NCBI GenBank assembly: GCA_963712115.1
Contig: CAVQGX010000039.1
Coordinates: 88 to 64,087, forward strand
From: an uncultured delta proteobacterium
GTDB taxonomy: Bacteria; Desulfobacterota; Syntrophobacteria; BM002
DNA length: 64,000 bases
Direction: 5' to 3'
The notes beneath the pieces were generated by a model. The model saw only the letters and a program-made list of their open reading frames with translations. It had not been told where the DNA came from and did not search any database. Made by a program: the position numbers and the translations under genes. Positions 1 through 64,000 of the stretch are shown one piece after another; positions within the stretch are counted from its first letter, which is position 1; each line of letters opens with the position of its first letter.

Positions 1-108
1 GAAGAGCAATACGGACTCTGCCGCTAGTGGGCAAAACCAGCGTCTTTCCTTTCCTATGGCTTTAGAACATTCAGGCTTTCCCTGCCCCGATCATTGCGCC
101 ATCAGGAA

Positions 109-1695
109 TCAGTAGGCTGCGGTCTCGATAAAACAACCGCCGCCCGATGCGCCCGGGTTATCTTTCTCAAAATTTGAGACAGAAACAGTTGTTGAATCAC
201 TAGACTGCAAACCGCCGTCATCTGTAACTATCAACTCGAAGATGAGTGGTTTGCCACCACTGTCATCAAAACCTGGAGCCTCAAAGGTCGGTTGATCATC
301 TGTGGGATCGGAAAAGGTAACCGAAGGCCCTGCTACCTGTTTCCACTGATATGATGCAATGCCATCATCAGGATCAGATGAATTTGACCCGTCCAGGGTG
401 ACTGTAGTTTTCTCGAGCACCGTCTGATCAGATCCAGCATTTGCTGTGGGAGGATCGTTCAGCCAGATCACATTGATAATGGCAGTATCCGTTGATTGCA
501 AACTGCCGTAATCGGTCACTGTTAACTCAAAGGTAAACGAATCACCATCTGATCCTACATTCGGTGCCGAGAAGGTGGGTTGAACTGCCTCGGGATTAGA
601 TAAACTAACTGACGGCCCTGTTACCTGTTTCCAGCGATAAAACTCAATACCATCATCAGGATCAGATGAATTTGACCCGTCAAGGGTGACTTTAGCTTCC
701 TCGAGCACCGTCTGATCAGATCCAGCATTTGCTGTGGGTGGGTCGTTTTCCCCGGTAACATTGACAACAGTAGTATCGGTATCTAGCAAACCACCAAAAT
801 CAGCAACCGTTAACTCAAATTTAAGTGATTTTGATTTGCTGTCTAAAACACTAGGGCTCGTAAAGGTGGGTTTAATCGCCCTAGGATTAGATAAACTAAC
901 TGACGGTCCTGATATCTGTTTCCACTGATAAAACTCAATACCGTCATCAGGGTCAGATGAATTTGACCCATCTAGCCTTACTGTAGTTTCCTCGTCCACA
1001 TTCTGGTCAGGTCCCGCATCTGCCGTGGGTGGATCGTTTTCCCCGGTAACATTGACAACAATGGTATCGGTAGCTTTCAAACCACCAAAATCAGTAACCG
1101 TTAACTCAAATTCAAGTGATTTTGATTTGCTGTCTAAAACACTAGGGCTCGTAAAGGTGGGTTTAATCGCCTGAGGATTAGATAAACTAACTGACGGTCC
1201 TGTTACCTGTTTCCAGCTGTAAGAATCAATCCCATCATCAGGATCAGATGAGTTTGATCCATCTAGCCTGACTGTGCTTTTCTCGAGCACCGTTTGATCA
1301 GGTCCCGCATCTGCCGTGGGTGGATCATTACTTTCTATATCAAATACGTGGACTTTCGTCTCATCAGTATCTTTTTTGCCTGAAGTGGATATGACTGTCA
1401 GTTTAAAGGTAAGTGTCACGTCCTTTGAAATCTGAGGGGCAGTGAAACTCGCTATAGCTTCGTCCGCTTTCTGCAATACAACCCGTGGCCCTTTTTTGAC
1501 CTGTTGCCATTGATAAATGTCAATGCCACCTTTAAGCTTCGATTCAGATCCATCCAAAATTACCGTGTCACCCTCATCCACGGTTTGGTCTGGTCCTGCC
1601 TTAGCCTTTGCGAAAGCTTGTGAGGCTGAAAAAGTATGGAAGAGAAAAATGAAGAGGAAAGTGGTTAAGAAACGTGTTTTCATCAACATAACCAT
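109..1695 (-). CDS. Secreted multi-PKD-repeat protein ending in a CFI-box-like C-terminal motif
   Basis: 528-aa ORF with an N-terminal signal peptide (MKTRFLTTFLFIFLFHTFSASQAFA). It has five ~96-97 aa repeats of the type DPPTA[DN]AG[PS]DQTV..LDGSNSSDPDDGI..Y.WKQV.GP, which are PKD/KIAA0319-like Ig repeats. The last four repeats are also near-identical at DNA level, with a period of 288-291 bp. The protein ends GGGCFIETAAY-stop. Confidence 0.8.
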   Translation of the reverse strand: MVMLMKTRFLTTFLFIFLFHTFSASQAFAKAKAGPDQTVDEGDTVILDGSESKLKGGIDIYQWQQVKKGPRVVLQKADEAIASFTAPQISKDVTLTFKLTVISTSGKKDTDETKVHVFDIESNDPPTADAGPDQTVLEKSTVRLDGSNSSDPDDGIDSYSWKQVTGPSVSLSNPQAIKPTFTSPSVLDSKSKSLEFELTVTDFGGLKATDTIVVNVTGENDPPTADAGPDQNVDEETTVRLDGSNSSDPDDGIEFYQWKQISGPSVSLSNPRAIKPTFTSPSVLDSKSKSLKFELTVADFGGLLDTDTTVVNVTGENDPPTANAGSDQTVLEEAKVTLDGSNSSDPDDGIEFYRWKQVTGPSVSLSNPEAVQPTFSAPNVGSDGDSFTFELTVTDYGSLQSTDTAIINVIWLNDPPTANAGSDQTVLEKTTVTLDGSNSSDPDDGIASYQWKQVAGPSVTFSDPTDDQPTFEAPGFDDSGGKPLIFELIVTDDGGLQSSDSTTVSVSNFEKDNPGASGGGCFIETAAY

Positions 1696-1960
1696 AGTTG
1701 TGTTTTATTCAACTGATTAGATATTCAGCACCTATTCTGAGATTACAGAGTGATCTGAAATCGAGGACATTAGAGTGCAGGAATGTGACTTGTGTAATTA
1801 TCTGTCAAAAGTAAGCAGAAATTTGCACATAACCTTCTCAAATTATTATCTAAAAATCAATGAGTGTCAAGGGAGAGAAGCTTTTTTTTGGCAAAGACTC
1901 GATGGTTGAATAGGAGAGAGCGATCTTAACTAATGATGGGTAATGTAAACTGATCTCGAT

Positions 1961-2073
1961 AACTGCGAAAGTGTGGATTCCCTTAATCGCCACTTTCGGG
2001 TCTGGAGCGTATGATACTACATGTTGGGACGGGGCAAAACGGGCGTGAATGTGGATTAAAGTATGTATTCACA
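1961..2073 (+). repeat. Junction element copy 1 (lox/dif-like A and B sites)
   Basis: The A site is degenerate: TGTGGATT-CCCT-TAATCGCCA at 1972-1992. The B site is TGTGGATTA-AAGTATG-TATTCACA at 2050-2073. By eye the ~110 bp are about three-quarters identical to copy 3 (6741..6854). It lies in the gap after the ypfJ stop. Confidence 0.7.
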
Positions 2074-2190
2074 GCTTTGCAGTGATCAAGGTGAGGTTCG
2101 ATTTCCTGTCAGGACCATCGTCGAACCGATTCACGAAGTCTTCGAAACCCTGTCGCGTCTCACTGTTTCCCATTAACATCTCTAACAAGT

Positions 2191-3243
2191 TCATGAGTTG
2201 CCTCCTTTGAAATCTTCTGACAACCCAACCTTCCCTGCACGGGGCATACGAATCGCTCGACTCAGAAAAGAAGCATCCCTGGCGAAGTAAGTTGAATGGG
2301 TCCGTCGCTGGAACAACCATCCCCCCAGGGTGATCAGCCTCCCTCGGCTGGGGCGAATGGTTTCCGGCGGAGAAATATCTCCTAGCCGCTCAGCATTGAA
2401 GGTGTCGCACGCCTGGGGAACGCAGGACTCGAGCCCACGCCGAAACCAGCGCACCCGCTGGGCCGAAGTCCCGTGGGTAAAACCGTCTGGCACCACATAG
2501 CCCTGCGTCCGCCGCTGGATGCGGTCGTCGCCAATGGCGCTGGCTGCGTTCAGGCCTTCCTCGATGTCTCCGGCCTCAAGAATCTGGCGGGTCTTATTGG
2601 CCCGGTAAGCCCAAACCCCCGCGAGACAGTCGGCCTGCAGTTCCATCCTGACGGACAATTGGTTCGTTTCGGAAGGGCTGACCCGTGACCCGAGTGTGCT
2701 CACCTTCTGAGAGATACCCAGAAGGGTCTGGACATGATGGCCCACCTCATGGGCGATCACATAGGCCTGAGCGAAATCCCCCGGAGCCCCGAACCGCGCC
2801 CTCAGGTCTTCGAAGAAGCTCAGGTCGAGGTAGACCTTCTGGTCGAGCGCGCAATAAAAGGGCCCTACTACAGAGCCGGCGATGCCGCACGCCGACTCGA
2901 CAGCCCCCGAAAACAAGACCAGCGTTGGCGGTCGGTACGTCCGCCCCATTTTGCCAAAGGCTTCGTGCCAGACGTCTTCGGTATCGGCCGGGACCACGGC
3001 GACGAACTCCCGCAGTTCGTCGTTAACGCCGACTCGGCCACCCTGCTGAACGGAAACTGAGGGCGTCTGGATTTCTGGTCCTCCCTGCAACAGGACACTC
3101 GGGTCGATACCAAAAAACATCCCGACCAACACGATCACCAAGAGACCAAGCCCGCCTATACCACCTATCTTGGCGCCGCGAGGGATCGCCATTCCCCGGC
3201 GATCTTCGATGTTGTCGCTTTGGCGAGCACCCTTCCATCGCAT
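2191..3243 (-). CDS. ypfJ: YpfJ-family neutral zinc metallopeptidase with an atypical ~63-aa C-terminal extension
   Basis: The N-terminus MRWKGARQSDNIEDRRG matches the characteristic YpfJ start. It has an HEVGHH zinc motif and a family-typical end ...CDTFNAERL at about residue 287. The ORF then runs 63 more codons into AT-richer DNA. The gene body is visibly much more GC-rich than its surroundings. Confidence 0.85.
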   Translation of the reverse strand: MRWKGARQSDNIEDRRGMAIPRGAKIGGIGGLGLLVIVLVGMFFGIDPSVLLQGGPEIQTPSVSVQQGGRVGVNDELREFVAVVPADTEDVWHEAFGKMGRTYRPPTLVLFSGAVESACGIAGSVVGPFYCALDQKVYLDLSFFEDLRARFGAPGDFAQAYVIAHEVGHHVQTLLGISQKVSTLGSRVSPSETNQLSVRMELQADCLAGVWAYRANKTRQILEAGDIEEGLNAASAIGDDRIQRRTQGYVVPDGFTHGTSAQRVRWFRRGLESCVPQACDTFNAERLGDISPPETIRPSRGRLITLGGWLFQRRTHSTYFARDASFLSRAIRMPRAGKVGLSEDFKGGNS

Positions 3244-3634
3244 GTTGTTTTTCCTTTCTATTTATCGGTGTCTCTTGCTCGTCGTATCTGCATAGATCCA
3301 AGCATGAGGAGTGAATCTTGACGTTGTTCCGTTCTCGGAATTCTTTCTGACACCCCGGACCCATTTCAAGAATTGAGGGAATGATACATCCAAGGCACCC
3401 CTTGCTTGGTGTAATACCAGTGATGGCCTACATATTTTTAACTTATAGAAGTACGAACAACCGATCTGGATTAGCGCGCCGAAATAGGAGAATTAAAACT
3501 ATATTTAATATACCCCAAGAGACCAGCTTATGCAAATACATAAGAGCACCATATTACATATCGTTTATCAATAACCCTAAACTACCCGCAGGCAATCAGT
3601 GAGAAAGTGAGGTGGCAGCATGGAGGGGTGGAAG

Positions 3635-3746
3635 CAGAGTGTGGATAACATCCCTTAATTCACACTTTAACCTCTGGGAAGAACACTACCACATCTTGGG
3701 GCAGGTCGGAAAGGGCAAGAGTGTGGATTAAAGTATGTAATTCACA
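3635..3746 (+). repeat. Junction element copy 2 (best-preserved A and B sites)
   Basis: A site TGTGGATAA-CATCCCT-TAATTCACA at 3640-3664. B site TGTGGATTA-AAGTATG-TAATTCACA at 3722-3746. The arms are the same 9-bp inverted repeats, but the 7-bp centres differ. It lies after the stop of the ExeA-like gene. Confidence 0.75.
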
Positions 3747-4636
3747 TTCTTGTCGAACAAACAAGGAACAATACACATAGAAGATAATACTCCGGATACA
3801 AAACTGCAGGAAACTTACCATCCGAACTAGAAGGTCTGAAGCAGAAGACTCAGTATAGTAAGAATTTTGCTCAATTTTTTTAAAGCTCAAAAATATCTAG
3901 TAGGCTGAGACGTAATTTTGACTCTAATTTTCAACTGCCTTCTGGGATGAAGATCCACTCGCAGTATTCGGCTGAGATTTCGACACCACAGTTTGTGAGG
4001 ATATACTCTTCGGAATGGGAATTTTAGATCTGACGTATTGTCGATACTTGTACTTACCAATAATCGAGTAAAGATTATTTTGAAGTGGTGAAGCTAATAT
4101 TGTTCCTACGGTTGTTAGCATCAGTATTAATATTAGGTAAATGGCTTTTCTTTTAAACGGAATAATTTTTTCTATCTGCTTAAGCGCTGGGCGATCTACT
4201 CCACTAAGTTTATCTTCACCGGGTAAACTTAACTCCTTTGTACATTCATTAATGACCCTGCCATTGATACTTTGGATGTCACTTATATATCCAGACAAAA
4301 GGGCATAGTCACAAATAACATTTATTTTGCGAGGATAGCCCTTGGAAAAGGAATATATGCTATGAATTGCCTTTTGGGTGAAAATCTCTCTTCTTCCACC
4401 TGCAATCTTCAGACGATGTTCCACATATTGTTTCGTTTCGTTATTTGTCAAAGGATCTATGTTATGGCAAATGACGATTCTCTGCCTTAGGGCTCTAAGT
4501 GATTGTTTTGATAATAAAGTATTGAATTCACTCTGACCAACGAAAAAAATATTTAATAATTTGGTATCTGGTCGTTCAATATTAGAAATTAATCTAATTT
4601 CCTCTAATAACTCAAATGGAATACTCTGTGCCTCAT

Positions 4637-5913
4637 CACTGCTGTCCGGTTATAAGTAGTTAAAATTCAATGATAATTGATCACAGTTTGGCAACATGTG
4701 TTTTGTTGGTCCTGGGTCAAAGAGTTGCCATATATTTCGCCGACTAAAAAGGTTCAACTGCAGTAATTTAAGGATCTGAGAGAGGCCATAAGTCAGTTTT
4801 GCCCGGAATTTGTAGTAGGCAAGCAGAAGCAGCGTGACGATGGCAATCCAAATTTGTGTCATCACGGCATTCTTACTGGTGCCAAGGAAGCTCTTTATCT
4901 TCAAGTTTTGCTTGATCCACTTGAAAAAGAGCTCCACCTGCCACCTCTCTCGGTAGATATCGGCAATGGTCCGAGCTGAAAGATGAAAGATATTGGTGAG
5001 AAACACATAGTGCTGTCCGGTTTCTGGATCTCGATAGCCGACCCTCCTGAGTTGGAGGGGGCAATCCTTAGCTTTGGCACCCGTAAGCTCGATGGTCTGA
5101 TCCGAGGTCAGGCCCTTTGCCTTGATGACCTTGCGACGCTTAACAACCCTGTAGTTGATCCCTTTTTTTAGCCGGGTGACGAACAAGACCTTTTTGCCGG
5201 TAAGCTTATGCAACCAAGCAAAGTCCAGAAAAGCTCTATCCATAACCACCATGGACAAGGCAGGAAGCCTCAGCAGTTTGGCCACTGTATTGTCAGCTAC
5301 TTTGGCAGTGGTGACTTTGATAAATGCGGGGATGTAGCCGTCATGGTCCAAGAGGGTATGCACTTTGATGCCGCCTTTGGTGGTGCGAAAGGCGGCCCAC
5401 GGGAAAAGCGAAAGACAGAGATCTATCACGGTAGCATCAAATGAGTACAGCTTGTTTTTAAACCGAAACTTCTTTCTCGGCGCATGGGCCGCACATTTGG
5501 CGTACTGGTGGGAAAAGAGAGCTTCAAAGAACTCGGCTGGCCTTTTGTTATTGGCATCGGCAAGAGTGGTCCGCTTCACACTATTCACTCCCAGATGGTA
5601 AAGCTTGGCCCCATTGAATTTGAAATGCTGAACAATATCACGCAAGCTGGCTCTACCAGTGATCTGAGCAAACATCATGACCACAAACTGGCTCCAGCGG
5701 TCCAGGGTGCGATACTTACGCTTGGGTCGAAAGCCGTTTTTCTCGATCTGTCGAAAATCATGTCTGTTAAGAAGATCAAGCAACTGATGGAAGATTGTGT
5801 TAGAATGTGCCATGGCCTGAATCTCCTTTCGCGTCAGTGGGTTAGCGGTAACCGCACTATAACACGAAAGCCTGGATTCGGGCCTATTCTACTTTCTTAA
5901 CTGGACAGCAGTG
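4637..5913 (-). mobile_element. IS4-family insertion sequence (1277 bp) with 16-bp terminal inverted repeats and a 9-bp target-site duplication
   Basis: The left inverted repeat is CACTGCTGTCCGGTTA at 4637-4652. The right inverted repeat, reverse-complemented, is CACTGCTGTCCAGTTA at 5898-5913. The direct repeat GTGCCTCAT occurs at 4628-4636 and 5914-5922. There is a single transposase ORF inside. Confidence 0.9.
4650..5813 (-). CDS. IS4-family DDE transposase (DUF4372-type N-terminus)
   Basis: 387-aa ORF. The N-terminus FHQLLDLLNRHDFRQIEK..DRWSQFVVMMFAQITGRASLRDI and the C-terminal YRERWQVELFFKWIKQNLKIK are typical of IS4-family transposases. Confidence 0.85.
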   Translation of the reverse strand: MAHSNTIFHQLLDLLNRHDFRQIEKNGFRPKRKYRTLDRWSQFVVMMFAQITGRASLRDIVQHFKFNGAKLYHLGVNSVKRTTLADANNKRPAEFFEALFSHQYAKCAAHAPRKKFRFKNKLYSFDATVIDLCLSLFPWAAFRTTKGGIKVHTLLDHDGYIPAFIKVTTAKVADNTVAKLLRLPALSMVVMDRAFLDFAWLHKLTGKKVLFVTRLKKGINYRVVKRRKVIKAKGLTSDQTIELTGAKAKDCPLQLRRVGYRDPETGQHYVFLTNIFHLSARTIADIYRERWQVELFFKWIKQNLKIKSFLGTSKNAVMTQIWIAIVTLLLLAYYKFRAKLTYGLSQILKLLQLNLFSRRNIWQLFDPGPTKHMLPNCDQLSLNFNYL

Positions 5914-6613
5914 GTGCCTCATCAATTATCAGTAAAGTTTTCTTTCCATTTTTATACAGAAAATGTAAATACTTAGTAAAAGTTGAAATGAAATCTCCTT
6001 TATTGTCAAATTTTCTATTTATACCGAGGCTATGGGCCAAATAATTGAAGAATTCTAAACGCTCCAATTTTGGATCCGAAATTGTGGCAACGAGAACATT
6101 ATCCTCCAGACCTTTTACAAGAGCGTTTACTAGTGTGGTCTTGCCAGTTCCTACATCACCGGTGAGTAAAAGAAGTCCAACATTATTCAAAATGCCATAC
6201 TTTAGAAAAGCCAAAGCTTCTTTATGCTTTTCACCCAACCAAAGAAATTTTGGGTCCGGACTTATCGAGAAAGGCTTTTCAGTCAAATGGTATTGTGCTT
6301 CGTACATTACTAGATGCTTTTTCCACTCCGCAGTTATCTCTTAACCTTTTCTTGTAAACACTAGAAAGAAAGCGACGGCTATGAAAAGAGTAATTACGTA
6401 AGAGTCTGTCATAATAGAGCCCTTTTTTAAAAGAGTGGAGCTATCTATCCCTTATTGCTAGTAAACTAGTACAACAACTATGCCATAAGGTTGAATTGGA
6501 ACAATCATCATTTATTTCAATTACTTAAATAACACCATGGAAATAATTTGTATCCAGATCATGGCAATCACGGTTATTTTTTGGGAAAATTTATGCCAAT
6601 TAGTAGGATTTTT

Positions 6614-6637
6614 TTACGTTTTTACGTGCATACGTAA
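6614..6637 (+). promoter_or_regulatory. TACGT-repeat motif (candidate transcription-factor site), copy 1
   Basis: TTACGTTTTTACGTGCATACGTAA. By eye it matches the reverse complement of 10019..10040 (GCTTACGTTTTTACGTATATACG) at about 20 of 22 positions. It lies about 300 bp upstream of the ExeA-like start. Confidence 0.2.
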
Positions 6638-6740
6638 AGATATGAGTACTGCACGTAGGCAATTAGGGGAAAAACTGAGTGGGCAATACGGACGGGTTTG
6701 AGTGCATATGGGATCGAAAAATCTGAAGACGCCCCCCAGT

Positions 6741-6854
6741 GCAAAACTGCGGATTACATCCTGAAATCACCACTTTCGGCCTTGGAGAGCATAATACTAC
6801 ATGGAGAGGTGGTCAAAAAGGGGCGTTACTGTGCATTAAAGTATGTAATCTTCA
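6741..6854 (+). repeat. Junction element copy 3
   Basis: A site TGCGGATTA-CATCCTG-AAATCACCA at 6748-6772. B site TGTGCATTA-AAGTATG-TAATCTTCA at 6830-6854. It ends 25 bp from the LuxR-family stop codon. Confidence 0.7.
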
Positions 6855-7378
6855 GTCAGTCCAGAAGGTCAACGTAGCTTAGGTCTGAGTGTGGAGGTTT
6901 TCCTTGGCCCAAAGGGCTGCCTCCAGGCGATTGGTGACCTTGATCTTTTTGTATATGTTGTAAAGATGGGTCTTGACTGTATGACGGCTAATATAAAGTT
7001 TTTCACCTATTTCCATGTTCATTGCTCCCCGTGCAACCAAATTCACTATCTCGATCTCTCTTCCCGAAAGCACAGATGTTTCATTCCCAGATAATACTTT
7101 TGCGTTCTCAATTTCGGGAATGAATTTAGACAGAATCTCACGGGAGATCCAAATCTCCCCTTTCAAGAGTGCACGAATTCCTTTATCAAGGTTGCCCGGG
7201 TGATCATTGGCATAAAAGATGCCCTTTACTCCTCTTATCACGAGCTCTTCCTCAATTCTCAGCCCTCGGATCAAGTTGAAGACCGCCATTAAGTCCGAGG
7301 TGCCCAAATCACAATAGCAAGCTTCAACCTCAAGGAAGAGTCTTTCGTGGTCTTTGGCAAAGCAGTCGAGGAGTACTA

Positions 7379-8497
7379 GTATCTAGTTGCATAAATCAGA
7401 GTAATTTTTACTGAGCCTTTTCGGATAAACTTCTCGCTTTCGCCACTCGAAAGGGGCAGCCTCTCTGTTATAGGTGGCAACGAAAAGGTCGATAGCATTA
7501 CGAACCTGTTGTGGTGAGGTGAAACTAGCACCTTTGAGCGTTCTGCGGCTGAGGATGCTGAACCAAATCTCAATCTGGTTTAGCCAGGAGGCGTGGGTTG
7601 GCGTGTAGTGAAAGCACACTTTTTTGTGGCGAGCCAACCAGACATCGTGCTTTGGTTTATGGGTGTTGAGATTATCCAAGATCACGTGAATCTCCTGGTC
7701 GGGATAGTCAGCAATGACTTCGTTCATAAAATCGAGAAACTCCCGACGTCGCCGCCGTTTGTAGTGGCCGGCTTTGACCTGTCCTGTGGCCACATTCAAG
7801 GCGGCGAACAGGGTGGTGGTTCCGTGTCGCTTATAGCCGTGGCTGAAACCGGTAAGGGCTTTGCCATTGGGAAGCCTAAGCCACCCCTGGGCTCGCTCCA
7901 GTGCCTGGATGTGAGGCTTTTCATCCACACAGATCACAACCGCACTGTCAGGGGGCTCCAGGTAAAGACCAACGATGTCTGCCGCCTTCGGCGCAAATTC
8001 AGGGTCTGTACTGATACACCACGATCGTCGACGCTGCAAATGGATGCCATGCCGCCTGAGCACCCGCCACACCTGGTGTTTGGAGACATCTCCCAGCGTC
8101 TTGGCCAATAAGCTCCCACTCCAGGTGGCATGCCCGGCGGGAGGTTCACCGTCAACTGCCTCCAAGATCCTTCTGTCGGTGGTATCGTCATAGACCTTGC
8201 GAGCACCAGAACGCGGTGCATCTTGCAGAGCTGCCATACCGTCTTTGGCAAAGCGAGTTCGCCATTTGCTCACGGTAGCCGGCCGCACTTTAAGGTTCTC
8301 GGCAATCACCTTGGTAGCTTCTCCTTTCGCAGCCGAGAGAATAATCTGCGCTCGCAATACCAACCGCTGTTCGGTCTTGCTTGAGCGAACCCACTGCTCC
8401 AGCGTTCGCTTGTCCTCTGCTGTCAATTTGATGGGGATTGCTTTTCTACTCATGCAACCCCATATACTATATAGCGCTAAATTGTGCAACTAAATAC
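7379..8497 (-). mobile_element. IS630-family insertion sequence with a TA target duplication
   Basis: The imperfect terminal inverted repeats are GTATCTAGTTGCATAAATCAG (7379-) and, reverse-complemented, GTATTTAGTTGCACAATTTAG (-8497), matching at 17 of 21 positions. TA is present at 7377-7378 and at 8498-8499. The reconstructed empty site restores the host reading frame. Confidence 0.8.
7383..8453 (-). CDS. IS630-family transposase (HTH plus DDE_3)
   Basis: The ORF spans 7383..8489, and the likely start is MSRKAIPIKLTAEDKRTLEQW at 8453. Motifs HGTTTLFAALNVATGQV, VILDNLNTHK and HASWLNQIEIWFSIL are typical of IS630/Tc1-like DDE transposases. Confidence 0.85.
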   Translation of the reverse strand: MSRKAIPIKLTAEDKRTLEQWVRSSKTEQRLVLRAQIILSAAKGEATKVIAENLKVRPATVSKWRTRFAKDGMAALQDAPRSGARKVYDDTTDRRILEAVDGEPPAGHATWSGSLLAKTLGDVSKHQVWRVLRRHGIHLQRRRSWCISTDPEFAPKAADIVGLYLEPPDSAVVICVDEKPHIQALERAQGWLRLPNGKALTGFSHGYKRHGTTTLFAALNVATGQVKAGHYKRRRRREFLDFMNEVIADYPDQEIHVILDNLNTHKPKHDVWLARHKKVCFHYTPTHASWLNQIEIWFSILSRRTLKGASFTSPQQVRNAIDLFVATYNREAAPFEWRKREVYPKRLSKNYSDLCN

Positions 8498-8932
8498 TAG
8501 CTTGGGTTTAACACTCTCTTGATCATCCAATTCAACCACATCGTCGATAGTCTCTTTGACTACACAATTCGCACCTATCTCGGCCTCCAAAAAGGACGCC
8601 AGAAGCTCATTATTCACCCTACACGGTCCGATTACATATATCGTCCAGGATACTGAGTTCACTTGTCTCTTATCCTAACAGATTCACATGGGAGACTGCG
8701 GCAAGAGCTCTGTCTCCTCACCTGGAAGGTCAGGTTCCTCCCACTTGACTTTGCCGTTGAGCCAACCTCTCAGGAGAGGCTGCCATAAGTAATCCTCGTA
8801 TAATCTGAGTCACCATTTAAAACGACCGCCGAGTCGGCACCACAAATGCAACGGATTTAAGTTATACTGCAACCATACTCTCATAGTCACTGCCATTTCG
8901 GTGTATTTTGATTGTTATGCCAGCAGTTTCGT

Positions 8933-9172
8933 TCAATCATCAATGGTGTAACACCGTGTCCGCTGCAAACCCGGGATTCTATAGTCAGTTGAGTCTTCCT
9001 GGGTTAATAGGCAATGATGCAGTCCTTCTTTGAATTGATCTAGTTCATCACACGAAGCTGCGCACTCCAACTTGTTCTTTTCCAGACGTTCGCATTTAAG
9101 ACAGGGACTTCGTTTTTCTACCATAGGAGCCTTTCGGTTTCTCACCAAAATACTCTGCCTTGTTGTGTGCAA
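8933..9172 (-). CDS. Hypothetical small Cys-containing protein
   Basis: 79-aa ORF with a possible internal start at MVEKRSPCLKCERLEKNKLECAASCDEL. I recognised no family. It is co-oriented with its neighbours. Confidence 0.3.
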   Translation of the reverse strand: MHTTRQSILVRNRKAPMVEKRSPCLKCERLEKNKLECAASCDELDQFKEGLHHCLLTQEDSTDYRIPGLQRTRCYTIDD

Positions 9173-9378
9173 CAGAATCTATCGACATTCATGCTAAAGC
9201 TCCAGCAAACAATAATCATGCCAAATTAAGTAACTAAATTTATTTGGAAATATTTCAAAGGATTAGTCGATATACATCAGAAATTAGAAGGAACAAGATG
9301 GGAAACCAAGGTTATAAGGTTGGGAAAAAACTACCACATTGTGTTATTGATGAGTAATTCAACTTCGCTTCGATCAAA

Positions 9379-9480
9379 GCAAAAGTTGTATTACATCCCT
9401 TAATTCACAATCGCCTAGGTTACAGACTGGCACAAATTGCTGTGAGTGGTCAAAGCGGGGTTATCGAAAAAAACCCCACT
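9379..9480 (+). repeat. Junction element copy 4 (A site only)
   Basis: GTTGTATTA-CATCCCT-TAATTCACA at 9385-9409. The downstream ~70 bp align loosely with copies 2 and 5. There is no B site. It lies 75 bp beyond the PilZ stop. Confidence 0.65.
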
Positions 9481-9554
9481 GATGAGTCCAGCGATCCAAG
9501 GCCAACAGGGGTAAAGCCCTAGGGTATGGCAATGCATAAAAATGGAGGTGGAAG

Positions 9555-9893
9555 CTACAACCCTGCTTCTGTAGACTGGGCCTCCAAGATCAAGCTAATC
9601 CGGGGGCAGTCTATGAACTTAACTCCCATGCCACGGCTAATTACCTCGTCATTAGGGCGAGGCACACGTGACCAGACAACCTCAGCATGGGAGTTAAACG
9701 ATGGGTTGGAAGGAAGTTTCGCAATGACAATGATCCTCTCTCCGGGCTCAAGCGGTTTTTGGCAACGGATAAAGGCGCCATGCAGGCTAATATTCTCCGT
9801 TACGCCTTCCGTAACGCTTGTTGGAGTGACCATCCTGGCAAGTAATGTGATTGGCATTCTAGGGTGTTGCCGGTTGTCGATATCGTGAGCCAC
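9555..9893 (-). CDS. PilZ-domain protein (c-di-GMP receptor)
   Basis: 112-aa ORF with both PilZ signature motifs: RQHPR (RxxxR) and NISLHG ([D/N]xSxxG). Confidence 0.8.
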   Translation of the reverse strand: MAHDIDNRQHPRMPITLLARMVTPTSVTEGVTENISLHGAFIRCQKPLEPGERIIVIAKLPSNPSFNSHAEVVWSRVPRPNDEVISRGMGVKFIDCPRISLILEAQSTEAGL

Positions 9894-10018
9894 AGTCTTT
9901 CTCTTTTAATGCAGAAATTCTCTTTCTGGAATTGACTATGCTGAGAGAACGAATAGGCAAGTGACGTGCCGATAGTTATGGAAAAGCTAATTACAGGTAA
10001 TGCTGTCTATTTTCGTGC

Positions 10019-10040
10019 CGTATATACGTAAAAACGTAAG
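10019..10040 (-). promoter_or_regulatory. TACGT-repeat motif, copy 2 (inverted relative to copy 1)
   Basis: The forward sequence is CGTATATACGTAAAAACGTAAG. It lies about 126 bp upstream of the PilZ start. Confidence 0.2.
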
Positions 10041-10150
10041 CATCTTAGAACAATCTGACTAACTCTGTAAATCGGCAGGATGCATGATTTTGGTTTTAGT
10101 ACCCTCTAATACCAGGGAGAAACCAAGGTGGTTAGTACGGACAGGTGAGA

Positions 10151-10260
10151 GCAAACTTTATATTACATCCCTTAATTCACACTCCGCTGGAATTTTTTGT
10201 GGCACAAGATATGGGGCAAGGTCAAGGGGTAGTTTTGGTGAAGAAAAAAGAAGCGCCCCC
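10151..10260 (+). repeat. Junction element copy 5 (A site only), lying between the first cassette-like gene and the integrase operon
   Basis: TTTATATTA-CATCCCT-TAATTCACA at 10157-10181. The downstream GGCACAAGATATGGGGCAAGGTCAAGGGG aligns with copies 2 and 4. Confidence 0.65.
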
Positions 10261-10467
10261 ACCGAGGCACCCATCCCCGATGGGGGCAAGATTCGAGATT
10301 AGGCAGGGTAAAGGTGGGATCCCTGCCGAGGGGCACCGAGATCAAAATAGCATAGCTGGGGTAATTTCTGTCAATGTGAAAAAACCACCATTTTTTATCG
10401 AGATTTACTCTTTGTTACATACCATGTTGACAATATATATAATATCATATATATTATCATTACATCA

Positions 10468-10653
10468 ATGAAAGGCGGTGATCGTTTGAAACAGGTAATA
10501 GTAAGAGTTCCGGACAGCTTGCACCGCGAACTGAAGGAAGAAGCCAGGAAGGAGGGGGTTAGCCTCAATCAGCTATGCCTAACTAAATTGGCTAGACCCC
10601 TGGATTGGTACCGGCAAAAATCTATGGAAAATATGAAAGGAAAGGAGGATTGA
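10468..10653 (+). CDS. Ribbon-helix-helix (HicB/Arc-like) DNA-binding protein, a possible recombination directionality factor
   Basis: 61 aa. VIVRVPDSLHRELKEEARKEGVSLNQLCLTKL is a typical RHH strand-helix-helix pattern. Its stop codon sits 1 bp before the integrase start. Confidence 0.6.
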   Translation: MKGGDRLKQVIVRVPDSLHRELKEEARKEGVSLNQLCLTKLARPLDWYRQKSMENMKGKED

Positions 10654-10654
10654 A

Positions 10655-11890
10655 ATGGCAATCTTAGCAGAATGCCCAAGGCGTCATAACAAGCAGAGCA
10701 CCAGAAACAAGTCGTGCTCTGGCAAAAACGGGTGTGGTCTTGACCTGGACAAGGCAAAGAGATCCAAGAAGGTCAAATATTGGATCCAGTACAGGCTACA
10801 GGGTGGAAAACAGCGCAAGGAATACGTGGGTACGTCCATAGAGGAAGCCCGGGATGCTGATGGTAAGCGAAGAGTACAGAAGCGAGAAAACCGTATCTTT
10901 GATATTCTGCCGGAAGCGAAAATGACTTTCAGTGAACTCGCCGGGTGGTATCTGGAGCTTGAAAAAGTCAAAGCCCTGTCGTCATATTGGCGAGTCCAGA
11001 TTGCACTGGATAGCTTCAATTCTGAATTTGGTCATTTGCTGGTTCGTGACATAGGGTTGAGTCAGATAGAGAACTACCAACAGAAAAGGTTAAACATGGG
11101 CATGGCCCCCGGTACGGTTGACCGTGAAGTTGGTGAGATCAAGACCATGATTTACAAGGCTCATGCTGATGGCCTCCTTGGTGACCGAATCGCCATGACT
11201 TTCAAAAAGGTCAAAAAACAGCTTAGGAGAGGCTCAAATGCCCGGGAACGCACCATGACCACAACTGAGTATCTGAGGCTTACGACAGGCAAGCACAAAG
11301 TCAAAACAAAGACGGGCAAAGAGAAACTCGAAGATAACTCGCCGGCCCACCTGAAACAGATCCTTATAGTCGGATTTTACACCGGCATGCGCAAAGGTGA
11401 GCTTTTGAGTTTGAAGTGGTTACACATTGATCGTGAGAAGGGATTTATCAGGCTGCCAGTTGAAATGACCAAGGAAGGGAAACCCAAGAGTATCCCTATT
11501 AACCGGCACGTCAGAGAAGTACTGACCAGTCAGCCTCGCTCGCTGCACCACGATTATGTTTTCACCTATCGCCGGCAGCGGATCAAGAATCTTAGACGCT
11601 CTTTCGAGTCTGCATGCAAGAACGCGGGTATTCCTCACGGTCGCAAAGCGGAGAATGGACTTGTATTCCATGACATTCGAAGGACGGTCAAGACCAATAT
11701 GCTGAGGGCCGGTGTGGACAAGGCCTTAAGGGATACTATCCTGGGTCACAGCCTGCAGGGGATGGATGCTTACTACCTGAAGCCGAGTGGTGAGGATTTG
11801 AAGGCGGCAATCGACAAGTACACCACCTGGATGGATGCCCAAATCGCAAATGTTACCCAAACCGTTACCCAAGAGGCAGAAAAGGGCTAG
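10655..11890 (+). CDS. Tyrosine-type site-specific integrase
   Basis: 411 aa. The C-terminal catalytic region has FHDIRRT...ILGHS...DAYY (R..H..R..Y pattern). The N-terminus is Cys/His-rich (CPRRHNKQSTRNKSCSGKNGC). It lies immediately beside the 3' end of a tRNA gene. Confidence 0.85.
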   Translation: MAILAECPRRHNKQSTRNKSCSGKNGCGLDLDKAKRSKKVKYWIQYRLQGGKQRKEYVGTSIEEARDADGKRRVQKRENRIFDILPEAKMTFSELAGWYLELEKVKALSSYWRVQIALDSFNSEFGHLLVRDIGLSQIENYQQKRLNMGMAPGTVDREVGEIKTMIYKAHADGLLGDRIAMTFKKVKKQLRRGSNARERTMTTTEYLRLTTGKHKVKTKTGKEKLEDNSPAHLKQILIVGFYTGMRKGELLSLKWLHIDREKGFIRLPVEMTKEGKPKSIPINRHVREVLTSQPRSLHHDYVFTYRRQRIKNLRRSFESACKNAGIPHGRKAENGLVFHDIRRTVKTNMLRAGVDKALRDTILGHSLQGMDAYYLKPSGEDLKAAIDKYTTWMDAQIANVTQTVTQEAEKG

Positions 11891-11918
11891 GTGTGATCAC
11901 CTAACCCCTTGAAATAAT

Positions 11919-11995
11919 TGGTCGGGACGACTGGATTCGAACCAGCGACTTCTGCGTCCCGAACGCAGCGCTCTACCAGGCTGAGCCACGTCCCG
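11919..11995 (-). tRNA. tRNA-Pro(CGG): tRNA-Pro (anticodon CGG), CCA encoded
   Basis: The reverse complement reads CGGGACGTGGCTCAGCCTGGTAGAGCGCTGCGTTCGGGACGCAGAAGTCGCTGGTTCGAATCCAGTCGTCCCGACCA. It has a 7-bp acceptor stem, anticodon stem CTGCG/CGCAG with loop TTCGGGA, and a GGTTCGAATCC T-arm. Confidence 0.9.
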
Positions 11996-12077
11996 ATTTT
12001 TTTACCACGGCTACTCTTATCAAAAGCGCCCCATATTGTCTAGTAGAAGAAAGCATGGTGCAGAGCTGAGAGGGAAG

Positions 12078-12169
12078 GTAAGCGGTGAGCGGTAAGCAGT
12101 AAGCGGTGTACTTCTCACATGGTAGATTGCTCAAGACCTACCGCTTACTGTTTACTGCTTACTGCTCAC
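12078..12169. repeat. Low-complexity 'stutter' hairpin (TAAGCGGT-type words and their complement)
   Basis: GGTAAGCGGTGAGCGGTAAGCAGTAAGCGGT at 12078-12108 faces TACCGCTTACTGTTTACTGCTTACTGCTCAC at 12139-12169. Confidence 0.7.
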
Positions 12170-12460
12170 TTCATATAATTGCTGCCTGTTGTCAGCTGCG
12201 AGCTGTCTGCTGATTGACCTGTTTCTTAATTCTCAGGTGAACACATCCGTGCTAGAATGCGTGGGTTTTCTGTAGGAGTAAACTCCCTCCGGTCTCCGAC
12301 TCTTGAGAGTCTACGACTCGGAGAGGCCGTAGGCCCCTCTGGGCCGGAGGCTGCTTGCGATAAGAGGGTAGCTTTTTTCTTTCATTTTAGGCATTTTAGA
12401 TAATTTAGTTCACTTTAGCTCATTTGAATGCCGGGCCTCCGTGCCCGCCAAAAAAGTCTT

Positions 12461-13384
12461 ATGGCCGATATTCTCAAAACAATCTTGCCCATCTTCGCAA
12501 TCATCCTGCTAGGCTGGAGTTTGCGCCGCCTGGATTTGATGCAGGAGGGCTTTCTCAAACCTGCCAACCGGCTTGTTTACTATGTTGCCATACCGGCGAT
12601 GATCTTTCGAGAAATTGCCGAGGCCGAGCTCGTCCAACATTTCAGCCTGGTTCTGGTGGCAACAACACTGGTACCCTTGATTCTCGTAGCTCTGACCGGG
12701 TTAATTCTAGTTAGGGGAATTCAGCTGCAACGGACCAGAGTGGGGAGCTTTCTGCAATGCAGCTTCCACGGCAACCTTGGTTACATTGGTTTGGCTGTAG
12801 CCTTTTACTTCCTCGGTGACCAGGGCTTTACTCGAGCCAGCATCCTCGCCGGGTTTGTCATGTTGTTGCAGAATTTTTTGGCTGTAGTGGCACTCAGTCG
12901 TTTCAACAAAGAGCCCGACCAGAAAATTTCTACGCTCTCTCTCGTTCGCAGGGTATTACTTAACCCTGTGATTATTTCGGCCATGGCAGGTATGGCTTTT
13001 TCCCTGACGGGGCTGGACCTGCCTGTGATTTTGGATCGGAGTCTCAAAATCCTGAGTGGTATGGCCTTGCCCCTGGCCCTTCTGCTGATAGGCACCTCAA
13101 TATCTTTTGCCCAGATGCGGCAGCAATTGCGGCTTACAGCCTTGATCGGTGTTCTGAAGTTGCTACTTCTCCCGGCAACCGGCTTAATTCTATTTCATTT
13201 TCTGGACCTGCAGAGAATAGAGTATCTGCCCGCACTCATCCTTCTGGCTTCGCCCACTGCCACCGTATCCTATGTGATGGCATCGGAAATGGCGGGAGAT
13301 ACTGACATGGCCACGGCTGCCATTTCCATTACCACGCTCGTTTCGGCAGTCACTTTTACTCTGTGGCTAAGTTTGGGGAGTTGA
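12461..13384 (+). CDS. AEC-family (auxin efflux carrier) membrane transporter
   Basis: The ORF starts at 12428, and the family-typical start is MADILKTILPIFAIILLGW at 12461. It is polytopic throughout and has a two-halves architecture. Confidence 0.75.
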   Translation: MADILKTILPIFAIILLGWSLRRLDLMQEGFLKPANRLVYYVAIPAMIFREIAEAELVQHFSLVLVATTLVPLILVALTGLILVRGIQLQRTRVGSFLQCSFHGNLGYIGLAVAFYFLGDQGFTRASILAGFVMLLQNFLAVVALSRFNKEPDQKISTLSLVRRVLLNPVIISAMAGMAFSLTGLDLPVILDRSLKILSGMALPLALLLIGTSISFAQMRQQLRLTALIGVLKLLLLPATGLILFHFLDLQRIEYLPALILLASPTATVSYVMASEMAGDTDMATAAISITTLVSAVTFTLWLSLGS

Positions 13385-13446
13385 GTTTTGCGAGACGAGC
13401 GAGACGGGGGATAGATGACAGAGGACAGACGACCGAGAAGATGTTG

Positions 13447-13540
13447 GAGGTTTGAGGTTAGAGGTTTGAGGCAATAAATCGGACGAAGTAAACGAATAGT
13501 GCCTCCAACCTAAAGCGGAGCGCTCCTCCAACCTGCAACC
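13447..13540. repeat. Low-complexity 'stutter' hairpin (GAGGTTTGAGG / CCTCCAACC words)
   Basis: GGAGGTTTGAGGTTAGAGGTTTGAGGC faces GCCTCCAACCTAAAGCGGAGCGCTCCTCCAACCTGCAACC. It lies downstream of the AEC gene. Confidence 0.65.
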
Positions 13541-13691
13541 CTATGTTCCATGCGATTTGCCTACTGGATTCTGGCTCCTGACTCCTGGATTCTCAGACTT
13601 GTCTCTGCGAAATATGAATTGACAGGCGAGGTTGGATTGTTTAGTGCTTGGAGTCCGGAGGATGATTACCGGCTTCTCGGAAGGAGATTAA

Positions 13692-14780
13692 ATGGCTAAG
13701 GACTCGAGGAGGCACTCGGCTGATTTCGGTGACGGCGTGGAAGACCGCTTGGAGCCGTTAGAGAGTTTGGATGTAAAAAAAGCCGAAGACTTTGATCAGC
13801 TATTTAGGCAAATGACTAAGACCGCCTTTGCCGGCAGGAACCTAGGTGAGGCGGCTGAGGTACTCACGGAGATGGTTTCCGATCCGGACTGTCTAGTTGT
13901 GGGCACATTTTCAGGGGCCATGACAGTGGCAAAGATGGGTCTCCTCATTTGCGACATGATCGACTGGGGTTGGCTGGATATGATCATCACTACTGGGGCG
14001 CTAATGGCCCACGGGTTTGTGGAAGCTACCGGCATGACCCATTTCAAACATGATCGTCGCTTGGATGATGCTGCCCTCTACCGTAAGGGGTACAACCGGA
14101 TATATGACACTCTGGAACTGGAAAAGAACCTGGATCGTGCAGAAAGGATAATCAGTGGCATCCTAGACAGGATGGACACCACCGCACCCCTCAGTTCAGA
14201 GATATTTTGCCGCGAGTTGGGGAAGTGGCTGGCAGAAAATACCGACAAACCAGGAATACTGCAGAACGCCTATCGCAAGGATGTGCCCATTTACATCCCG
14301 GCCTTCACGGATTCTGAGCTGGCGCTGGATGTCGGCACCTGGATGGTGAAAAAGGCAATGGCCGGTGATCCGGATCTGGACATAAACCAAGCTCTCGATC
14401 AGGTGGATATTACTTTCAACCCCTTTATGGATCTGAGTTCGTATACCAGGCGAGTAATGAAGGCAAAAAGCTTAGGAATATTTACTATCGGCGGTGGGGT
14501 TCCCCGCAACTGGGCCCAGCAAGTGAGCCCCTATCTGGAAATTCTCGAAGAACGCTGCGGTAGGTCCGTTCCTATTAAGAAATTTCGCTATGGTCTGCGG
14601 ATATGCCCGGAACCTCCATACTGGGGAGGGTTGAGCGGGTGTACCTATTCGGAGGGCGTCTCCTGGGGAAAGTTCGTGGCTCCCGAGGACGGCGGTTGTT
14701 TTGCCGAGGTTCTTTGTGATGCCACCGTTGCCTGGCCTTTCCTCATCAAAGCAGTCAAACAAAGGTTGGATAAGAAGTAG
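13692..14780 (+). CDS. Deoxyhypusine synthase family protein
   Basis: 362 aa. The motifs FSGAMTVAKMG, PAFTDSELALD and TIGGGVPRNW are characteristic of the DHS/homospermidine-synthase-like fold. Confidence 0.75.
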   Translation: MAKDSRRHSADFGDGVEDRLEPLESLDVKKAEDFDQLFRQMTKTAFAGRNLGEAAEVLTEMVSDPDCLVVGTFSGAMTVAKMGLLICDMIDWGWLDMIITTGALMAHGFVEATGMTHFKHDRRLDDAALYRKGYNRIYDTLELEKNLDRAERIISGILDRMDTTAPLSSEIFCRELGKWLAENTDKPGILQNAYRKDVPIYIPAFTDSELALDVGTWMVKKAMAGDPDLDINQALDQVDITFNPFMDLSSYTRRVMKAKSLGIFTIGGGVPRNWAQQVSPYLEILEERCGRSVPIKKFRYGLRICPEPPYWGGLSGCTYSEGVSWGKFVAPEDGGCFAEVLCDATVAWPFLIKAVKQRLDKK

Positions 14781-14789
14781 ATTTACAAT

Positions 14790-15000
14790 GAGAGGTCAGA
14801 GGTCAGGTTTTACTAGGCACTAAGCAGTAGGCACTAGGCACCAAGTCTCAAGGTGTCAGGTTTCAGGTGTCAGGGAGGAGAAACACAAAAGCTGAAACCT
14901 GAAACCTTAGTCCTTGCTCCATGCCCTGTGCCTTCCGCAATCTGCAATCTCAAATCTAAAATCCTCACCATTCCAATATTCCATGATTCCATCATTCCGA
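14790..15000. repeat. Cluster of low-complexity 'stutter' repeats and hairpins
   Basis: Successive word-repeats are present: GAGGTCAGAGGTCAGG, CACTAAGCAGTAGGCACTAGGCACC, GGTGTCAGGTTTCAGGTGTCAGG facing GCTGAAACCTGAAACC, CCATGCCCTGTGCCTTCC, GCAATCTGCAATCTCAAATCTAAAATC and TTCCAATATTCCATGATTCCATCATTCC. Confidence 0.7.
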
Positions 15001-15064
15001 CAAAAAAGGCCGCGGTTTTCAGTGTTTTGCCGCGGCCTTTGTCTCTCTAGAAAAATCTCAGGTG

Positions 15065-16210
15065 CTATTGGTACTCTTTCCCGTTTTTCGCCTCCAGAAT
15101 AGAAACCAACACTACAATAATAAATGCCTGGCACAGCAAAAGAAAACCGGCGAAAGGAGTGGAGTAACGGAGTAGCAGGGCGCTCAAACCCAGGCAGATG
15201 GTAAGGAGGTAAATAAAAAGAACACTCTGAGTGGCACCACCAAGTACCCGGGCCAGACGATGGTGCAAATGGTCGTGACCAACATACTCGATCCATTCAC
15301 GGAAGGTACGGGTTTTGCCTCTAATCACTCTGAATAGGGTAATGTGGGCCATATCAAAGATGAGAATCCAGAATATTAAGATGGGAGAAAAGATCGAAAC
15401 TACAGGATTAAAGTCAGCCCAATCGCTATATATTGCTAGAGAGCCCAAAACGAAACCGATGGTAGTGCTTCCTGCATCGCCAAGAAAGATGAGGGCTTGC
15501 TTCCACGGTCGGAAGTTATATGGCAGAAATCCGAGGCAGGCGCCCAGCATGGCCACAGCCGCCCAGCCTACAAAGGGAGAGTCCATCTGCATGGCGACAA
15601 TGGCCAGAAAGAAAGCAATAATTGCTGAGACCCCGGCGGCAAGTCCGTCCATGCCATCGAAAAAATTCATGGCATTGGTGATACCGACGATCCAGATCAC
15701 AGACAGAAGACGATTGACAATGCTGCCGAGTAGGGCAGTTTCGGGAAAAAGGACAAGCCGGACTCCAACGAAGGTCAGACCAACGGCAAGAACAATTTGA
15801 ACAATCAGTTTGACATGGGCCTTCAAGTTCAAGGTGTCATCAAAGACCCCCAAAACAAAGAGGATCATGGCAGCGACCAGGATGCCCCCGAACTCGCGGC
15901 TGAAGATGCCATTGATGAGGAGTGGCAGGAAAAATCCGAGAAAAACAGCAGCCCCACCCAAGAGAGGCGTAGGTTCCTTGTGGATCTTGTGCCCACTGGG
16001 GTTATCTACTAACCCCCAGTTCATGGCGAGAAGCCTGCAAATTGGTGTGGTCAACCCGCTGAAGCTGAAGGCTAAAACCAGGATATAAAGCCAGCGCCTG
16101 CCTGTATACACAAAAAAATGACGAGTGGCAGGGTAAAAGGCAAAGCCAAGCAGAATAAGGGCCAAGAAGTAATACCAGGCGGGTAGGAGAAGTTGATGAT
16201 TTTTTTTCAC
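15065..16210 (-). CDS. Polyprenyl-phosphate HexNAc-1-phosphate transferase (MraY/WecA family, GT4 membrane)
   Basis: Motifs NAMNFFDGMDGLAAG and FLGDAGS, in a polytopic protein. The likely start is GTG at 16210, preceded by GAAGGAGA and overlapping the upstream TGA. The track ORF extends to 16249. Confidence 0.85.
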   Translation of the reverse strand: MKKNHQLLLPAWYYFLALILLGFAFYPATRHFFVYTGRRWLYILVLAFSFSGLTTPICRLLAMNWGLVDNPSGHKIHKEPTPLLGGAAVFLGFFLPLLINGIFSREFGGILVAAMILFVLGVFDDTLNLKAHVKLIVQIVLAVGLTFVGVRLVLFPETALLGSIVNRLLSVIWIVGITNAMNFFDGMDGLAAGVSAIIAFFLAIVAMQMDSPFVGWAAVAMLGACLGFLPYNFRPWKQALIFLGDAGSTTIGFVLGSLAIYSDWADFNPVVSIFSPILIFWILIFDMAHITLFRVIRGKTRTFREWIEYVGHDHLHHRLARVLGGATQSVLFIYLLTICLGLSALLLRYSTPFAGFLLLCQAFIIVVLVSILEAKNGKEYQ

Positions 16211-17268
16211 TGAGAGTTCTCCTTCAAAGCCTGATGCAAAGCCTGGCACACCCGATGCACATCCTGGGACGTGAGGGATGGATGGATTGGCAGTGATAGA
16301 TGAGACTTCCAGGCCATTTCAGCACCGGGATAATCCTCCAGGTTAAAGTACCGGTGTAATGGTCGGTAAATCGGTCTTGCAACCTCTATGCCCGTATTCA
16401 ATAGTTTTTGGATCAGTTCCCTGACATTTCCCTGACTCGAGACCACATACCGATAATAGATTCTGCCCTCTTGTGATGGAGGTAGAGTGCAAGGAATCGT
16501 TGCCAGTTGTTCGTTGTAAACTCCGGCCAATGCTTCTCTCTGGCCCAAGAATCTTTCAAGTTTTTGTAGTTGACTGCGACCCAATGCCGCCTGAAGATCT
16601 GTCATTTTATAGTTGAAGCGCACCTTGAAATCGTTCTTTTTGTCGTAATCCCTGAGATCTCTTGCTCTTTCCAGTAGAGCGAGGTCTTGGGAGAGGAGCA
16701 TTCCTCCTTCTCCGGTGGTGATGATCTTGGTTGCATAAAATGAGCATATGGCCAAGTTACCGAGAGTCCCAACCTTTTCACCTCCCAATTCTGCCCCTAA
16801 TGCCTGAGCGCAATCTTCGATCACTGGAAGACCCAAGGTTAATATCTCATTCAGGTTTGCAGGCAATCCAAAGAGATGAACCACAATGATCGCCTTAGAT
16901 TTGGGGGTAAGCCGTCTTTTAAGATCATTCGGATCCATGTTGCCGGTTGCCGGGTCTACATCAACCAGCACCGGTGTCGCTCCAGAGTGATAAACGGCAT
17001 GTAGCGGGGCGGAGCACACATAAGAGGGCAGAAGAACCTCGTCACCCCGGCCAACACCCAAGGAGAGTAAAGCCATATGGATAGCGGCCGTGCCCGATGA
17101 GGTGGCGACTCCAGGGGGAAGTCCATGAAAAGTTCCCAGATCTTCTTCAAAACCTCTCACTTGTGGGCCTTGGGCGAGTTGGCCGGAGGTAAGGACATCT
17201 TGAAGAAGGCGGATTTCCTCATCGTCCAGAGAAGGGCGGGAATGAGTGATAGTCACCTTTTGTTCCAT
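16207..17268 (-). CDS. DegT/DnrJ/EryC1/StrS-family sugar aminotransferase
   Basis: 353 aa. It has the family-typical layout: N-terminal LLQDVLTSGQLAQGPQV, then SGTAAIHMAL, and SFYATKIITTGEGGM carrying the PLP lysine. Confidence 0.85.
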   Translation of the reverse strand: MEQKVTITHSRPSLDDEEIRLLQDVLTSGQLAQGPQVRGFEEDLGTFHGLPPGVATSSGTAAIHMALLSLGVGRGDEVLLPSYVCSAPLHAVYHSGATPVLVDVDPATGNMDPNDLKRRLTPKSKAIIVVHLFGLPANLNEILTLGLPVIEDCAQALGAELGGEKVGTLGNLAICSFYATKIITTGEGGMLLSQDLALLERARDLRDYDKKNDFKVRFNYKMTDLQAALGRSQLQKLERFLGQREALAGVYNEQLATIPCTLPPSQEGRIYYRYVVSSQGNVRELIQKLLNTGIEVARPIYRPLHRYFNLEDYPGAEMAWKSHLSLPIHPSLTSQDVHRVCQALHQALKENSQ

Positions 17269-17281
17269 TGCACCTGACAGA

Positions 17282-17908
17282 TCAGATATTTATGAAGAGT
17301 CGCAAAGGCGCAAAAGCTTCAGCGAATTTTACCCTGCCTTGTATTCCCCTGAAAGTGGCGTTTGCTCTTGCGAGTTCAACAATGGACATGTTCTTGATGT
17401 TGGTCTTCATAACCTGAGATTCATGTGCCTCCAGGACCTGAAATTTGCGTTCTAGAGTGTCGGAGATGTCAACAAAGACCTGGGGGTTGAAGTTCTGAGT
17501 AGTTGGTACCTCGAAGAAGAGGACATTGCGAACATACCGGGTGGCAGACATGGTGGCTTCGGTGAGTACGCGATGATCCTGGTGGGTGTCGTCCCCGTAG
17601 TTGACGAGAATAAGATCCGGTTCTACATCCACAAGTACCTCTTCAATCTTGTCGATCAGTTCTTTATTGAGAGGCATCTGGGTGTCACGATACCCTCCCC
17701 AGAAGACCTGCTTAGCCCCAATAATTTCGGCCGCTGCAAGCTGCTCCTCATGGCGCACCTCGCTTTCGCCTCCCTTTTCACCTCTAGTAAGGACCATGAG
17801 GTGAATGCGGTGATCTCGTTCGGCATATTTGATGAGCGTTGCAGCACAACCGTACTCGATGTCATCGGGGTGTGCCCCGATTGCCAGGATGTTCATGCGT
17901 TTGATCAT
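17282..17908 (-). CDS. PIG-L/LmbE-family deacetylase
   Basis: ILAIGAHPDDIEYGCAATL and the HQDH motif. Confidence 0.85.
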   Translation of the reverse strand: MIKRMNILAIGAHPDDIEYGCAATLIKYAERDHRIHLMVLTRGEKGGESEVRHEEQLAAAEIIGAKQVFWGGYRDTQMPLNKELIDKIEEVLVDVEPDLILVNYGDDTHQDHRVLTEATMSATRYVRNVLFFEVPTTQNFNPQVFVDISDTLERKFQVLEAHESQVMKTNIKNMSIVELARANATFRGIQGRVKFAEAFAPLRLFINI

Positions 17909-18598
17909 TTATTCTGCCTCTCTGATGATGGCCAAACTCTCCGGGCCACAGTTGAATAGAAGATCTATAACAGACATATTAGGTTCAAATGGCGGCGCGT
18001 AGCACTGGGGATATTGTGGGTGTTTGAAATCCTGAAAAAGGACCTCGATTTGGTTATTCTGGAACATATCAACATCCATATACTTGGCACCGTCTATGCC
18101 GCTAAGATAGAACTCTCCCCCCAGGATCTTGCAAATTTCCACTAAACGGAGAGTGGGGTCTTCTGTTTCCACGGGAAGGGATGATGCCAGGAGTAACTTG
18201 CTCTCGAGTCCCAAAAGCTGCGCTAGCAGGTCGATAGATGCCAAATTGACGTCTACTATCATCTCATAGGACTTCTGGTAGAACTCCTCAAAGCTTGCAT
18301 AACAGGTGTCAAAAAATGGGGCTTTACTGTAGTTGGTTTTTAACGCCTGCAGATGTTTCCGCTGCCAGTCCACCGTTTGATTAACTCCCACCTCATTAAT
18401 TCGCTGAGAAAAACGATAGGTCACGGGAACGGTGAGCCATTGCCAGCCATCAGCAGTCTTGATCCGGTTACGATTCTGAAATTCGTTTTTCTTGTACTGA
18501 ACCGTGTCCAGCAAACAGAAGACATCACAGCGGTCCAGCTTGTCGAAATAGCCCAGCCAGGGGAGATACTGCGGCTGATGTATGGCGACCACTGTCAT
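17909..18598 (-). CDS. WbqC-family protein
   Basis: The N-terminus VAIHQPQYLPWLGYFDKL...NEFQNRNRI is the WbqC signature. Confidence 0.8.
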   Translation of the reverse strand: MTVVAIHQPQYLPWLGYFDKLDRCDVFCLLDTVQYKKNEFQNRNRIKTADGWQWLTVPVTYRFSQRINEVGVNQTVDWQRKHLQALKTNYSKAPFFDTCYASFEEFYQKSYEMIVDVNLASIDLLAQLLGLESKLLLASSLPVETEDPTLRLVEICKILGGEFYLSGIDGAKYMDVDMFQNNQIEVLFQDFKHPQYPQCYAPPFEPNMSVIDLLFNCGPESLAIIREAE

Positions 18599-18617
18599 GG
18601 AAACTGTAACTCCTGGA

Positions 18618-19928
18618 TCATTTAAGCTCTTCGCTGTGTTTATCTAGCAAAAATCGGACCCGAGAATCTCGGTTGTGGGCGTGCTTTTTTAAAAGCTCTG
18701 TGTATAGATCATCGATTTGTTCCACCATCGCTTCGGCGCTGTAAGGACGGCACATCTTTTTACCAGCCTCTCCCATTCGCTTCCGTTGCGCCTTATCCTT
18801 GAGGAGAGTGCAAATGCTTTTCTCCAGGGCAGAAGCATCCGCAGGAGGGACTAGTAGGCCATTTTTGCCATCAATTACAAGGTCAGGAATACCGCCGACA
18901 CGGCTGGCCACAATGGGCAAACCTGCTGCCATGGCCTCCACCAAAACCCTGCCCATTCCCTCATTTAAAGATGGTAAAACGAAAATGTCGAAACAGCTTA
19001 TTACCTCATCCACATCAGGGCGCCAGCCCAGGAATCGAACCTTGTCCGCAAGCCCGGCTCTTTCCACCTGCTCTTTTAACTTGATCTCCTCCTCACCCTT
19101 GTCATCTCCTTTGCCAACCAGGACTAATAGACTTTTGGGGTATTTTCCCGCGACTTTTGCCATGGCACTGACCAAATAGGTGACCCCTTTGATTGGGATG
19201 AGCCAACCCACGTACCCTATCACGAGCGAATCGGGTGGGATGCGTAATTCCTTTCGTTTCCTGGTGCGCTGCTTTGCTCCCTTGCTAAATCGGTGGAGGT
19301 CTATTCCGCTGTGGATCACGGTGGTGTTGCTGTGTTTTGACACTCTCAAGCCCAGATAGTCATTGCATTCTTCCAGGGTGAGCGCAATTTGATGATGGGT
19401 TATTCTGCCAAGCAGTTTTTCCATCTGAAGAAATATCCTGGACAGCGATCTGCCGAAATGACCGTAAAAGACGTGTCCGTGGGGGGTGTGAATGATGATG
19501 GGCACCCGGGCCGTCCAGGCAGCCAACCTACCCAGTACTCCAGCCTTTGAGGTGTGGGTATGAACGATGTCCGGCCTCGATCTCCGAAGAAATCGAACAA
19601 TGGAAATGAAAGCCTTAATGTCATTGAAAGGAGAGATACGCCGGACCAATGAGGGGAGATCAATGACTTCTATGCCATGTTTTCGTCCATCTGCCAATCG
19701 GTCTCTTACGAGTTGAGTTTCCGCCTCGGTCATGGCAGACTCGTGCGTGGAGCCCTTGATTAGACTCACGCTGTAACGCTGCGGATCATGGTTTAAAGCA
19801 GTAAGCAGAGTGTTTTGGGCTGAGCCGCCCATGTCCAGGCGGGTGATTATGTGGATGACTTTAATATGCTTGTTCACTTTCGACCTGAATACCAGTGCTG
19901 GAAAACGATTAGATTCCACAGAAACCAC
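18618..19928 (-). CDS. Glycosyltransferase family 4 (GT-B)
   Basis: IKVIHIITRLDMGGSAQNTL at the N-terminus and a C-terminal EGMGRVLVEAMAAGLPIVASRVGGIPDLV (E-x7-E region). The exact start is uncertain. Confidence 0.8.
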   Translation of the reverse strand: MVSVESNRFPALVFRSKVNKHIKVIHIITRLDMGGSAQNTLLTALNHDPQRYSVSLIKGSTHESAMTEAETQLVRDRLADGRKHGIEVIDLPSLVRRISPFNDIKAFISIVRFLRRSRPDIVHTHTSKAGVLGRLAAWTARVPIIIHTPHGHVFYGHFGRSLSRIFLQMEKLLGRITHHQIALTLEECNDYLGLRVSKHSNTTVIHSGIDLHRFSKGAKQRTRKRKELRIPPDSLVIGYVGWLIPIKGVTYLVSAMAKVAGKYPKSLLVLVGKGDDKGEEEIKLKEQVERAGLADKVRFLGWRPDVDEVISCFDIFVLPSLNEGMGRVLVEAMAAGLPIVASRVGGIPDLVIDGKNGLLVPPADASALEKSICTLLKDKAQRKRMGEAGKKMCRPYSAEAMVEQIDDLYTELLKKHAHNRDSRVRFLLDKHSEELK

Positions 19929-20248
19929 GAAGTGTCTCGACGATTTTTTTAAAATAGCTCTTCCGATTCATTAAAGAAGCACACAATAATTGAACTTCCG
20001 TGTAAATTGTTGTGCATCTAAATCCCATGACTCTGAATTTCTCCTCTATCCTTGTTCGACGGGTCTGACCAACTCTCTTAGCATGATATGGGTAACTCTA
20101 AGCAAAGGGCTTCACTCGTAAGACGATATACCGGAAGAGATTCACTGCTGGATTAAAATTTCTTAAGAGCGGTAAGCCCCTTACTCTGCCGGACAAGTTT
20201 TTCTGCAAATACGCGATATATTATGTGCATAGTGTCGACGAACCATTC

Positions 20249-21148
20249 TTATTGCACTTTATGCGAGTAAGGCTTTTGGGCCCAAACCAAAAGAGACGGG
20301 CCTATAACTAACTTGCCGCGGCTCAAAGAAAAAACGGATCTAGAGATAATCTCAATGGCAAGTTTTGCAGCCTGAGCCAATTCAGCAGAACCAAAATGCC
20401 CATAAGGATCTGCTTTACTCAGGGGAGAGTTGATAACACGAATGTTCTTGAATCCTGCACGTCGTATAAGTTGGTAGATCGATTTACTGCCAAAAGAGTA
20501 TTTATGAAACACGTAAGGTGCTTTCATACTCAACTTCGAAACTATCTTGTTGAGATAAGAGTAGGTTTTGTAAGCAGCCATTTGAAAAAAAACGTTTCTC
20601 ACTCTAATGCCCAAAATTCCGCCCTCTTTCATTACCCGGAAGCATTCTTTGAGCTCCGTGAAAGGATTTTCAACAAAGACCAAGACGTCCCATAGAGTAA
20701 TTACGTCGAAAAAATTAGCTGGATATTTGGCTTGCCTTAAGGTTCCTTGAAATATATTCTCATCTCCGAATTTTCCCCTGGCAGCTAGCACTGCCTCATG
20801 CGCAATTTCGACTCCGAAGGGCTGCCATCCTTTTATTGCTGCCAACTCTAGGAAATAACCGAATCCACAACCCACATCGAGAATCATTTTTTTCGAGGTT
20901 ACGTGATGACAGGATATATAATCTATGACTGTGTTGAAGAAAGATTCTTTGGATTCTGCTATTCTTTCGTGGGGATCTAATTTTTCATAATGATGTACTA
21001 GGCCTTCGCGAAGGTGCCCTTCATCTGCCACAATGGTGAAAACAAAGTCACAAGAAAGGCACCTGTAGTATCTCTTAAGTCCAGATGGTTCATTAATAAT
21101 TTTTCCGGAACAACAACAGATACATTGCATAAGATAACATCTAAGCAA
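20249..21148 (-). CDS. Class I SAM-dependent methyltransferase with an N-terminal Cys4 zinc ribbon
   Basis: CICCCSGK...YYRCLSCDFVF, followed by the SAM motif ILDVGCGFGYFLE. Confidence 0.8.
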   Translation of the reverse strand: MLRCYLMQCICCCSGKIINEPSGLKRYYRCLSCDFVFTIVADEGHLREGLVHHYEKLDPHERIAESKESFFNTVIDYISCHHVTSKKMILDVGCGFGYFLELAAIKGWQPFGVEIAHEAVLAARGKFGDENIFQGTLRQAKYPANFFDVITLWDVLVFVENPFTELKECFRVMKEGGILGIRVRNVFFQMAAYKTYSYLNKIVSKLSMKAPYVFHKYSFGSKSIYQLIRRAGFKNIRVINSPLSKADPYGHFGSAELAQAAKLAIEIISRSVFSLSRGKLVIGPSLLVWAQKPYSHKVQ

Positions 21149-21213
21149 AAATAAAATAAATAAAATGTCAAAGATATTATGATGCTAGCTTTTTACTGTC
21201 AGGTTTATGAGCT

Positions 21214-22425
21214 TTAATTACTTGTTGCTTTGTTAAAATCTATAATTTCATGTTTTAATTTTTTTAAATGTCTTTGCCATGAATATCTATCCTCTACATA
21301 AGTTCTACAGCGACGTCTTAGTACTCCATATTTTTTTTCCTGACTAAAATATTCATCAATAACTGTTTGAATTCCCTCAGCGATAGCCTCCGCTGAAGTA
21401 TCTCTGAAAAGAAACGACTGGGCAAAATCTGATAATATCTCCTTGGTTCCTCCTACTGGCGTTCCTAAGACAGGAGTTCCACATGCCATGGATTCGGGTG
21501 TCACTAGACCAAAGCCCTCCAACCTGCGTGTAGGGAGAATGAAAAAGTCAGATGCCCCGTAGTATTTAGGTAAAAGCTCTTGTGGAATGAATCCTGTCAT
21601 AGTAATTTTATCGGCCAGGGTAAAATCTTTGGCTAGTTTTTCGAGCTTTCGCCTCTCAGCACCTTCTCCAGCTAACGTCAAATGAACGGGGATGCCATTT
21701 TTTGCCAGCAGATACATGCATTTCAGCAAATTCTCAAGACCCATTCTCGGCACAAGATTTCGTACTGTCAGTAAATGGACCTTGCCTCTTGGCAAGCCCA
21801 ATTCTTTCTTTAGTTGGAGACGGTCGTGTGGAGGCTTAAAGCGATCTAAATCAACTCCACCGGGATTAACTATAATATGATGTGGCAGTATGCGGTGAAT
21901 AGATACCAATTTGTTCTTCATATAATTGCTGAGGACCATTATGCGTTTTGTCCTTTTAAGGCAAAAACCTTCGACAATGCGGCGACCTAGCACCTGTGGG
22001 AAGTTCGATAGCCAGCCCTTGCCCTCGTTCGACACCAAATATTCCTCATGACTGGGTGAATGAAATACGTAGAAGATTGGAACCTCACGCAGCTTTCCCT
22101 TACTCAGAAGGGCGAGGCTCGTGAACGGCTGATGACATATTACGGCATCAAAGGGACCTTTCTTTATAAAATGCCTATGTAAAGTGGAAGGTTTTTTCAA
22201 AAGGGAAACAAGGAACCCGGTCTTACTTTTGGGATCCGCGCCGTAGCATGCCTCCGTAACTCCTTTAACATTTCTAATGGCTATGCGAACTGGCCTATCT
22301 TCGCGTGTGATCGCACAGACCTCCATGCCCATCTGGACAAGGCCAAAGGCCTGTTGATAAAGAACCTGTTCGGAACCACTAGTTGGATTGTTTAGGGGGA
22401 CGTCGGCTAGAAAGAGGATTCTCAT
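21214..22425 (-). CDS. Glycosyltransferase family 4
   Basis: The likely start is MRILFLADVPLNNPTSGSEQV at 22425, directly after the upstream stop at 22428. It has a C-terminal EGFGLVTPESMACGTPVLGTPVGG. Confidence 0.8.
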   Translation of the reverse strand: MRILFLADVPLNNPTSGSEQVLYQQAFGLVQMGMEVCAITREDRPVRIAIRNVKGVTEACYGADPKSKTGFLVSLLKKPSTLHRHFIKKGPFDAVICHQPFTSLALLSKGKLREVPIFYVFHSPSHEEYLVSNEGKGWLSNFPQVLGRRIVEGFCLKRTKRIMVLSNYMKNKLVSIHRILPHHIIVNPGGVDLDRFKPPHDRLQLKKELGLPRGKVHLLTVRNLVPRMGLENLLKCMYLLAKNGIPVHLTLAGEGAERRKLEKLAKDFTLADKITMTGFIPQELLPKYYGASDFFILPTRRLEGFGLVTPESMACGTPVLGTPVGGTKEILSDFAQSFLFRDTSAEAIAEGIQTVIDEYFSQEKKYGVLRRRCRTYVEDRYSWQRHLKKLKHEIIDFNKATSN

Positions 22426-22427
22426 AT

Positions 22428-23375
22428 CTAAATCTGGTCCCTGTATATCAGGTAACCCCAAACAAACCCTGCAGCATAGGCAAGGGATGCTGAAACATAG
22501 ATCCAATGTCCTCTGAGAACCTTCTTCACTAAATTCACAGCATAACGCGCCATTCTAAAAAAAAGGGGTCTTCTAGGGTTAAAATCAGAAATATGATTAT
22601 CCGGAGTCTCGATGATCCATTGAGGAAAAAATCTGTTGCAAAAGCCAGCCTGTTTGCCATTGCGATAGAATTGTTTTATTAATTTGAAGAACATTGTTGG
22701 CGGTAGATGGGAGTATTCAACTCCGGGGACCACAACGACCCTATACCCCGCTTTTCTGAACTCGTGCCGAAGATACGGGTCCAGCCCTCGTGGAAGCAGT
22801 TCATTTTCTCCGCCAACTGTCTTGAACACATCTTTTCTCATCATCAAGAGGCCGTGTTCAGCTAGGTCCGAATCAGTTACTTTTTTTACTGGCGGTGTAG
22901 AGCGGCGGGGGATTTCCTCCATTGCCCGTCTGACAAAACGGGGGACATCTGGTGGTATTACATTAACGCCTCCAGCCATGCCTATAGTCTCATCTTTCTC
23001 CATGGCCTCGACCAATTTTTGCAGCGCATCTTGGGTAACTAGCCTGGTGTCATCATCGAGGGTCATGATATATTTCCCCCGAGAGATGTCGGCTCCGGTG
23101 TTGATTGCTCTTCCTTGCCTCGAATCAGCCTTGATAATTATTATTTCAAAATTCTGATATGTTTGTTCTGAAAGCTGCTTCAGTAGTGCCGGAAAGAGGC
23201 CGTTTCGATATCCATCAACGGTGGGAATAATTATGGAAGCCTTGGGATAGTCTCCAAGGTGGCTTGATTCAGTCTCAGCCACTTCTATAGTTCGATGGGG
23301 TGGAATTCCGGTGTCATTCCTGTGAAGGACGAATTGTCTGCTTCCACTCATAAGTATGTCAACATCTGTATTCAT
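22428..23375 (-). CDS. Glycosyltransferase family 2
   Basis: SIIIPTVDGYRNGLFPALLKQL...YIMTLDDDT (the DxD region of the GT-A fold). Confidence 0.75.
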   Translation of the reverse strand: MNTDVDILMSGSRQFVLHRNDTGIPPHRTIEVAETESSHLGDYPKASIIIPTVDGYRNGLFPALLKQLSEQTYQNFEIIIIKADSRQGRAINTGADISRGKYIMTLDDDTRLVTQDALQKLVEAMEKDETIGMAGGVNVIPPDVPRFVRRAMEEIPRRSTPPVKKVTDSDLAEHGLLMMRKDVFKTVGGENELLPRGLDPYLRHEFRKAGYRVVVVPGVEYSHLPPTMFFKLIKQFYRNGKQAGFCNRFFPQWIIETPDNHISDFNPRRPLFFRMARYAVNLVKKVLRGHWIYVSASLAYAAGFVWGYLIYRDQI

Positions 23376-23389
23376 GCGGAAACTAAGGC

Positions 23390-25336
23390 TTAGACAGCCA
23401 TTTCCTGCAATGAAATTTCAGGTGGCGAACTGATCTTTTCATCAAGATAAAGCCTGGACCATATTTCGAAAACTACTAAACTCCAAATTCGATGCCCCAA
23501 CTCTTGCTTTCCACGACGATGTTCTTCCAACATCCATTGTAGCTGTTTCTTTTCAAATAAATCCCTTTTTTCAAGAGATTTACTCATCAGAATCTTGAAT
23601 GCCATATTGCCGAGATCATCTCTCAACCATGCTGAAATAGGTATGGTGAAGCCCTGTTTCCTTTGTTTGAGAATTTCTTTTGGCAAGTAACGAGCGAAAG
23701 TCTTTTTTAAGATGTATTTCGAGGTTAGACCTTTGATTTTATAGTCAAACGGTATCCTGGCAGCAAACTCTACAATCTTTTTATCTAAGAAAGGTACCCT
23801 CACTTCAAGCCCATGAGCCATGCTCATCCGGTCTACCTTAAAAAGACAATCGTCGGGAAGAAAAGACATGGTATCCACATGGAGCATTCTCTCGCGATCA
23901 TCCATTACCTGTGCATTTGAAAAAAGTTGACGCCGATAATCAGCAGCATCAAAATCTCTCAACTCATCTCGAAACGCCTGCGAGTAGAGCATCTGACGAA
24001 ATGGCAGAGAAACCGAGGTCCGACGCAGGAAACCTGTTTCTGTATCTGTGGTCAAATCGCTAAAAAGGCGACGAGCTCTTGTTGCAAGTTTTTTTGAATA
24101 AAAATCTTCTGGTTGTAAATGCGTACTAAATTTCGCAAAAGACTTCTGAATAAAACCAGGTATCGTATTGAAAACTGTCTTGTATTGGTGTCGCCTAGTC
24201 CATTCATATCCCCCAAAAATCTCATCACCCCCGTCACCGGATAACACAACCTTTGCTTTGGCCCTAGCCATTTTGGAAATGTAGTAAGTGGGTATTATTG
24301 AATTGTCAAAGAAGGGTTCGTCCAGTTGCCACAAGAGTTTGGGGAGTACTTTGGTCATATCGGGGGCAACTCTGAATTCATGATGGTTAGTTCCCAAACG
24401 ATCAGCAACTGAAGCGGCATAATGTAGTTCGTCTTTCCCACCCGACTCGTACCCAAGAGAAAAAGTTTCAATAGCCTCAGTTTTCACCTTATCCATCAAA
24501 GCCACAACAATGCTAGAGTCTACTCCCCCGCTCAAAAAAGCTCCAACAGGGACATCACTAACAAGATGTCTCTCAATCGCTTCTATAAATTTGCTATGGA
24601 GGGTCTCAATTAATTCAGTTTCAGAGAGTTGGTGTTTGGGTAAGTACCGGATAGACCAGTAGGAAGTGATGTGGATTTGCTTATTCTCAAGGACCAGATA
24701 GGATGAGGGAGGTAACTTCTTAATATCCTTAAATATTGTGCGAGATTCTGGAGTGTAACCATAGGTGAAGTAATAATCCAGAGCTTTGAAATCGATTTCT
24801 CTTGAGACATCGTCAATGGCAAGAAGAGCTTTCATTTCTGAAGCAAAGTAAAAATTATTATCCTTGAAAACATAATAGAGTGGCTTGATACCAAGGCGAT
24901 CTCTTGCCAATAAGAAACGATCCCTTTTTTTATCCCAAACAGCAAAGGCGAACATGCCATCTAACTTGTTCACACAATCATCTTCTAAATCCTCATAGAG
25001 ATGAAGAATCACCTCTGTATCGCTATGGGAACGGAATGTATGTCCTTTTTTCGTGAGTTCATTGGTCAATTGCTTATAATTATAAATCTCCCCGTTGAAC
25101 ACGACGACTGTCGAATCATCTTTGTTTATCATAGGTTGATTCGCATTGTCAGAGAGATCAATTACGGAAAGCCGTCGATGACCCAGTCCGACTCTTTCTT
25201 CCCTCTCATCAGCATAATAATACCCCTCGCCATCAGGGCCTCGATGAGCAAGAATGTCGGTCATATCACGTAGAAGACGTTTGTGATTTACAATGCTGCT
25301 TCCGCGTGCAATTCTGAATCCACAAAGACCACACAT
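23390..25336 (-). CDS. asnB: Asparagine synthase (glutamine-hydrolysing), EPS-locus type
   Basis: It starts MCGLCGF (Ntn Cys2) and has the PP-loop motif FLSGGVDSS. At 648 aa it is full length. Confidence 0.85.
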   Translation of the reverse strand: MCGLCGFRIARGSSIVNHKRLLRDMTDILAHRGPDGEGYYYADEREERVGLGHRRLSVIDLSDNANQPMINKDDSTVVVFNGEIYNYKQLTNELTKKGHTFRSHSDTEVILHLYEDLEDDCVNKLDGMFAFAVWDKKRDRFLLARDRLGIKPLYYVFKDNNFYFASEMKALLAIDDVSREIDFKALDYYFTYGYTPESRTIFKDIKKLPPSSYLVLENKQIHITSYWSIRYLPKHQLSETELIETLHSKFIEAIERHLVSDVPVGAFLSGGVDSSIVVALMDKVKTEAIETFSLGYESGGKDELHYAASVADRLGTNHHEFRVAPDMTKVLPKLLWQLDEPFFDNSIIPTYYISKMARAKAKVVLSGDGGDEIFGGYEWTRRHQYKTVFNTIPGFIQKSFAKFSTHLQPEDFYSKKLATRARRLFSDLTTDTETGFLRRTSVSLPFRQMLYSQAFRDELRDFDAADYRRQLFSNAQVMDDRERMLHVDTMSFLPDDCLFKVDRMSMAHGLEVRVPFLDKKIVEFAARIPFDYKIKGLTSKYILKKTFARYLPKEILKQRKQGFTIPISAWLRDDLGNMAFKILMSKSLEKRDLFEKKQLQWMLEEHRRGKQELGHRIWSLVVFEIWSRLYLDEKISSPPEISLQEMAV

Positions 25337-25410
25337 ATTAATAGATGCCGGTTTATTAATTGTTAAGTAGTTTTACATACATCTTAAAAGATGGACATCT
25401 ATTCGGATTC

Positions 25411-26580
25411 CTAGTTAACATTGTCTATAAATTCAATCATGCGGGTTACGGTATGCCTCCAGGTGAAATTAGCCAATACAACGTCCCTTCCTGATTCACC
25501 CATTTCTTCCCTTTCTTCTCGATTTCCTGTAATTTTAGTTATGGCGTCAGCAAGAGCATTGTTATCATCAGGAGGGATGACGATACCGCAACCTGCATTC
25601 TCGACAATGTCACTAACCCCTTCTGCGTGAGTTATGATTACTGGAGTGCCAGCGGCCATATATTCCAAGGTTTTCATAGATGATCTATACCTGCCGATTC
25701 CCTTTTCACCTACATAAGGCGTAATACCAACATCAAAAGCGTTACAATAAAGTGGAATCATATCCCACGGTTGATAACCTGTGAAAATAAAGTTGTGTTG
25801 TACTTGGTGTTTGAGAGTGAGGCTCTGAAGATGTTTACCCCAATGCCCGTGGCCAACGATTATGAATGATACATCAGGTAATTTTGAGACCACCTTTGAG
25901 GCTGCTTCGATGAGTGATTCCAAGCCAGACCAAGGATATAAATAGCCAATAAAGCCCACATAGTTTTTCCCCTGCGGTAAATCAAGAATGCTAAAGACTT
26001 CATCACGATTCATCGGCCGACAAAGATCGGCATCAACTCCGTTGAAAATAAAAACCATCTTGTCTCGAGGCACCTTGTAATGACTGCGCACTTTTTCAAC
26101 AATGTACGGAGTCACGCAAAACAAACCATTACTCAACCTGTAGTTAAGCCTTTGAAAGAACTCAACCATTTTGAGTCGAGGCCATGAGTGCCCTCCCATT
26201 TTCATTTCTTCAGGGCTGAAACCATGTATGGTCATAAAATGTCTCTTGCGAAAGAGTTTAGCTATTATGATGCCGGTAAGGGAATGACTGATATCGTTTT
26301 CATAAATGATGTCGCAGCCATGCTTTAAGATATAGATTGCGAGTACCAGGAAAAGATTGATAGGAAATGAAATAGTGCGAAGATAACGCACGTGCAGGAT
26401 AGGAACATAGACGATCCTAAACGGAACATCATGAGGATAGACTCCATAATTGGGTACGAATAAGGTTACTTGATGTCCTAGTATACTGAGATTGCGACAT
26501 ACTTCTATGACGTGCACTACCCCTCCAGGCGTGGTCAGTCGTCCTGTTATATCACCCCCGAAGGTTACAAAAATCTTCAT
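25411..26580 (-). CDS. Glycosyltransferase family 4
   Basis: GT-B layout with C-terminal SMKTLEYMAAGTPVIITHAEGVSDIV. Confidence 0.75.
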   Translation of the reverse strand: MKIFVTFGGDITGRLTTPGGVVHVIEVCRNLSILGHQVTLFVPNYGVYPHDVPFRIVYVPILHVRYLRTISFPINLFLVLAIYILKHGCDIIYENDISHSLTGIIIAKLFRKRHFMTIHGFSPEEMKMGGHSWPRLKMVEFFQRLNYRLSNGLFCVTPYIVEKVRSHYKVPRDKMVFIFNGVDADLCRPMNRDEVFSILDLPQGKNYVGFIGYLYPWSGLESLIEAASKVVSKLPDVSFIIVGHGHWGKHLQSLTLKHQVQHNFIFTGYQPWDMIPLYCNAFDVGITPYVGEKGIGRYRSSMKTLEYMAAGTPVIITHAEGVSDIVENAGCGIVIPPDDNNALADAITKITGNREEREEMGESGRDVVLANFTWRHTVTRMIEFIDNVN

Positions 26581-26608
26581 CTCGTTACTTTTCTGTAAGT
26601 ATCTATGG

Positions 26609-27796
26609 TTATAGTCGATTGTTGTGAAGTACCTTGCGACGTATTATTTCTTTCAGCTGATTGACTTTTACGGTCCAAGAATTGGTGTGAGCAACCACCT
26701 GATGACCTCTTTGTGCTATATCATTTCTAAGTTTGGAATCTTTTAAGAGTTCGATAATACTTTTTCCCATTGATTCATGGTCTCCCGGAGTAAACGTCAG
26801 GCCAAGATTATGGGATTTTAACACTTCTCCAATTTCTCCTGTATCGCTGCCGATAACCGGCTTGTTACAGGCAAGATAAGCATAGAGCTTTTGCGGTGAG
26901 GTGCCGCTCGCGAGAGGAACAACAGATAAGATGGCAATATCGAAAGTGCTGATAAAAAATGGGGCTTCAGACCATGGAATCGTACCGAAGAACCTAAAAT
27001 GGTTTTGGAGTCCTCTGTTCTCTGCTTCTTGCTTGAAGTTGTCCAAATAAGGCTGTTGTCCACCTCCTATGAGAAACTCAACTTGAGAAAATTCTTCCAG
27101 AACTTTGGGAGCGCATTGAATGAGTAACTCGACACCACACCAAGGCGTCAGGGTTCCAAGATATCCCACATATAATCTTCCTTCCTCCTCTAAATGAAAA
27201 CGAGTTCGCGCTTCTTTGGGTTTCTTAGGATTAAACCGACGGGTGTTCGTACCGTTCGTGACCACATCCACTCTGTAGGGATTGATACGGTAGGTTTTAA
27301 TTAACCATTCTCTAATGTCCGTAGTAACTGAGATGATTAGACTACTATATTTCAGATAAAAAGATTCACACCACTGAACTACTTTAATTCTCAGTGGTGA
27401 TTCTCCGCCCAGTTTGAGTTCCCCTGCCACTATGCCATTAACTTCAACGATTAGTGGGATACCGATTAATTTTGATATGATGGCAGTAATCACTGTTGAC
27501 ATTGAAGCGCGTTCGTAGATGATATCTGGCCGTTTCTTTAAACACCAAACAGGGAGTAAGATCATCAATAATAAGGAATAACATAAACGATTTAATAATC
27601 TAATGTTTATAACTGGGATGTTGATTAGATTTATCTTATCCAGCCATGTGCAATTTCTTAAAAAAGACCATTTTATTGAAGTTATTAATGTTATATTATG
27701 ATTTTGATAAACAAGTTCTTCTACTACATCGCTCACGTGTATAGGCATATCTTCATAAGAGTGATAATATACATAAAATATATTTAATATCTTCAT
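26609..27796 (-). CDS. Glycosyltransferase family 4
   Basis: GT-B layout with C-terminal SPQKLYAYLACNKPVIGSDTGEIGEVL. Confidence 0.7.
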   Translation of the reverse strand: MKILNIFYVYYHSYEDMPIHVSDVVEELVYQNHNITLITSIKWSFLRNCTWLDKINLINIPVINIRLLNRLCYSLLLMILLPVWCLKKRPDIIYERASMSTVITAIISKLIGIPLIVEVNGIVAGELKLGGESPLRIKVVQWCESFYLKYSSLIISVTTDIREWLIKTYRINPYRVDVVTNGTNTRRFNPKKPKEARTRFHLEEEGRLYVGYLGTLTPWCGVELLIQCAPKVLEEFSQVEFLIGGGQQPYLDNFKQEAENRGLQNHFRFFGTIPWSEAPFFISTFDIAILSVVPLASGTSPQKLYAYLACNKPVIGSDTGEIGEVLKSHNLGLTFTPGDHESMGKSIIELLKDSKLRNDIAQRGHQVVAHTNSWTVKVNQLKEIIRRKVLHNNRL

Positions 27797-27836
27797 ATTA
27801 AATCACTAAGATTTTATGGCAGATAATTTTATAAAA

Positions 27837-29273
27837 CTAAGTAAGAACAGATGGGAAAATCTGCTTGAATAATTTATTGTATACTCTTCGACAAAAATGT
27901 AAGGAACGAATAACGAGATATAAAATACTAGTAAACGGGGCCGGTAGAGATAACATAAATAAACCAAAAAGACTGATTACGAAATTTTTGTAATTGGTAA
28001 GCACATATTGCGCTAGTAGAAGTTCACGATGCCTATTTCCTGAGAAAGTAAGTGCAGATTTTGTGTAATACTCGGTTGGCATGGGTGTGTGGGCATCAAA
28101 GAGTCCTTCCCCAACAACTTTTTCATAAAGTTTTGTCTTCCTAAGAGGATAAAAAATAGTGGTTTGCATTATCTCTGGTTGTACTTCATTGACAAGCTTA
28201 TAGGTTTTCTTGATGGAATCTCTGCCTTCTCCGGGAAACCCTATCATAGTGAATGCATGAGTGATAAGACCATGTTTTTTTGCTGTTCTGAAGGCAGAGA
28301 TGATTGTCTCTTGCGAGTGTTTTCTATTTAGTAGATTCCTTCTAATATTCTCATCTCCGGATTCAATACCGATTGAAACCATTTGCGCACCGGCCTCTCT
28401 GATAATGCGAACCTTTTCATCGGTCATATTTTCCGGCCGCTCCATAAAGACAAATGGGGTTCCTATTTCCGATCTATAAAGATCGCGGAATCTTCTCAAG
28501 CGGTCAATGTTTGTTAACATTACTTCGTCAATCCAGTACACACAGTCAAGACCATACTCATCGCGAAACATGCTTACCTCTTGGAGAATGCGCTCCGGCG
28601 ATTTTTCTCGACGCCACTTTCCCTTGCCTCTGTATAATGAGCGAACGTAGTCATTCGTACAATAGGCGCAAGCATATGGACATCCTCTACTGGCCTCAAA
28701 TGCACCGGCAATATTAGCTCCTTTGAAATGGCGTTTTATGAATGAACTACTGTAATGAATATCATCAAAAATCCGCCAATGAGGAAAAGGTAGTTCATCA
28801 AGTGCTGAGATGACATGGGTCACTTCATTCTTAAAAATCTTATCATCTTGTTTAACCCAACAACCCGCGATGCCATTAGTATCCTCACGGTGGTCTATTT
28901 TTTTCAGTATTTGTGCAAAAGTTTCTTCTCCTTCTCCAATTACCAGAATGTCTGCAATCTTTATAACCTGTTCTGGGGCAACAGTTGCATGCGGTCCACC
29001 AAAAACCTTGGGTATGCCTTCAAGATTAACAGATTCAAATAGTTGTTCTAAAAAAGACCATTCGTTGCTTCGGCACGATACAGCCAGTAAATCAGGAGCA
29101 AAACTCTCAAGTTTTGAATGAAAAGCGGGGATTTCTTCGCCTTCGGGAATAGTTGTCAAATCGTATAAACTACACTCATGTCCTGACTGACGCGCCACGC
29201 CGGCAAGCATACATATCCCTAATTGTGGGCTTGTCGCTCGAGTAATATTGGGATAGATGAACAATATTCTCAT
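27837..29273 (-). CDS. B12-binding-domain radical SAM protein
   Basis: The likely start is MRILFIYPNITRATSPQLGICMLAG (a B12-binding-like N-domain) at 29273. The radical SAM cluster motif is SRGCPYACAYC. The C-terminal tail is hydrophobic. Confidence 0.8.
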   Translation of the reverse strand: MRILFIYPNITRATSPQLGICMLAGVARQSGHECSLYDLTTIPEGEEIPAFHSKLESFAPDLLAVSCRSNEWSFLEQLFESVNLEGIPKVFGGPHATVAPEQVIKIADILVIGEGEETFAQILKKIDHREDTNGIAGCWVKQDDKIFKNEVTHVISALDELPFPHWRIFDDIHYSSSFIKRHFKGANIAGAFEASRGCPYACAYCTNDYVRSLYRGKGKWRREKSPERILQEVSMFRDEYGLDCVYWIDEVMLTNIDRLRRFRDLYRSEIGTPFVFMERPENMTDEKVRIIREAGAQMVSIGIESGDENIRRNLLNRKHSQETIISAFRTAKKHGLITHAFTMIGFPGEGRDSIKKTYKLVNEVQPEIMQTTIFYPLRKTKLYEKVVGEGLFDAHTPMPTEYYTKSALTFSGNRHRELLLAQYVLTNYKNFVISLFGLFMLSLPAPFTSILYLVIRSLHFCRRVYNKLFKQIFPSVLT

Positions 29274-29292
29274 AGATGTTCCCGAACCTCTC

Positions 29293-30588
29293 TTAAGGTG
29301 CGACAACCTCCACTTGAGATCTTTCCTTAGTCCCACGGCTGACAGTCAGATAGAAACCGATAGCCGTAAAGAAAATCGCTGTGTACGCTATGCTGGAAGC
29401 TAATGCAGCGCCTAAAACCGCATAACGAGGAATGAGAACTAAGTCGAGCACGATTGTCAGCACCAGGGCAAGACCGGCGTTAATGGAGTTGTATTTAGGG
29501 TAACCCCTTCCGGCTATTTCATTGGCCAGAACTTTTGCCCCGCCCAAAAAGATCACACCAGGAAGAAGTACCAGCAGAGGGACATAAGCGCCAGAAAATG
29601 CCGACGAGAAGACGAAATTGATCACAGGCTGACCTACGAAGGCTAGAATTAATGCTCCAAGCGCCGTCAACCCGAGGGTTATGCGAAAGACGCGAGGCGT
29701 GAATATGTTCATCTCTTCAGACTTGGTAGCTGCTGCCTTAGGAAAGATAACAAATCCCACAGCATCCGGAAGGTACCAAAGAAGCTCTGCGAGCCTTACA
29801 GAGACAGTATAGATTCCTACATTAGCAGGACCCAAAAAGTAGTTCAAAATAAACATGTCCAGACGGTAGTTGAAAAATTGAAGCACATTTCCTATCTGAC
29901 CTTGCAATCCAAAAGATAGTGTGGAGCGCAATACGGGGTATGACCAACTGGGAGTCAAGACAATACCTTCGCGATGGAGTAATATCCCCAAGATAATAAG
30001 ACTCAGGGCTCCAGAAGCGATCGGAGCTAAAACAGCGCCCAGTATCTCCATTTTACAAGCTATGACAAAAAGTAGGGTCAGCGCGAGCGTTAGAACGCCC
30101 TGTGAAAGGTTAATCAGATTAACTGTGACGATCCGCTGTAGCCCCTGTAAGATGGAGCTGAGAAAGCCACTGAGCAGGCCTGTTGGGAAGCCTAGCATGG
30201 CCACTAGAACAATCCACACGGGGACTCCTGGTACCAGAGCTTGCAGCAATCCAAAAGTGGCAAGGCCGATTACCACTGCGAACCCAAGAATTGTCACCAG
30301 CAGCGCGATTCCCACGGAGTTTGCTGTCAGGGCGGCCACGTCCAAACGACGGGAGCCGGCAAAATAGACATTGGCAAGCCCAATACCACCACTTAGGAAT
30401 ATGCCTAACATTCCTGGTATTAACAGGGCTAAGGCCAGTGTCCCCTTTCCCTCCGGCCCTAACCATTGAGCAACGATAGCTGCTGTGGCAACTGAAAGCA
30501 CAATTTTGACAACTTGAGTCAAAAAGGTGACTATCACGTGTTTTTGGAAATTAGATGAATCAACCGGTCTGTTAAAAATCTTTGTCAT
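29293..30588 (-). CDS. wzx: Wzx-type oligosaccharide flippase (MOP superfamily)
   Basis: 431-aa polytopic protein with the usual Polysacc_synt-like pattern and its typical position in an EPS locus. Confidence 0.75.
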   Translation of the reverse strand: MTKIFNRPVDSSNFQKHVIVTFLTQVVKIVLSVATAAIVAQWLGPEGKGTLALALLIPGMLGIFLSGGIGLANVYFAGSRRLDVAALTANSVGIALLVTILGFAVVIGLATFGLLQALVPGVPVWIVLVAMLGFPTGLLSGFLSSILQGLQRIVTVNLINLSQGVLTLALTLLFVIACKMEILGAVLAPIASGALSLIILGILLHREGIVLTPSWSYPVLRSTLSFGLQGQIGNVLQFFNYRLDMFILNYFLGPANVGIYTVSVRLAELLWYLPDAVGFVIFPKAAATKSEEMNIFTPRVFRITLGLTALGALILAFVGQPVINFVFSSAFSGAYVPLLVLLPGVIFLGGAKVLANEIAGRGYPKYNSINAGLALVLTIVLDLVLIPRYAVLGAALASSIAYTAIFFTAIGFYLTVSRGTKERSQVEVVAP

Positions 30589-30604
30589 TGCAGTTAAAGA
30601 ATCT

Positions 30605-32410
30605 TCAGAATAAAACTTTCACGTCAAAATTTTCGTCAAATTTAAAAGATGTATAAGTAAGAGGACGCAAGATTCGAGATCGCCAACACTTACCAATGAA
30701 CCATGACAAAGTAGAGAATATAATAATCAGTACTTTACTCTTGGGTTTTAGTGTCCATCGTGCTCTATTCCCGTTTACATAGAATATAGCGTAAAAGATG
30801 TTGCTAATTATTTGTAATAGGCCACTGTTCTCGGTTTTCTTTTTGAATAGCAGCGACTTTCCTTTCTTCAGCACAACCCAAGAATGGAATGGTTCTCCGA
30901 GTAGAAGTTCTCCTAGAAGACCTGGACATTCAATGTAACCTCCAGAGGCAACTCTTTGTATCTCTTTGCAAAATGCTATTGGATTTAAGGCGTGCTCTGC
31001 GACTTGAGACGCAATTACGTAATCAAAACACAGATGTTTGAAGGGTAGGTATTGTGCATCCCCAATAACAAATGGACGTTCATCGCGAACTGCAATTCTT
31101 CCGCTCCTTTCAATACTAGAGTAGATATTCTTGTCTAAAAGAATGTCGGCCCGACGGTGAGGATTATGGCCGCTTCCTATATCTAAGACGCGCCAGTGTT
31201 TTTCGATACCAATTTTCTCACCTGCACAACCCACTTCAAAAGTGTCGATAGCTGAACCTTTTAGATTTCGATATATATTGTGTATCTGGACACCAACGCG
31301 CCTATGCGAAAATCGGTTTGCAGCATAATGGGATATGCGATTGGTAGCAAAACGGCTTAAATCGTCGAGCATATGATCAAGCTCCTTGCCTAGGACTTTT
31401 GCGTCTCCGGGAGGCACTAATACACCCACATCACCGGTTATAAACTCCTCCGGACCCCCACAGCGTGTAGATAATACTGGAAGCCCGGTTGCTAAAGCTT
31501 CAGCGGCTACTACCGAGAAGGTTTCGAAAAGGCTCGGAAGTACAAAGATGTCTGCTTGGCGCATCAATTCTCTGACCTCTTCTTTGGTCTTGAAACCACG
31601 GAAAGTAATCTTGTCAACCAGGCCTAAGTCCGCCGCCATGCGTTCATATTCCTGCCGCGCAGGCCCATCCCCTACTAGATCAAGGCACCAGTCGTCTCTG
31701 TGCTCCTTCAGGCGTGCTAGGGCATGGAGCAAAAGGGGTAAGCCCTTTTTGTGAGAAGGATCAAGTAAGCCAACAAAGAGCAGCCGTTTAGGGCGATTAT
31801 CGGGGCGAGAGTCAAAACTGGGATGGAATAAACTTGAGTCTACTGTGTTGGGAACGATTTGGAAGCGAGCTTTGACACCATAATTCTCAATTGCCGTTTG
31901 TAGAGAAAGGCTTACCGGCAAAACCATATCAGCCTTACTAAAGGCGAACCGGGCCATCCTCACGTCTTGGCGAGGCAGTCGCCTCATTGGAAAAGCTGTA
32001 GAGTGTTCTGTAACCACGACTGGAATTCGATATGCCTTTCCAATTAGGACGGCCGGCACTGCGGCTTCATAGACATGGGCGTGAATAATGTCCGGGCGAA
32101 AACCTTTTGCCACAATAGATCGAAAAGCTTGAAAGAGACTCCAAAGGTAGATTGCATACCAGATTTTGGGAATTGTGAAGGGCCGATACCATACCCGATA
32201 AGTTGGAATGCCTTCAGTCAGGCTTTCATCCGTCTCTTGCTGTATGCGCCATAGGCTCTTTAGATTTGGGTCTCGTCCGACACAGTTAAGGACAACAACA
32301 TTGTCATAAAGCCCCACAGCCTTAGCATGCTCCCTTACGAACACGCCTACCAGTGGGTTTTGTTTCGTGGGATACCAGGAAGTGATGAATAGGGTTTTCA
32401 GACGCTCCAC
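30605..32410 (-). CDS. Fusion protein: glycosyltransferase family 4 (N-terminal) plus class I methyltransferase-like domain (C-terminal)
   Basis: The N-terminal ~380 aa have ETFSVVAAEALATGLPVLSTRCGGPEEF. The C-terminal region has VLDIGSGHNPHRRADILLD and ...ASQVAEHALNP.... Confidence 0.7.
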   Translation of the reverse strand: MERLKTLFITSWYPTKQNPLVGVFVREHAKAVGLYDNVVVLNCVGRDPNLKSLWRIQQETDESLTEGIPTYRVWYRPFTIPKIWYAIYLWSLFQAFRSIVAKGFRPDIIHAHVYEAAVPAVLIGKAYRIPVVVTEHSTAFPMRRLPRQDVRMARFAFSKADMVLPVSLSLQTAIENYGVKARFQIVPNTVDSSLFHPSFDSRPDNRPKRLLFVGLLDPSHKKGLPLLLHALARLKEHRDDWCLDLVGDGPARQEYERMAADLGLVDKITFRGFKTKEEVRELMRQADIFVLPSLFETFSVVAAEALATGLPVLSTRCGGPEEFITGDVGVLVPPGDAKVLGKELDHMLDDLSRFATNRISHYAANRFSHRRVGVQIHNIYRNLKGSAIDTFEVGCAGEKIGIEKHWRVLDIGSGHNPHRRADILLDKNIYSSIERSGRIAVRDERPFVIGDAQYLPFKHLCFDYVIASQVAEHALNPIAFCKEIQRVASGGYIECPGLLGELLLGEPFHSWVVLKKGKSLLFKKKTENSGLLQIISNIFYAIFYVNGNRARWTLKPKSKVLIIIFSTLSWFIGKCWRSRILRPLTYTSFKFDENFDVKVLF

Positions 32411-32503
32411 GCCAACGAGTTCTCGACTAATAGTAAGTCGCTCCTAAGAGGTCAGAATCGATATCGTAAGGAATTAAATAAATATGATTATCTCACCAGG
32501 GCT

Positions 32504-33766
32504 TTAAATCTTGAAATAATCAGATATATAAGGCGATTCCCCTAAAAGCAATATAAGGCTGTTGAGAGCGACTATTGTACCTAGCCATAGCCACCTGCGA
32601 CGATTTCGCCAGACCCAAAAAGCTCCCACAGCCGCGAGTACTACGATGAAGGGATCAAAAGGAGCGCGCATCCTGGGTGATCCGTAAAAAATGATCGAGG
32701 TCAATAGCGGAGCACCTAAGGTAAAAATCACGAGAGACAAACGATGTCGAACATAAGAAGTCTGAGCAATCACCGCGAGTACCGCGAGGGACGCAGTTAA
32801 CCCCCAAAAGATGTTGTATCTAAATGGGAACTCTTGATGTATCCATTTCATGTCAAATGGGTAGCCAAGAAGACCTAATTTCATTGGGATTAATTCCAGA
32901 GCCCGCCAGGGATGATGTTTGATGTGCTGCGCGGTAACGTGGGTGAGGTATCGGCTTCTGTCTGCTTCATTGGTAATTGAGAAGTACTGATCATGTTCGT
33001 TTCTAATCTCATTGAAACCTAGACCTTTCTCAGGGATGAAATAGGAATTATAAAAAGTAATACCAGTTGTCGAGGCTGTAGGTATGAACCGATGAAATAC
33101 GATACCGTTTCTTACAACCCACGGCGACAGAACAAGGATCATAAGAAGGAGAAAAGCGGCTAAGTGCCGCAAAGATTCAGGTCTATCGTAGCGATACCAG
33201 ATCCATAAAAGCAGAAAAGCTGCCACAACGACACCATTAGGACGTACAAGCGTAGCAATACCAATTACGAAGCCTGCCGCCCCTGAAAACCAGCTGTTTG
33301 ATTGATTAATCGCCAATAAGAGTAGTGAAGTCACAACAAAGAATGTAAATAGTGTTTCCGTGAGCACGGCTAGAGACCAAAATGCCATTGGAACATAAAG
33401 TGCTAATAACAGACCACATAATGCCCCTTGGGATTTATCGAGTAGTAACCGGGCCAAGAAATAGATCAATAGGCACGTTAGAGAGTCTATAATAATTTGA
33501 AGAATCTGAATCGTTCTCACCCCGGCTCCAGGTGAAGTTAAAATGCCTGCCAGAAACAATGGATATAGTGGCATGCGCGTGGAGGTGGGGTCCTTACCGT
33601 TTAAGCTGAAGCCATTTCCCTCTCTAAGAGATTCCGCTATTGCCAAATAGGCCTGTGAATCGCCCCCAACAGGAATAGTACCATCGTCAAAACAAAGCAA
33701 AGCGAGTCTGACAGCAAGGGCGACCAATATTATCAATAAAGGGATGGCGATCTTGTGCTTTGTCAT
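32504..33766 (-). CDS. ArnT/PMT-like membrane glycosyltransferase (GT39/GT83-like)
   Basis: 420-aa polytopic protein. The N-terminus ALAVRLALLCF..GDSQAYLAIAESLREGNGF is typical of PMT_2-type enzymes. Confidence 0.6.
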   Translation of the reverse strand: MTKHKIAIPLLIILVALAVRLALLCFDDGTIPVGGDSQAYLAIAESLREGNGFSLNGKDPTSTRMPLYPLFLAGILTSPGAGVRTIQILQIIIDSLTCLLIYFLARLLLDKSQGALCGLLLALYVPMAFWSLAVLTETLFTFFVVTSLLLLAINQSNSWFSGAAGFVIGIATLVRPNGVVVAAFLLLWIWYRYDRPESLRHLAAFLLLMILVLSPWVVRNGIVFHRFIPTASTTGITFYNSYFIPEKGLGFNEIRNEHDQYFSITNEADRSRYLTHVTAQHIKHHPWRALELIPMKLGLLGYPFDMKWIHQEFPFRYNIFWGLTASLAVLAVIAQTSYVRHRLSLVIFTLGAPLLTSIIFYGSPRMRAPFDPFIVVLAAVGAFWVWRNRRRWLWLGTIVALNSLILLLGESPYISDYFKI

Positions 33767-34289
33767 AGATGAAAATTGCTATCGCTTTCAAGGCAAGTGG
33801 TTAATGAGGGCCCTTACCTTGAAGATTGTTAGCCAAATAGAAAAACGATTCTCCGGGACGTTGCTTTAATAAATTCACTCTCAAGAAGATTCCCCAAGCT
33901 CTCTACTTAAATCTTTGTTAGCGATTTTCCCTTGCCCCCTTTTTCAAAACACAGCTCCGCCAACTCGGTTACATGTAAACCGAAGCTTAAGCCCGTGATA
34001 TGGAATATAGCTTTCCATTATTCGGGTTGTACCAACATTCTTAACAATGAACCCACATAGAATCGATATCGGCTTTTCTGAACATATCGGTCAAGCGAAT
34101 CTAAAGCTGCAAAATTTATTCCTCTAAGATATGCGCTGCAAATCGGGCTAATGACGAATTAGTCGGCAGGATAAATCGAAACTCAGCAGAAATGACATAA
34201 GAAGCGACAAGGCAATTATAAGACAAAAGTCCCGGGCGCCAAAAGCGAGAAGATACGGTGAATTTTGGGTGAGCCTGTATCATGAATCT

Positions 34290-35684
34290 TTACGCTTCAG
34301 CAACGACTCTGCTTTCTTCATCCATTGCGTCTAGAGAGATGAGGATCCCGGTAAGAAACCAGAACGGTTCCATGATGCGAACGATGATGAATGTATTGGC
34401 ACCGGCGGCGTGTACAAGCAACCCTACTAGTCCAGCAATGAGGCCCACAGATAGGCCTCGAAGGAGGTCGCTCTGTTGGTTTCTCCAGACTCTGAGCCCT
34501 ACGAGGAAAAGGACATAGATTAACCAACCAAAAGAAAGCATGCCGATAATCCCTGTTTCCACCAAGATTCTGGGATACTGGGCATCCATAAACTTGTGGC
34601 CGGTTACCCCATAGCCGAGAATGGGTCTATTGCGCCATTCCGAAAGGCCCTCTTTCCAACTTATAATACGAGCCGACAATGAGGTATCAAGACGAAGTTT
34701 CCCTATTTGGATCTGATCCTCACGTGATGGCTGTGTGAAGGTGTAAGCAATTCTGTTCTTAGCCACGTGAGGAAGAATGAATGGACTCAGCACAAGGATT
34801 ACGATTAGCCCGGCTACAAGGTAGAATCTTCGACGGCTAAAAAGAGATATAGCCAGATAAGCTGGGATCACCGCCAAGTAAGAGGCCCGAGACTGGGTGT
34901 AGATGAGACTTATAAGGAGGACAAGTAGAAGCACAGTCAACCCCAGTCGTACTCGCATATCCTTCAGGTGGACTATCAATGCGAATGTCACTGCCCCCAT
35001 GAATACCAAATAACCACCAAATGTATTGGGTTCTCCTACCTCTCCTTCGAAAGGGGCGCTGACTCTAATGCCGCTGGGTATTTGTGTTAATCCGTATATG
35101 GAAACAATGAAACAGGTAAGAAATAGACAGAACAGTAAACGCTTTGCCTGGTCAGGAGTGTTTACGTAATTAACGACCATGAAAAAGACAATCATGTACT
35201 CAAAGTATTTCAAAACGAAGAAAAAACCGGCACTCCCTTCAACATTACCGGTCATTTTGCCCCAGAGGGTGGCCACAAAGCAGACAACAATGTAAGCAAC
35301 GATGGGTTGGTTCAGAGGCGTCTTGCGAAAGAGACCTGTAGTCTTATCCACAGCAGTTCTGGCAAACCAACTGAGGCCAATAAACACCAAAAGAAAATCC
35401 TCTAGTCTGAGAGTCATTCCGCGACCAAGAGTAGCTTTTCCGCTAACGTCTCCGGCGATTATTTCCGGGGAAAGGAGCATAGAGAAGATGACTACATAGA
35501 GACCAGCCTCGGGCCAGATAAAGGTGCAAAAGAAAACCAAAAGCAGGATAATGAGAAGGAAACCATGGATGGCACTAATCATCGTGAGGAGGTAGCCTAC
35601 TAGAAGAGCGCCAATCAAGATTAAAATCAGGGTTGCAGGGGGAGCGCCGATTTTAAGAGTAGTCTTGGAGGACAATCTTGGCAT
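34290..35684 (-). CDS. O-antigen ligase / Wzy-like polymerase family membrane protein
   Basis: 464-aa polytopic protein with a Wzy_C-like segment LISLIYTQSRASYLAVIPAYL and a large loop. Confidence 0.7.
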   Translation of the reverse strand: MPRLSSKTTLKIGAPPATLILILIGALLVGYLLTMISAIHGFLLIILLLVFFCTFIWPEAGLYVVIFSMLLSPEIIAGDVSGKATLGRGMTLRLEDFLLVFIGLSWFARTAVDKTTGLFRKTPLNQPIVAYIVVCFVATLWGKMTGNVEGSAGFFFVLKYFEYMIVFFMVVNYVNTPDQAKRLLFCLFLTCFIVSIYGLTQIPSGIRVSAPFEGEVGEPNTFGGYLVFMGAVTFALIVHLKDMRVRLGLTVLLLVLLISLIYTQSRASYLAVIPAYLAISLFSRRRFYLVAGLIVILVLSPFILPHVAKNRIAYTFTQPSREDQIQIGKLRLDTSLSARIISWKEGLSEWRNRPILGYGVTGHKFMDAQYPRILVETGIIGMLSFGWLIYVLFLVGLRVWRNQQSDLLRGLSVGLIAGLVGLLVHAAGANTFIIVRIMEPFWFLTGILISLDAMDEESRVVAEA

Positions 35685-35693
35685 ATCAAGTAT

Positions 35694-38600
35694 CTATCCT
35701 TGACCGGAAAGGAGTTGCCAGTTTTCCTTAACGATGGTCCAGCGGTTGTCATCGTATCGAAGATGAAGAGTTTCTGTGCCCAAGTCTCTATGGTTTGCTG
35801 TCTGATAACTTTGGGTGAAAGTGACCACTGCATTGGAGCCGTTAGCTTGAACTTGCATATCACTGATCTGAACATTCCGTTTTGCAGAACGTCCAAAGAT
35901 TTCCTGCTTGTAACGCTTCCAGGCGTGATAATGCATCTCATCTGTTTCGAAGTGCTGATGGTAGCACGCGATATAGCCTATAAAGTCTCCTTTTTCCCAG
36001 GAGCTACGCCAATTTTCAACGAAATGCTGTATCTCGACCTCAACCGGTTCGGTCATGGCGGGAAGGGACTCGTAGGATTCCTCTAAAATGGCCCAATTAC
36101 CCTCGTAATTAGAGAGCTGAAACGTTTTCAAGCCGAGCCCCTTGTAGTTCTTGGTCTGATAGCGCTGTCTAAAGGTGACCAACGCGCGCGAACCGTTAAG
36201 TTCAACCCTAATGTCGCTGATTTTTACATCCCTCTCCGGAGTACGGTCAAACAAGTCCTGTTTGTAGTCTTTCCAGGCCTGGATATTCATGCCACGTGCT
36301 TTGAAGTCCGGGTGGTAACAGCCAATGTAAGCCTGCAAGTCACCCTCTTCCCAGGAACGGCGCCATTTCTCAACGAAAGGTTCTATGGATGATTCTGGAG
36401 ATAAGGCTTGCGCTTCAGCCGGCTTCTTCTCGGCGACAGTCCGATCCTCTGCAACTGGAGTACGGGCAACTACCACCGCCTCTCCGGTCGGTTGTCCTTC
36501 AGTGGACTGATCTGGTGGCTTGATCGTCTCTTTGCCGCGCGTTTGGTATGCAACCGGTTGGTCAGATTTGATTTCTTTTTGTTCAAGGATTTGCCCTTTT
36601 GGATGAGTCTCTATCGATCCAGTTCTTTGGGATTGAGCTGCAGGAGATACATCAGAGCCAACCGATTCTGTGAGCTTCTTTGTAGCTGGGGATGCAGGAA
36701 GAATAGGCTTTTTCTGTGCTACGTTCTGATCCCTGAACTTTTTCTGATCTGGACGGCTATGAATTGAAGACGTGATTTTTGGATAATTGTGCCAAACAAC
36801 ACCGGCAAGAGCGAGAATGCCGACAAATAGAAGCAGGCTAATTGCAGTTCGTTTCCCCTTGGCTTCAACCGCAAGCCTGATTTTGCCAATGATATTTTGA
36901 AAAGTACGAAGAGGCTGGCGAACTAATTCATGCCAACGAGAATGAGGGCCTGATTTTTCGCCGCGATCCTCATCACTATAGTAGTAGTCTGTCCGGTAAC
37001 GATAGAAATCAGGGGCCACATCGGGTTTAACATTGTTGAGAATTACACCAAGTACATTGGTGTTTACATTTTCAAGCTGTATCTTGGCTCTCTTTAGAAT
37101 TCCTCGCCCTATTCGGCCCACTTCGTAAACCAGGATGACGCCATCCACCTCAGGAGCCACCTCGAAGGCATCAGCCACGGGCAGAACCGGCGGTGTATCT
37201 ACAATTATGATTTCGTAGTGTTCCCTTACCTCATGGAGAAACTCCTTGAACCTGGGTGATCTAAGGATTTCAGCAGGGTTGAGCAGACTTTGCCCCGCAT
37301 TGATGATATGCAAATTATCCAGCCCCGGTGTTTTCAGGATGTCATCAATGCCAAACTCGCCCAGCATTAAATCAATGATGTTGTTAGTTACGTTTTGCCA
37401 GCCGTTATCAGTCTGCACGGCGTTGAAAGTCAAAGTTGTGTCGAGTACAATAGTGTTCTCCGGCCTTGTTTCCAGTTCACCTGTTCCCACGATGAAGTCT
37501 GTAAGCCCTGGTTGTCTCTCCAGGCCGAAAATATGGTGGACTGTTGGTCTGCGCAAATCAGCGTCTATCAAGAGGACTTTTTCTCCAGCCTGGGCCAGAC
37601 TCAGGCTCAGGTTGACCACATTGTAAGTTTTCCCTTCCTGCAGGGAAGAACTGGTAATCAGGTAAACTTTCGCCTTCTTATCCGTACGGATAAATTGGAG
37701 ATTCGTCCTCAATGAGCGGTAAGCTTCTGACACGGGAGAACGCGGGGCAAAGTGGGTTACCAGCGGCTCACCTCTTGGTTTAACCCCGGTTTCATCTTTC
37801 TCAGTAAAGGCAAATTCCTGAACAGATGGGATAATGCCGAGTACAGGTATACCCAGAATCTCCTCCACATCTTCGATGGTGCCCAAGGAGGTGTCCATGG
37901 TCTCTACAATCAAAGCAAGCACCAGGCCGACAACGAGTCCAATTATTCCGCCAGTGACGGTGTTGATCAGAGTGTTAGGCATATTTATAGGATTACTTGG
38001 CTCCAGAGCAGGTTTGATGATTTTAACCTCTTCTATTAGGCCCGATTCCTGGATCATCACTTCTTGATACTTGGATTTGAGCTGGGCAAGAAGATCCCCG
38101 TTTAGCTCCACCTCGCGGCGCAGCCTGGCGAGGGTAAGAACACTGTCCGGAATTGCCATTGCCTGACTCCGTGCTGTTTCGAGCCGTCTTTCCCAAGTCC
38201 TGCAAGCGACCGTCCATTGTGGTCAGCATGGACCTCAGTTCTTTTTCCATTTCTGAAAGCAACATTCGCCAGCTCCGCATCCACCGCGTCTACTTCGGGG
38301 TGCTCCTTGGTGTAGTCATTGAGCAGGACTTCGCGCCGCAAGCTGAGGTCTCTGAATTTGGCTGTGAGCTTGGCTAGCTGGGGAGGAGGGCTTCTCGACA
38401 AAGAATGCTTCTTGGCTGACAATCTGTTTCCCCTCACGGAATTGTTTGAAGCAGTCCAAGCTGTCTTTTGACTTCAGCCTCTTCTTTGCTGTAGATCGGC
38501 CACTTCATTCTCGAGGCTGATAAGACGATTAATGGCAGCTGTGGTCTGAGCGTCAATGGCTACCAGTTTGGTGTCTTTTTCGTAATTGCGAAGATTTTGT

Positions 38601-39180
38601 TCAGCTTCCTGCAGGCGTCTTTCAACAACTTCCAACTGCCTCTCAATGAACTCCCTGGTTTCTCTGACCTTCTTGTTCCGTCTCATCAACGTTATTCTGG
38701 CGGTAGACTTCGGCAACTGTGTTGGCGAGCAGCGCAGCCTCAGTGGCCTTTGAAGAGTTAGCGGTGATGTTTATGATGTTGGTGTTACCCTCCTGCTCGG
38801 TTTCGATCTGCGATTTGAGTCCATTTACTACTTCGAGATATTTATGGATACTGCGGACCTGGGCTGAGGAGATATTTTCAGGGATCAGCCCCATCTGTCG
38901 TGCTGATTGTTCGATGACTGGAAAACTGGTAATAATCACCGCCTGAGTTGCCACGTTGTCCCAAGAAGTCCAGGAGACGGTGCCGAGGAGTAAGGTGGTG
39001 AGATCAGTGGCTTTTTCTACTTTGACGGCGGAGGTCGCCTCGTAGATGGGTTCAGGAGTGCGAATCACCGCAAAGAGATAGCTGAAGACGGTGAACAATT
39101 ATGGTCGACAGGATGACAACAGTTCTGCGTTTGCGGATGATCCGCCAGTAATCGCGTAGATTTATGTCATATTTTGCCAT
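35694..39180 (-). pseudogene. Wzc-type chain-length-determinant/BY-kinase paralogue with a frameshifted N-terminal domain. An 821-aa ORF remains open.
   Basis: The start region 39121-39180 is identical to that of the intact paralogue (45023-45082). Fragments 38643..39098, 38474..38716 and 38102..38437 match consecutive parts of the intact N-terminus in three different frames. By manual alignment I see single-base indels near 39096, 38683, 38260 and 38187, and a net +2 in 38420-38480. ORF 35694..38159 keeps the kinase domain (Walker A SLQEGKT, LLIDADLRRP, IIVDTPPV), the Tyr cluster YRYRTDYYY, a further TM helix and two NTF2/SnoaL-like repeats. Confidence 0.75.
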
Positions 39181-39253
39181 GAATAAGTTTGCTGGTTATC
39201 CAATCCGGTAGTAAGTGAGTTCACTATCCAGCTAACCGGGTCTCCTTTTGTGC

Positions 39254-41476
39254 CTATTTAAAAGGCGCCTCACCCTTGTAGCCGTCCCAAACTTTTGCCG
39301 GCCAAAGAATGAAATCAAGAATGGGCTGTATTTCCCGCAGGAAGTCGCTTATCCTGCCAATAGTGTTCTTGGGTACGTAAAGGACATCTCCGTTGTGCAA
39401 GGTAATATTCTGACTCATATCACCTCGTTTCAGGAGTCTGTTCAGGTCACAGGCTATTACCTCGGGTCTGGTCATATCGCCCCGCAATATCTTGGCATCA
39501 CCCAGTACGGCTCTCTGCTCGAAACCACCCGACAGAGCAATTGCTTCCATTACGGTGATCTCGCCTCGGGTAGGAAAGACGCCGGGGTTCCTGACCTCTC
39601 CGAACACGAAGACCCTATTTCTGGGATCTTCAGCAACGGGAGGAACCAGCACAGTGTCACCAGCGTCCAGTACGATGTTTTGGCTAACATCTCCCTGGGT
39701 AATAACCTTATTAATATTCACGGTGACAGCCTGCCCTGTCTCCCGCCTTATATTTACCTGGCGCAGGTTGGCCTGCTCAGTAGGACCACCAGCCCGGGCT
39801 AAAGCCTGGAGAACAGTGGTTTTTCCAGTGAGGGCATAGCTCCCGGGCCCCGAACGAGAACCTCTCGGAGTATCAGGTCCATAAATAACTCCACTTGTAG
39901 TAGTGATTGCGCCCAGAAAGGAGACGAATTTGCTGTTGAATTCTTTCACCCGTACCGTTACTCGGGGTCGTCTGATATAATTGCTCAGTTCTGTGGTGAG
40001 CAGGTCATCCACTTGTTGGGCTGTAAGGCCTGATACCTTGATGTCCTCGAGGAAAGTAAAAGTGATCATGCCGTCGGGGCGGACCGGCACGAGGTATTTC
40101 GTTTCCTCCACTCCTTTCCACAGGCTGATCTCCAGCAAATCCTCCGGACCGATCTTGTATTGAGGCTGTCCGGCAATGGTCACAAAGACCTCATTTTCCT
40201 CGGGATTAATGGGGAAGACTTCCTTTCTATCGTTAGTGTATGATGCTCCAAAACCACTGAAGGATACGGATGCAAAAGACCTTGTTTGCGCCTGCTTGGC
40301 CCATATGCTCACCCCTTGGCCGTCGCTGGCGGCCACCAGGTCTTGCTGGCCGTCTGAATCCAGATCGCTCAGTACCATGTCGTAATAAGTGCCGGAGGAC
40401 CCGTAAAAGTCAGACAGGGGAGAAAGGCTTCCATTGTTCCATTGCCAGACCCAAATTCCCTGAGAATCCATAGAGGAAGCAAAGAGTTCCTGGCCGCCGC
40501 CATCTTCAACTCCCCCCGAAATTACTTTCCAAAAACTACCCTTATTCACGGGGGAGCTAAGTCGGGCGAAGCCGCCCCGGCCGTCCCCCAAAAAGACCCG
40601 GATACCGCTCTGATATGTCCCGGCAAACAGGTCAATGTGCCCGTCTCGATTGAGGTCTCCAATCGTGAGTGCATAAAAATTGCCCAGTTCAAGTGGTTCC
40701 AGTTCGGACCAGCCCCCCTCGCTGTCCCCCAACCAAACCCGGATTCCACCATTCGGTCTGATAGACGAGCCGCCAATGTCCAGATGGCCATCCTCGTTGA
40801 AGTCCGCCACCTCAACATCTATATACTCATCGCGAGCAGTGGGACCAACTTCGGCATGCCAGCCACCCTGACCGTCTCCGAACCACACCCTGATGCCACC
40901 ATTTCCATCAAGGCCCACTGCCGCAGTAATCAAATCAGGGTTGCCGTCTCCATTGATATCTTCGGTGCGCATACCGTTGAATTTACCGGTATCAGCTGGT
41001 GACTTGCCCTTTTCCCAGCCTTCTTGGCCACTGTTCATCCAGACCTGAATTCCAGGGTTGTCTCCCTTGATGCTGAAGGCGAGATCGGGACGTCCATCTG
41101 TGTCAAAATCAGCCAGTGCAATGGAGCGGACGTCTCCCTTTACCGCGAGGAAAGTGGGAAAGGACCAGGCCCCTCGGCCATTTCCGTACCAGATAGCTAC
41201 TGTACCCGGCACAGAAGAACCACCGACAATGTCCTGGTGCTGGTCCCCATTCAAGTCCCCCACCGCAACCGTTTGATAAATGCCTGAAGTTGCCAGACTC
41301 CAGGGCTTTATCTGGTAGGACTCGGGATGTTTTGCAGTGGCCCTTCTTTGGATAGTGCAGGCTGGCTGGACAGCGAGAAGAAAGACCAGTCCAAGGAGAG
41401 CTTGGAAAGGAATGTTATTTTTTCCTGATATCAACGACATGGTTCCAATCCACCTCAATTGGTTGAGGTCTGGCAC
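39254..41476 (-). CDS. Lipoprotein fusion: seven-bladed FG-GAP/VCBS propeller plus a Wza-like polysaccharide export (Poly_export plus SLBB) domain
   Basis: The signal and lipobox are LLAVQPAC. There are seven repeats of the type D[LF][ND].DG..D...G......GI.VW.GDG.GGW. The C-terminal region YKIGPEDLLEISLWKG...VPVRPDGMITFTFLEDIKVSGLTAQQV is the OPX signature, followed by SLBB-like segments. Confidence 0.8.
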   Translation of the reverse strand: MPDLNQLRWIGTMSLISGKNNIPFQALLGLVFLLAVQPACTIQRRATAKHPESYQIKPWSLATSGIYQTVAVGDLNGDQHQDIVGGSSVPGTVAIWYGNGRGAWSFPTFLAVKGDVRSIALADFDTDGRPDLAFSIKGDNPGIQVWMNSGQEGWEKGKSPADTGKFNGMRTEDINGDGNPDLITAAVGLDGNGGIRVWFGDGQGGWHAEVGPTARDEYIDVEVADFNEDGHLDIGGSSIRPNGGIRVWLGDSEGGWSELEPLELGNFYALTIGDLNRDGHIDLFAGTYQSGIRVFLGDGRGGFARLSSPVNKGSFWKVISGGVEDGGGQELFASSMDSQGIWVWQWNNGSLSPLSDFYGSSGTYYDMVLSDLDSDGQQDLVAASDGQGVSIWAKQAQTRSFASVSFSGFGASYTNDRKEVFPINPEENEVFVTIAGQPQYKIGPEDLLEISLWKGVEETKYLVPVRPDGMITFTFLEDIKVSGLTAQQVDDLLTTELSNYIRRPRVTVRVKEFNSKFVSFLGAITTTSGVIYGPDTPRGSRSGPGSYALTGKTTVLQALARAGGPTEQANLRQVNIRRETGQAVTVNINKVITQGDVSQNIVLDAGDTVLVPPVAEDPRNRVFVFGEVRNPGVFPTRGEITVMEAIALSGGFEQRAVLGDAKILRGDMTRPEVIACDLNRLLKRGDMSQNITLHNGDVLYVPKNTIGRISDFLREIQPILDFILWPAKVWDGYKGEAPFK

Positions 41477-41737
41477 CCCGTTGATTTCCGGCGGACCCTA
41501 CTAGATTTAATAATAGATGTCAAGCCGGCCAGGGAAAATCCATGCCTCAACAGTTTATGTTGGTTAATGCTCATCCGAAAACGGCCGTTTTCAGATGAGC
41601 GCGATCAGTCCCGCCACGGCGGGACGCTCAGCCATCAGCTGATATCAATGCCCACAAGTCTTGATCCCTCTTTTTGTATATCCCCTATCTCGTTTAATTA
41701 TTTAAAGCGTAAATGGTCTACCCAGATTGAGTCTTGG

Positions 41738-44700
41738 CTAATCTGAATAGACCAGGGCAACTTCACTGCCGTTTTGCATTGCGGAGAGAACCTCTTCTGC
41801 AAAGCTCGAACCTTGCATCACATTTGTTTTTACAGAAAAGGGCTCTGTAATCCCCTTCGATCCTCTGAGCACGGTGAACGGCTTTTCTACAAGCTCTCGT
41901 TCAGGCTGCGCCAGGCTGTGATAGATCCAGCCGGTGTTTCCGTTTCTTAGTTGAAGCTTGAGCCAATCTCCATTTCTGCCCACTACCTGAAGCCGTGTTC
42001 CCCTCTGAATCAGTCGGAGCAAGGGAGCGTGAATGCTGGGCCCTGATCTGATCTTGGCTACATTGGGTAGACTAACGTAAGTTTCAGCTAAGTTCTGCCT
42101 TGGGGAGCGCGCCTCTTCTGCTGAACTCGCCTTTTTAATCATATTCGGTTGTGCTGCTATGGGTCCTGAAATCACCTTCGATTTTTTCACAGCAGTAATC
42201 GGCTTTCTTACATGCTCTCGTTCAGGTTGCGCCAGGCTGTGATAGATCCAGCCGGTGCTTCCGTTTCTAAGCTCAAGCTTGAGCCAATCTCCATTTCTGC
42301 CCACTACCTGAAGCCGATTTCCCCTCTGAATGAGGTGGAGTATTGGGGTGTGAAAGCCCGGCCCTAATCGGATCTCCGCTATTTGGGGCAGACTTTCCCA
42401 GGTCTGGGCTTCACTCAGCTGCGATGGGATAAATTGGTTTGGCTTATTCACTACCCTTGGTTTTACCGCTACCAGTTCTGCTTTTTCAGCCGATTGTTTA
42501 GCCGTGCCCGAGAGCTTTGCTTGACCTTGCTCAGGTTCAGGTCTCCTCACCGCCTCTTCCACCTTGACCTCCGGTGCAGCCTTGCTGGACTTCCTGGGCA
42601 ATTCGCTGCTCGCTTTGCTGACGCTGGCGGGCACGACTATTTTGGCTCTTTGGCTTTGGGACTTTATAGTTGGGGGGCTGGGATTTGAAGACTTAAACCA
42701 CAGGAGACCTCCTATTAGCACAAGCCCCATTAGTACCGACAAAATAAGTAGATTTAATCCTTTGCCCTCCGTTGCCGAAGTCAGTCGCTTCTTACTGAGG
42801 ATGGTGCGTATCCTTCCTATTCCCTGGCTAAAGATGTCTTTCCAGCGGGAGAGTGGTGTTGCGGCCCCCTGGTCACTTTTTTGCTCATAGTAATAATCCG
42901 TGCGGTAACGATAGAAATCCGGGGCCACATCAGGTTTGACATTGTTGAGGATTACCCCCAGGACATTGCTATTCACATTTTCCAATTGCACCTTGGCTCG
43001 ATGGAGAATCCCCCGGCCAATGCGACCTACCTCGTAAACCAGGATAACCCCATCCACTTCAGGAGCCACCTCGAAGGCGTCGGCCACGGGCAGCACCGGT
43101 GGCGTGTCTATGATGATAACGTCGTAGTTTTCCCTCACCTCATGCAAGAACTCTTTAAACCTGGGTGAACGAAGGATTTCAGCGGGGTTGAGCAGACTTC
43201 GGCCCGCATTCATAATATGCAAATTATCCATCCCCGGAGTTTTGAGGATTTGATCAAATTCGAACTTGCCGAGCATCACATCGATGATGGTGTTGGTCAC
43301 GCCTTTCCAACTGCCATCTAACGTTCGGAATTCCGGCACACTGCCCATTTCCAGTTCATATGCATCCTCTCCGGGATGTTTCAAGTCGCTGATTCCCACA
43401 ATGTAATCTGTAAGCCCTGGTTCCCTTTCAAGGCCGAAAATATTATGGGTTGAGGGTCTGCGGAGATCAGCATCGATGAGAAGCACTTTTTCTCCCGCTT
43501 GGGCCAGACTCAGGCTAAGGTTGACCACATTGTAGGTTTTCCCCTCCTGCAGGGACGAACTGGTGACAAGAAAAACTTTTGCTTCTATTTCCTTCCAGAT
43601 AAATTGCAGATTGGTTCTCAAGGACCTGTATGCTTCAGAAACTGGAGAGCGCGGGGCAAAGTGAGTTACCAGCGGCTCACCTCTTGGTTTAACCCCGGTT
43701 TCATCTTTCTCACTAAAGGCAAATTCCTGAACAGATGGGATAACGCCGAGTACGGGGATACCCAGAATCTCCTCCACATCTTCGATGGTGCCCAAGGAGG
43801 TGTCCATGGTCTCTACAATCAAAGCAAGCACCAGGCCGACAACGAGGCCAATTATCCCGCCAGTGACGGTGTTGGTCAGAGTGTTGGGCATATTTATAGG
43901 ATTACTTGGCTCCAGAGCAGGTTTGATGATCTTAACCTCTTCTATTAGGCCCGATTCCTGGATCATCACTTCTTGATACTTGGATTTGAGCTGGGCAAGA
44001 AGATCCCCGTTTAGCTCCACATCCCGGCGCAGCCTGGCGAGGGTAAGAACACTGTCTGGGATTGCCATTGCTTGACCCCGCGCTGCTTCGAGCCGCTTTC
44101 CCAAGTCCTGCAAGCGGCCGTCCATTGTGGTCAGCATGGACCTCAGTTCTTTTTCCATTTCTGAAAGAACATTCGCCAGCTCCGCATCGACAGCATCCAC
44201 CTCGGGGTGCTCCTCTGTATAGTCGTTGAGCAGGATTTCGCGCCGCAAGCCCAGGTCTCTGAATTTGGTTGTGAGCTTAGCTAGTTGGGGTGAGGGATTC
44301 TCGACGTAGAATGCTTCTTGGCTGACACTCTGCTTCCCCACACTGAATTGTTGAAGAAGTCCTAGCTGTCTCTTGACTTCAAGCCTCTTTTGCTGTAGAT
44401 CGGCCACCTCATTCTCGAGGCTGATAAGACGATTAATGGCAGCTGTGGTCTGAGCGTCAATGGCCACCAGTTTGGTGTCTTTTTCATAATTGCGAAGATT
44501 TTGTTCAGCTTCCTGCAGGCGTCTTTCAACAACTTCCAACTGCCTCTCAATGAACTCCCTGGTTTCTCTGACCTTTTTGTTCCGTTCATTAACGTTATTC
44601 TGGCGGTAGACTTCGGCAACTGTGTTGGCGAGCAGCGTAGCCTCAGTTGCATTTGAAGAGTTAGCGGTGATGTTTATGATGTTGGTGTTACCCTCCTGCT

Positions 44701-45082
44701 CGGTTTCGATCTGCGATTTGAGTCCATTTACTACTTCGAGATATTTATGGATACTGCGGACCTGGGCTGAGGAGATATTTTCAGGGATGAGCCCCATCTG
44801 TCGTGCTGATTGTTCGATGACTGGAAAACTGGTAATAATCACCGCCTGGGTTGCCACGTTGTCCCAAGAAGTCCAGGAGACGGTGCCGAGGAGTAAGGTA
44901 GTGAGATCAGTGGCTTTTTCTACTTTGACGGCGGAGGTTGCCTCGTAGATAGGTTCGGGAGTGCGAATCACCGCAAAGAGATAGCTGAAGACCGTGAAAA
45001 TTATGGTCGACAGGATGACAACAGTTCTGCGTTTGCGGATGATCCGCCAGTAATCGCGTAGATTTATGTCATATTTTGCCAT
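41738..45082 (-). CDS. wzc: Wzc-type polysaccharide co-polymerase/BY-tyrosine kinase with an extra C-terminal TM segment and two SH3-like domains
   Basis: 1114 aa. It has a Wzz-like N-terminal domain with two TM helices and coiled coils. The kinase motifs are SLQEGKT, LLIDADLRRP and IIIDTPPV, and the Tyr cluster is YRYRTDYYY. It then has a TM helix (LNLLILSVLMGLVLIGGLLWF), a Pro/Ser/Lys-rich linker, and two repeats of ...GP..H.P.L.LIQRG.RLQVVGRNGDWLKL.LRNG.TGWIYHSLAQPE (bacterial SH3-like). Confidence 0.85.
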   Translation of the reverse strand: MAKYDINLRDYWRIIRKRRTVVILSTIIFTVFSYLFAVIRTPEPIYEATSAVKVEKATDLTTLLLGTVSWTSWDNVATQAVIITSFPVIEQSARQMGLIPENISSAQVRSIHKYLEVVNGLKSQIETEQEGNTNIINITANSSNATEATLLANTVAEVYRQNNVNERNKKVRETREFIERQLEVVERRLQEAEQNLRNYEKDTKLVAIDAQTTAAINRLISLENEVADLQQKRLEVKRQLGLLQQFSVGKQSVSQEAFYVENPSPQLAKLTTKFRDLGLRREILLNDYTEEHPEVDAVDAELANVLSEMEKELRSMLTTMDGRLQDLGKRLEAARGQAMAIPDSVLTLARLRRDVELNGDLLAQLKSKYQEVMIQESGLIEEVKIIKPALEPSNPINMPNTLTNTVTGGIIGLVVGLVLALIVETMDTSLGTIEDVEEILGIPVLGVIPSVQEFAFSEKDETGVKPRGEPLVTHFAPRSPVSEAYRSLRTNLQFIWKEIEAKVFLVTSSSLQEGKTYNVVNLSLSLAQAGEKVLLIDADLRRPSTHNIFGLEREPGLTDYIVGISDLKHPGEDAYELEMGSVPEFRTLDGSWKGVTNTIIDVMLGKFEFDQILKTPGMDNLHIMNAGRSLLNPAEILRSPRFKEFLHEVRENYDVIIIDTPPVLPVADAFEVAPEVDGVILVYEVGRIGRGILHRAKVQLENVNSNVLGVILNNVKPDVAPDFYRYRTDYYYEQKSDQGAATPLSRWKDIFSQGIGRIRTILSKKRLTSATEGKGLNLLILSVLMGLVLIGGLLWFKSSNPSPPTIKSQSQRAKIVVPASVSKASSELPRKSSKAAPEVKVEEAVRRPEPEQGQAKLSGTAKQSAEKAELVAVKPRVVNKPNQFIPSQLSEAQTWESLPQIAEIRLGPGFHTPILHLIQRGNRLQVVGRNGDWLKLELRNGSTGWIYHSLAQPEREHVRKPITAVKKSKVISGPIAAQPNMIKKASSAEEARSPRQNLAETYVSLPNVAKIRSGPSIHAPLLRLIQRGTRLQVVGRNGDWLKLQLRNGNTGWIYHSLAQPERELVEKPFTVLRGSKGITEPFSVKTNVMQGSSFAEEVLSAMQNGSEVALVYSD

Positions 45083-45231
45083 AGCTAACCATCCAGTTAT
45101 TTTTCAATACGCAGTAGACCGATTTCCAAGATCGAATGAAGAGCACTGCTACACTACCAGTCCTCAGACCTGAAGGTGCACCTCTCCGTGGGTAGATGGT
45201 TATTTTCTACCTTTAATTCCGCAATCATACA

Positions 45232-45249
45232 TTGCAAACACTATGCCGC
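45232..45249 (-). promoter_or_regulatory. Candidate sigma-54 (-24/-12) promoter upstream of wzc
   Basis: The minus strand reads GCGGCATAGTGTTTGCAA, with GG and GC at the canonical 12-nt register and a TTGCA -12 box. It lies about 150 bp upstream of the wzc ATG. No enhancer-binding protein is seen in the window. Confidence 0.3.
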
Positions 45250-45460
45250 AATTTCCAGCGATTAAATACTGAGGTCTCCCCACCTGAGAATTGCTATAGA
45301 TAAGCTTAAATAACAATTATTTAAATATATTGCCCGGTATTTGGCTGTTAAAATGGATAGTGAGCCCTGTCTGAGATGTGCCATTTGACGCATAAATCCT
45401 ACTAACTTGAGAGAGTACCAGTAGGTAATGGCTTTAAGACATGGGGCATAGGGAAATACA

Positions 45461-45640
45461 GCTGACAGCAGGCAGCTGGCAGAAGACGGAGGTCGGAGGT
45501 CAGAGGTCGGAAGTCAGAGGACAGATGTTCCCTAGGCACACGAAAGGCAAGAGACGCATGGCGTAGGGCATAAGGATAAGATAAGCTTTATTTGATTTTT
45601 TTTGCCTTGCGCCTTGTGCCCTGTGCCTTGCGCCTTATGC
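45461..45640. repeat. Low-complexity 'stutter' repeats and hairpin
   Basis: GCTGACAGCAGGCAGCTGGCAG and GGAGGTCGGAGGTCAGAGGTCGGAAGTCAGAGG are present. AAGGCAAGAGACGCATGGCGTAGGGCATAAGG faces CCTTGCGCCTTGTGCCCTGTGCCTTGCGCCTT. Confidence 0.7.
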
Positions 45641-45853
45641 AGGTATTATAAAGAAGAAAAGGGAAGGGGACATAGCCCGGACATTGCATCAATTGCAGTC
45701 GCGAGACCGTGAAGATGGGCTTGCCACCGGGCAACCACAGGGTGTTGGACCTGAGGCGTACCTGAACGGTACGTCGCAAGGTGCGACACCCGAGGACGCC
45801 CTGAAGAACGGCCATATCCGCGGTCGCAGCATGTGATTGATGAAACGTCCGGG

Positions 45854-46498
45854 CTAGAATATCAAGGAGAGGGTGAAGATGGCCAGGTTTCCCAGTGCAT
45901 GGATGGTGATGGGGACAATCAGGCTGCCGCCGAACTCATAGGCCAGAGCAAAGAGAAGCCCCCCCACCAAACGGGTGACGGGGATTCCATGACTAATGGG
46001 GTGGCAGAGTACGAAGATCAGGGTGCTGAGAATAAGGGCCACAATTACCCCCCATCGTCGCAAAAAACCATAGAGTATTCCCCGAAAGAAGACCTCTTCC
46101 GCTACGGGTCCTAAAATCCCGCCAACAATGAAAAAAAGAACAAGATCACCGGTCTGCGTGGGTAGGCGGGCTTTTATTAAGGTGAGAGGATTTATGGAGG
46201 CAGCGAACAATCCAACACAGGCAACGGAACCGATCGCTCCAAAACCGGCCGACCAGAGCAGCCCTTTTTTCAAACCAGAGACCATCTCGGATCGAGCCAA
46301 GCCTATGGAAGGTAATCCTTTCCCCCAGGTCACAACAATCAGGATAATCAGGAGTATTTGGAGGAGACGGGCGCCAGCCAGAATAAGCATGGGGAGGTAG
46401 CCGGACTTTGAAGTCACCACCCATGTACCCAGTTCTACGGCAATTACTGCAGAAAGGCAGAAGAACAGGGTTCTTAATTCGATTTTCTTTGCTTCCAT
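45854..46498 (-). CDS. CPBP-family intramembrane glutamic endopeptidase (CAAX/Abi)
   Basis: Motifs GPVAEEVFFRG (EExxxR), FVLCH (FxxxH) and IHALGN (HxxxN). The likely start is MEAKKIELR at 46498; the track ORF starts at 46531. Confidence 0.8.
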   Translation of the reverse strand: MEAKKIELRTLFFCLSAVIAVELGTWVVTSKSGYLPMLILAGARLLQILLIILIVVTWGKGLPSIGLARSEMVSGLKKGLLWSAGFGAIGSVACVGLFAASINPLTLIKARLPTQTGDLVLFFIVGGILGPVAEEVFFRGILYGFLRRWGVIVALILSTLIFVLCHPISHGIPVTRLVGGLLFALAYEFGGSLIVPITIHALGNLAIFTLSLIF

Positions 46499-47976
46499 CC
46501 TAGGGCCCGCAAGGCTTTGTAAGCATACCATTGGTTGTACCAGTGATCAGATGTTTTGATCCTTGTTAGAATTTCGCTGACACCCCTGCTATCTCCCCTC
46601 CGCCCGAGCCCATGAAAGGCCATTGAAACCACATTGGGATGGGGATCATCCAGAAAGGCCAAGAGATCTCTGTAGGTTTCAGGTCGGCGGCTTACACCCA
46701 GTCCCCTCACCAGCCAGTAGCGCTCTGCTATGTGTGGGCTTGCCAGCAGCCTTGAATAGGTCGGAAAGCTGCTTACTTCCAGCCCTTTTCGCTCTATGAT
46801 CCTCAAGGCGGCAACTCTCTCTTGCCAGGACTTTGATGCCAGAGCCCGGGGTACATCCTTAAAATCCATATCTGTCCATCTCGTGTGTTGGAATGGGATC
46901 AGGATGCTCAGGCCAACAATTAGACAAAGGATTGAAGCCATCAAAGAAGAGATCCTAACATCCAGAAAAAAGCAACAGAGGAGACGGATCAGAGCATGGA
47001 GGAGAAGATAGAGGGTTGGGGGCAATCCCATGACAAGAGAGTAGAAGGTAAAATGTCGGAAGAAACCGTGTCTGTCACTCTTAGCAGAGAATTCTTCCAA
47101 TGCAGTTGCCGGTTCGGAGAGAAAATCTGCAAATGTGGTCAGGAGAATTGTCCTGCCCTCATGGTTGAAGGCCAGCATACCACCATCTTGTACCACCTTA
47201 AGGTCAACTGCATCATCTGTTTCCACAGCAAGGTAGTCACGGTCGAGCAATTCCATCTCCACCCGCGCCAGCAGGGCACCCTTTTTAAGGTTTTGCAGAC
47301 TGCAAGTTTTGAGAAGCTTCTGGTCCAGAGACTTGAAGACCTCCGCAGGGTAGAGGGTATAGTCATAGTAAAAATCGTTAACCTTTATCCCAACTGGATT
47401 TGAAAGGAGGAAAATGTCTCTGAAGTCCACGAAAAAGTTTTTGTTAATTTGGGATGCCCACAAAAGTGCCAGGACCACAACCGGGATGGTGTGTAGCGCT
47501 CCGTGGACCCACCCCCTATTACCGGGACGTGGGGGTATCCATCTGAGGGTAGCGAGGAAAACCACAGGGGGTATGACAAAAAAATAACATGTGGCCCCAA
47601 AGGAAAAGCCCCGGTGATTCAGCTCCACCAGAGAACCAAGCCAGAACAGCAAAAAAACGATCAAAATATATCGGTTTCGGGAAAACACCCGATTCCATAG
47701 CCAGGCCGCTCCGATGGAGAGTAGGGTTAGACCTGCACCTACACTTAGAGTGAAAAAAAGACCGCCAAAGAAGGCGGGAGCGAATTCCTGGAGGCTGGGC
47801 ATGGTGCGTTGGTTCGGTATGGTGAGGTAGCCGGCAGCTTTTATGATCGATAGGTTGCGGTAGAGATCGAGGTTGGACAGGTAAACCTGGATGGCAGCTA
47901 TAACCTGGGCTACAAGGAGGCCCAGCAAAAGCGCTCTGGCCGTGTAGGGAAGTCTATTTTCTAAGTTTTGGCTCAT
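46474..47976 (-). CDS. Polytopic membrane protein with C-terminal HEAT-like repeats
   Basis: 500 aa. The N-terminal ~330 aa contain multiple TM helices. The C-terminal SWQERVAALRIIERKG...DPHPNVVSMAFHGLGRRGDSRGVSEILTRI...WYAYKALRALGW is a HEAT/PBS-lyase-type repeat pattern. Confidence 0.6.
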   Translation of the reverse strand: MSQNLENRLPYTARALLLGLLVAQVIAAIQVYLSNLDLYRNLSIIKAAGYLTIPNQRTMPSLQEFAPAFFGGLFFTLSVGAGLTLLSIGAAWLWNRVFSRNRYILIVFLLFWLGSLVELNHRGFSFGATCYFFVIPPVVFLATLRWIPPRPGNRGWVHGALHTIPVVVLALLWASQINKNFFVDFRDIFLLSNPVGIKVNDFYYDYTLYPAEVFKSLDQKLLKTCSLQNLKKGALLARVEMELLDRDYLAVETDDAVDLKVVQDGGMLAFNHEGRTILLTTFADFLSEPATALEEFSAKSDRHGFFRHFTFYSLVMGLPPTLYLLLHALIRLLCCFFLDVRISSLMASILCLIVGLSILIPFQHTRWTDMDFKDVPRALASKSWQERVAALRIIERKGLEVSSFPTYSRLLASPHIAERYWLVRGLGVSRRPETYRDLLAFLDDPHPNVVSMAFHGLGRRGDSRGVSEILTRIKTSDHWYNQWYAYKALRALGWKQRKSN

Positions 47977-47990
47977 TGGACAAAGAATAA

Positions 47991-48110
47991 GGTTTCAGTG
48001 TTCAGTGTTCAGGTTTCAGCTTTAGATTTATTTTTTATTTTTCTCTTTCCTGACACCTGACACCCGAAACCTGAAACCTATAGCCCTCACACCTGAAACC
48101 CTGAAATCTG
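47991..48110. repeat. Low-complexity 'stutter' hairpin
   Basis: GGTTTCAGTGTTCAGTGTTCAGGTTTCAGC faces CCTGACACCTGACACCCGAAACCTGAAACC, and further CCTGAAACC words follow. Confidence 0.7.
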
Positions 48111-48224
48111 GTTCTTGTCGCTTGGGATTTCATAAAATCCATCACTCCAGGAGACTCCCGCATCAAGGAAACACTTTTAAAGCCTCCTCTGGGGCGGCAA
48201 AGTCCTAAGGACCCGAAGTCTTAA

Positions 48225-49100
48225 TTACCACTTGCTGATCTTTTTTACCAGTGCGAGGACGCTCTTTTCCGGTCTGAAGCTGAGTTCTTGACATGGGACC
48301 TGAGCTGCTAGCTGGCTGAAGAACTCCAGAACAAATTGCATCCCTTGGAAGTCCCACAGGGGGGGAAAGGAACAGGTGAGGAGGTGCGATACCGGATCGA
48401 GCCCTTTCATATCTTTGACCGAATTCTCCTGTCCATGGCTCAGGAAGAAAATTCTTTCTAACTTGGCTTCCCGAGGCGAACCGAATGCGGCCTCGCCATG
48501 CCAGGGCGTGCCGTAAATCCTGAACTCACGACCCTGTTTTCGCACAATAACTCTGTCGTCGCTGAGTATATCAACACCATTTTCTTGAGCCCACATCCTC
48601 GCCAGCGTGCTTTTACCAGCCCCGGATTCCCCCAAAAAAAGGATTCCTCTATCCTCAATTACGATGCCGCAGGCGTGAAGGATGACTCCCCTTTCCTGTG
48701 CCAGGTAATGGATGAGCAAAAGTTCCATAGTGGGACCAAAGAAGGGGTCGATGAAGCGGATACAGTTGTCGGCAAAGTAAAGGTCAGCGTGTTTGAGATG
48801 GTGCGGCAAAAAGAGGGTTCTCTGGAGGTCAGCCATTTCCGGGAAAAGTCTGATCAATGACGTACCGTTTTCACGGTACAGAGTCCAGATCGGGGGGGAC
48901 TCGAAAACTTTTTCTCCAACCACCATGTCAGGGATCCCGAGGTGCAGTTGAAGGCTGATGTCGGTTTTTCCTCGGGCGACAAAGGGAAGATAGGCCGGCG
49001 CTATTTCCCCAAAGACTTTTCCTGCAATGGAAATAGCCACGTCTCCAATTCTGATGGCCACGTTTTTTTGCGACATAAGCATTAAGGTTAAGTGAACCAC
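48225..49100 (-). CDS. HPr-kinase-like P-loop protein (RiPP cassette A)
   Basis: 291 aa. ILHACGIVIEDRGILFLGESGAGKSTLA resembles the HprK/P C-terminal domain P-loop (GxSGxGKS). It is a paralogue of 57928..58854. Confidence 0.7.
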   Translation of the reverse strand: MVHLTLMLMSQKNVAIRIGDVAISIAGKVFGEIAPAYLPFVARGKTDISLQLHLGIPDMVVGEKVFESPPIWTLYRENGTSLIRLFPEMADLQRTLFLPHHLKHADLYFADNCIRFIDPFFGPTMELLLIHYLAQERGVILHACGIVIEDRGILFLGESGAGKSTLARMWAQENGVDILSDDRVIVRKQGREFRIYGTPWHGEAAFGSPREAKLERIFFLSHGQENSVKDMKGLDPVSHLLTCSFPPLWDFQGMQFVLEFFSQLAAQVPCQELSFRPEKSVLALVKKISKW

Positions 49101-49172
49101 GAAGAGTACGAAGATGTTAATATCATTATTTAAATTTGCTTTATGCGATTCTTTGATAAAGGGAAAAAATCT

Positions 49173-49682
49173 TTAATTGCCCCCCTTTACAAAAGGGGGA
49201 CTTTTATGATCCAGTTCCCGTAAAAACCTCTGAAAAACACTCCTCTTCAACCGAGCAAGCCACAGGTAAAGCATGCTCCACAGTCTGACTCTCCAGCGGT
49301 AAGGGTCGATGGTGCGATGACCTCGCTCCAGCCAAACAACCTTGCCCAGGACCTGTTGCGCTTCCACCGGGCAATCGCAGGTCGTGGAAGCGTCCCCCCG
49401 CAGGATAAAGGTGAGTCCAGAACCGTTTCTTTCCTCTATATTCACTATGCGATGGGCAATCAAACCGCTCTGAAGGCGAAAGAGAATAATGTCTTTCTTT
49501 TTGAGCTTGGCTGGCGCTGCAGGCTCAACCGTGATCACGTCACCATGGCGAATGGTGGGATGCATGCTTGTTCCAGGGGCTCGGAAACGCACTCCTAAGC
49601 CGAGGCTCAACACCTCACCACTCAATTGACCAAAACTCGGCGATGAGATCCGAGTTTTCAATGCAAGGTCCGCCTTATTCAC
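49173..49682 (-). CDS. SipW/archaeal-type S26 signal-peptidase-like protein without a membrane anchor (cassette A)
   Basis: GTG start. GTSMHPTIRHGDV (Ser box), IAHRIV (His box) and RGDAS..CD (the GDN-type box). No N-terminal hydrophobic helix is evident. Confidence 0.7.
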   Translation of the reverse strand: MNKADLALKTRISSPSFGQLSGEVLSLGLGVRFRAPGTSMHPTIRHGDVITVEPAAPAKLKKKDIILFRLQSGLIAHRIVNIEERNGSGLTFILRGDASTTCDCPVEAQQVLGKVVWLERGHRTIDPYRWRVRLWSMLYLWLARLKRSVFQRFLRELDHKSPPFVKGGN

Positions 49683-49703
49683 GGTGTCAATAGCCTCGAA
49701 CCA

Positions 49704-49868
49704 TCAAGAGCCTGGGCCGGAGCAGGGTGAGGCCGGCAGACCGCATTCAGCGCCGTCAGGGCCGAGACTTCCAGAGCTTTTGCAAAAGGCCAGGACGGCA
49801 CACTTGGCGTCTAGACTCACCCGCTTAACTTCAGGCTTCTTATATTCTTTCTTCTTACTTTTCTCCAA
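49704..49868 (-). CDS. Candidate RiPP precursor peptide A (54 aa, TTG start), not in the ORF track
   Basis: My translation of the minus strand is (M/L)EKSKKKEYKKPEVKRVSLDAKCAVLAFCKSSGSLGPDGAECGLPASPCSGPGS-stop. An in-frame TAA lies 4 codons upstream. AAGGA sits 6 nt before the TTG. The ORF ends 21 bp before the S26-like gene. The leader EYKKPEVKRVSL parallels KYEKPLIIPFNSL of precursor B, and both cores have 4 Cys. Confidence 0.55.
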   Translation of the reverse strand: MEKSKKKEYKKPEVKRVSLDAKCAVLAFCKSSGSLGPDGAECGLPASPCSGPGS

Positions 49869-50151
49869 GGTTTTTCCTTACAAAAGTTAGAACCAAGTTT
49901 CGCTTGCGATTTGAAGGCTCCTACCTCTTACAATAAATGACAGCGCTACGCTGTCATTTATTGTAAGAGGTAGGGGTCAGGGGTCGGGAGTCAGGGATCA
50001 GTATAAAAATAGTTCCTAAGTATTAAATAATTTTATAATTTTTATACAAAGTTTTACCTCTGCAGGTTGTGCTGTTTGGGGCTAGGATTTGCTTGACACA
50101 CTTGAATGAAGTATTTACTATGGATTAAAGTAAACACTTGGAGGAAACAAA

Positions 50152-50415
50152 ATGGGAATAGTGACGGCCAAACAACTGAAACAAAGAACAGGTGAAATCA
50201 TTAAGCGACTAAAATCAGGTGAAAGCTTCACCCTGACACACCGAGGTAAACCCGTTGCAGTTATTAACCCTTCTTTATCAGAAGAGGAAAGAATCTCTCC
50301 GGGCTTGAGATCATTCGAGGAAGCGTGGGAGGATATTGAAAGACAGTTGGAGAAAACTAAACCTCCATTCAAGAGCTGGAAGGAGGCAACCAGGTGGGCT
50401 CGAAATCGGGTGTAG
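50152..50415 (+). CDS. Phd/YefM-type antitoxin
   Basis: MGIVTAKQLKQRTGEIIKRLKSGESFTLTHRGKPVAVINP is the typical Phd/YefM N-terminal fold. It overlaps the downstream PIN gene. Confidence 0.7.
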   Translation: MGIVTAKQLKQRTGEIIKRLKSGESFTLTHRGKPVAVINPSLSEEERISPGLRSFEEAWEDIERQLEKTKPPFKSWKEATRWARNRV

Positions 50416-50846
50416 TTTTAATTGATACTAATATTTTTGTCATAGACCTGCGATACAGCAGGGATATTCACTATAACGAGAATCTTGCATTTCTCAATGT
50501 CGTAGCTGAAAAGGGAGTAGGTTTTACGACTATTGTTAATCTGTTGGAGCTTTGCGGAATTCTTTCGTTCAATCTCAACGAAAAGCAATTGCTCGAACTG
50601 TGGTTCTATTTTCAGGATAAATACAAGGTGACTGTACTCCCCACCCCTGACCTCACGAGTAATTTTCCCACCATAGGAATTCAAGAGCTATTCGATGTTT
50701 TACAAAATCGGGCTTCACTTGGTGATGCCTTGATGATCACTGTTGCGGCAAAGTATTTACCTTTCATTACCACACTGGTCACTTGGGATGATGAACACTT
50801 CAAAGGTAAATTCCCTGGTAATGTCATGACTCCAGAGGAATACTAG
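50394..50846 (+). CDS. vapC: PIN-domain toxin (VapC-like)
   Basis: VVLIDTNIFV carries the first acidic residue, and the size and the overlap with the antitoxin gene fit the family. Confidence 0.65.
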   Translation: MGSKSGVVLIDTNIFVIDLRYSRDIHYNENLAFLNVVAEKGVGFTTIVNLLELCGILSFNLNEKQLLELWFYFQDKYKVTVLPTPDLTSNFPTIGIQELFDVLQNRASLGDALMITVAAKYLPFITTLVTWDDEHFKGKFPGNVMTPEEY

Positions 50847-51218
50847 ACCCCAGGTCCCACCGGTCTGTGATCTGCTTCGCCGGGATCTGGCGCACAGCTC
50901 TTGTTTGATCTACAGCTAATTGGTGTCCATCTGGAAACTACCCAGTGTTATTCTCAGCCCTTCGGCAAGACCTGCCGACGAACTCAGGTCGAGTCGCTCA
51001 GGGCAGGCTCCGAGAAGAGACGCTCTGTCATCCTGAAGCCTTCGGCAAGCTCAGAGCCTGCCCTGAGCCTGTCGAAGGGATAGACTCCGCGAAGGATCTT
51101 GAGATTCTTCGTCGTCCCGCATAAGCAGGACTCCTCAGAATGACAATCCAAAAGAGGTGTCTCCCGATGGAGACAAACTAGTTTGAGGAACGGCCTTCTT
51201 TATGCTAGGTTGTTTCGC

Positions 51219-51680
51219 ATGAAGGTTCTGTCAAGGAAAAAGTTGGATCAGAAAGAGAAAGATCTCTTGATTTCGCAGCTCAGGGAGTTGCTTTCGGGAA
51301 AAGAACCTGTTTTGTTTGCCTATCTTTATGGGTCTTTCTTAGGGGAGGGATTTTTCCAGGATATCGACGTAGCAGTGTACTTTGATTCGCCTGCCTTCAA
51401 GGATAGTAGCGACATGTTGAATTACTCCCTCGCCTTGAGTGCAGAGTGCGATATGGCCACCACTGGTGTGACCTTCGATCTCAGGCCTCTCAATTTGGCT
51501 CCCCTTCCATTCAGGTTCGACGTCGTGACCCAAGGGCGAGTCCTTTACACTAGGGATGAAGAGCTTCGGGTTGATTTTGAGGCGCGCACTCGAAGCCTCT
51601 ACTTCGACTTTTTACCCCATCTGAGGTTTTACTTTAGGAACATCGTCTTAGGAGAATCGGATGAACGACTTGGAGAATAG
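51219..51680 (+). CDS. mntA: MntA-type minimal nucleotidyltransferase antitoxin
   Basis: LFAYLYGSFLGEGFFQDIDVAVYF (GSx10-11DxD motif). The likely ATG is at 51219. Confidence 0.7.
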   Translation: MKVLSRKKLDQKEKDLLISQLRELLSGKEPVLFAYLYGSFLGEGFFQDIDVAVYFDSPAFKDSSDMLNYSLALSAECDMATTGVTFDLRPLNLAPLPFRFDVVTQGRVLYTRDEELRVDFEARTRSLYFDFLPHLRFYFRNIVLGESDERLGE

Positions 51681-52095
51681 TGTTCTGAACCGCCTATTCA
51701 CAGAGATGGATGAATCCCTCCGTAAGCTTATAAGTCTTTCGAAGCTTTCAGAAGATGAATTCCTAAGCCACTATGAAAAGATCGATACCTCCAAATATAA
51801 TTTCATTGTAGCTATTGAAGCCATAATAGACATCTGCAATCGAATCATTTTAAAGCGAAAACTTGGCTTTCCACAGGACTATTCCGATGTCATCAAGCTT
51901 ATGAGTCAGCAAGGGGTGTTGGAAGGGGATCTGGTCGGGCGGTTGTTGGAGATGGTCAAGTTCAGAAACATGCTGGTCCATCTTTACTGGAAAATAGAAA
52001 ATGACAGGCTATACAAGTATTTAAAGGAAAACCTCGGCGATTTTGAAGCATTCAAAGAGGCTATCAGGAAGTACCTCAAGAAAAGTTCATCATAA
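51661..52095 (+). CDS. hepT: HepT (DUF86) RNase toxin
   Basis: FRNMLVHLYW matches the Rx4HxY catalytic motif. The gene overlaps mntA by 20 nt. Confidence 0.75.
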   Translation: MNDLENSVLNRLFTEMDESLRKLISLSKLSEDEFLSHYEKIDTSKYNFIVAIEAIIDICNRIILKRKLGFPQDYSDVIKLMSQQGVLEGDLVGRLLEMVKFRNMLVHLYWKIENDRLYKYLKENLGDFEAFKEAIRKYLKKSSS

Positions 52096-52176
52096 CCTCC
52101 CACGCATATCTCACATCTCACATTCTTGTCTTCTACTAAGATCGCCCGCTGGAGCTGGAAGTGAGGTCAGAGGAAG

Positions 52177-53313
52177 TCAAGGGAGGCGGGTTTTAAAGAG
52201 GAGTTCTACAGTATTCGCAATCGCCATGGGGGGAACGGTCAGGCCGAGGGCATGTGCCCGGAGATGGGCTACGCGGCAGAGAAAATCCACGGGCTCTTCC
52301 GGATCTTTGTTCTCTAACTCGCCATTGGCCGGGCACATGCCACACATTGCCTTGATCGCACAGGCAAAACACTTGGTCTGCCTGGTGATCTTTTTCTGCC
52401 GGATCTCCGAGATAAAGTCTTCCCAGCCATCTCGGAAACTGCCTTGTCGCAGGTCGTAGGTGTCATTGGCAGACATCCCGCACAGACTGAGGTTTCCTGA
52501 AGGATCAATGGCAAAGGAGCCCACCCCACCACCGCACTGATAGAGATCATCGGAATGGTTTGGGTCTAAACGAGGTGCTGCATAGCGCTCACAGAACCGG
52601 TCCCACTCTGCCAACCGTTCAGAGTCCTGCACATCGAGCTCCACCACCTCTTCCGGTGTGAGCCTGAGGGCTAGAGGAACCTGAGAGCCGTCAAGCCGCG
52701 GGTTGATCATGGCATCGAACCTGAATTCCAAGCCCAGGTCCTCCTCCACAAACCGCTTCATCTCCCAAATCTCATGCCTGTTTAAGGTCATGGTAACGGT
52801 CTTGAGCTTCACGGGCATCCCACGCTCCATGAGCAACCTAATCCCTCGCAGGCAGCAGTCGAAAGAACCTGGTTTGCCGGTTATCTTTTCGTAGGTCTTC
52901 TTGGTGTGCCCGTACAGAATAATTTCAATGTAATGAGGCGGGTACTCGGCTAGAGAATCTGCAATCTTTTCATTGATCAGGATTGCATTGGTAAACAGGG
53001 TGATGAGTAACCCTTTCTGCTTTGCGTACTTGTAGATAACAATGAAGTCCGGTCTGGCGAAGATCTCCCCGCCCGTGTACAGGAGCCAGAAGCAGCCCAA
53101 CTCCACAATCTCATCCAAAATACGACAGTGCTCGTCGTAGGAAAGTTCGCGGTCAAGGGCCTGTTGATTCGCTATGGGCAGATTGTTGTAACAGTGGGCA
53201 CATGCCAATGGACAGCGACGGGTTACCTCAATGGTCCCCCGTAAGGGGATGCGCTTGCCTGAAACCCGGTGGGAGACGCCAAGGGCAAAGTCCTCATAGC
53301 TAACCGTTTCCAT
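52177..53313 (-). CDS. Radical SAM/SPASM peptide maturase (cassette A)
   Basis: The cluster motif is RRCPLACAHC (CxxxCxxC). The C-terminal SPASM cysteines are CGGGVGSFAIDPSGNLSLCG and CFACAIKAMCGMCPA. Confidence 0.85.
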   Translation of the reverse strand: METVSYEDFALGVSHRVSGKRIPLRGTIEVTRRCPLACAHCYNNLPIANQQALDRELSYDEHCRILDEIVELGCFWLLYTGGEIFARPDFIVIYKYAKQKGLLITLFTNAILINEKIADSLAEYPPHYIEIILYGHTKKTYEKITGKPGSFDCCLRGIRLLMERGMPVKLKTVTMTLNRHEIWEMKRFVEEDLGLEFRFDAMINPRLDGSQVPLALRLTPEEVVELDVQDSERLAEWDRFCERYAAPRLDPNHSDDLYQCGGGVGSFAIDPSGNLSLCGMSANDTYDLRQGSFRDGWEDFISEIRQKKITRQTKCFACAIKAMCGMCPANGELENKDPEEPVDFLCRVAHLRAHALGLTVPPMAIANTVELLFKTRLP

Positions 53314-53549
53314 GGTTTATCTCTAACCTGAGAGTGTTCAATAATTCAGTCTTGCATGCCTTGAGGCTTCGACCTAACTGGATCCCCGCCTGCGCGGGGA
53401 TGACTGGTGATGGCATGGCATCGTCATTCCCGCGAAAGCGGGAATCCAGATCATATGCAGACATTCATCTAGTCATTATCAGGGGAAACTATTCATAATA
53501 TAATTTTGTAACTAGTTGATTTGTTAACTTAAAGAAATATTTAACAGTT

Positions 53550-53849
53550 TCAAGTTGCTCCAGACGGCTTGATCAGTCCGGAACCTTCGAGAGATCGGAG
53601 GAAATCCAAAAGGTCTTTTTCCGCCTCCACGGCCCCAACATCGTACTCGTTTTTCACAGCTTCCATTAGCTGCCGAACGGTTTTCTGCCCGTCGATGAGT
53701 TGCCAGATCATGGCGCCCACTTCACTAAGGGTAAAAACTCCCTCCAGATCACCCACGTGACCCTTGATGGGCACAATAATTATCTCACCAGCAACATCTC
53801 TGGTAACGAGTTCCTTCTCTTTGGCAAAACACGTGTCTAAAGTGTTCAT
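53550..53849 (-). CDS. PqqD-family peptide chaperone (RRE), cassette A
   Basis: 99 aa. ...EIIIVPI...VFTLSEVGAMIWQLIDGQKTVRQLMEAVKNEYDV..AEKDLLDFLRSLEGSGLI is the canonical PqqD pattern. Confidence 0.85.
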   Translation of the reverse strand: MNTLDTCFAKEKELVTRDVAGEIIIVPIKGHVGDLEGVFTLSEVGAMIWQLIDGQKTVRQLMEAVKNEYDVGAVEAEKDLLDFLRSLEGSGLIKPSGAT

Positions 53850-53891
53850 GTGAATTCTCCAGGGAGCGATTTTAAATACATCTTATTTTTT

Positions 53892-54012
53892 CCCCTCCCC
53901 TGGCGGGAGGGGATAAAGGGGGGTCTGAACCTGGTACATAGGTTACCCATGTCCGTGGTTGCACGGGGAGGGGGTCACCCCCACCCATACCCTCCCCCGT
54001 CAAGGGGGAGGA
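53892..54012. repeat. GC-rich palindromic REP cluster (CCCCTCCCCTGGCGGGAGGGG / CCCTCCCCCGTCAAGGGGGAGG units)
   Basis: It contains hairpin units plus GGTCTGAACCTGGTACATAGGTTACCCATGTCCGTGGTTGCACGGGGAGGGGG. An inverted copy lies at 54611..54762. Confidence 0.8.
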
Positions 54013-54610
54013 GATTTTAGTATTTCCGGATGGGCACTAACTTTCCACAAGCTTTGTTTCCTCATAGACTCCTGCAATTCTTGGGCCGAGACGTTTCACT
54101 GTCATTTGCCTTCGGCGTCATTGGGTCATTACGCTGCGCTGTCATTGGTTGTAATAGGTAGGAGCCTTCAAGTCGCAAGCGAAGCTTGCTCCTACACGAC
54201 ATTGTAAAGCTAAGATTTCTTGCTGCCAGTTGCTAGCTGTCAGCTGCCTGCTGAATACAACCGGCAAAACGGACTTAACTGGCTTAAAAGTCTTAGGGCA
54301 GCGGGCAGGGGACCACTAGGCACTACACAGAGGGAGTAAGTGTTAAGTAGTTGAGAATAACTCAATTTTGATTGTCTTTCCTTACTGGCTCCTGGCTCCT
54401 GACTCCTGGCTCCTTGTCCCAAGGGTTGTAATTGCGGATATTATCGTTTATAGATCTCTAAATTTTTATTATTTGCAATCATGGGAGCACAAACTGAGAG
54501 TGCCAATGCAGCCTCTTTCGGCCCCGATGTCCGACCTTCTGTTTTTATCCTGTCTTTTCCACTTCGAGCGCAAGCACCATCCCGAGAGGCTTTCCGATAA
54601 CCTTATAGAT

Positions 54611-54762
54611 CCCTCCCCCTTGACGGGGGAGGGTTAGGGTGGGGGTGAAAAATAAATGTATTTCCAGTTATTTTATATCCCCCCTCCCCGTGCAACCACG
54701 GACATGGGTAACCTATGTACCAGGTTCAGACCCCCCTTTATCCCCTCCCGCTAGGGGAGGGG
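54611..54762. repeat. Inverted copy of the GC-rich REP cluster
   Basis: It contains the exact reverse complement of the 53925-53975 segment (CCCCCCTCCCCGTGCAACCACGGACATGGGTAACCTATGTACCAGGTTCAGACC), with a ~30-bp AT-rich insertion. Confidence 0.8.
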
Positions 54763-54911
54763 AAGGGGGTTGTCGGACAGCCTCTCCCGTTTGTTTTCGT
54801 AAGAAAGAGATGCAAAACCAACGGCACGAAGTTTGCTTGAAGTTTATAGGATTGGAGTATTGGAGTATTGGAGTATTGGAGCAGCAAATTGTTTGAAGGG
54901 GAGGTTATCCC

Positions 54912-55199
54912 GTGATGCAAACTGAAAATCCCATAGCCAATCCTCTGATCGTACTTCGGGAGGAGTTTGATGACTGGGCTATACTTTTTGATCCTGATAC
55001 CGGTGATGCCTTCGGCCTCAATCCCATAGGCGTGCACATCTGGAAGCGATTGGATGGTAATCATTCAGTCAAAGACATCTTGCAAGATCTGCAAGAGGGT
55101 TATGAAGATGTGCCGGACGAGGCAGAGGGTGATCTCCAAGAGTTCATTGAGGATTTGGTCCAGCGTGGACTAGCAGGATACGAGATTCAGAAGGATTGA
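54912..55199 (+). CDS. PqqD-family peptide chaperone (RRE), cassette B
   Basis: 95 aa. ...WAILFDPDTGDAFGLNPIGVHIWKRLDGNHSVKDILQDLQEGYEDVPDEAEGDLQEFIEDLVQRGL. GGGGAGG lies upstream of the GTG-ATG start. Confidence 0.85.
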   Translation: MMQTENPIANPLIVLREEFDDWAILFDPDTGDAFGLNPIGVHIWKRLDGNHSVKDILQDLQEGYEDVPDEAEGDLQEFIEDLVQRGLAGYEIQKD

Positions 55200-55206
55200 T
55201 CCGATC

Positions 55207-56310
55207 ATGCAATTAATGAAAACCCCCAGATCTGTGGATCTGGCTATAACCGCCCGATGCAATCTGCGGTGTACTTACTGCAGCCATTTCACCGGTGCGG
55301 GCGACGTGGGTCAGGATCTCCCCAAGGAAGAATGGCTCCAATTTTTCGAGGAATTGAATCGCTGTGCAGTCATGAATGTGACAATCGGGGGAGGAGAGCC
55401 TTTTTGTCGGAAAGATTTACGCGAGCTCATTGAGGGGATTGTCGGCAACCGGATGCGGTTCAATATTCTAAGCAATGGAACATTGATTAATGATGAGATG
55501 GCAGCTTTTCTGGCTTCGACCGGACGCTGTGACGGGGTACAGGTCTCCCTTGATGGCTCGGTTCCGATGACTCATGATGCTTGCAGGGGAGAGGGGAATT
55601 TCATAAGAGCCATGGAGGGCATCAAGTCCCTCCAGAAATATGGCGTTCCTGTTCCCGTCCGGGTGACAATTCACAAATATAACGTAAGGGATCTTGAAAA
55701 TGTTGCCAAACTTCTATTGGAGGACATTGGTCTTCCAAGCTTATCCACCAACGCTGCCTCATATATGGGTCTCTGCCGGCAAAATACTGAACAGATCCAA
55801 CTCACTGCTGAAGAACGCTCCCTGGCCATGGAAACCCTTCTAGAACTCGACAAAAAATACAATGGCCGCATCAGCGCTTCCGCCGGTCCTTTGGCTGAGG
55901 CAGGAAATTGGCTCGAGATGGAAAAGGCTTGTCAGGAAGAGGAAGAAGGTATCCCGGGACGGGGCTATCTTACCAGTTGCAATGGACCCATGAGTCAAAT
56001 CGCCGTGCGTGCTGATGGGGTCATGGTGCCATGCATTCAAATGAGCCATATAGAGTTGGGTCGGATCAACAGAGATGATCTTAAGGAGATCTGGCAGGAA
56101 AATCGTGAACTGAAAAGACTGAGGGAGAGGCATAAAATTGCATTGAGCGAATTCGAGTTTTGTCAGGGGTGTGATTACATCAACTACTGTACCGGTAACT
56201 GTCCTGCTCTGGCCTATACGATTCTAGATAAAGAGAATCATCCGAGCCCGGACGCCTGTCTGAAGCGATTCCTGGAGGCAGGGGGAAGGCTACCGGAGGG
56301 GATTTTTTAA
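55207..56310 (+). CDS. Radical SAM/SPASM peptide maturase 1 (cassette B)
   Basis: ARCNLRCTYC (CxxxCxxC). The SPASM region is CNGPMSQIAVRADGVMVPC and CQGCDYINYCTGNCPA. Confidence 0.85.
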   Translation: MQLMKTPRSVDLAITARCNLRCTYCSHFTGAGDVGQDLPKEEWLQFFEELNRCAVMNVTIGGGEPFCRKDLRELIEGIVGNRMRFNILSNGTLINDEMAAFLASTGRCDGVQVSLDGSVPMTHDACRGEGNFIRAMEGIKSLQKYGVPVPVRVTIHKYNVRDLENVAKLLLEDIGLPSLSTNAASYMGLCRQNTEQIQLTAEERSLAMETLLELDKKYNGRISASAGPLAEAGNWLEMEKACQEEEEGIPGRGYLTSCNGPMSQIAVRADGVMVPCIQMSHIELGRINRDDLKEIWQENRELKRLRERHKIALSEFEFCQGCDYINYCTGNCPALAYTILDKENHPSPDACLKRFLEAGGRLPEGIF

Positions 56311-56336
56311 CCGCAGAGAGCGCAGAGAGCGCAGAG

Positions 56337-57494
56337 ATGTCAAAGTCAAGTGTTGAAAAAATGAAAGAAGAACGAGAAAGGCGCAAATACCCATTGAATC
56401 AGATTTATTTTTATCTGACTGAGGGGTGTAACCTTCGGTGCCGGCATTGCTGGATTGCGCCTAAATATCAGAGCGAGGATAACTCCTATCCAGCGCTGAA
56501 CCTGGATCTTTTCAAGTCGATTATTGAACAGGCCAAACCCTTGGGTCTAACCGGGGTCAAATTGACAGGTGGTGAGCCGTTACTCCACCCTCAGATTCAC
56601 GAGATTTTGGGGCTTATTCAGAAGGAAGACCTCAGCCTTAATGTTGAAACCAATGGAATTCTGTGCACGCCCGAGCTAGCAAGCAAGATGGCTACTTGCA
56701 AAAAACCCTTTGTTTCAGTGAGCTTGGATGGTGCAGACTCAGGGACCCACGAGTGGGTGCGGGGCGTCACGGGCTGTTTTGAGGCTGCTTTGAAAGGCAT
56801 TCAAAATCTCGTCGAAGCAGGCTTGAGACCCCAAGTGATCATGTCCATCATGCGCCATAACAAAGAGCAGATGAAGCAGGTCGTAAGGCTTGCTGAGCGC
56901 TTGGGTGCCGGGTCGGTCAAGTTCAATATCGTGCAACCGACCGCCAGGGGAGAAAGAATGCATGACTCTGGCGAAGTCCTTAGCATTAGAGAGCTTGTGG
57001 AACTGGGAGGATGGGTGGAGAATACTCTTTCGGCCTCAACGTCCTTGCGTCTTTACCACAGTCATCCTATTGCTTTTCGCCCCCTTGGGAAGATGTTTGG
57101 CAACAATGGTGACGGGTGCGGGACCTGTGGAATTCTAGGTATCCTGGGCGTTCTGGCCAACGGCTCTTATGCTCTATGCGGCATAGGGGAAACGGTACCC
57201 GATCTTGTCTTCGGGCGTGCAGCCACGGATCTTCTAGAAGATATCTGGACTAAGACACCCATCCTCTTGGAGCTTCGCGAGGGACTTCCTCAGCGCTTTG
57301 AGGGGGCGTGCGGCAGTTGTCTCATGAAACACATTTGTTCGGGCAACTGTGTTGCCCAGAATTACTACCTCAGCAAGAATATATGGGCGCCATACTGGTA
57401 CTGTGAGGAAGCGCATAATCAAGGGCTTTTTCCTGAGGCTCGTATGCTTCCGGAAGGGACCAAAAGGAATCATAGGGATTATGATATGGGTTGA
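56337..57494 (+). CDS. Radical SAM/SPASM peptide maturase 2 (cassette B)
   Basis: EGCNLRCRHC. The SPASM region is CGTCGILGILGVLANGSYALCG and CGSCLMKHICSGNCVA. Confidence 0.85.
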   Translation: MSKSSVEKMKEERERRKYPLNQIYFYLTEGCNLRCRHCWIAPKYQSEDNSYPALNLDLFKSIIEQAKPLGLTGVKLTGGEPLLHPQIHEILGLIQKEDLSLNVETNGILCTPELASKMATCKKPFVSVSLDGADSGTHEWVRGVTGCFEAALKGIQNLVEAGLRPQVIMSIMRHNKEQMKQVVRLAERLGAGSVKFNIVQPTARGERMHDSGEVLSIRELVELGGWVENTLSASTSLRLYHSHPIAFRPLGKMFGNNGDGCGTCGILGILGVLANGSYALCGIGETVPDLVFGRAATDLLEDIWTKTPILLELREGLPQRFEGACGSCLMKHICSGNCVAQNYYLSKNIWAPYWYCEEAHNQGLFPEARMLPEGTKRNHRDYDMG

Positions 57495-57583
57495 GTCCCC
57501 AAGGCCTCAAGCGTGATAAGAGGATAGAGAGCCTTGGAGAATAAATCAAAGATTGAAGGTTTAAACCCTAGGAGGAAGCTATT

Positions 57584-57772
57584 ATGTCTCCTAAATATGA
57601 GAAACCATTAATTATCCCGTTCAACTCCCTTAAAGATGAAACTGGGCTCGGGCTTTGCAAGCCGCTTGGTTCAACAGATGCCGGGCAGTGTAGAACTGGT
57701 AGTACGGCAACACCGGGTGCATGCAAAAATGGTAGTACTGCAGGCGGTTGCAATAGCGGTAGTTCTCCATAG
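57584..57772 (+). CDS. Candidate RiPP precursor peptide B (62 aa)
   Basis: MSPKYEKPLIIPFNSLKDETGLGLCKPLGSTDAGQCRTGSTATPGACKNGSTAGGCNSGSSP. There are four C-x2-3-G-S-[TS] repeats, with Cys at 25, 36, 47 and 56. A strong AGGAGG lies 8 nt upstream of the ATG. The gene sits between the maturases and the kinase-like gene. Confidence 0.7.
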   Translation: MSPKYEKPLIIPFNSLKDETGLGLCKPLGSTDAGQCRTGSTATPGACKNGSTAGGCNSGSSP

Positions 57773-57927
57773 GCAGTTGCGCTAATGGAAGATTCGTGTC
57801 TGGTTCTTGGGCGGCATAGGGCTCGTGGTAAAGTTCCCTGATACTTTGGGAATGAAAGAGTTTTTTTGATACATGGAAGCACTTTGAATTAACTATCATC
57901 TGGTTTTAGAGTATTAAAAGTTGTCAA

Positions 57928-58854
57928 ATGACTACAATCGAAACACCACTAAAAGGTAACATAGGATATTCTTTGCGTTTGGCCAATGGCCAGTCGTGGC
58001 ACATCATAGCCACAGATGGGGTAAAGCCGTGGGTAGCGAAGCTAGCCTCAGTAATGGAACTTAAACCGTGGGATGGGAATGGTTATCAAAAGTTGATCTT
58101 CATGCGGAGAGGGACAGACAAGAAAAGTTGGCGGAAGTCTGGATCCTCTCTGCCCCCAGAGATTCAAAAGAATCTTCATGAGAGCAATGGCGAGGTTCGT
58201 GGATCTCCTGTCATCCAAACCTGGTCCCACTATGGCACCCAAGACGTCTTCTGCGAGATTGGAGATGAGCAGGGTTACGAGCGGGATATTGCCGGGATGT
58301 TGGTGGCAATTTATCCTATTTTTGAAAGGGCGCAAAACTCGGGTGGACTCGCCTTGCATGCTGCTATGCTTGAACGGGATGGGATCGGAGTTTTATTGGC
58401 AGCTCCAGGAAATACGGGAAAATCGACCTGTTGCCTTAGACTTGGCAGCCCGTGGAGGTCCCTTTGCGATGACGAGACCCTGGTCGTACGGGATCATCAG
58501 CAACAATATCTGGCACACCCTTTCCCAACTTGGAGCGATTACCTCTTGAAACGCTACAAACGCACATGGAACACTGAATATCATATTCCGTTAACCGCGA
58601 TATTCTTTATAGAACAGGCTATGCATGACGAGGTGCTTCCCATTGGGCAGGGGGAAGCAGCGGTATCCATCCACCATTCAGCGATGCAGATGTGTCGTCG
58701 CAGATTGTACCATCTGGGTCGCAAAGAGTCTAAGTCTTTAAAACTGAAGCTGTTTGATAACGCCTGCGAAATCGCCAAAGCTATCCCGGCTTTTAAGCTA
58801 AAAGTGAGCTTAAAAGGACGGTTTTGGGAGAAGATTGAAGCGGTTTTGCCATAG
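57928..58854 (+). CDS. HPr-kinase-like P-loop protein (cassette B; possibly ScmC-like)
   Basis: 308 aa. ALHAAMLERDGIGVLLAAPGNTGKSTCC resembles the HprK/P P-loop region. It is a paralogue of 48225..49100. Confidence 0.65.
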   Translation: MTTIETPLKGNIGYSLRLANGQSWHIIATDGVKPWVAKLASVMELKPWDGNGYQKLIFMRRGTDKKSWRKSGSSLPPEIQKNLHESNGEVRGSPVIQTWSHYGTQDVFCEIGDEQGYERDIAGMLVAIYPIFERAQNSGGLALHAAMLERDGIGVLLAAPGNTGKSTCCLRLGSPWRSLCDDETLVVRDHQQQYLAHPFPTWSDYLLKRYKRTWNTEYHIPLTAIFFIEQAMHDEVLPIGQGEAAVSIHHSAMQMCRRRLYHLGRKESKSLKLKLFDNACEIAKAIPAFKLKVSLKGRFWEKIEAVLP

Positions 58855-58871
58855 ATAACCAAAGAGAAGAA

Positions 58872-59513
58872 GTGGAAGAGACGCAACCAATAAAACCAAT
58901 AGAGTTAGGTTCAATAAATTACATTGGCCCCAGCATGAATCCAATTCTTAAAGCTGGAGATGTTCTCCGAATTGTGTCTTATGAGGGGCAAGAAATCCGA
59001 CGGGGAGATGTGATTGTTTTTGTTGCTCCCGGAGGTGATTTTAAGGTCATTCACCGCGTAGTAGCCCTAGATTCGCAAGGAATTAGAACCCGAGGTGATA
59101 ACTCCACTGATGTCGACCCGTGGATCCTTAAACCAGATCAAGTCCTTGGTCGTGTAGTTTGCGCCCGAAGGCGGAATAAAAGGCTGAGAGTATTTGGAGG
59201 GCCAAAGGGGAGCTTGGTTGCTACAGTCATCAGAACCATTAACTGGATCGATTCGAGCGTGTCGAAGTTGCTGCGGCCACCATGTAAACGACTGGCCAGG
59301 ATAGGTTTATTCAAGCAGCTGTTGCCCGAGAGTGTGGAACTACAAGTTGTTTCGTTTAGCCGACCGTCAGGAACAGAGCTGCAACTGCTCATTGGGGGAC
59401 GCGTGATAGGCAGATGGCCAGCGGGAAAAAGTGGATGGAACATCCGGCGCCCTTTTCGGCTTTTTGTGGATGAAAATTCTCTGCCCGAAAATCCGTCTAA
59501 ATTGGGGCAATGA
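58872..59513 (+). CDS. SipW/archaeal-type S26 signal-peptidase-like protein without a membrane anchor (cassette B)
   Basis: GTG start. GPSMNPILKAGDV, VIHRVV and TRGDNSTDVD. No N-terminal TM helix is evident. Confidence 0.7.
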   Translation: MEETQPIKPIELGSINYIGPSMNPILKAGDVLRIVSYEGQEIRRGDVIVFVAPGGDFKVIHRVVALDSQGIRTRGDNSTDVDPWILKPDQVLGRVVCARRRNKRLRVFGGPKGSLVATVIRTINWIDSSVSKLLRPPCKRLARIGLFKQLLPESVELQVVSFSRPSGTELQLLIGGRVIGRWPAGKSGWNIRRPFRLFVDENSLPENPSKLGQ

Positions 59514-59580
59514 AGGTATAAGTCAAGTGGTGTGAGTGGTTGACATTGGTAATCTAAAATTTTCCGAGGAACTTAGATAG

Positions 59581-60120
59581 ATGGCTAGGACAAATGACAT
59601 AGAAAAAAGACTGTTAAAGGATATGCAGTTGGCGAAAAGAAAGTTTGAATGTTATGAAAAAATGTATATTGGTTTGAGTGGAGACGGAAAGAAATATCTT
59701 CAAGCACAATCTAGACGATATAAACGGAAAGTATCTGAGATACAAAAAATTATTCTCCCTGCTTTAAATGATATTTGTCCTACATGTATTAACTGTTGTA
59801 AATTATATACTCCAGAATTATCTATATATATTGCAGGTAGTATAGGTTGTTTTCAGTTTATAGATTATGTATTGGTAAGATGTAATAATATATTACCAAA
59901 TCCTTATTTTGAAAATATTAAGCATAATCTATGTCCATTTTGGGCTGAGGGTTGCATTCTACCAAGCGATTCTAGAAGCTATCTATGCACCAAATATTTT
60001 TGCGATAAACTCAAAAAAGAACTTGATATGAGAGTTATCTCAGAACACTTGGAAGTTTTGAAATCTATCATAAAGGATTTTTCAATTAAAAAGTGTTTGG
60101 ACTTGAATCCAGAAGCTTAA
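59581..60120 (+). CDS. YkgJ-family CxxCxxCC cysteine-cluster protein
   Basis: 179 aa. CPTCINCC is the CxxCxxCC signature of the putative Zn/Fe-chelating domain, and further Cys residues follow (CPFWAEGC, CTKYFC). The gene is markedly AT-rich compared with its neighbours. Confidence 0.55.
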   Translation: MARTNDIEKRLLKDMQLAKRKFECYEKMYIGLSGDGKKYLQAQSRRYKRKVSEIQKIILPALNDICPTCINCCKLYTPELSIYIAGSIGCFQFIDYVLVRCNNILPNPYFENIKHNLCPFWAEGCILPSDSRSYLCTKYFCDKLKKELDMRVISEHLEVLKSIIKDFSIKKCLDLNPEA

Positions 60121-60153
60121 TGTAAAAATGTAGATCAAGTATGTTATTTACCA

Positions 60154-61458
60154 ATGATTAGAGACAATAAGTATACTATGGATCGATTCACTTGTATAAA
60201 TCCGTCGACAGCATTGGCGCCAGAAAAGGCCATCCAAGAAATATATCCTGGTCTGAGGTTATGTGGAACCTCAGATAAATATTTTCTTGATCTTTCAGAT
60301 GAACTGTTGACCTATGTAAGGTCAGTTTTGAAAGATGAATCCCCCCAAGCTCCGGGGGCATCGTTAGATGAATGGTCCGGGCTGCTAAATTTCCTCCGAT
60401 CTAACTGGATAATCCCTTTTGTTTATCGAAAAATTGGCTCTTTGCCGCCGGAATGTCGCCCACCGGAACCGATCACCGATGAAATGAGACAGGATTTTCT
60501 CGTCAGTGTTGTACGTTCTCTTCACATGGAGAGGCAGCTCCAGGAAATTATCGAAGCGTTCCTGCAACAAGGTGTTCGAGTGCTGGTTTTGCGGGGACCT
60601 GCCCTGGCATTTTCACTGTATACAGATCCGGCGATGAGGTCCAGCTGTGATCTTGACCTGTTGGTGATTCCGGAGCAAGTGGTTCAGGCGCGAGATATTC
60701 TGGAAAGCTTGGGCTACAGATGTTTGGCCAGAAGGTTCGAAACCGCCAGGGACTTTTTCCGCGAGGAGTGCTTTGTCCATCAAGGAAATCAGGGTAACAA
60801 GTTTCCGGTTGATCTCCACTGGGTCCACTGGGAACTACACCCCTTTTTTAAGGGCAGTGAAGAGGTTGACATAGAGGATCTTTTTCAGAGGGGTTGGAAG
60901 GTTGAGACCCCAACTCTCGCTTTCGAAACCCTGCACCCAGTAGACTATCTCATTCATTCGGCAATTCACTTAGTAATGATCCATAAAAATGAAATGCGGT
61001 TAAGTTGGATTTATGACACGGCATTGCTTGCCCAACAACTTCAAGTGGACAATGACTGGGCAACATTGCAGGAGAGGAGCGTCGCCTGGAGGGCTCGGCT
61101 ACCATTAGAACATTGCCTGAAAATGGCTCAAGTTTGGGCTGGGCTCGAGCTACCGGACGGATTCGATGACTTTTCCACCTGGCCACGACCCACAGAGGAC
61201 GAGTCTGCTGTTTGGGCAGATACCATGCGGCACCATTGGGTGACTATATTGTTGAAACGGTCGCTGGCGAATCCCTCCCTTCTTCTAAAGAGGGTTCCGT
61301 CTTTGCTCCGTTTGCTCTTCCCACATCCTGAAATTGTGCGATTTTGCTACCCGACCTCCAGTAATTGGCTGCTGCCGTTCTCTTATGTGAGAAGGTGGTT
61401 TAGATGGATTGATGATCTGGTTATTAATAGGATTGGTGCGTTGAAACAAAAATCTTGA
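60154..61458 (+). CDS. Nucleotidyltransferase family protein (uncharacterised NTP_transf_5-like type)
   Basis: 434 aa. VLVLRGPALAFSLYTDPAMRSSCDLDLLV resembles the KG..Y......R...DiDlLV signature of this family. Confidence 0.55.
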   Translation: MIRDNKYTMDRFTCINPSTALAPEKAIQEIYPGLRLCGTSDKYFLDLSDELLTYVRSVLKDESPQAPGASLDEWSGLLNFLRSNWIIPFVYRKIGSLPPECRPPEPITDEMRQDFLVSVVRSLHMERQLQEIIEAFLQQGVRVLVLRGPALAFSLYTDPAMRSSCDLDLLVIPEQVVQARDILESLGYRCLARRFETARDFFREECFVHQGNQGNKFPVDLHWVHWELHPFFKGSEEVDIEDLFQRGWKVETPTLAFETLHPVDYLIHSAIHLVMIHKNEMRLSWIYDTALLAQQLQVDNDWATLQERSVAWRARLPLEHCLKMAQVWAGLELPDGFDDFSTWPRPTEDESAVWADTMRHHWVTILLKRSLANPSLLLKRVPSLLRLLFPHPEIVRFCYPTSSNWLLPFSYVRRWFRWIDDLVINRIGALKQKS

Positions 61459-61485
61459 AAAGTAATAATTTGTAAGAGACTCAGT

Positions 61486-61626
61486 CTCACCCCCACCCCG
61501 CCCGCCTCGCCTGAGCGAGAGCGATGGCGGGCAGGCCTAACCCTCCCCCGTCGAGGGGGAGGGAACGTTTTGTGCACGCTATGATTCCCCCTCCCCTGGC
61601 GGGAGGGGGTTAGGGGGAGGGGGAAG
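61486..61626. repeat. GC-rich palindromic REP cluster
   Basis: Contains CCCCGCCCGCCTCGCCTGAGCGAGAGCGATGGCGGGCAGGCC, CCCTCCCCCGTCGAGGGGGAGGG and CCCCCTCCCCTGGCGGGAGGGGG. Confidence 0.8.
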
Positions 61627-61656
61627 CGTCATGATAGAAAATGTCAGGGTTAAATC

Positions 61657-63513
61657 GTGAAGAACAGCTGGTGGACATATTTAAAATCAGGGCTTTCGCG
61701 AAAGTTCCCGGAGGACCGTATTGGTGGTCAGGACAGCCACGGGTCTTTAAAGACCAGCCTTGAGAACCTCCACCCTTTTATCGGCCTCCATTGGCGCAAG
61801 GGCGCAGTGGGTGTCCTCGTCATCATGGTCAGCTCTTTTCTCGGCATCCCTCAACCACTCATCATGCGTTATCTGGTTGACGATGTGATCCTAAGTCGTG
61901 AGCTGGGGTTCCTGGCAGTAGCCATTCTCCTGCTGGCCGGAATCTCCCTGGCGGAGAAACTAACAGGCCTCTTGCAGCAATTCTATTTTGCTCGCTTTGA
62001 GCAGGAGGTTACCCTCGACATCCAACAAGATCTTTTCAGCCATGTCCTGCGCTTTCCCAAGGCTTTCTTCGATGAAAAACAGACAGGCTACTTGATTTCC
62101 CGTCTCTCCTCCGACGTGGAGGGGCTGCGCTGGTTTTTTTCAAGCACAATTGCTTACATAATCAGTAATCTCCTGCGATTTGCCGGTGGAGTGGTTTTGC
62201 TTTTCTACCTGGAATGGAGACTTGCCCTTGGTGTCCTTTTAATCGTCCCCGGCCTGGTGCTTTGTATAAAGTACTTCTCAAGGAAAGTTCACGTCCTCAG
62301 CCACCAGGATATGGAACAACAGGCCAATGTCACGAGTAATTTGCAAGAGTCACTTTCTTCGGTATCCTTGATCAAGGCCTTCTCCACCGAAGCGCGCACG
62401 GTCAAACGTTTCACCTCCCAACTGAAAGAGGCATTTCAGATTTCACTTGAGCAAACCACGGTAAGTTCCGTTGCCAATCTAGTAATCAATTCTATGCCAG
62501 GAATGGCAAAGGTCACTGTACTGGCCTTGGGGGCTTACTGGGTGATTCAGGGCCATTGGAGTCTGGGTTCTTTACTGGCTTTTATAGCCTACCTGGCCTA
62601 TGTATTTGGCCCGGCTCAGTTTCTGGCCAGTGCTAACCTGCAATTACAAAATGCACGAGCGGCACTGGAACGAGTTTCGGCTCTCTACGACATCATCCCA
62701 GAAGAGAATGTTGGCGCTGGTGAAAAAACAGAAAGGCTAAGAGGGGAGATTGATTTCAACAACGTCTCATTCTCCTACGACGAGCGTGAGCCGGTGCTCA
62801 ACAATATCTCCTTCCGCATTCAACCCGGAGAACGGGTAGCCATTGTGGGGCCCAGCGGCGAGGGTAAAACAACCCTGTTGAGCCTTATCCTCCGTTTCTA
62901 CAAACCCAGTGCAGGAGAAATCTGCTTTGATGGGAGGCCGGCAGAGCACTATGAAGTGGGTTCACTGCGGAGACGGATCGGCTACGTGTCCCAGAGCGCA
63001 CTCCTTTTGGCCGGCACCATTAGGGAAAACCTCCGATACGGTAATCCTGAGGCTAGGGAGGAGGAGATTGTTCGAGCGGCTACTGTGGCGGATATCCATG
63101 ATTTTATCGTGAGCCTGGCGGGAGGATATGAGACCGAAATTGGTGAAAAGGGAGTTAAACTCTCGGAAGGACAGAAACAGCGGCTGTCCCTTGCCCGGGC
63201 AATAGTCAAAGATCCGGACATTCTGGTACTGGATGAGCCCACTTCTGCCCTGGATAGCCAGACGGAAAAGACTATTTTCCAGTCTCTCCCATCTATTATC
63301 AAGAACAAGACCCTCTTCGTGGTGGCTCACCGCCTTTCTACTATCATGAATTCCGATCGCATCTTCCTTTTAGATCAGAACCGCCTCATTGCCATTGGCA
63401 CCCATGAGTCACTTTTGCAGAGCAATGATTACTATCGTTCCATAGTTTCCCACCAGCAGGTCCAGCCGGAACAGGATTCTACAGATACTAGGCGGTATTA
63501 TAGGGTTGTCTAG
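61657..63513 (+). CDS. ABC exporter, fused permease/ATPase (MsbA-like type I exporter)
   Basis: Six-TM N-terminal half. Walker A GPSGEGKTT, signature LSEGQKQRL and Walker B ILVLDEPTSALD. No N-terminal C39 peptidase domain is present. Confidence 0.9.
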   Translation: MKNSWWTYLKSGLSRKFPEDRIGGQDSHGSLKTSLENLHPFIGLHWRKGAVGVLVIMVSSFLGIPQPLIMRYLVDDVILSRELGFLAVAILLLAGISLAEKLTGLLQQFYFARFEQEVTLDIQQDLFSHVLRFPKAFFDEKQTGYLISRLSSDVEGLRWFFSSTIAYIISNLLRFAGGVVLLFYLEWRLALGVLLIVPGLVLCIKYFSRKVHVLSHQDMEQQANVTSNLQESLSSVSLIKAFSTEARTVKRFTSQLKEAFQISLEQTTVSSVANLVINSMPGMAKVTVLALGAYWVIQGHWSLGSLLAFIAYLAYVFGPAQFLASANLQLQNARAALERVSALYDIIPEENVGAGEKTERLRGEIDFNNVSFSYDEREPVLNNISFRIQPGERVAIVGPSGEGKTTLLSLILRFYKPSAGEICFDGRPAEHYEVGSLRRRIGYVSQSALLLAGTIRENLRYGNPEAREEEIVRAATVADIHDFIVSLAGGYETEIGEKGVKLSEGQKQRLSLARAIVKDPDILVLDEPTSALDSQTEKTIFQSLPSIIKNKTLFVVAHRLSTIMNSDRIFLLDQNRLIAIGTHESLLQSNDYYRSIVSHQQVQPEQDSTDTRRYYRVV

Positions 63514-63540
63514 AAAGTCTTCTCTGACAAGAGATAAAAT

Positions 63541-63740
63541 CCCCCCAAAGAGGCCTGTCCGACAATCCCTTTCCCCTCCCCTGGCGGGAGGGGATAAAGG
63601 GGAGGGGGACACACCCCCACCCTAACCCTCCCCCGTCAAGGGGGAAGGGATTATAAGGTTATCGGACAGCCTCTAAAGGGGGATTTAGGCCTGCCCGCCA
63701 TCGGCTTCGCCTTCAGGCGAGGCGGGCGGGGGGATTTTGA
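63541..63740. repeat. GC-rich palindromic REP cluster (same units; part is inverted relative to 61486..61626)
   Basis: Contains CCCCTCCCCTGGCGGGAGGGG and CCCTCCCCCGTCAAGGGGGAAGGG. GGCCTGCCCGCCATCGGCTTCGCCTTCAGGCGAGGCGGGCGGGG is the inverse of the 61493-61545 unit. Confidence 0.8.
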
Positions 63741-63770
63741 TCCGGGCTAGGGTAAGGCGGTGCCCGGTGA

Positions 63771-64000
63771 TCACTGAAGATCCTTCCAGGCATCCTCAAC
63801 GATTTCATGACTGACGATAGTCTTGTCCGCCAGATAGGTGGCAAGGAGGCTGCGATCGCAGAGGTTGTTAATTTCCCGAGGGATGCCCTTGGTAAATCTG
63901 AAAATAGCCTCCAGAGCCTCGGCAGTGAAGGGCAATCTCTTGCAACCTGCCACAGTCAAGCGATGCTTGATGTAGTAAAGAGAATCTTTATAAGGGAGGG
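63771..64000 (-). CDS. ExeA/GspA-like ATPase, C-terminal part only (5' end beyond the window)
   Basis: The frame is open to the window edge: ..LPYKDSLYYIKHRLTVAGCKRLPFTAEALEAIFRFTKGIPREINNLCDRSLL.... This parallels KQYVEHRLKIAGGRREIFTQKAIHSIYSFSKGYPRKINVICDYALL in the IS-disrupted copy. Confidence 0.7.
   Translation of the reverse strand, partial: LPYKDSLYYIKHRLTVAGCKRLPFTAEALEAIFRFTKGIPREINNLCDRSLLATYLADKTIVSHEIVEDAWKDLQ

Follow-up and report, generated by a model that had tools for sequence, protein, structure and literature searches.

Palindromic intergenic repeats beside a tyrosine integrase gene in an uncultured Desulfobacterota genome

Five repeat copies in a 64-kb window

The window, i.e. 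the whole 64-kb stretch of DNA that was analysed, carries minus-strand genes for YpfJ, a PEP-CTERM-type AAA ATPase, a LuxR/GerE regulator and a PilZ protein, and a diverging plus-strand operon (10468..11890) that encodes an RHH protein (HicB/Arc-like, 61 aa) and a tyrosine integrase (411 aa). This operon lies outside the repeats described below. A gap of 29 nt separates its end from the 3' end of tRNA-Pro(CGG) (11919..11995, minus strand), the likely attachment site of the integrase's island; the 3' half of this tRNA has no second occurrence anywhere in the window. Two of the genes are split by minus-strand insertions, the ATPase gene (parts 3924-4451 and 5897-6307) by an IS4-type insertion (4452..5896, transposase 4650-5813) and the regulator gene (parts 6879-7307 and 8477-8662) by an IS630-type insertion (7376..8500, transposase 7383-8489). 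As the initial annotation had noted, the units contrast in composition, with 54-63% GC in ypfJ versus 36-39% in the ATPase gene.

That annotation had also placed five copies of two sites, A and B, among these genes in one orientation. All were confirmed on the sequence, on the plus strand, as three A+B doublets and two A-only singlets. The first copy (c1, 1931..2112, profile E 8e-35) is a degenerate doublet with a 4-nt deletion in the A core (1972-1992) and a 1-nt deletion in the B core (2050-2073); read against the family listing, both its sides are the flank module U1 in mirror orientation (1931-1971 and 2074-2112). The best-preserved doublet is c2 (3590..3758, E 7e-37; A 3640-3664, B 3722-3746), with the central box CACTACCACATCTTGGGG and a core-to-core distance of 97 nt, the modal size of the family. 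It is preceded by flank module U2 (3590-3639), in which a mini-ORF of 12 codons (3620-3658) is located. The third doublet (c3, 6736..6866, E 4e-37; A 6748-6772, B 6830-6854) is again degenerate, including its A site. A-to-B start spacings in the three doublets are 78, 82 and 82 nt. Both singlets contain the exact 20-mer core ATTACATCCCTTAATTCACA: c4 (9374..9466, 42 bits) at 9390-9409 within the A site 9385-9409, with inner box 2, GGCACAAATTGCTG, at 9429-9442, and c5 (10143..10223, 57 bits) at 10162-10181 within the A site 10157-10181, with inner box 2, GGCACAAGATATGG, at 10201-10214. The latter copy lies between the start of the PilZ gene and the RHH-integrase operon. Distances of 25-180 bp between sites and minus-strand stop codons had been proposed, and they were found to be 118 nt for YpfJ (c1), 178 nt for the ATPase (then called ExeA-like), 25 nt for LuxR (c3) and 146 nt for PilZ (c4).

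With up to 3 mismatches, the 25-nt pattern gave 7 strand-matches in the window (0.08 expected) and the 20-mer gave 5 (0.00 expected). A profile of the three doublets detected no convincing copy in the remaining ~54 kb beyond 10.3 kb, where all other hits had E>=2.6. The terminal repeats of the IS630-type insertion are unrelated to the A and B cores. Adjoining c5 on the minus strand is a conserved non-coding module (10225..10410) that recurs beside cores in three other loci (L042, L092 and L104). It contains a TTGACA box and two GC-rich hairpins (GGCAGGG..CCCTGCC and GCCCCCA..TGGGGGC), the latter with a T-run behind it on the minus strand; it is probably a module of the terminator or small-RNA type, separate from the core repeat. 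A second palindromic repeat family is present in the same genomes, at 45673-45856 in the window and in at least 13 loci.

Anatomy, dispersal and gene context of the repeat

Throughout the family, A (ATTACATCCCTTAATTCACA) has its inverted-repeat partner in B: the reverse complement of B (ATTACATACTTTAATCCACA) matches it at 21/25 positions, and the inner flanks of the two are similar. The earlier impression that A and B share the same arms in the same orientation arose because each site is itself palindromic. The unit consists of two inverted ends of ~30 bp, one reading (aaaGTGTGG)ATTACATCCCTTAATTCACACTTT and the other differing by CATACTT and TCCACA. About 21 nt inside each end lies a conserved, IHF-site-like inner box, GCACAAGATRTTG (CAA-N4-TTG). 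The spacer between the ends has a fixed length; the core-to-core distance is 97 nt, or 153 nt where a central terminator-like hairpin is present. The best reading of A and B is as inverted ends of one unit, which occurs in two discrete sizes with its inner box conserved. Singlets like c4 and c5 are common, and many copies, such as c1 and c3, are visibly decayed.

Across 96 aligned copies there were almost no gaps, and core and box 2 were conserved; since the exact 20-mer served to pick the loci, they give no measure of conservation within it. On the inner (D) side 68 of the 96 copies fell into 7 clusters, and on the outer (U) side 63 were singletons, which places the core at the outer end of the repeated unit. 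Beyond the ends lies mostly unique DNA, with a few recurrent flank modules in mosaic arrangement. Two features of the unit count against the explanation favoured below. Conservation is lowest at the outermost bases of the ends, which is unusual for cut-and-paste terminal repeats. Spacer sequences have diverged to ~50% identity with their length kept, which suggests that the unit is under selection and has not recently spread as a selfish element.

The exact 20-mer was found in at least 94 DNA blocks from ~25 related Desulfobacterota MAGs, and the loci, 0.52 Mb in all, hold 106 exact and ~200 profile-detected copies. Fragmented MAG contigs supply most of the evidence. The genome-wide search called for by the initial annotation returned a scattered distribution in relatives: copies lie at 0.40, 1.18 and 2.74 Mb in the closed chromosome CP070689, at two distant positions in CP070746, and on at least 24 contigs of MAG BM002. 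Viral contigs yielded only 2 matches, both of them chance coding matches. The repeat is restricted to one clade of uncultured Desulfobacterota, of genus or family rank and of the sulfate-reducer type.

Copies adjoin ordinary genes, downstream of gene ends. On the D side, the 3' end of the neighbouring gene points to the copy in 73 of 89 cases (82%), and 60% of U-side neighbours present their heads. Between co-directional genes the polarity is 37:6; 15 of 18 doublets have a gene tail on their B side, and the arrangement with A at a head and B at a tail outnumbers its reverse 9:0. Neighbouring copies in arrays are co-oriented in 31 pairs and opposed in 2. The upstream genes are diverse (84 Pfam families in 73 ORFs, PilZ 7 times), with no transposase or recombinase among the 25 upstream-gene Pfam families listed, and many have their own terminators between stop codon and core.

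The integron-like platform that had been proposed around the 411-aa integrase is mostly unsupported. A recombinase gene was present in only 2 of the 94 listed blocks, the other 92 having no recombinase of this family. The best NCBIfam score of the integrase was 49.5 bits against a cut-off of 220, below every curated cut-off, and none of the integron-integrase models passed, in line with the earlier remark that it does not resemble IntI. Homologues at 54-60% identity in other organisms had no A/B-type repeat within 10 kb. Three unrelated tyrosine-recombinase genes (in the window and in loci L091 and L031) do immediately adjoin a core on its D side, each diverging from minus-strand genes in the same geometry, which in L091 involves tRNA-Leu and a degraded integrase; the U side of c5 is homologous to the core beside a degraded integrase in L031. 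These recombinases are mutually distant (<=37% identity) and their 20-mers identical. An orthologue of the window integrase (85% identical, locus L095) has kept a diverged core upstream at the same place. The 411-aa protein is a conventional, generic integrase whose tRNA-Pro island is decaying and either carries or was colonised by these repeats.

Breaks in synteny and competing explanations

We consider it somewhat probable (about 0.55) that the five elements belong to a family of intergenic repeats, palindromic, mosaic and high in copy number, that is not tied to the integrase, this estimate including the proposition that the units are mobile or recombinogenic. A REP/MITE family had been listed as an alternative by the initial annotation, and dispersal, doublet anatomy and independence of the integrase make it the best-supported reading. 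A search with E. coli RayT, a weak test, found no RAYT-like ORF in the window and ~0.6 Mb of loci. No transposase was found between inverted cores in the loci, nor any empty site, target-site duplication or insertion polymorphism in which both flanks had been kept.

Comparison of loci revealed breaks at the cores. Among HSPs of >=300 nt and >=80% identity, none spanned a core by 100 nt on both sides. At cores there were 26 internal HSP ends, with peaks at +21..+23 and -7..-1, whereas multi-kb collinear blocks crossed ordinary intergenic regions in several locus pairs. Pairs with one flank and the core in common never had the other side in common. Such one-sided sharing is not predicted by passive repeat decay and counts against the repeat-family reading; RecA exchange on 22-30 nt of identity would be slow. 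A 1461-nt unit with a GGDEF gene and a core at each end was 95% identical in two MAGs with unrelated neighbours (L001 and L090). Loci L074, L077 and L083 had one common U side and three different D sides, that of L083 matching the D side of L046.

Owing to the strict 3'-end polarity and the homology blocks that end at cores, enzyme-driven recombination is kept as a rival, which we regard as unlikely. On this view cassettes would be shuffled across the whole chromosome by site-specific recombination at the cores. The exchange would take place inside the CATCCCT spacer, catalysed by a trans-encoded recombinase that need not be the integrase next door. Left and right units could then combine freely, and the segment between two directly repeated cores would be excised as a gene-sized circle. 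The consensus core of 9-7-9 (13-7-13 with flanks) has the layout of tyrosine-recombinase core sites, and the direct orientation of neighbours, the HSP ends, the GGDEF unit and side swaps, the sharp GC differences between window units, the three recombinases on D sides and the core retained in L095 all fit. Against it, the core-adjacent recombinases are mutually distant and missing from most loci, conservation of the palindrome's outer arm is weak, and the unit that repeats runs ~50-190 nt on one side only. The genes concerned are ordinary chromosomal ones, many with terminators before the core. BLAST homology ends at any conserved repeat, and MAG contigs may be chimeric at repeats. Gene-unit recombination as first proposed keeps part of its support, from orientation, homology ends, the GGDEF unit and the three recombinases, and loses its tie to the adjacent integrase; gene order in relatives always breaks at cores. 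No allele pair of the form [X]-core-[Z] versus [X]-core-[Y]-core-[Z] was found among the compared loci, and mining of metagenomes returned no recombinant c4/c5 junction.

Were the cassette reading right, the Acinetobacter dif modules (pdif, XerC/XerD) would be the functional analogue. These are gene-sized, bounded by short recombinase-type sites in varied contexts, and exchange requires matching spacers (PMC13141974). Their sites are 11-6-11 with distinct XerC and XerD arms in alternating orientation, whereas those described here are 9-7-9, all direct, and without Xer-arm similarity; pdif modules are plasmid-borne, the present repeats chromosomal and dispersed, and no allele-level evidence of exchange was found for the latter. 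Integron attC arrays likewise consist of co-oriented ORF-plus-site units, and in three of the present loci a tyrosine recombinase diverges from the array. Arrays that have no integrase occur here as well, comparable to CALINs. The present arrays differ in having no IntI-type integrase, no RYYYAAC/GTTRRRY boxes, no conserved single-strand fold, and ordinary chromosomal genes with their own terminators.

A role of the cores as selected, non-mobile sites for an architectural or regulatory host protein (a nucleoid-associated protein or global regulator) appears doubtful. It would account for palindromic cores and a central box that hold a fixed spacing despite spacer divergence, for exactly conserved cores in unique flanks, for polarity relative to transcription and for the absence of RNA structure. 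PilZ genes, moreover, occurred in 18 of 94 loci (tblastn with the window's PilZ as query), with the element just downstream in 9 of the 18. Sites that follow terminators and mostly face gene 3' ends, associated genes without a common theme, and the decay of many copies argue against such a role, which also leaves the breakpoints at cores unexplained.

It is very unlikely that the element acts as RNA, either as a module that stabilises the 3' UTR or ends transcription of the gene upstream, or as a multi-copy small RNA from the plus strand, as the initial annotation had also considered. Its fixed orientation at the 3' ends of genes, the hairpin with trailing T-run that lies within or beside many copies, and G-T wobbles of the A and B hairpins that favour the plus strand are compatible with it. 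An Rfam search gave no match, even at E<5, and RNAalifold found 0 consensus pairs on either strand in 96 A-type copies. In 14 doublets there was no plus-strand consensus structure and a weak one (-3.8 kcal/mol) on the minus strand. Changes in the left arm were not compensated, folding z-scores were unremarkable (-1.5 to -2.3 for doublets, positive for singlets), and the core usually lies past the upstream gene's own terminator.

That the cores are att, arm or cassette sites of the adjacent RHH-integrase pair is barely credible, despite the geometry recurring in L091 and L031 and the core retained in L095, given a generic integrase that abuts tRNA-Pro as ordinary island integrases do, homologues without repeats, repeats that abound where the integrase is absent, and cores that, as first noted, are not attC-like and have no R''/R' motifs.

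Kinship with known repeat families

Several known families resemble the palindromic repeats described here. REP/BIME/REPIN sequences (Enterobacteria, Pseudomonas; RAYT transposases) are also short, over-represented extragenic palindromes in many copies per genome, with mosaic organisation, linker modules and clustering after gene ends. REPINs pair two inverted copies at discrete distances around a variable spacer, and singlets are common (PMC3116915); the kept spacer length is a further likeness. REP stems are GC-rich, whereas the 9-7-9 palindromes are AT-rich, have no hairpin with compensatory changes and no RAYT found, show strict polarity relative to transcription, and keep a perfect core in singlets.

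Correia elements (CREE, Neisseria) come in two sizes, of which the longer carries an IHF site, and are implicated in rearrangements (PMC9778887; PMC5039591). They too are intergenic units of ~100-190 bp with inverted repeats of ~26-30 bp and >=100 copies per genome, and their sizes differ by a central segment of ~50 bp; the counterpart of the IHF site would be the CAA-N4-TTG box and central hairpin. The outer end GTGGATTA is common to both as an 8-mer, which here sits in the least-conserved arm; the ends are otherwise unrelated. Differences are the host phylum, the absence of a visible TA duplication, and single ends with mosaic partners, which are much commoner here.

The NIME/dRS3 repeats of Neisseria are 20-bp palindromes that flank mosaic modules in hundreds of copies, also serve as integration sites and are implicated in rearrangements (PMC9778887). 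Both families flank mosaic modules in intergenic arrays; dRS3 reads ATTCCC-N8-GGGAAT, and the present palindrome ATTA-N7-TAAT within TGTGGATTA-N7-TAATTCACA. Apart from this layout the sequences are unrelated, and the centre, unconserved in dRS3, is here a highly conserved and asymmetric 7-nt stretch (CATCCCT or CATACTT) that gives each site a polarity.

On the model of the REPIN/RAYT, Correia and NIME/dRS3 systems, we infer that the doublet is a non-autonomous unit, mobile or recombinogenic, whose cores a protein with its gene elsewhere in the genome would recognise in double-stranded form; single ends would be what such units leave behind or what recombination produces. Neighbouring copies being direct repeats, core-to-core exchange would delete, duplicate or re-join gene-sized segments, which would explain both the synteny stops at cores and the composition differences of the window units. 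Judged by these likenesses, the family would be a new one of a known kind.

Repeat copies in the window and structure of the unit

From the observed anatomy, dispersal, polarity and breakpoints of the repeat, the best-supported reading of its sequence is that of a new family of mosaic palindromic intergenic repeats. A REP/MITE family had been listed as an alternative in the initial annotation, and it is now favoured by REPIN-like doublets, dispersal and mosaic flanks. All five copies in the window (c1 to c5) share one orientation, on the + strand, as first described. Reading of positions 1-11000 confirmed A cores, with the centre CATCCCT, at 1972-1992 (4-nt deletion), 3640-3664, 6748-6772 (degenerate), 9385-9409 and 10157-10181. 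B cores, with the centre AAGTATG, start 78, 82 and 82 nt past the A starts, at 2050-2073 (1-nt deletion), 3722-3746 and 6830-6854. At up to 3 mismatches the 25-nt pattern gave 7 strand-matches in the window against 0.08 expected, and the 20-mer ATTACATCCCTTAATTCACA gave 5 against 0.00 expected. A profile built from the three full copies recovered these at E ~1e-35 and scored the two partial ones at E ~0.01-0.03; nothing credible was detected by it in the remaining 54 kb of the window.

Gene calls in the window were backed by Pfam and NCBIfam. The minus strand carries genes for a PKD-repeat protein (109-1695), a YpfJ-type Zn peptidase (2191-3243) and a PilZ protein (9555-9893), and the tRNA-Pro gene (11919-11995); the RHH protein and the 411-aa tyrosine integrase are encoded on the + strand. 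Two island cargo genes are inactivated: an IS4-type element (transposase 4650-5813) interrupts a PEP-CTERM-type AAA ATPase gene (3924-6307), and an IS630-type element (transposase 7383-8489) interrupts a LuxR/GerE regulator gene (6879-8662). A 79-aa ORF is placed between the regulator and PilZ in the gene list. The contrast in GC content among the units, part of the original description, is real. The termini of these two insertions bear no relation to the cores, and the insertions were rejected as a parent element.

Among non-exact copies a second conserved core was found, ATTACATACTTTAATCCACA, which is the reverse complement of the B site. A and reverse-complemented B are identical at 21/25 positions and also resemble each other in their inner flanks, so the two sites form the inverted ends of a single unit. 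The initial annotation had given them the same arms and the same orientation; the arms are indeed palindromic, and A and B are really inverted partners, the impression of a common orientation arising because each site is itself palindromic. Doublets fall into two size classes, with core starts separated by 97 nt (at least 9 doublets from different genomes, including c2 and c3) or by 153 nt (±1; n = 5), the extra 56 nt being a central hairpin bordered by runs of A and T.

The consensus TGTGGATTA-CATCCCT-TAATTCACA fits the generic layout of a tyrosine-recombinase core, in which two inverted arms, both conserved, enclose an asymmetric overlap of 6-8 bp. However, while its inner arm and centre are near-invariant, its outer arm carries ~0-0.6 bits at most positions. 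In a near-gapless alignment of 96 single ends, the weakly conserved outer arm (aaAGTGTrg) is followed by the near-invariant stretch ATTACATCCCTTAATTCACAC and, ~21 nt further inward, by a second box, GCACAAGATRTTG; the conserved CAA-N4-TTG box resembles an IHF half-consensus. Clustering of flanks placed 68/96 copies in seven clusters on the inner (D) side, which is thus repeated, and left 63/96 as singletons on the outer (U) side, where sequences are mostly unique and a few modules (U1 to U4) recur. It follows that the repeated unit has the core at its outer end, as in the single ends c4 and c5.

Within the U2 module of c2, a 12-codon mini-ORF at 3620-3658 (+), MEGWKQSVDNIP, is preceded at 5 nt by a strong Shine-Dalgarno sequence (GAGGTG), runs into the A core and ends at the core's TAA. 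A coding role was rejected: the frame is intact in ~7/11 and broken in ~4/11 U2-type copies of other genomes, and peptide conservation is poor. For U1, a coding role was dismissed as no conserved ORF ends at TGATGAG or starts in the complement. Between c5 and the RHH gene lies a conserved non-coding module (10225-10410, -) with a TTGACA box and two hairpins (GGCAGGG..CCCTGCC, and GCCCCCA..TGGGGGC followed by a T-run). It also adjoins cores in three other fetched blocks, L042 (2901-2984), L092 (5765-5878) and L104 (12-84), has no Rfam match, and may represent either a terminator module or a gene for a small RNA.

Other repeats are present in the window. A GC-rich imperfect palindrome of ~185 nt at 45673-45856, with a 68% self-match on the opposite strand, is a second, unrelated dispersed repeat, found at 76-88% identity in at least 13 fetched loci of other MAGs. 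Segments of 36978-39180 recur at 42887-45082 (a duplication with an offset of ~5.9 kb; repeat families D2-D4, D6, D8, D12, D16 and D18; 81-100% identical). Another short family is represented at 53889-54648 and 61536-63676 by four copies each of GC-rich hairpin repeats of the CCCCTCCCCTGGCGGGAGGGG and CCCTCCCCCGTCAAGGGGGAGG types.

Dispersal, polarity and synteny breakpoints

Genome-wide spread of the sites was assessed by scanning one genome per species for exact ATWACATCCCTTAATTCACA. At least 94 blocks were obtained, and the family proved to be dispersed and no local feature of the window. Nearly all blocks listed came from MAGs labelled Desulfobacteraceae, Syntrophobacteria(les), Deltaproteobacteria or Desulfobacterota, with at least 24 contigs of BM002 and at least 14 of another MAG represented. 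On closed chromosomes, blocks lie at 0.40, 1.18 and 2.74 Mb of CP070689 and at 1.65 and 1.86 Mb of CP070746. In total, 0.52 Mb of blocks held 106 exact cores and ~200 profile-detected copies. Several repeat-bearing MAGs appear to be closely related, because multi-kb blocks common to them are ~83-92% identical in nucleotide sequence. Five contigs (L040, L049, L054, L056 and L062) binned as Flavobacteriales, Dehalococcoidales, Dadabacteria and 'archaeon' carry typical family copies in Desulfobacterota-like flanks, L040 being 91% identical to L030 over 2 kb; these contigs are probably mis-binned. Block L082 is a chance coding match, and a phage link was rejected since both matches of a viral scan were chance coding matches. 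A literature search for the core 16-mer found no paper.

Copies are placed with a strict polarity. Adjacent copies within a block are co-oriented in 31/33 pairs, and the D-side gene turns its 3' end to the element in 73/89 cases. The U-side gene turns its start to the element in 54/90, about the level given by gene co-directionality alone. Element orientation in co-directional gene pairs is biased 37:6, and convergent pairs are slightly enriched. Doublets point their B end toward the tail of the upstream gene in 15/18 cases, the arrangement with A at a gene head and B at a gene tail outnumbering its reverse 9:0. Eleven strong copies overlap a predicted ORF and all others are intergenic, many of them preceded by a hairpin-plus-T-run terminator of the upstream gene. 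These upstream genes are ordinary and diverse, with 84 Pfam families in 73 ORFs (PilZ seven times; OsmC, MscL, ABC transporters, oxidoreductases and others), and the listed families include neither a transposase nor a recombinase. The pattern of a small PilZ gene followed by the element recurs in many blocks.

Breakpoints were mapped by all-against-all BLAST of the blocks, using HSPs of at least 300 nt and at least 80% identity. Several locus pairs share multi-kb collinear blocks that run through ordinary intergenic regions. No HSP at these thresholds spanned a core by 100 nt on each side. Internal HSP ends at cores (n = 26) were narrowly placed: left homologies end at +21 to +23, just past the core, and right ones begin at -7 to -1. 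A 1461-nt unit with a GGDEF gene and a core at each end recurs in L001 and L090 at 95% identity, the DNA beyond it being unrelated. Blocks L074, L077 and L083 have ~440-600 nt in common (a methyltransferase gene, U1 and the core) and then three different D sides, that of L083 being also found in L046. All sampled cases showed a core with its flank joined to another partner. These comparisons concern exact-core blocks among the matches listed; BLAST alignments stop at any conserved repeat, some locus pairs are paralogues, and MAG contigs may be chimeric at repeats.

The mechanism that we favour is that of a non-autonomous repeat. A protein encoded in trans would recognise the duplex cores, the doublet would be a present or former mobile or recombinogenic unit that does not encode its own mobility, and exchange between directly repeated cores would reshuffle the genes between them. 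The window would then be a decaying tRNA-Pro island that was also hit by two IS elements and whose genes, unrelated in composition, have five family members at their ends. A search for an autonomous parent element ended in rejection, the ORFs between inverted cores encoding M23 peptidase, response regulator and similar proteins, and no transposase. No target-site duplication (TA or other direct repeat) was visible in the outward flanks of the doublet sequences. A phmmer search with E. coli RayT (E <= 10) over the window and ~0.6 Mb of loci gave no RAYT-like ORF, a weak test given how divergent RAYTs are.

The chief competing explanation is genuine site-specific cassette exchange, performed at the cores by a putative recombinase. 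We consider it unlikely but retain it: acting on 22-30 nt of identity, RecA-type exchange would seem to be too slow for cross-core synteny to have vanished completely between genomes that are closely related. Against it, neither a clean pair of unit-present and unit-absent alleles nor a recombinant c4/c5 junction was found: flank-pair searches for ~100 cores gave no empty-site, excision or present/absent pair, and a degenerate 37-mer scan of metagenomes for c4/c5 junctions returned 7 contigs, all other family members. A broader version, which we hold to be somewhat less probable again, makes the cores crossover sites of a chromosome-wide gene-shuffling system in Desulfobacterota that is independent of any integrase platform, a new site type with heterospecific A and B centres. 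If this were true, 9-7-9 sites in direct orientation, located in their hundreds at gene ends, would allow a putative recombinase to excise, re-insert and exchange single-gene units, including many c-di-GMP and other signalling genes, as a chromosomal counterpart of dif modules or integron cassettes.

The adjoining integrase and the RNA reading

The initial annotation had tied the elements to the adjacent integrase in an integron-like cassette system. In its strict form this reading is mostly refuted, as the sites are scattered genome-wide and are not tied to the integrase. The 411-aa integrase has an N-terminal extension and PF00589 as its sole Pfam domain. None of the curated NCBIfam models passes (best NF040815, 49.5 bits against a cut-off of 220), and no integron-integrase model was reached, in agreement with the first description of the protein as unlike IntI. 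Integron integrases form the IntI clade with an extra domain; the window integrase matches no such model. Its gene stops 29 nt short of the tRNA-Pro 3' end, and an integrase gene abutting a tRNA 3' end is the usual layout of island integrases. A tRNA-Pro attachment-site repeat was sought in the window and rejected, with no match of at least 12 nt and no second copy of the tRNA end.

The protein falls in a large family of ~400-aa integrases. Homologues at 54-60% identity in other organisms (contexts L098 to L101) are accompanied by a small RHH gene in L098 and L101, with the RHH gene divergent in L099/L100; in L098 the RHH-integrase operon diverges from a run of minus-strand cargo genes. No core-like repeat was present within 10 kb of the homologues in these contexts. 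Among the 94 repeat-bearing blocks listed, only L091 and L031 contain an integrase-like ORF. Because the repeat is absent near the homologues and an integrase is rare among these blocks, the repeat is distributed with the host clade rather than with this family of integrases. In L101, upstream of the RHH-integrase pair (integrase 60% identical), three copies of a ~27-nt repeat, AAGGATTGCCCCGATTTGAAGGGGTTT, with start spacings of 71 and 340 nt, lie at 183-620 and may be a short CRISPR-like array.

Three independent recombinase genes, those of the window, L091 and L031, adjoin a core on its D side, for which chance would have a probability of the order of 1e-3 by our rough estimate. In L091 an RHH gene, a degraded integrase (37% identical) and tRNA-Leu come after the core, and in L031 a degraded, distant integrase lies within 135 nt past the core. 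Block L095 encodes an integrase 85% identical to that of the window, and there a diverged core lies ~155 nt upstream of the small gene. The enzymes are too different to share a 20-bp specificity, and the cores are therefore not read as substrates of the adjoining recombinases. We read them as probable boundary marks of variable DNA, or as landing sites by analogy with dRS3 in Neisseria. At 2271-5842 of L031, a homologue of the window PKD-repeat gene is tail-to-tail with the degraded integrase, a core lying on either side of this pair; relative to the window, the PKD-plus-core and core-plus-integrase adjacencies are retained and the intervening 8.5 kb are missing.

An RNA family or 3'-UTR module had also been raised initially. 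With Rfam 15 at gathering thresholds, tRNA-Pro was the sole match in the whole window, and at E <= 5 over 1700-10500 two chance snoRNA matches were obtained, both away from the elements. RNAalifold found 0 consensus pairs for the 96 single ends on either strand and none on the + strand of 14 doublets; the minus strand of these doublets gave a weak consensus (-3.8 kcal/mol) without compensated pairs. No compensation of outer-arm variants was seen in the inner arm, and z-scores of single-stranded DNA folding were -1.5 to -2.3 for doublets and positive for single ends. Neither a structured RNA nor an attC-like folded strand is therefore supported; the RNA reading was rejected, and the proposed check for folding and covariation revealed no structure with compensatory changes. 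The cores look instead like double-stranded protein-recognition sites. A sigma-54 promoter in the 'TGGCAC...TTG' box was rejected because its spacing is one or two bases off and the GG is not conserved.

Relation to known repeats and significance

Comparison with integrons sets the family apart on further points. The boxes RYYYAAC ... GTTRRRY (R''/R') are absent from the five copies on either strand, so the initial statement that the sites are not attC-like stands. An attC site keeps a conserved bottom-strand fold, whereas RNAalifold and single-stranded DNA z-scores give no such fold here. Integron and CALIN sites are confined to arrays; the repeat copies are chromosomally dispersed beside ordinary genes. 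Sites of dif modules are 28 bp long (11-6-11) with XerC/XerD arms and alternate in orientation, whereas the present cores are 9-7-9 and direct in 31/33 pairs, and no Xer arm of the TTATGTTAAAT type was present in the cores of the window copies.

Likeness to REP sequences and REPINs is closer. REPINs are inverted doublets with discrete spacings, variable spacers and frequent singlets (PMC3116915). The repeat is likewise a short, over-represented, extragenic imperfect palindrome, and its conserved unit is an inverted doublet at discrete spacing (97 or 153 nt). It differs in that the REPIN hairpin is kept by compensatory changes, which the doublet lacks. REPINs also have a cognate single-copy RAYT (Y1/HUH transposase) flanked by REPIN repeats, a counterpart of which did not appear in the weak RayT search described above. 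Correia elements occur in two size classes with an IHF site in the longer form (PMC9778887). The repeat has two length classes as well (97 and 153 nt core to core), and the CAA-N4-TTG box resembling an IHF half-consensus may parallel the IHF site of the Correia long form; the 26-bp inverted repeats TATAGTGGATTAA and the TA duplication of Correia elements are both missing. An 8-mer near the outer end, GTGGATTA, is common to both, a weak resemblance at the level of sequence. NIME/dRS3 are 20-bp palindromes around mosaic modules and serve as sites of integration and rearrangement (PMC9778887). The dRS3 sequence, ATTCCC-N8-GGGAAT flanking RS modules, differs from that of the repeat, and the architecture alone is shared, a palindromic 20-mer flanking mosaic modules.

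If the reading as a new repeat family holds, the repeat would be a well-defined addition to the few interspersed palindromic elements known from bacteria (REP/BIME/REPIN, Correia, NIME), marked by its 20-mer core, two size classes, inner box and strict polarity, in a phylum known almost only through metagenomes. It breaks assemblies, many contigs terminating in the repeat. The exact YpfJ protein was found on a 1729-nt Logan contig (ERR12037369) whose window equivalent would be about 2010-3738; placed from the YpfJ position, its ends would fall inside c1 and c2, a further sign of such breaks. The repeat also flags synteny breakpoints and helps to recognise contigs of the host clade, some mis-binned ones included. 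Cross-core synteny is fully lost although the shared multi-kb blocks are ~83-92% identical, and the repeats may thus drive the turnover of accessory signalling genes; if this turnover is enzyme-mediated, it would represent a new gene-shuffling mechanism.

Follow-up and report, generated by a model that had tools for sequence, protein, structure and literature searches.

Paired BY-kinases with a predicted third transmembrane helix and candidate wall-binding tails in an uncultured member of the Syntrophobacteria

Genes and features of the locus

The window is a stretch of 64,000 nucleotides from contig CAVQGX010000039.1 (C39) of an uncultured delta proteobacterium, and it contains two paralogous BY-kinase genes separated by an exporter gene. 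The features are as follows, numbered within the window.

34290..35684, minus: Wzy_C-type polymerase/ligase, directly downstream of copy 1
35694..38159, minus: copy 1, open 3' part, 821 aa (the last part of the periplasmic domain followed by TM2, kinase, Tyr cluster, TM3, spacer and two NTF2-like domains)
35721..36032, minus: copy 1 NTF2-like domain 2 (Cds6_C; PF24125, 72.9 bits)
36078..36380, minus: copy 1 NTF2-like domain 1 (Cds6_C; PF24125, 72.1 bits at C39:36165-36467)
36381..36791, minus: copy 1 low-complexity spacer, residues ~457-593 (by composition)
36792..36848, minus: copy 1 predicted third TM helix, residues 438-456
36978..37004, minus: copy 1 Tyr cluster YRYRTDYYY, residues 386-394 of the 821-aa ORF
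38160..39180, minus: copy 1 frame-broken 5' third, spanning the ATG at 39180, TM1 and the greater part of the periplasmic domain (by tblastn frames and DNA alignments)
39254..41476, minus: Wza-type outer-membrane exporter with N-terminal FG-GAP propeller, between the two kinases
41738..45082, minus: copy 2, intact 1114-aa PCP-2a/BY-kinase with an SH3-type extension after the Tyr cluster
41891..42058, minus: copy 2 SH3b domain 2, residues 1009-1064 (best Pfam SH3_3 stretch 1008-1055)
42212..42379, minus: copy 2 SH3b domain 1, residues 902-957 (Pfam SH3_3)
42380..42694, minus: copy 2 low-complexity Pro/Ser/Lys/Gln/Ala spacer, residues 797-901 (by composition; pLDDT below 50)
42695..42751, minus: copy 2 predicted third TM helix, residues 778-796
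42752..42886, minus: copy 2 predicted cytoplasmic juxtamembrane segment, residues 733-777, with a conserved SRW motif and a basic patch
42887..42913, minus: copy 2 Tyr cluster YRYRTDYYY, residues 724-732, where DNA homology to copy 1 stops
42914..43675, minus: copy 2 cytoplasmic kinase domain, residues ~470-723 (Walker A/A'/B; AAA_31/CbiA)
43814..43870, minus: copy 2 TM2, residues 405-423, at the end of the GNVR region
44966..45022, minus: copy 2 TM1, residues 21-39

Copy 2 is a single uninterrupted reading frame, and it scored 169 bits against TIGR01007 (cut-off 108). Pfam matched Wzz at residues 5-87, GNVR at 348-422, AAA_31/CbiA at 504-718, and SH3_3 twice (E 7.9e-20). The kinase motifs are SSLQEGKT for Walker A (509-516), VLLIDADLR for Walker A' (533-541) and VIIIDTPP for Walker B (655-662); in alignment A2, P743, S745 and W747 of the juxtamembrane segment hardly vary. 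The 821-aa ORF of copy 1 has GNVR, AAA_31 and the same kinase motifs, and Cds6_C was matched twice (E 2.1e-38). The repeated units are 45/56 identical (80%) in the SH3 pair and 52/112 identical in the NTF2 pair.

The exporter ORF matched FG-GAP_3 five times, Poly_export once and SLBB twice, and its product is the likely partner of the kinases; an FG-GAP-Wza gene also lies beside the kinases in loci L011, L012 and L015. The ORF downstream of copy 1 gave only weak NCBIfam matches below the cut-off (IctB TIGR00947 and PEP_O_lig_1); Wzy_C (PF04932) was matched in its syntenic orthologues from L008, L011 and L012. L011 and L012 have the same gene neighbourhood (SH3-kinase, FG-GAP-Wza, NTF2-kinase, Wzy_C, flippase and glycosyltransferases), there with the Wza gene ahead of both kinases, and L008 and L009 have part of it. 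Not every genome has the pair: on the single-contig MAG chromosome CP070843 only the SH3 copy is present. No gene for a Wzb-type phosphatase was found in the window, and the four LMW-PTP genes of the genome are on other contigs.

The broken 5' third of copy 1

Copy 1 had been read as an 821-aa protein in the first-pass annotation, which covers only the 3' two-thirds of a gene starting at ATG 39180. Its first ~1 kb has 87-98% DNA identity to copy 2, and seven single-base insertions are present only in copy 1 (39096, 38682, 38479, 38447, 38386, 38260 and 38187). When the inserted bases are ignored, the dN/dS of the broken stretch is 0.14-0.20, compared with 0.15-0.22 between intact copies. Since all seven differences are insertions and the dN/dS is unchanged, the frame breaks are probably an assembly artefact. 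Copy 1 is thus most likely a full-length gene of ~1160 aa with its 5' third corrupted in this assembly.

It is possible, with a lower probability, that copy 1 is a genuine recent pseudogene, or that it yields a truncated 821-aa product from an internal ATG at 38159, so that only the SH3 paralogue would be fully functional in the strain. Seven frame-breaking insertions inside 1 kb would fit decay; moreover, frameshifts are present in the sister contig C40, and broken NTF2-type genes occur in other metagenome contigs (P0036, P0040, P0043, P0045 and P0049), all starting within the kinase domain. However, a gene that decays naturally would seldom gain insertions alone and in one copy only, a pattern that is typical of consensus errors in the assembly of near-identical repeats. 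There are ~8 indels against 58 substitutions, which is a very high proportion; in the other genes for which C39 and C40 were compared, no uncompensated indel was seen, and the dN/dS does not differ from that of intact pairs. Congeners also have the frame unbroken at 1159 aa; the lengths found in species of this genus are 1114/1159 aa and 1125/1079 aa, each uninterrupted.

The third helix, the tails and their distribution

A hydrophobic segment follows the Tyr cluster in both paralogues. With a 19-residue window, its Kyte-Doolittle value is 2.61 in copy 2 and 2.40 in copy 1, on a par with 2.54 for TM1 and 2.55 for TM2 of copy 2. Among the 15 flanking residues, 4-5 are Lys/Arg before the segment and 2 after it in the two copies (5 and 2 in copy 1); 6 precede TM1 of copy 2. 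The AF2 model of copy 2 places a helix at 776-794 with low confidence; the full-length model is poor (pLDDT 47.5) and says nothing on the packing of TM3. Behind the helix is a spacer of about 100-130 residues, rich in Pro, Ser, Lys and Gln, and then two SH3b domains (copy 2) or two NTF2-like domains (copy 1). The helix, linker and tandem domains proposed in the first-pass annotation were all recovered, and its placing of a third segment outside the membrane agrees with the hydropathy, the positive-inside charge and the otherwise extracytoplasmic tail families. The C-terminal segment is therefore predicted to lie outside the cytoplasm, a topology that we infer from the sequence. If it is correct, the Tyr cluster would be a membrane-tethered loop and not a free tail.

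The SH3-like assignment was borne out by Pfam, and the NTF2-like one, a domain of the L,D-carboxypeptidase kind, also by phmmer and Foldseek; in sequence and fold the matches are to Bd1075, Csd6 and Pgp2. For NTF2 domain 2 of copy 1, phmmer matched 7O21 (8e-11), Csd6 4XZZ (1e-9) and Pgp2 (4e-5), and 7o21 was also the best Foldseek match; the AF2 model of NTF2-like domain 1 has a pLDDT of 87.6. The resemblance to L,D-transpeptidases suggested earlier needs one correction, as the module had been described as N-terminal; it is C-terminal in Csd6, Pgp2, Bd1075 and the L,D-transpeptidase of this genome. The latter is a YkuD enzyme with a signal peptide and two such NTF2 domains. The pocket of the Pgp2 NTF2 domain binds peptidoglycan (PMC8038945), and it is through its own NTF2 domain that Bd1075 is targeted within the periplasm (PMC8938487). 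The Bd1075 pocket residues Tyr274 and Trp303 align with a conserved Tyr and Trp of copy 1 NTF2 domain 2. The SH3b and NTF2 folds also bind other ligands.

The two paralogues are 97.7% and 81.8% identical ahead of the Tyr cluster; immediately behind it the value is 29%, and the break falls exactly at the last Tyr. Since identity drops so sharply at this one residue, the tails have been kept distinct while the remainder was homogenised. The tails of close relatives are mixed (NTF2-SPOR, NTF2-SPOR-NTF2, SH3-NTF2, SH3-SH3 and single SH3), and together with the identity drop they bear out the proposed module swapping between near-identical paralogues.

The 147 nearest BY-kinase clusters at 50% identity were surveyed. 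A helix was found within 130 residues of the Tyr cluster in 66 of them (median gap 44), and 61/147 continue for at least 100 further residues. The surveyed helices have on average 4.3 K/R before and 1.7 after; Trp is at the outer end in 41/66, and a 'WQ' motif is present in 23/66, compared with 0/309 control TM segments. On the kinase-domain tree, the TM3 trait requires 14 changes, compared with 35.6 for shuffled labels (minimum 27), and all 13 members of the window's clade have TM3. SPOR is the most frequent module (32/42 extended representatives; 15/26 tails from named MAGs), whereas SH3 tails are rare (2/42), and the named-MAG tails include Cds6_C in 3/26 and SH3 in 1/26. About 7 of these 26 long tails have no Pfam domain. 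The named MAGs with long tails include Syntrophobacterales, Desulfobacterales, Syntrophales, Latescibacterota, Nitrospinota and Rokubacteria/Methylomirabilota. Other metagenomes contain ~16 SH3-type clusters (1098-1117 aa) and ~15 NTF2-type clusters (1118-1160 aa). In ~24 of 79 named loci the helix has almost no tail, and it may have a role of its own beyond wall binding.

These extensions are therefore not exceptional. Of the refuting observation named in the first-pass annotation, that such extensions are common and already annotated, the first half holds, mostly with SPOR, and the second holds only as automatic domain matches. A paper describing a kinase with a third TM helix and a wall-binding tail was not found in the literature; the architecture is common in uncultured bacteria, with no published description found.

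Proposed function and relationship to known systems

On balance, we favour the reading that both genes encode PCP-2a autokinases of a Wzx/Wzy-dependent exopolysaccharide locus, and that the tail of each of these Wzc-type co-polymerases ties it to the sacculus or directs it there, because SPOR, SH3b and Pgp2-type NTF2 are all known peptidoglycan binders. After the Tyr cluster, a basic cytoplasmic segment of ~45 residues would lead into the third TM helix, and the chain would re-enter the periplasm. There the disordered spacer would carry two peptidoglycan-binding modules (two SH3b, or two NTF2 of the Csd6/Pgp2 type). The most probable function of the tail is then to hold the inner-membrane Wzc oligomer, along with the Wza channel, at the sacculus or to direct it there; localisation or phospho-cycling may be affected. 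Cell-wall binding, one of the roles first suggested for the modules, is thus the best supported, with the binding by these particular domains deduced from their relatives.

An unlikely alternative, which overlaps with anchoring, is that the tails are sensors: binding of peptidoglycan or muropeptides would pass via TM3 to the Tyr cluster and tune autophosphorylation, oligomer cycling and the length or amount of polymer. The short median distance from Tyr cluster to TM3 across the family and the conserved SRW motif and basic patch between them are consistent with signalling, and the frequency of TM3 without a tail suggests that the helix itself matters to the kinase. However, conformational changes would be poorly transmitted through 100-130 disordered residues, and the three module types are known for targeting and binding, not for signalling.

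It is similarly improbable that the tails bind a target other than peptidoglycan, such as the FG-GAP propeller carried by the Wza partner, or the exported polysaccharide or matrix, which would serve product retention or feedback. The co-occurrence of the FG-GAP-Wza fusion with the kinases in three further loci would fit; the NTF2 and SH3 folds are versatile ligand binders with a broad Foldseek match list, and some tails have no recognisable domain. On the other hand, folds of three unrelated kinds replace one another at the same position, and what they are documented to share is the binding of peptidoglycan. By sequence, the NTF2 domains are nearest to peptidoglycan enzymes, one of which is encoded in this genome. 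Moreover, the SPOR-type tails extend to other phyla, and the FG-GAP link, recorded in L011, L012 and L015, is probably not general.

It is very improbable that the long ORFs are an artefact joining an ordinary Wzc gene to the gene downstream of it, which would encode a bitopic wall-binding protein. The SH3 copy of C40 changes frame 11 residues past the Tyr cluster and both C40 copies have Met just before TM3 where C39 has Ile, but that break is a single-base difference, and no stop or ribosome-binding-site-like gap lies between the Tyr cluster and TM3. The frame also runs through without a break in over 30 independent clusters, which come from different samples and assemblers.

The window kinases can be compared with four known groups. 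E. coli Wzc and Etk are BY-kinases (PCP-2a) of the group 1/4 capsule and colanic acid systems. The window kinases share with them TM1, a periplasmic Wzz/GNVR coiled-coil, TM2, a P-loop kinase with Walker A/A'/B and the Tyr cluster, and a Wza-type exporter adjoins in the Wzx/Wzy locus. E. coli Wzc terminates at the Tyr cluster; whereas the window kinases run ~380-430 residues further, through the predicted third TM helix, the spacer and the two putative wall-binding domains. They also have an insert between Walker A' and Walker B and no adjacent phosphatase gene, and they score far below the Wzc and Etk equivalog cut-offs (184 vs 1068 and 196 vs 1248).

The uncharacterised SPOR-tailed BY-kinases, which are common in MAGs of Desulfobacterota, Nitrospinota, Latescibacterota and Rokubacteria/Methylomirabilota, belong to the same kinase-domain clade. 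The shared plan is a Tyr cluster, a basic stretch, a TM3 often ending in W-Q, a Pro-rich spacer and a wall-binding module; however, the window proteins lack SPOR and have two SH3b or two NTF2 domains, which are minority types, as a conserved pair in one locus. The periplasmic L,D-carboxypeptidases Pgp2 (C. jejuni), Csd6 (H. pylori) and Bd1075 (B. bacteriovorus) have the C-terminal NTF2 domain (PF24125) of copy 1, and Foldseek superposed the copy 1 domain on Pgp2 with an rmsd of 2.6-3.2 A over ~110 residues. These are soluble enzymes; whereas copy 1 has no YkuD domain and carries a duplicated NTF2 on a membrane-anchored kinase. Bitopic SPOR proteins of the FtsN, DedD and DamX type start with a short basic stub in the cytoplasm, cross the membrane by a single TM helix and continue through a long disordered Pro/Gln-rich linker to a C-terminal peptidoglycan-binding domain. 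Only this tail layout is alike; in the window it is fused to the C-terminus of a kinase, with SH3b or NTF2 in place of SPOR.

Two Wzc-type kinases in an exopolysaccharide locus

Two Wzc-like genes were found on the minus strand among the ORFs of the window, with a Wza-like gene between them. These genes and the pathway genes next to them are:

41738-45082, minus strand: Wzc-like gene with an SH3 tail (copy 2), an uninterrupted frame of 1114 aa
39254-41476, between the two kinases: Poly_export/SLBB exporter (Wza-type) with an N-terminal FG-GAP propeller, from Pfam
35694-38159, minus strand: Wzc-like ORF with an NTF2 tail (copy 1) as first called, 821 aa, kinase motifs and Tyr cluster the same as in copy 2
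34290-35684, downstream of the kinases: Wzy_C-type gene, called from syntenic orthologues
29293-30588, downstream of the kinases: Wzx-type flippase (Polysacc_synt), from Pfam

Many GT4/GT2 glycosyltransferase genes, methyltransferases and an asparagine synthase also lie downstream of the kinases. The locus is a Wzx/Wzy-dependent exopolysaccharide (EPS) locus, and the adjoining Wza-type exporter and Wzx/Wzy pathway genes form the neighbourhood expected of BY-kinase/PCP-2a proteins. A search for LMWPc genes found no Wzb-type phosphatase of this family in the window and four LMWPc genes on the contigs C10, C27 and C31. A B12-binding radical-SAM enzyme is encoded among the EPS-locus glycosyltransferases (27837-29336); together with the several methyltransferases and the asparagine synthase, it suggests an unusually modified polymer. 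The FG-GAP propeller of the Wza-type exporter has five blades, and the same fusion stands beside tailed kinases in three loci of relatives (L011, L012 and L015).

In copy 2, Pfam identified Wzz (5-87), GNVR (348-422), AAA_31/CbiA (504-718) and two SH3_3 domains (E 7.9e-20). The helices TM1 (21-39) and TM2 (405-423) bracket the periplasmic Wzz/GNVR domain (the transmembrane activator domain, TAD), as in BY-kinase/PCP-2a; the corresponding part of copy 1 is present in a broken frame. Both copies contain the Walker A, A' and B motifs SSLQEGKT, VLLIDADLR and V/IIIxDTPP (509-516, 533-541 and 655-662 in copy 2). The NCBIfam BY-kinase domain model TIGR01007 scored 169 bits for copy 2 and 173 bits for copy 1 (cut-off 108), and the equivalog models of E. 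coli Wzc/Etk missed their cut-offs (NF008568, 184 vs 1068 bits; NF007350, 196 vs 1248 bits). The body is read as that of a normal Wzc-type co-polymerase/autokinase, with putative tyrosine autophosphorylation. The Tyr cluster YRYRTDYYY (724-732 in copy 2) has the usual spacing from Walker B, yet it is internal, with 382 residues beyond it in copy 2 and 427 in copy 1. The kinase domain also carries an insert of ~40-60 residues between Walker A' and Walker B (copy 2 residues ~540-618, window ~43280-43460). It is skipped by the AAA_31 and TIGR01007 matches, has an AF2 pLDDT below 50, and is the most diverged part between the two copies.

A third helix and exchangeable tails

About 45 residues past the Tyr cluster, both proteins have a hydrophobic stretch, here called TM3, with Kyte-Doolittle values of 2.61 (copy 2, 778-796) and 2.40 (copy 1, 438-456), level with the values of the accepted helices TM1 (2.54) and TM2 (2.55). 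The 15 residues preceding it contain 4-5 Lys/Arg, and those after it contain 2. The charge bias, the hydropathy and the position after a cytoplasmic kinase all fit an N-in/C-out helix; TM3 very probably carries the chain back across the membrane and leaves the tail in the periplasm. Next comes a spacer of 100-130 residues that is rich in Pro, Ser, Lys, Gln and Ala, and beyond it lie two domains. The first-pass annotation had read such an extension (TM helix, low-complexity linker and two tandem domains) in both paralogues, and hydropathy, charge bias, composition and Pfam agree with it; the domain models confirmed two SH3_3 in copy 2 and two Cds6_C NTF2-like domains in copy 1. The structure predictions it had called for succeeded for the NTF2 pair of copy 1, with clear fold matches. 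For full-length copy 2, AF2 with 17 close homologues gave a pLDDT of 47.5, too poor to judge how TM3 packs or to compare the fold of the SH3 tail.

The SH3_3 model (PF08239) scored 71 bits over two stretches of copy 2 (cut-off 27). The SH3 tail weakly matched the SH3 domain of a cell-wall hydrolase in the PDB (2kq8, E 0.003), in a region of only moderate AF2 confidence. With their linkers, the SH3 units (41891-42379) form a tandem repeat of 107-aa period and 80% identity, compared with 46% for the NTF2 units of copy 1, which indicates a recent internal duplication or homogenisation of the SH3 units.

The two NTF2-like domains of copy 1 (PF24125) matched with E 2.1e-38 and 131 bits (cut-off 27), and the pair was modelled as alpha+beta cones (AF2 pLDDT 87.6). 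A Foldseek search gave Bd1075 (7O21) as the top match, with Pgp2 at an rmsd of 2.6-3.2 A over ~110 residues; the sequence matches were Bd1075 (8e-11), Csd6 (1e-9) and Pgp2 (4e-5). The NTF2 pocket of Pgp2 binds peptidoglycan, as shown by pull-down and NMR (PMC8038945). The NTF2 domain of Bd1075 is needed for targeting the enzyme within the periplasm, where Tyr274 and Trp303 matter (PMC8938487). A HMMER alignment places these two residues opposite conserved ones of the second NTF2 domain, the Tyr in 'TQSYQT' and the Trp in 'KENWQL'. The NTF2 pocket of copy 1 may also bind peptidoglycan, as far as the conservation of these aligned residues can tell. On another contig of the same MAG (C42:116249-117604), an ORF encodes a YkuD L,D-transpeptidase that has a signal peptide and two Cds6_C NTF2 domains closely related to those of the kinase tail; the second of these is similar to the one in the tail. 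The YkuD L,D-transpeptidase family is a plausible source of the NTF2 module.

The first-pass annotation had set the extension against canonical Wzc proteins, which end at the Tyr cluster; a homologue survey showed it to be common in this branch of BY-kinases. The kinase domain alone served as the query of a full HMMER scan, and the best 150 representatives of 50%-identity clusters, 147 of them new, were analysed. At least 100 residues follow the Tyr cluster in 61 of the 147, and a hydrophobic helix lies within 130 residues of it in 66 (median gap 44), with 4.3 Lys/Arg before and 1.7 after the helix; about a dozen of the 147 have the helix with almost no tail. At the outer (periplasmic) end of TM3, Trp is present in 41 of the 66 and 'WQ' in 23, whereas none of 309 TM segments upstream of the kinase (TM1/TM2) has 'WQ'. 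This signature favours a common origin of TM3 throughout the branch over repeated invention. It recurs in very divergent members (e.g. the clusters P0062, P0067, P0122, P0145 and P0087) and in the window at 42695-42700 and 36792-36800. On the kinase-domain tree the trait required 14 changes, compared with 35.6 for shuffled labels (minimum 27); this FastTree topology has many weak deep nodes and may include truncated calls among its 'canonical' tips, so that gains and losses can be counted only provisionally. The proteins of the window belong to a well-supported clade of 13, all with TM3. Species-representative genomes were also scanned and yielded 79 named loci: about 29 with TM3 and a long tail (Syntrophobacterales, Desulfobacterales, Syntrophales, Latescibacterota, Nitrospinota and Rokubacteria/Methylomirabilota), about 24 with TM3 only (Desulfobacterales, Planctomycetota/Brocadiaceae and others) and about 22 canonical ones without TM3.

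SPOR is the most frequent tail domain, in 32 of 42 extended full-length representatives (SH3_3 in 2) and in 15 of 26 long tails from named MAGs (Cds6_C in 3, SH3_3 in 1). Neither protein of the window matched SPOR (PF05036) in Pfam. The tails of close relatives are mixed: NTF2-SPOR (P0058, P0059), NTF2-SPOR-NTF2 (P0044, P0050), SH3-NTF2 (P0022), SH3-SH3 (P0019) and a single SH3 (L012). Denuded glycan strands are the ligand of SPOR domains, and peptidoglycan hydrolases use SH3b domains to target the wall. Peptidoglycan binding is thus the property common to the three unrelated folds (SPOR, SH3b and NTF2) that replace one another at this position. The proteins of the window are minority tail variants of a widespread architecture, which is already in the databases as automatic domain matches and is undescribed in the literature searched. 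That literature lay mostly outside subscription journals, and the lack of any description in it of BY-kinases with SPOR, SH3 or wall-binding tails or a post-cluster extension is not proof of absence.

The paralogue pair and the frame breaks of copy 1

Searches with the tails alone recovered full-length kinase-tail proteins from other metagenomes and MAGs labelled Syntrophobacterales, Syntrophobacteria or Deltaproteobacteria, in about 16 clusters of the SH3 type (1098-1117 aa) and about 15 of the NTF2 type (1118-1160 aa). That the long ORFs are artificial fusions of two genes is highly improbable, given full-length fused frames in independent clusters, congeners and named loci. The 'stand-alone tails' of 453-552 aa were considered as an unfused ancestor and rejected: all start inside the kinase domain, and the tail ORF of L008 overlaps the upstream kinase ORF, so they are split gene calls. 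L011 and L012 repeat the order SH3-kinase, FG-GAP-Wza, NTF2-kinase, Wzy_C, flippase and glycosyltransferases, except that L012 has the Wza gene ahead of both kinases; L008 and L009 show part of it. In CP070843, a single-contig MAG chromosome, the SH3 copy and Wza are present and the NTF2 copy was searched for and is absent; the pair is thus frequent and not obligatory.

The two copies differ sharply along their length:

Protein identity of copy 1 and copy 2
End of the periplasmic domain and TM2: 97.7%
Kinase domain: 81.8%
Residue after the last Tyr through TM3: 29%

Their DNA alignment stops at the same point (36978 in copy 1, 42887 in copy 2). This drop and the mixed tails of relatives support the earlier proposal of module swapping between otherwise very similar paralogues. 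C40, another contig of the MAG, has homologues of both genes. Over its N-terminal 480 residues, copy 2 shares 94.6% identity with the C40 NTF2 copy and only 66.7% with the C40 SH3 copy; in comparison with the latter, its kinase domain is 97% and its tail 91% identical. Copy 2 is a gene-conversion mosaic (window 43640-45082 against C40 37097-38536 and C40 31046-32482), with its N-terminus from the NTF2-copy lineage and its kinase and tail from the SH3 lineage. Such mosaics indicate that the bodies are homogenised by gene conversion. The tails and their TM3 helices, by contrast, have remained diverged between the copies, which implies selection to keep two kinds of tail.

Copy 1 is not the 821-aa protein first called. 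By tblastn of copy 2 against 35501-39400, the N-terminal 338 residues absent from that ORF all lie upstream in shifting frames, and the true start is the ATG at 39180. In a four-way DNA alignment (copy 1, copy 2 and the two C40 homologues), seven one-base insertions are present in copy 1 only (39096, 38682, 38479, 38447, 38386, 38260 and 38187); the other three sequences are 1-2 indels apart from one another. The breaks are probably a consensus error, made in the assembly of up to four near-identical sequences, rather than decay of long standing. Four observations favour this: only insertions occur among the seven differences, there are about 8 indels to 58 substitutions, the dN/dS of the broken stretch (0.14-0.20 with the inserted bases ignored) is no different from that of the intact copies (0.15-0.22), and the other genes shared by C39 (the contig of the window) and C40 have no uncompensated indels. 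A true or very recent pseudogene is a less likely reading; in congeneric species, the NTF2-type paralogue has open frames of 1159 and 1079 aa. Breaks in these genes are recurrent: the C40 SH3 copy has one, 11 residues past the Tyr cluster, the C40 NTF2 copy has two, and NTF2-type genes are split within the kinase domain in at least five JGI/ENA contigs (P0036, P0040, P0043, P0045 and P0049). They could reflect misassembly of paralogous repeats or genuine instability. The breaks on C40 and in L008 lie at:

C40:33250-33350
C40 ~38997
C40 ~40342
L008:2100-2122

The MAG consists of 70 contigs totalling 4.9 Mb and is 94% complete, with 6% contamination. C40 is colinear with C39 over most of its length (85-97% DNA identity, same gene order), and every gene of this locus occurs twice in the bin, on C39 and on C40. 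C40 comes either from a second strain in the same bin or from a large duplication.

A possible wall anchor and its known counterparts

The reading that we favour, with some reserve, is that the tail tethers or targets the kinase oligomer to the sacculus. The identities of the domains and their conservation are established. Past the Tyr cluster, the chain would re-enter the membrane and end as a flexible periplasmic leash with wall-binding modules. Through this leash, the oligomer in the inner membrane, together with its Wza partner, would be anchored at or directed to the sacculus or specific features of the peptidoglycan. That would make the Tyr cluster a loop between the kinase core and TM3, an arrangement that could restrain or time trans-phosphorylation.

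Two other functions of the tail were considered, and both appear unlikely. The tail might sense rather than anchor. Alternatively, it might bind the exported polymer or the FG-GAP propeller of the Wza-type exporter, which could be a periplasmic docking partner of the tails; the exchange of SPOR, SH3b and NTF2 points instead to peptidoglycan.

A broader extension of the anchor model is speculative and carries a low probability. TM3 and an exchangeable wall-binding tail would define an ancient, undescribed third class of BY-kinases (TAD-CD-TM3-anchor), which patterns polysaccharide export on the sacculus. The paralogues, with a gene-converted body and different tails, would form mixed oligomers or two differently placed machines reading two peptidoglycan features, and tethering of the Tyr cluster would couple wall attachment to the phosphorylation cycle. 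Only the CD and TAD-CD types of BY-kinases are recognised in the phylogenomic survey of Shi et al. 2014 (PMC4007543).

In models of Wzc and capsule export, the C-terminus is a free Tyr-rich tail and nothing links the machine directly to the peptidoglycan that it has to cross. A large BY-kinase branch in uncultured anaerobes and in soil and groundwater phyla breaks both assumptions, with its Tyr cluster in a predicted loop between the kinase and TM3 and a putative wall-binding module at the end of the chain. The anchor model, if true, offers a handle on how a Gram-negative export machine is positioned relative to the sacculus, and on phospho-cycling with a tethered tail. The window contributes the rarer SH3 and NTF2 versions and a natural 'swap experiment', in which the paralogues differ essentially only in the tail.

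The closest known systems differ for each part of these proteins. For the kinase body they are E. coli Wzc and Etk, and for the NTF2 modules of copy 1 they are Pgp2, Csd6 and Bd1075. The plan of the tail is that of FtsN- and DedD-type bitopic SPOR proteins, which are its closest counterparts; here that layout is grafted onto a kinase. SPOR-tailed BY-kinases carry SPOR itself, whereas the two proteins of the window carry SH3b or NTF2 instead.

Follow-up and report, generated by a model that had tools for sequence, protein, structure and literature searches.

A split peptide-maturation cassette, probably of a distinct family, beside the SynChlorMet cassette of an uncultured delta proteobacterium

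The window analysed here is a 64,000-nucleotide stretch of DNA from an uncultured delta proteobacterium. Its segment 45854–53849 probably contains a split but intact cassette from a separate peptide-maturation family that is widespread and uncharacterised (cassette A), together with a separate gene pair encoding a HEAT-repeat membrane protein and a CPBP protease. Judged from its sequence, cassette A is akin to the adjoining SynChlorMet (SCM) cassette, cassette B, at superfamily level only. The features of the region are as follows.

45854–46531, minus: CPBP (Rce1-like) glutamic intramembrane protease, about seven predicted membrane helices (Rce1-like 62.9 bits)
46474–47976, minus: membrane protein with C-terminal HEAT-repeat domain, about seven predicted membrane helices (HEAT_2 36.1 bits)
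47977–48224: gap of 248 nt separating the HEAT gene from the HprK-like gene, filled with heptamer repeats in inverted arrays
48225–49100, minus: ScmC-family, HPr-kinase-like P-loop protein (Pfam PF27840 in homologues)
49173–49682, minus: Sec11/SipW-type S24/S26-like serine peptidase (Peptidase_S24 23.7 bits)
49704–49868, minus: precursor peptide A, 54 aa, four Cys, TTG start, AAGGA ribosome-binding site
49920–50057: perfect 26-nt palindrome (49920–49974) and AT-rich segment (49995–50057), upstream of precursor A
50152–50846, plus: second toxin-antitoxin module, Phd and an overlapping PIN-like ORF
50152–50415, plus: Phd-family antitoxin (27.2 bits, cut-off 20.8)
50394–50846, plus: PIN-like ORF (PIN 16.6 bits, E 0.013, under the cut-off, domain spanned)
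51183–52095, plus: MntA-HepT type VII toxin-antitoxin module, between radical SAM gene and precursor
51183–51680, plus: MntA (58.1 bits, cut-off 60)
51661–52095, plus: HepT (110.8 bits, cut-off 60)
52177–53313, minus: radical SAM/SPASM maturase A, 378 aa (Radical_SAM 77.8 bits)
53314–53549: intergenic insertion of 236 nt in the PqqD/radical SAM gap, palindromic REP-like element (about 53378–53452)
53550–53849, minus: PqqD-like peptide chaperone (recognition element), 99 aa (Pfam PqqD 61.5 bits)
53850–54911: spacer of 1,062 nt separating the divergently oriented PqqD A and ScmD genes, inverted REP/MITE-like copies
54912–63513, plus: cassette B (SynChlorMet), with ScmD, ScmE, ScmF, ScmA, ScmC, S26-like and CxxC proteins, NTP_transf_5 and ABC exporter

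The positions, strands and gene order that the earlier note gave for 45854–53849 agree with the ORF map, and all of the genes are intact. Its description of cassette A as a RiPP-like peptide-maturation cassette with its own precursor and the domain set of cassette B also holds, as does the divergent arrangement of the two cassettes around a REP-type spacer. The ORF map and domain scores likewise bear out the interruption by toxin-antitoxin modules; cassette A is split as PqqD / radical SAM / precursor-peptidase-kinase by a repeat element and the two modules. A second maturase, a nucleotidyltransferase, a CxxC protein and an ABC exporter, listed in the note as missing from cassette A, were indeed not found in 45854–53849 with the ORF map, NCBIfam and Pfam.

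The PqqD-like protein scores 30.7 bits against the ScmD model (cut-off 100) and is 94% identical to its orthologues in loci L001 and L002 and 93% identical to that in L003, with dN/dS of about 0.22–0.25. The best NCBIfam match of the radical SAM enzyme reaches 108.6 bits, where the cut-off is 500, its scores against ScmE and ScmF are 63 and 57 bits (cut-off 400), and the Pfam SPASM model gave no match at an E-value of 0.01 or better. The CX3CX2C motif (C34/38/41) and seven C-terminal cysteines (positions 260, 278, 315, 318, 324, 327 and 346) are 100% conserved among 116 homologues; these ten are the catalytic and cluster-binding cysteines of the enzyme.

Precursor A matched no NCBIfam or Pfam model. 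Its family, sampled as 46 distinct sequences from the loci and 61 independent cluster representatives, conserves a YxKP leader, an AVL[GA]-x-CK junction, 3–4 cysteines and a C-terminal GS. The chain ends in Ser or Thr in 46/46 of the former (GS in 40/46) and 56/61 of the latter (GS in 43/61), that is, in about 90% or more of distinct A-type precursors, mostly as Gly-Ser. Three cysteines are present in 37/46 and 34/61 sequences, respectively, and four in the subgroup of the window. The peptidase scores 53.6 bits against the archaeal-type signal peptidase I model (NCBIfam TIGR02228, cut-off 51.85), and it aligns to human SEC11A over the catalytic motifs SM, HR and GD; it contains no hydrophobic segment and so lacks a membrane anchor. 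This enzyme is predicted to be the leader peptidase, and a peptidase-radical SAM fusion protein exists (P0095). For the kinase-like protein, Pfam PF27840 (ScmC) was found in 120/120 homologues among the matches listed, and LHACG...GESGAGKST...LSDDR is invariant in the alignment. The C-terminal half of its structure model (pLDDT 75–87) has HPr kinase/phosphorylase as its best 24 matches, with probability 1.0, and the N-terminal half is unreliable. In sequence the protein resembles HPr kinase only weakly (E 0.025 in the comparison with solved structures; Hpr_kinase_C 24 bits, under its cut-off). The model indicates an HPr-kinase fold with P-loop and DD motifs, and a role as peptide kinase is predicted by analogy. 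Homologue lengths suggest that the true start is likely at 49076 (283 aa).

A-type cassettes appear to constitute a family of their own, represented in Desulfobacterota, Acidobacteriota, Myxococcota, Binatia, Entotheonella and Planctomycetes. Radical SAM A orthologues occur in 56 genome loci from at least six phyla, with 51–66% identity in most. Uninterrupted versions of the cassette exist in other genomes, and the usual form of the family is five contiguous genes encoding PqqD, radical SAM/SPASM enzyme, a precursor of roughly 55 aa, ScmC/HPr-kinase-like protein and a soluble Sec11/SipW-like peptidase. Of the loci, 39 extend 2.5 kb or more downstream; among these, an A-type precursor lies no more than 400 nt from the radical SAM stop in 29, the radical SAM, precursor and kinase-like genes occur together in 30, and the five-gene set is complete, co-directional and within 4 kb in 23. 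NTP_transf_5 genes adjoin many A-type cassettes (L004, L005, L013–L015, L018, L020–L022 and L024), and ABC exporters, with 635–918 bits against the cassette B exporter, adjoin those of L014, L017, L018, L026, L034 and L062.

Several of the intervening elements recur in related loci. The gap between the PqqD and radical SAM genes is only 3–6 nt in L001, L007 and L008; the insertion at this site in the window has a predicted RNA fold of −73 kcal/mol (z-score −5.3), and a 29-nt piece of it is found again elsewhere in L064. The MntA-HepT module is kept in L064 and also follows radical SAM A in L009, where the PIN ORF is missing and Phd lies directly against MntA. The AT-rich segment is also present after radical SAM A in L007, L008 and L009 (86–95% identity). 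Region 49920–50057 may act as promoter of the downstream block, and a promoter scan upstream of precursor A gave weak sigma-70-like matches only. Copies of the 47977–48224 element lie at other positions in L001. The inverted repeat of the spacer (53890–54011 vs 54612–54764) is 95–99% complementary, and its REP/MITE-like element also occurs elsewhere in L001, L009, L063 and L079.

These interruptions could mean that cassette A is a decaying remnant, split by mobile elements, not expressed as a pathway and intact only because the disruption is recent, which we consider unlikely. The REP insertion and the roughly 2 kb of toxin-antitoxin genes are consistent with such decay, as are the lack of an own exporter or nucleotidyltransferase and the history of close relatives, in which cassette A is often deleted or pseudogenised: a segment equal to window 48361–54426 is lost in L069 and L070, the 5′ end of the PqqD gene is fused to the 3′ end of the HprK-like gene in L077 and L078, and the HprK-like gene is frameshifted in L074 and L075. 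Selection is also weaker, with dN/dS of 0.14–0.37 against relatives, compared with 0.04–0.12 in cassette B (two to four times the values of ScmD/ScmE); given this and the frequent losses, cassette A may be dispensable. However, the five ORFs are all full length with intact catalytic motifs, the genes downstream of the toxin-antitoxin modules are not degraded, and dN/dS is well under 1 for each gene, the precursor included; cassette A is under purifying selection. Moreover, both halves are retained in relatives whose split site is occupied by giant genes or toxin-antitoxin modules, which suggests that the split is old in the lineage.

Less probable still is that PqqD and radical SAM A act as a third maturase for ScmA and that the precursor-peptidase-kinase block is orphaned, its own radical SAM gene having been lost. 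The head-to-head arrangement of ScmD and PqqD A is conserved in L001–L003, L007 and L008, where no A-type precursor directly follows the radical SAM gene, and in L112 and L113 another radical SAM gene (49% identical) lies directly upstream of precursor-peptidase-kinase-HEAT-CPBP. The PqqD and the kinase/precursor of the window also belong to different subclades, so that the halves may not have evolved together. Against this reading, the 29/39 loci with a radical SAM A orthologue directly before an A-type precursor are from other lineages and have no SCM cassette nearby; the single deletion in L077 and L078 runs from PqqD to the HprK-like gene, which points to a contiguous, window-like ancestor; and the giant gene located behind radical SAM A in L001–L003 is immediately followed, in L108–L110, by the precursor block.

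Cassette B is a true SCM cassette and cassette A is not. Compared with the SCM models (NCBIfam TIGR04248–TIGR04252: ScmD, ScmC, ScmE, ScmF and ScmA), cassette B passes the cut-offs for ScmD (134.7 bits), ScmE (645.2), ScmF (619.6) and ScmC (312.2), and its ScmA scores 28.1 bits (cut-off 35); its NTP_transf_5 reaches 157 bits. The cassette A proteins give 18–63 bits against cut-offs of 100–400 and fail every one. Identities between A and B counterparts are 33% over 55 aa for PqqD, 23–25% for the radical SAM enzymes, 30% over 90 aa for the peptidases and 25% over 60 aa around the P-loop for the kinase-like proteins, and the two precursors gave no significant alignment. The A and B proteins are thus not each other's closest homologues, because A orthologues in other phyla, where no SCM cassette is present, reach 55–67% identity, compared with 23–33% to B. 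The proposal of the earlier note that cassette A is a second, rearranged copy of the cassette B pathway, with HEAT and CPBP as immunity or export genes, is therefore already contradicted and very improbable, even though the cassettes have the same domain inventory and lie divergent to each other, the YxKP leader and the L(G/A)-x-CK junction recur in both precursors, and the kinase-like A and ScmC-type genes of relatives are both assigned to the ScmC family of Pfam.

The HEAT and CPBP genes argue against that proposal as well, since they are found near none of the 62 loci (L001–L062) fetched with radical SAM A homologues. The pair outlasts the deletion of cassette A, being kept in L069, L070, L077, L078, L064 and L065, all without cassette A; it occurs without any peptide cassette in L114, L083 and L098, and also stands alone among housekeeping genes. 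This distribution marks it as an apparently independent two-gene module and chance neighbour of cassette A, located in the window between the cassette and exopolysaccharide genes. The structure model of the HEAT protein has a pLDDT of 79.5, and its HEAT-like domain alone matches solved structures. The CPBP gene overlaps the stop of the HEAT gene, and its true start is likely at 46498 (214 aa), as suggested by homologue lengths. Its product contains the EExxxR, FxxxH and HxxxN motifs and scores under the cut-offs of the named NCBIfam subfamilies (MrtJ 44 vs 75; pepcterm_CAAX 22.6 vs 81).

In the preferred reading of cassette A as a split but intact family member, PqqD would take the YxKP leader and hand the precursor to the radical SAM enzyme, which may join the conserved cysteines by cross-links, probably thioethers. 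The kinase-like protein would put a phosphate on the nearly invariant C-terminal Ser, and the peptidase would release the leader by cleavage C-terminal to the conserved AVL(G/A) motif. Cassette A encodes neither an exporter nor a nucleotidyltransferase, so export, and any sugar on the phosphate, would depend on the ABC exporter and the nucleotidyltransferase encoded by cassette B. Analogy is the basis for the proposed cross-link type, phosphorylation and cleavage site. In lasso-peptide clusters, enzymes of the HPr-kinase family add a phosphate to the peptide's C-terminal Ser, and this phosphate then receives a hexose from a nucleotidyltransferase-family protein (PMC6993621).

Cassette A and the SCM cassette have in common a PqqD chaperone, radical SAM/SPASM maturase(s), a small Cys precursor with a YxKP leader, an ScmC-family P-loop protein and, in this lineage, a Sec11-like peptidase; they adjoin in the window, L001–L003, L007 and L018. 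However, SCM has two maturases and cassette A one, the A precursor has a fixed scaffold of 3–4 Cys and an end that is almost always Ser/Thr, mostly Gly-Ser, whereas ScmA has 4–5 CxxG[ST] repeats and variable ends, and A-family members are mostly without any SCM cassette. To our knowledge, the SCM cassette is known from comparative genomics only, with no product known. The CPBP protein shares the Rce1-like fold and all three catalytic motifs with CPBP/Abi proteases (bacteriocin immunity; Mrt-type sorting), but it falls under every named subfamily's cut-off and is paired with a HEAT membrane protein in loci without a peptide cassette; no tie to peptide A is in evidence here. The HPr-rel-A system (NCBIfam TIGR04352–TIGR04355: HprK-related kinases A/B and PqqD), which is associated with exopolysaccharide loci, also combines a PqqD-like with an HprK-like P-loop protein, but the kinase-like protein of cassette A is far under its cut-offs (HprK_rel_B 38.8 vs 200; HprK_rel_A 21.9 vs 200), and we know of no radical SAM enzyme or Cys precursor in that system. 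Sactipeptide/ranthipeptide maturases (AlbA, SkfB, PapB) resemble radical SAM A in being radical SAM enzymes with two auxiliary-cluster Cys motifs, a recognition element and a Cys-containing precursor, and its remote matches include AlbA (60.8 bits), StsB (75 bits), SkfB (E 1e-7) and PqqE (E 2e-11); the recognition element of cassette A, however, is a separate protein. The phosphorylated lasso peptides paeninodin and pseudomycoidin (PadeK/PsmK, PsmN) share with cassette A an HPr-kinase-family protein, a PqqD-type chaperone and a precursor ending in Ser (PMC6993621), and NTP_transf_5-type genes often adjoin A-type cassettes. The cassette in the window has no nucleotidyltransferase of its own, and, in contrast to the lasso clusters with their cyclase and transglutaminase-like protease, cassette A has a radical SAM/SPASM enzyme as its core modifier.

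The open reading frame (ORF) map of the cassette A region agrees gene by gene with the order and coordinates of the earlier note, including the two plus-strand TA pairs that separate the radical SAM gene from the small ORF. Cassette A has a single radical SAM gene and, as previously proposed, neither an NTP_transf_5 gene nor an ABC exporter of its own. The repeat-bearing spacer of about 1 kb that had been described between it and cassette B, the divergent SynChlorMet (SCM) cassette next to it, measures 1,062 nt and contains a 99% inverted repeat.

Features of the cassette A region (window coordinates, strand, feature, basis)
53550–53849, minus strand, PqqD A, ORF map and family search
52177–53313, minus strand, radical SAM A, ORF map and family search
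51183–52095, plus strand, MntA-HepT, between radical SAM A and precursor A
50152–50846, plus strand, Phd and overlapping PIN-like ORF, between radical SAM A and precursor A
49704–49868, minus strand, precursor A, 54-residue ORF with four cysteines, ORF map
49173–49682, minus strand, S24/S26-like peptidase, ORF map and family search
48225–49100, minus strand, P-loop (HprK-like) protein, ORF map
46474–47976, minus strand, HEAT-repeat protein of 500 residues, ORF map and family search
45854–46531, minus strand, CPBP protease, ORF map and family search

Although fragmented, cassette A is intact, and it belongs to a distinct and widespread relative of SCM; the HEAT and CPBP genes at its tail are not part of it. 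The earlier note had called it a second copy of the cassette B pathway, a label that is only partly right. Counterparts in the two cassettes are 23–33% identical: 33% over 55 residues for PqqD, 23–25% for radical SAM A against the B maturases, 30% over 90 residues for the peptidases, and 25% over 60 residues for the P-loop proteins, in the surroundings of the P-loop only. Comparison of the two precursors gave no significant alignment. Homologues of radical SAM A number in the thousands, and the best 120 are 63–88% identical to it. Since the A/B identities are low while radical SAM A has far closer homologues, the A and B proteins are not each other's closest homologues, and on sequence grounds the cassettes are old, separate families with a common domain architecture rather than duplicates. 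Neighbouring cassettes that look alike tempt toward a duplication reading, which the present analysis corrects.

Species-representative genomes were scanned with radical SAM A, which returned 56 loci from Desulfobacterota, Binatia, Acidobacteriota (Pyrinomonadaceae, Bryobacteraceae, Thermoanaerobaculia and Holophagales), Myxococcota/Polyangia, Candidatus Entotheonella and Planctomycetes. Six-frame ORFs of the loci (denoted by L numbers) were searched with the proteins of the window, and counts were made on the 39 loci that extend 2.5 kb or more 3′ of the radical SAM gene. A precursor of the family to which cassette A is assigned (A-type) lies within 400 nt of the radical SAM stop codon in 29 of the 39 loci; radical SAM, precursor and kinase-like (P-loop) genes occur together in 30; and PqqD, radical SAM, precursor, kinase-like and peptidase genes are co-directional within 4 kb in 23. 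In this family PqqD is directly 5′ of the radical SAM gene. Based on these counts, the uninterrupted cassette, for which the earlier note had proposed a search in related genomes, is the norm; L005 provides a contiguous example.

The contiguous A-type cassette of L005 (locus coordinates, feature)
9680–9997, PqqD
10001–11278, radical SAM
11425–11607, 60-residue gene
11620–12507, 295-residue gene
12530–13045, S24-like gene

An independent link between peptidase and maturase is provided by P0095, a homologous protein of 521 residues in which a Peptidase_S24 domain is fused to a radical SAM A homologue (66% identical). Many A-type cassettes have an NTP_transf_5 gene alongside, and close homologues of the cassette B ABC exporter (635–918 bits) adjoin A-type cassettes in six other loci.

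The 46 distinct precursor sequences from the loci follow the pattern Y-x-[KR]-P-x-h-x-x-h-x-L-[RKD]-x-x-x-A-V-L-[GA]-x-C-K-x(3-5)-G-P-x(3-7)-C-x(3-6)-C-x(2-3)-G-S-stop. The last residue is always Ser or Thr, and Gly-Ser closes 40 of the sequences; three cysteines are present in 37 and four in seven, the precursor of the window included. When 1.84 billion cluster representatives were searched exhaustively and independently, a further 61 A-type precursors came up, 56 ending in Ser or Thr (Gly-Ser in 43), and the exceptions to the Ser/Thr end look truncated. Among close relatives the leader, the cysteines and a C-terminal PC[SA]G[PE]GS are kept, with variable loops between the cysteines. Precursor A starts with a TTG codon just preceded by AAGGA.

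Radical SAM A matches Pfam Radical_SAM with 77.8 bits. Its CX3CX2C motif (C34, C38 and C41) and seven C-terminal cysteines, arranged as GX4C and CX2CX5CX2C, are 100% conserved among 116 homologues. The C-terminal arrangement is one residue off the usual CX3C spacing, and Pfam SPASM gave no hit at an E-value of 0.01 or better. Among solved structures, even the nearest match it only distantly (PqqE, E = 2e-11; SkfB, E = 1e-7).

Pfam PF27840 (ScmC) is assigned to all homologues of the P-loop protein among the matches listed. In 29 sequences the motif H142...G157-E-S-G-A-G-K-S-T165...S180-D-D-R183 is invariant, comprising the Walker A and DD residues G157, S159, G162, K163, S164, T165, D181 and D182. 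A sequence search against solved structures gave P-loop-level matches only. In the structure model, residues 140–220 are confident and the N-terminal half is poor (whole-model mean pLDDT 53); the top 24 structure matches, in a region with pLDDT 75–87, are all HPr kinase/phosphorylase (probability 1.0, E = 2e-5 to 1e-3). The model thus predicts an HPr-kinase catalytic-domain fold for the kinase-like protein. In lasso peptides, the HPr-kinase-family enzymes PsmK and PadeK have been shown experimentally to phosphorylate the C-terminal Ser on its side chain, PsmK requiring a DD pair equivalent to that of the kinase-like protein, and the nucleotidyltransferase-like PsmN places a hexose on that phosphate (PMC6993621).

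The TSMHP, IAHRI and RGDAS segments of the peptidase align with GSMEP, IVHRV and KGDNN of human SEC11A, which contain the catalytic Ser, His and Asp, and the protein scores just over the archaeal-type signal peptidase I model (NCBIfam TIGR02228; 53.6 against a cut-off of 51.85 bits). Neither the A nor the B peptidase contains a hydrophobic segment or N-terminal membrane anchor. The S26-like peptidase therefore resembles a signal peptidase, but a secretory role appears improbable, and its sequence would fit a cytoplasmic leader peptidase. The last codons of its gene are formed by a GC-rich palindrome, CCCCCTTTACAAAAGGGGG (49181–49199), which is found again at unrelated sites in L007 and L009; the 3′ end of the gene may therefore have been remodelled by repeat insertion.

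In the window, PqqD A and precursor A lie 236 nt and 2.3 kb, respectively, from radical SAM A. The first gap (53314–53549), compared with 3–6 nt in relatives, is an insertion with a REP-like palindrome that folds strongly (z-score −5.3 as RNA), and the second is filled by the TA genes. HepT (110.8 bits, cut-off 60) and Phd (27.2, cut-off 20.8) exceed their family cut-offs, MntA (58.1, cut-off 60) is marginally below its own, and the PIN-like ORF (16.6, cut-off 23.6) does not reach its own; the PIN-like ORF has a DTN motif and an overlap with Phd, both as would fit a toxin of this kind. L009, which is 83% identical, carries the same HepT-MntA-Phd insertion without the PIN ORF, its Phd (L009 2083–2358) abutting MntA directly. 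The Phd/PIN pair (PIN, 50394–50846) may be a later addition in the window, or L009 may have undergone a loss.

Genes for giant secreted proteins of 2,000–6,000 residues occupy this position in L001–L003, L008, L009 and L108–L110. Giant genes were located at 3–8987 in L108, 1954–8943 in L110, 1–2730 in L112, 1–1326 in L079 and 7259–16063 in L001. Their products, of up to 6,078 residues, contain NosD/beta-helix, DUF2341, Laminin_G_3 and Peptidase_C25 domains, and in five assemblies share a C-terminal end in which a poly-Gly run is followed by CFINTV(T/A)G. In L005, from another lineage, a Peptidase_C25 gene lies just 3′ of the cassette.

An AT-rich segment just 5′ of precursor A (49995–50057), which in L007–L009 comes after radical SAM A, is a candidate promoter region. 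Consensus scans were near background, with weak matches (13 promoters against 8.4 expected, 19 terminators against 11.1 expected), and an Rfam search of the region found no RNA element. The inverted repeat of the spacer (53890–54011 and 54612–54764) consists of two copies, 95–99% complementary, of a 120–150-nt element with about 600 nt between them. Copies lie at other positions in L001, L009, L063 and L079, so the element behaves like a REP or MITE. Short tandem arrays of 7–8-nt units, some inverted and able to form long hairpins, fill the intergenic regions of the locus (45480–45525, 47990–48110, 49972–50001, 54222–54253, 54385–54414 and 54851–54881).

Despite this disruption all cassette A genes are full length. 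Values of dN/dS against relatives are 0.18–0.25 for PqqD, 0.17–0.22 for radical SAM, 0.19–0.37 for the precursor, 0.24–0.41 for the peptidase and 0.14–0.20 for the kinase-like gene, all well under 1; the genes 3′ of the TA modules are thus not degraded. The corresponding values for ScmD and ScmE of cassette B are 0.04–0.12. Cassette A is therefore under purifying selection, which is weaker than that on cassette B. Against L001–L003, dS is 0.13–0.39 for the A genes at 52177–53849 and 0.6–1.0 for ScmD/ScmE (54912–56310); the far lower value hints that the A segment recombined or was transferred recently. The cassette of the window also looks mosaic from its sequence affinities: the kinase-like protein and the four-cysteine 'LDAKC' precursor (48225–49868) group with the L004/L014/L018 subclade (60–62% identity), and PqqD A groups with the other subclade (44–49% against 34–39% identity).

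A metagenome scan with the HEAT protein returned 45 loci, which were sorted by synteny and DNA alignment. The order precursor-peptidase-kinase-HEAT-CPBP-Wzc is kept in L063, L067, L068, L076, L079 and L096. In L069 and L070, a deletion of about 6 kb joins the spacer (window 54426) directly to what is left of the kinase-like gene, its final 143 nt (window 48361); in L077 and L078, the 5′ end of PqqD (window 53775) is fused to window position 48330; L064 retains only MntA-HepT and a stub of the kinase gene; and the kinase-like gene is frameshifted in L074 and L075. L112 and L113 (GCA_037384945.1) have a contiguous radical SAM-precursor-peptidase-kinase-HEAT-CPBP-Wzc-export-Wzc arrangement, in which the radical SAM gene directly before the precursor shares only 49% identity with radical SAM A. 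The sediment population provides intact, split and deleted versions of the cassette, a natural series that could help to find its role.

HEAT-CPBP is intact in every metagenome variant sorted, and so outlasts the loss of cassette A. The earlier note had suggested that these tail genes may serve immunity or export. The CPBP protein matches Pfam PF02517 (62.9 bits, cut-off 22.4), with the catalytic motifs EExxxR, FxxxH and HxxxN present as AEEVFFR, FVLCH and HALGN, and scores under the cut-off of every named subfamily model. Both proteins have about seven hydrophobic helices. In the HEAT protein model (pLDDT 79.5), the C-terminal HEAT-like repeats alone match solved structures, and the membrane domain gave no match to them. 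A homologue 92% identical to the HEAT protein (P0242) is located on a 75-kb contig. Neither HEAT nor CPBP homologues were found in the flanks of 62 radical SAM A loci (L001–L062). In L083, L098 and L114, homologues that are 50–59% identical overlap as a pair in the same way, surrounded by housekeeping genes (NAD kinase, RtcB, PilZ and response regulators), with no peptide cassette near. HEAT-CPBP is best treated as an independent module, and dedicated immunity to peptide A is an unlikely role for it. Distant HEAT homologues were also checked for placement in similar polysaccharide loci and are not so situated.

The window 5′ of 45.1 kb is an exopolysaccharide locus with two Wzc-like tyrosine autokinases, a Wza-like exporter, GT4 glycosyltransferases, an O-antigen-ligase-like protein, an AsnB-type amidotransferase and a B12-radical SAM enzyme.

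Selected features of the exopolysaccharide locus (window coordinates, feature)
41738–45082, Wzc-like autokinase with C-terminal SH3-like repeats
35694–38159, second Wzc-like autokinase
27837–29336, B12-binding radical SAM enzyme
23390–25336, AsnB-type amidotransferase (637 bits against the XrtA/PEP-CTERM model, under its cut-off of 817)

By raw counts, homologues of these polysaccharide genes are found in the flanks of 15 of the 62 radical SAM A loci, from Binatia, Entotheonella, Acidobacteriota and Desulfobacterota among others, and a Wzc-like gene in eight. These neighbourhoods are suggestive of a link between A-type cassettes and polysaccharide export, and such repeated placement hints that antibiotic production is not their function.

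We infer the following steps for the pathway. PqqD would bind the YxKP leader of the precursor; PqqD-type recognition elements bind the same kind of motif in lasso-peptide leaders. The radical SAM/SPASM enzyme would then cross-link the conserved cysteines, the kinase-like protein would phosphorylate the C-terminal Ser, with PsmK/PadeK as precedent, and the peptidase would cut after AVL(G/A), a site that obeys the small-residue rule of signal peptidases at −1 and −3. As the cassette A of the window has no NTP_transf_5 or exporter of its own, it would borrow the cassette B NTP_transf_5 (60154–61458) and ABC exporter. The fixed cysteine scaffold and Ser/Thr end (mostly Gly-Ser), together with an HPr-kinase-like protein, yield a concrete prediction: a cross-linked, C-terminally phosphorylated peptide. 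The fullest version of this proposal, that A-type cassettes form an undescribed ribosomal peptide class with a radical-SAM-cross-linked three-cysteine core and a near-invariant C-terminal Ser that is phosphorylated, and glycosylated on the phosphate where NTP_transf_5 is present, tied to Wzc/Wza-dependent exopolysaccharide export or biofilm matrix assembly and not to antibiosis, is a long shot. Its exopolysaccharide or biofilm part would be supported by the way the cassettes recur beside chain-length-determinant and export genes in four or more lineages.

Limited literature searches found no paper describing the A-type family, none under the name SynChlorMet, and none uniting HPr kinase, radical SAM, PqqD and nucleotidyltransferase. 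No NCBIfam model covers the A-type maturase or precursor or names the family; the kinase-like protein is the sole component covered, by the ScmC family of Pfam. A-type cassettes are a conserved, phylum-spanning peptide-maturation family that is apparently uncharacterised. Identities as GeoRSP, mycofactocin, PQQ, lasso-peptide or HPr-rel-A proteins were considered for the A proteins, and each falls far under its cut-off.

The nearest known system is SCM, a cassette reportedly defined in a 2011 paper. Cassette B exceeds the curated cut-offs of ScmD (134.7 against 100 bits), ScmE (645.2 against 400), ScmF (619.6 against 400) and ScmC (312.2 against 125), and its ScmA scores 28.1 bits against an NCBIfam cut-off of 35. 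ScmA precursors (window 57584–57772; L007, L018, L064 and L069) differ in how many CxxG[ST] repeats they carry (4–5 Cys) and in their C-termini. By the same models the cassette A proteins remain below SCM cut-offs: PqqD A scores 30.7 bits against ScmD, radical SAM A 63.2 against ScmE and 57.3 against ScmF, and the HprK-like protein 18 against ScmC, while precursor A matches no family model, ScmA included, at an E-value of 0.01 or better. The broader Pfam PF27840 takes in the kinase-like proteins of both cassettes in precomputed annotation. SCM contains two radical SAM/SPASM proteins, ScmE and ScmF, whereas cassette A has one radical SAM gene.
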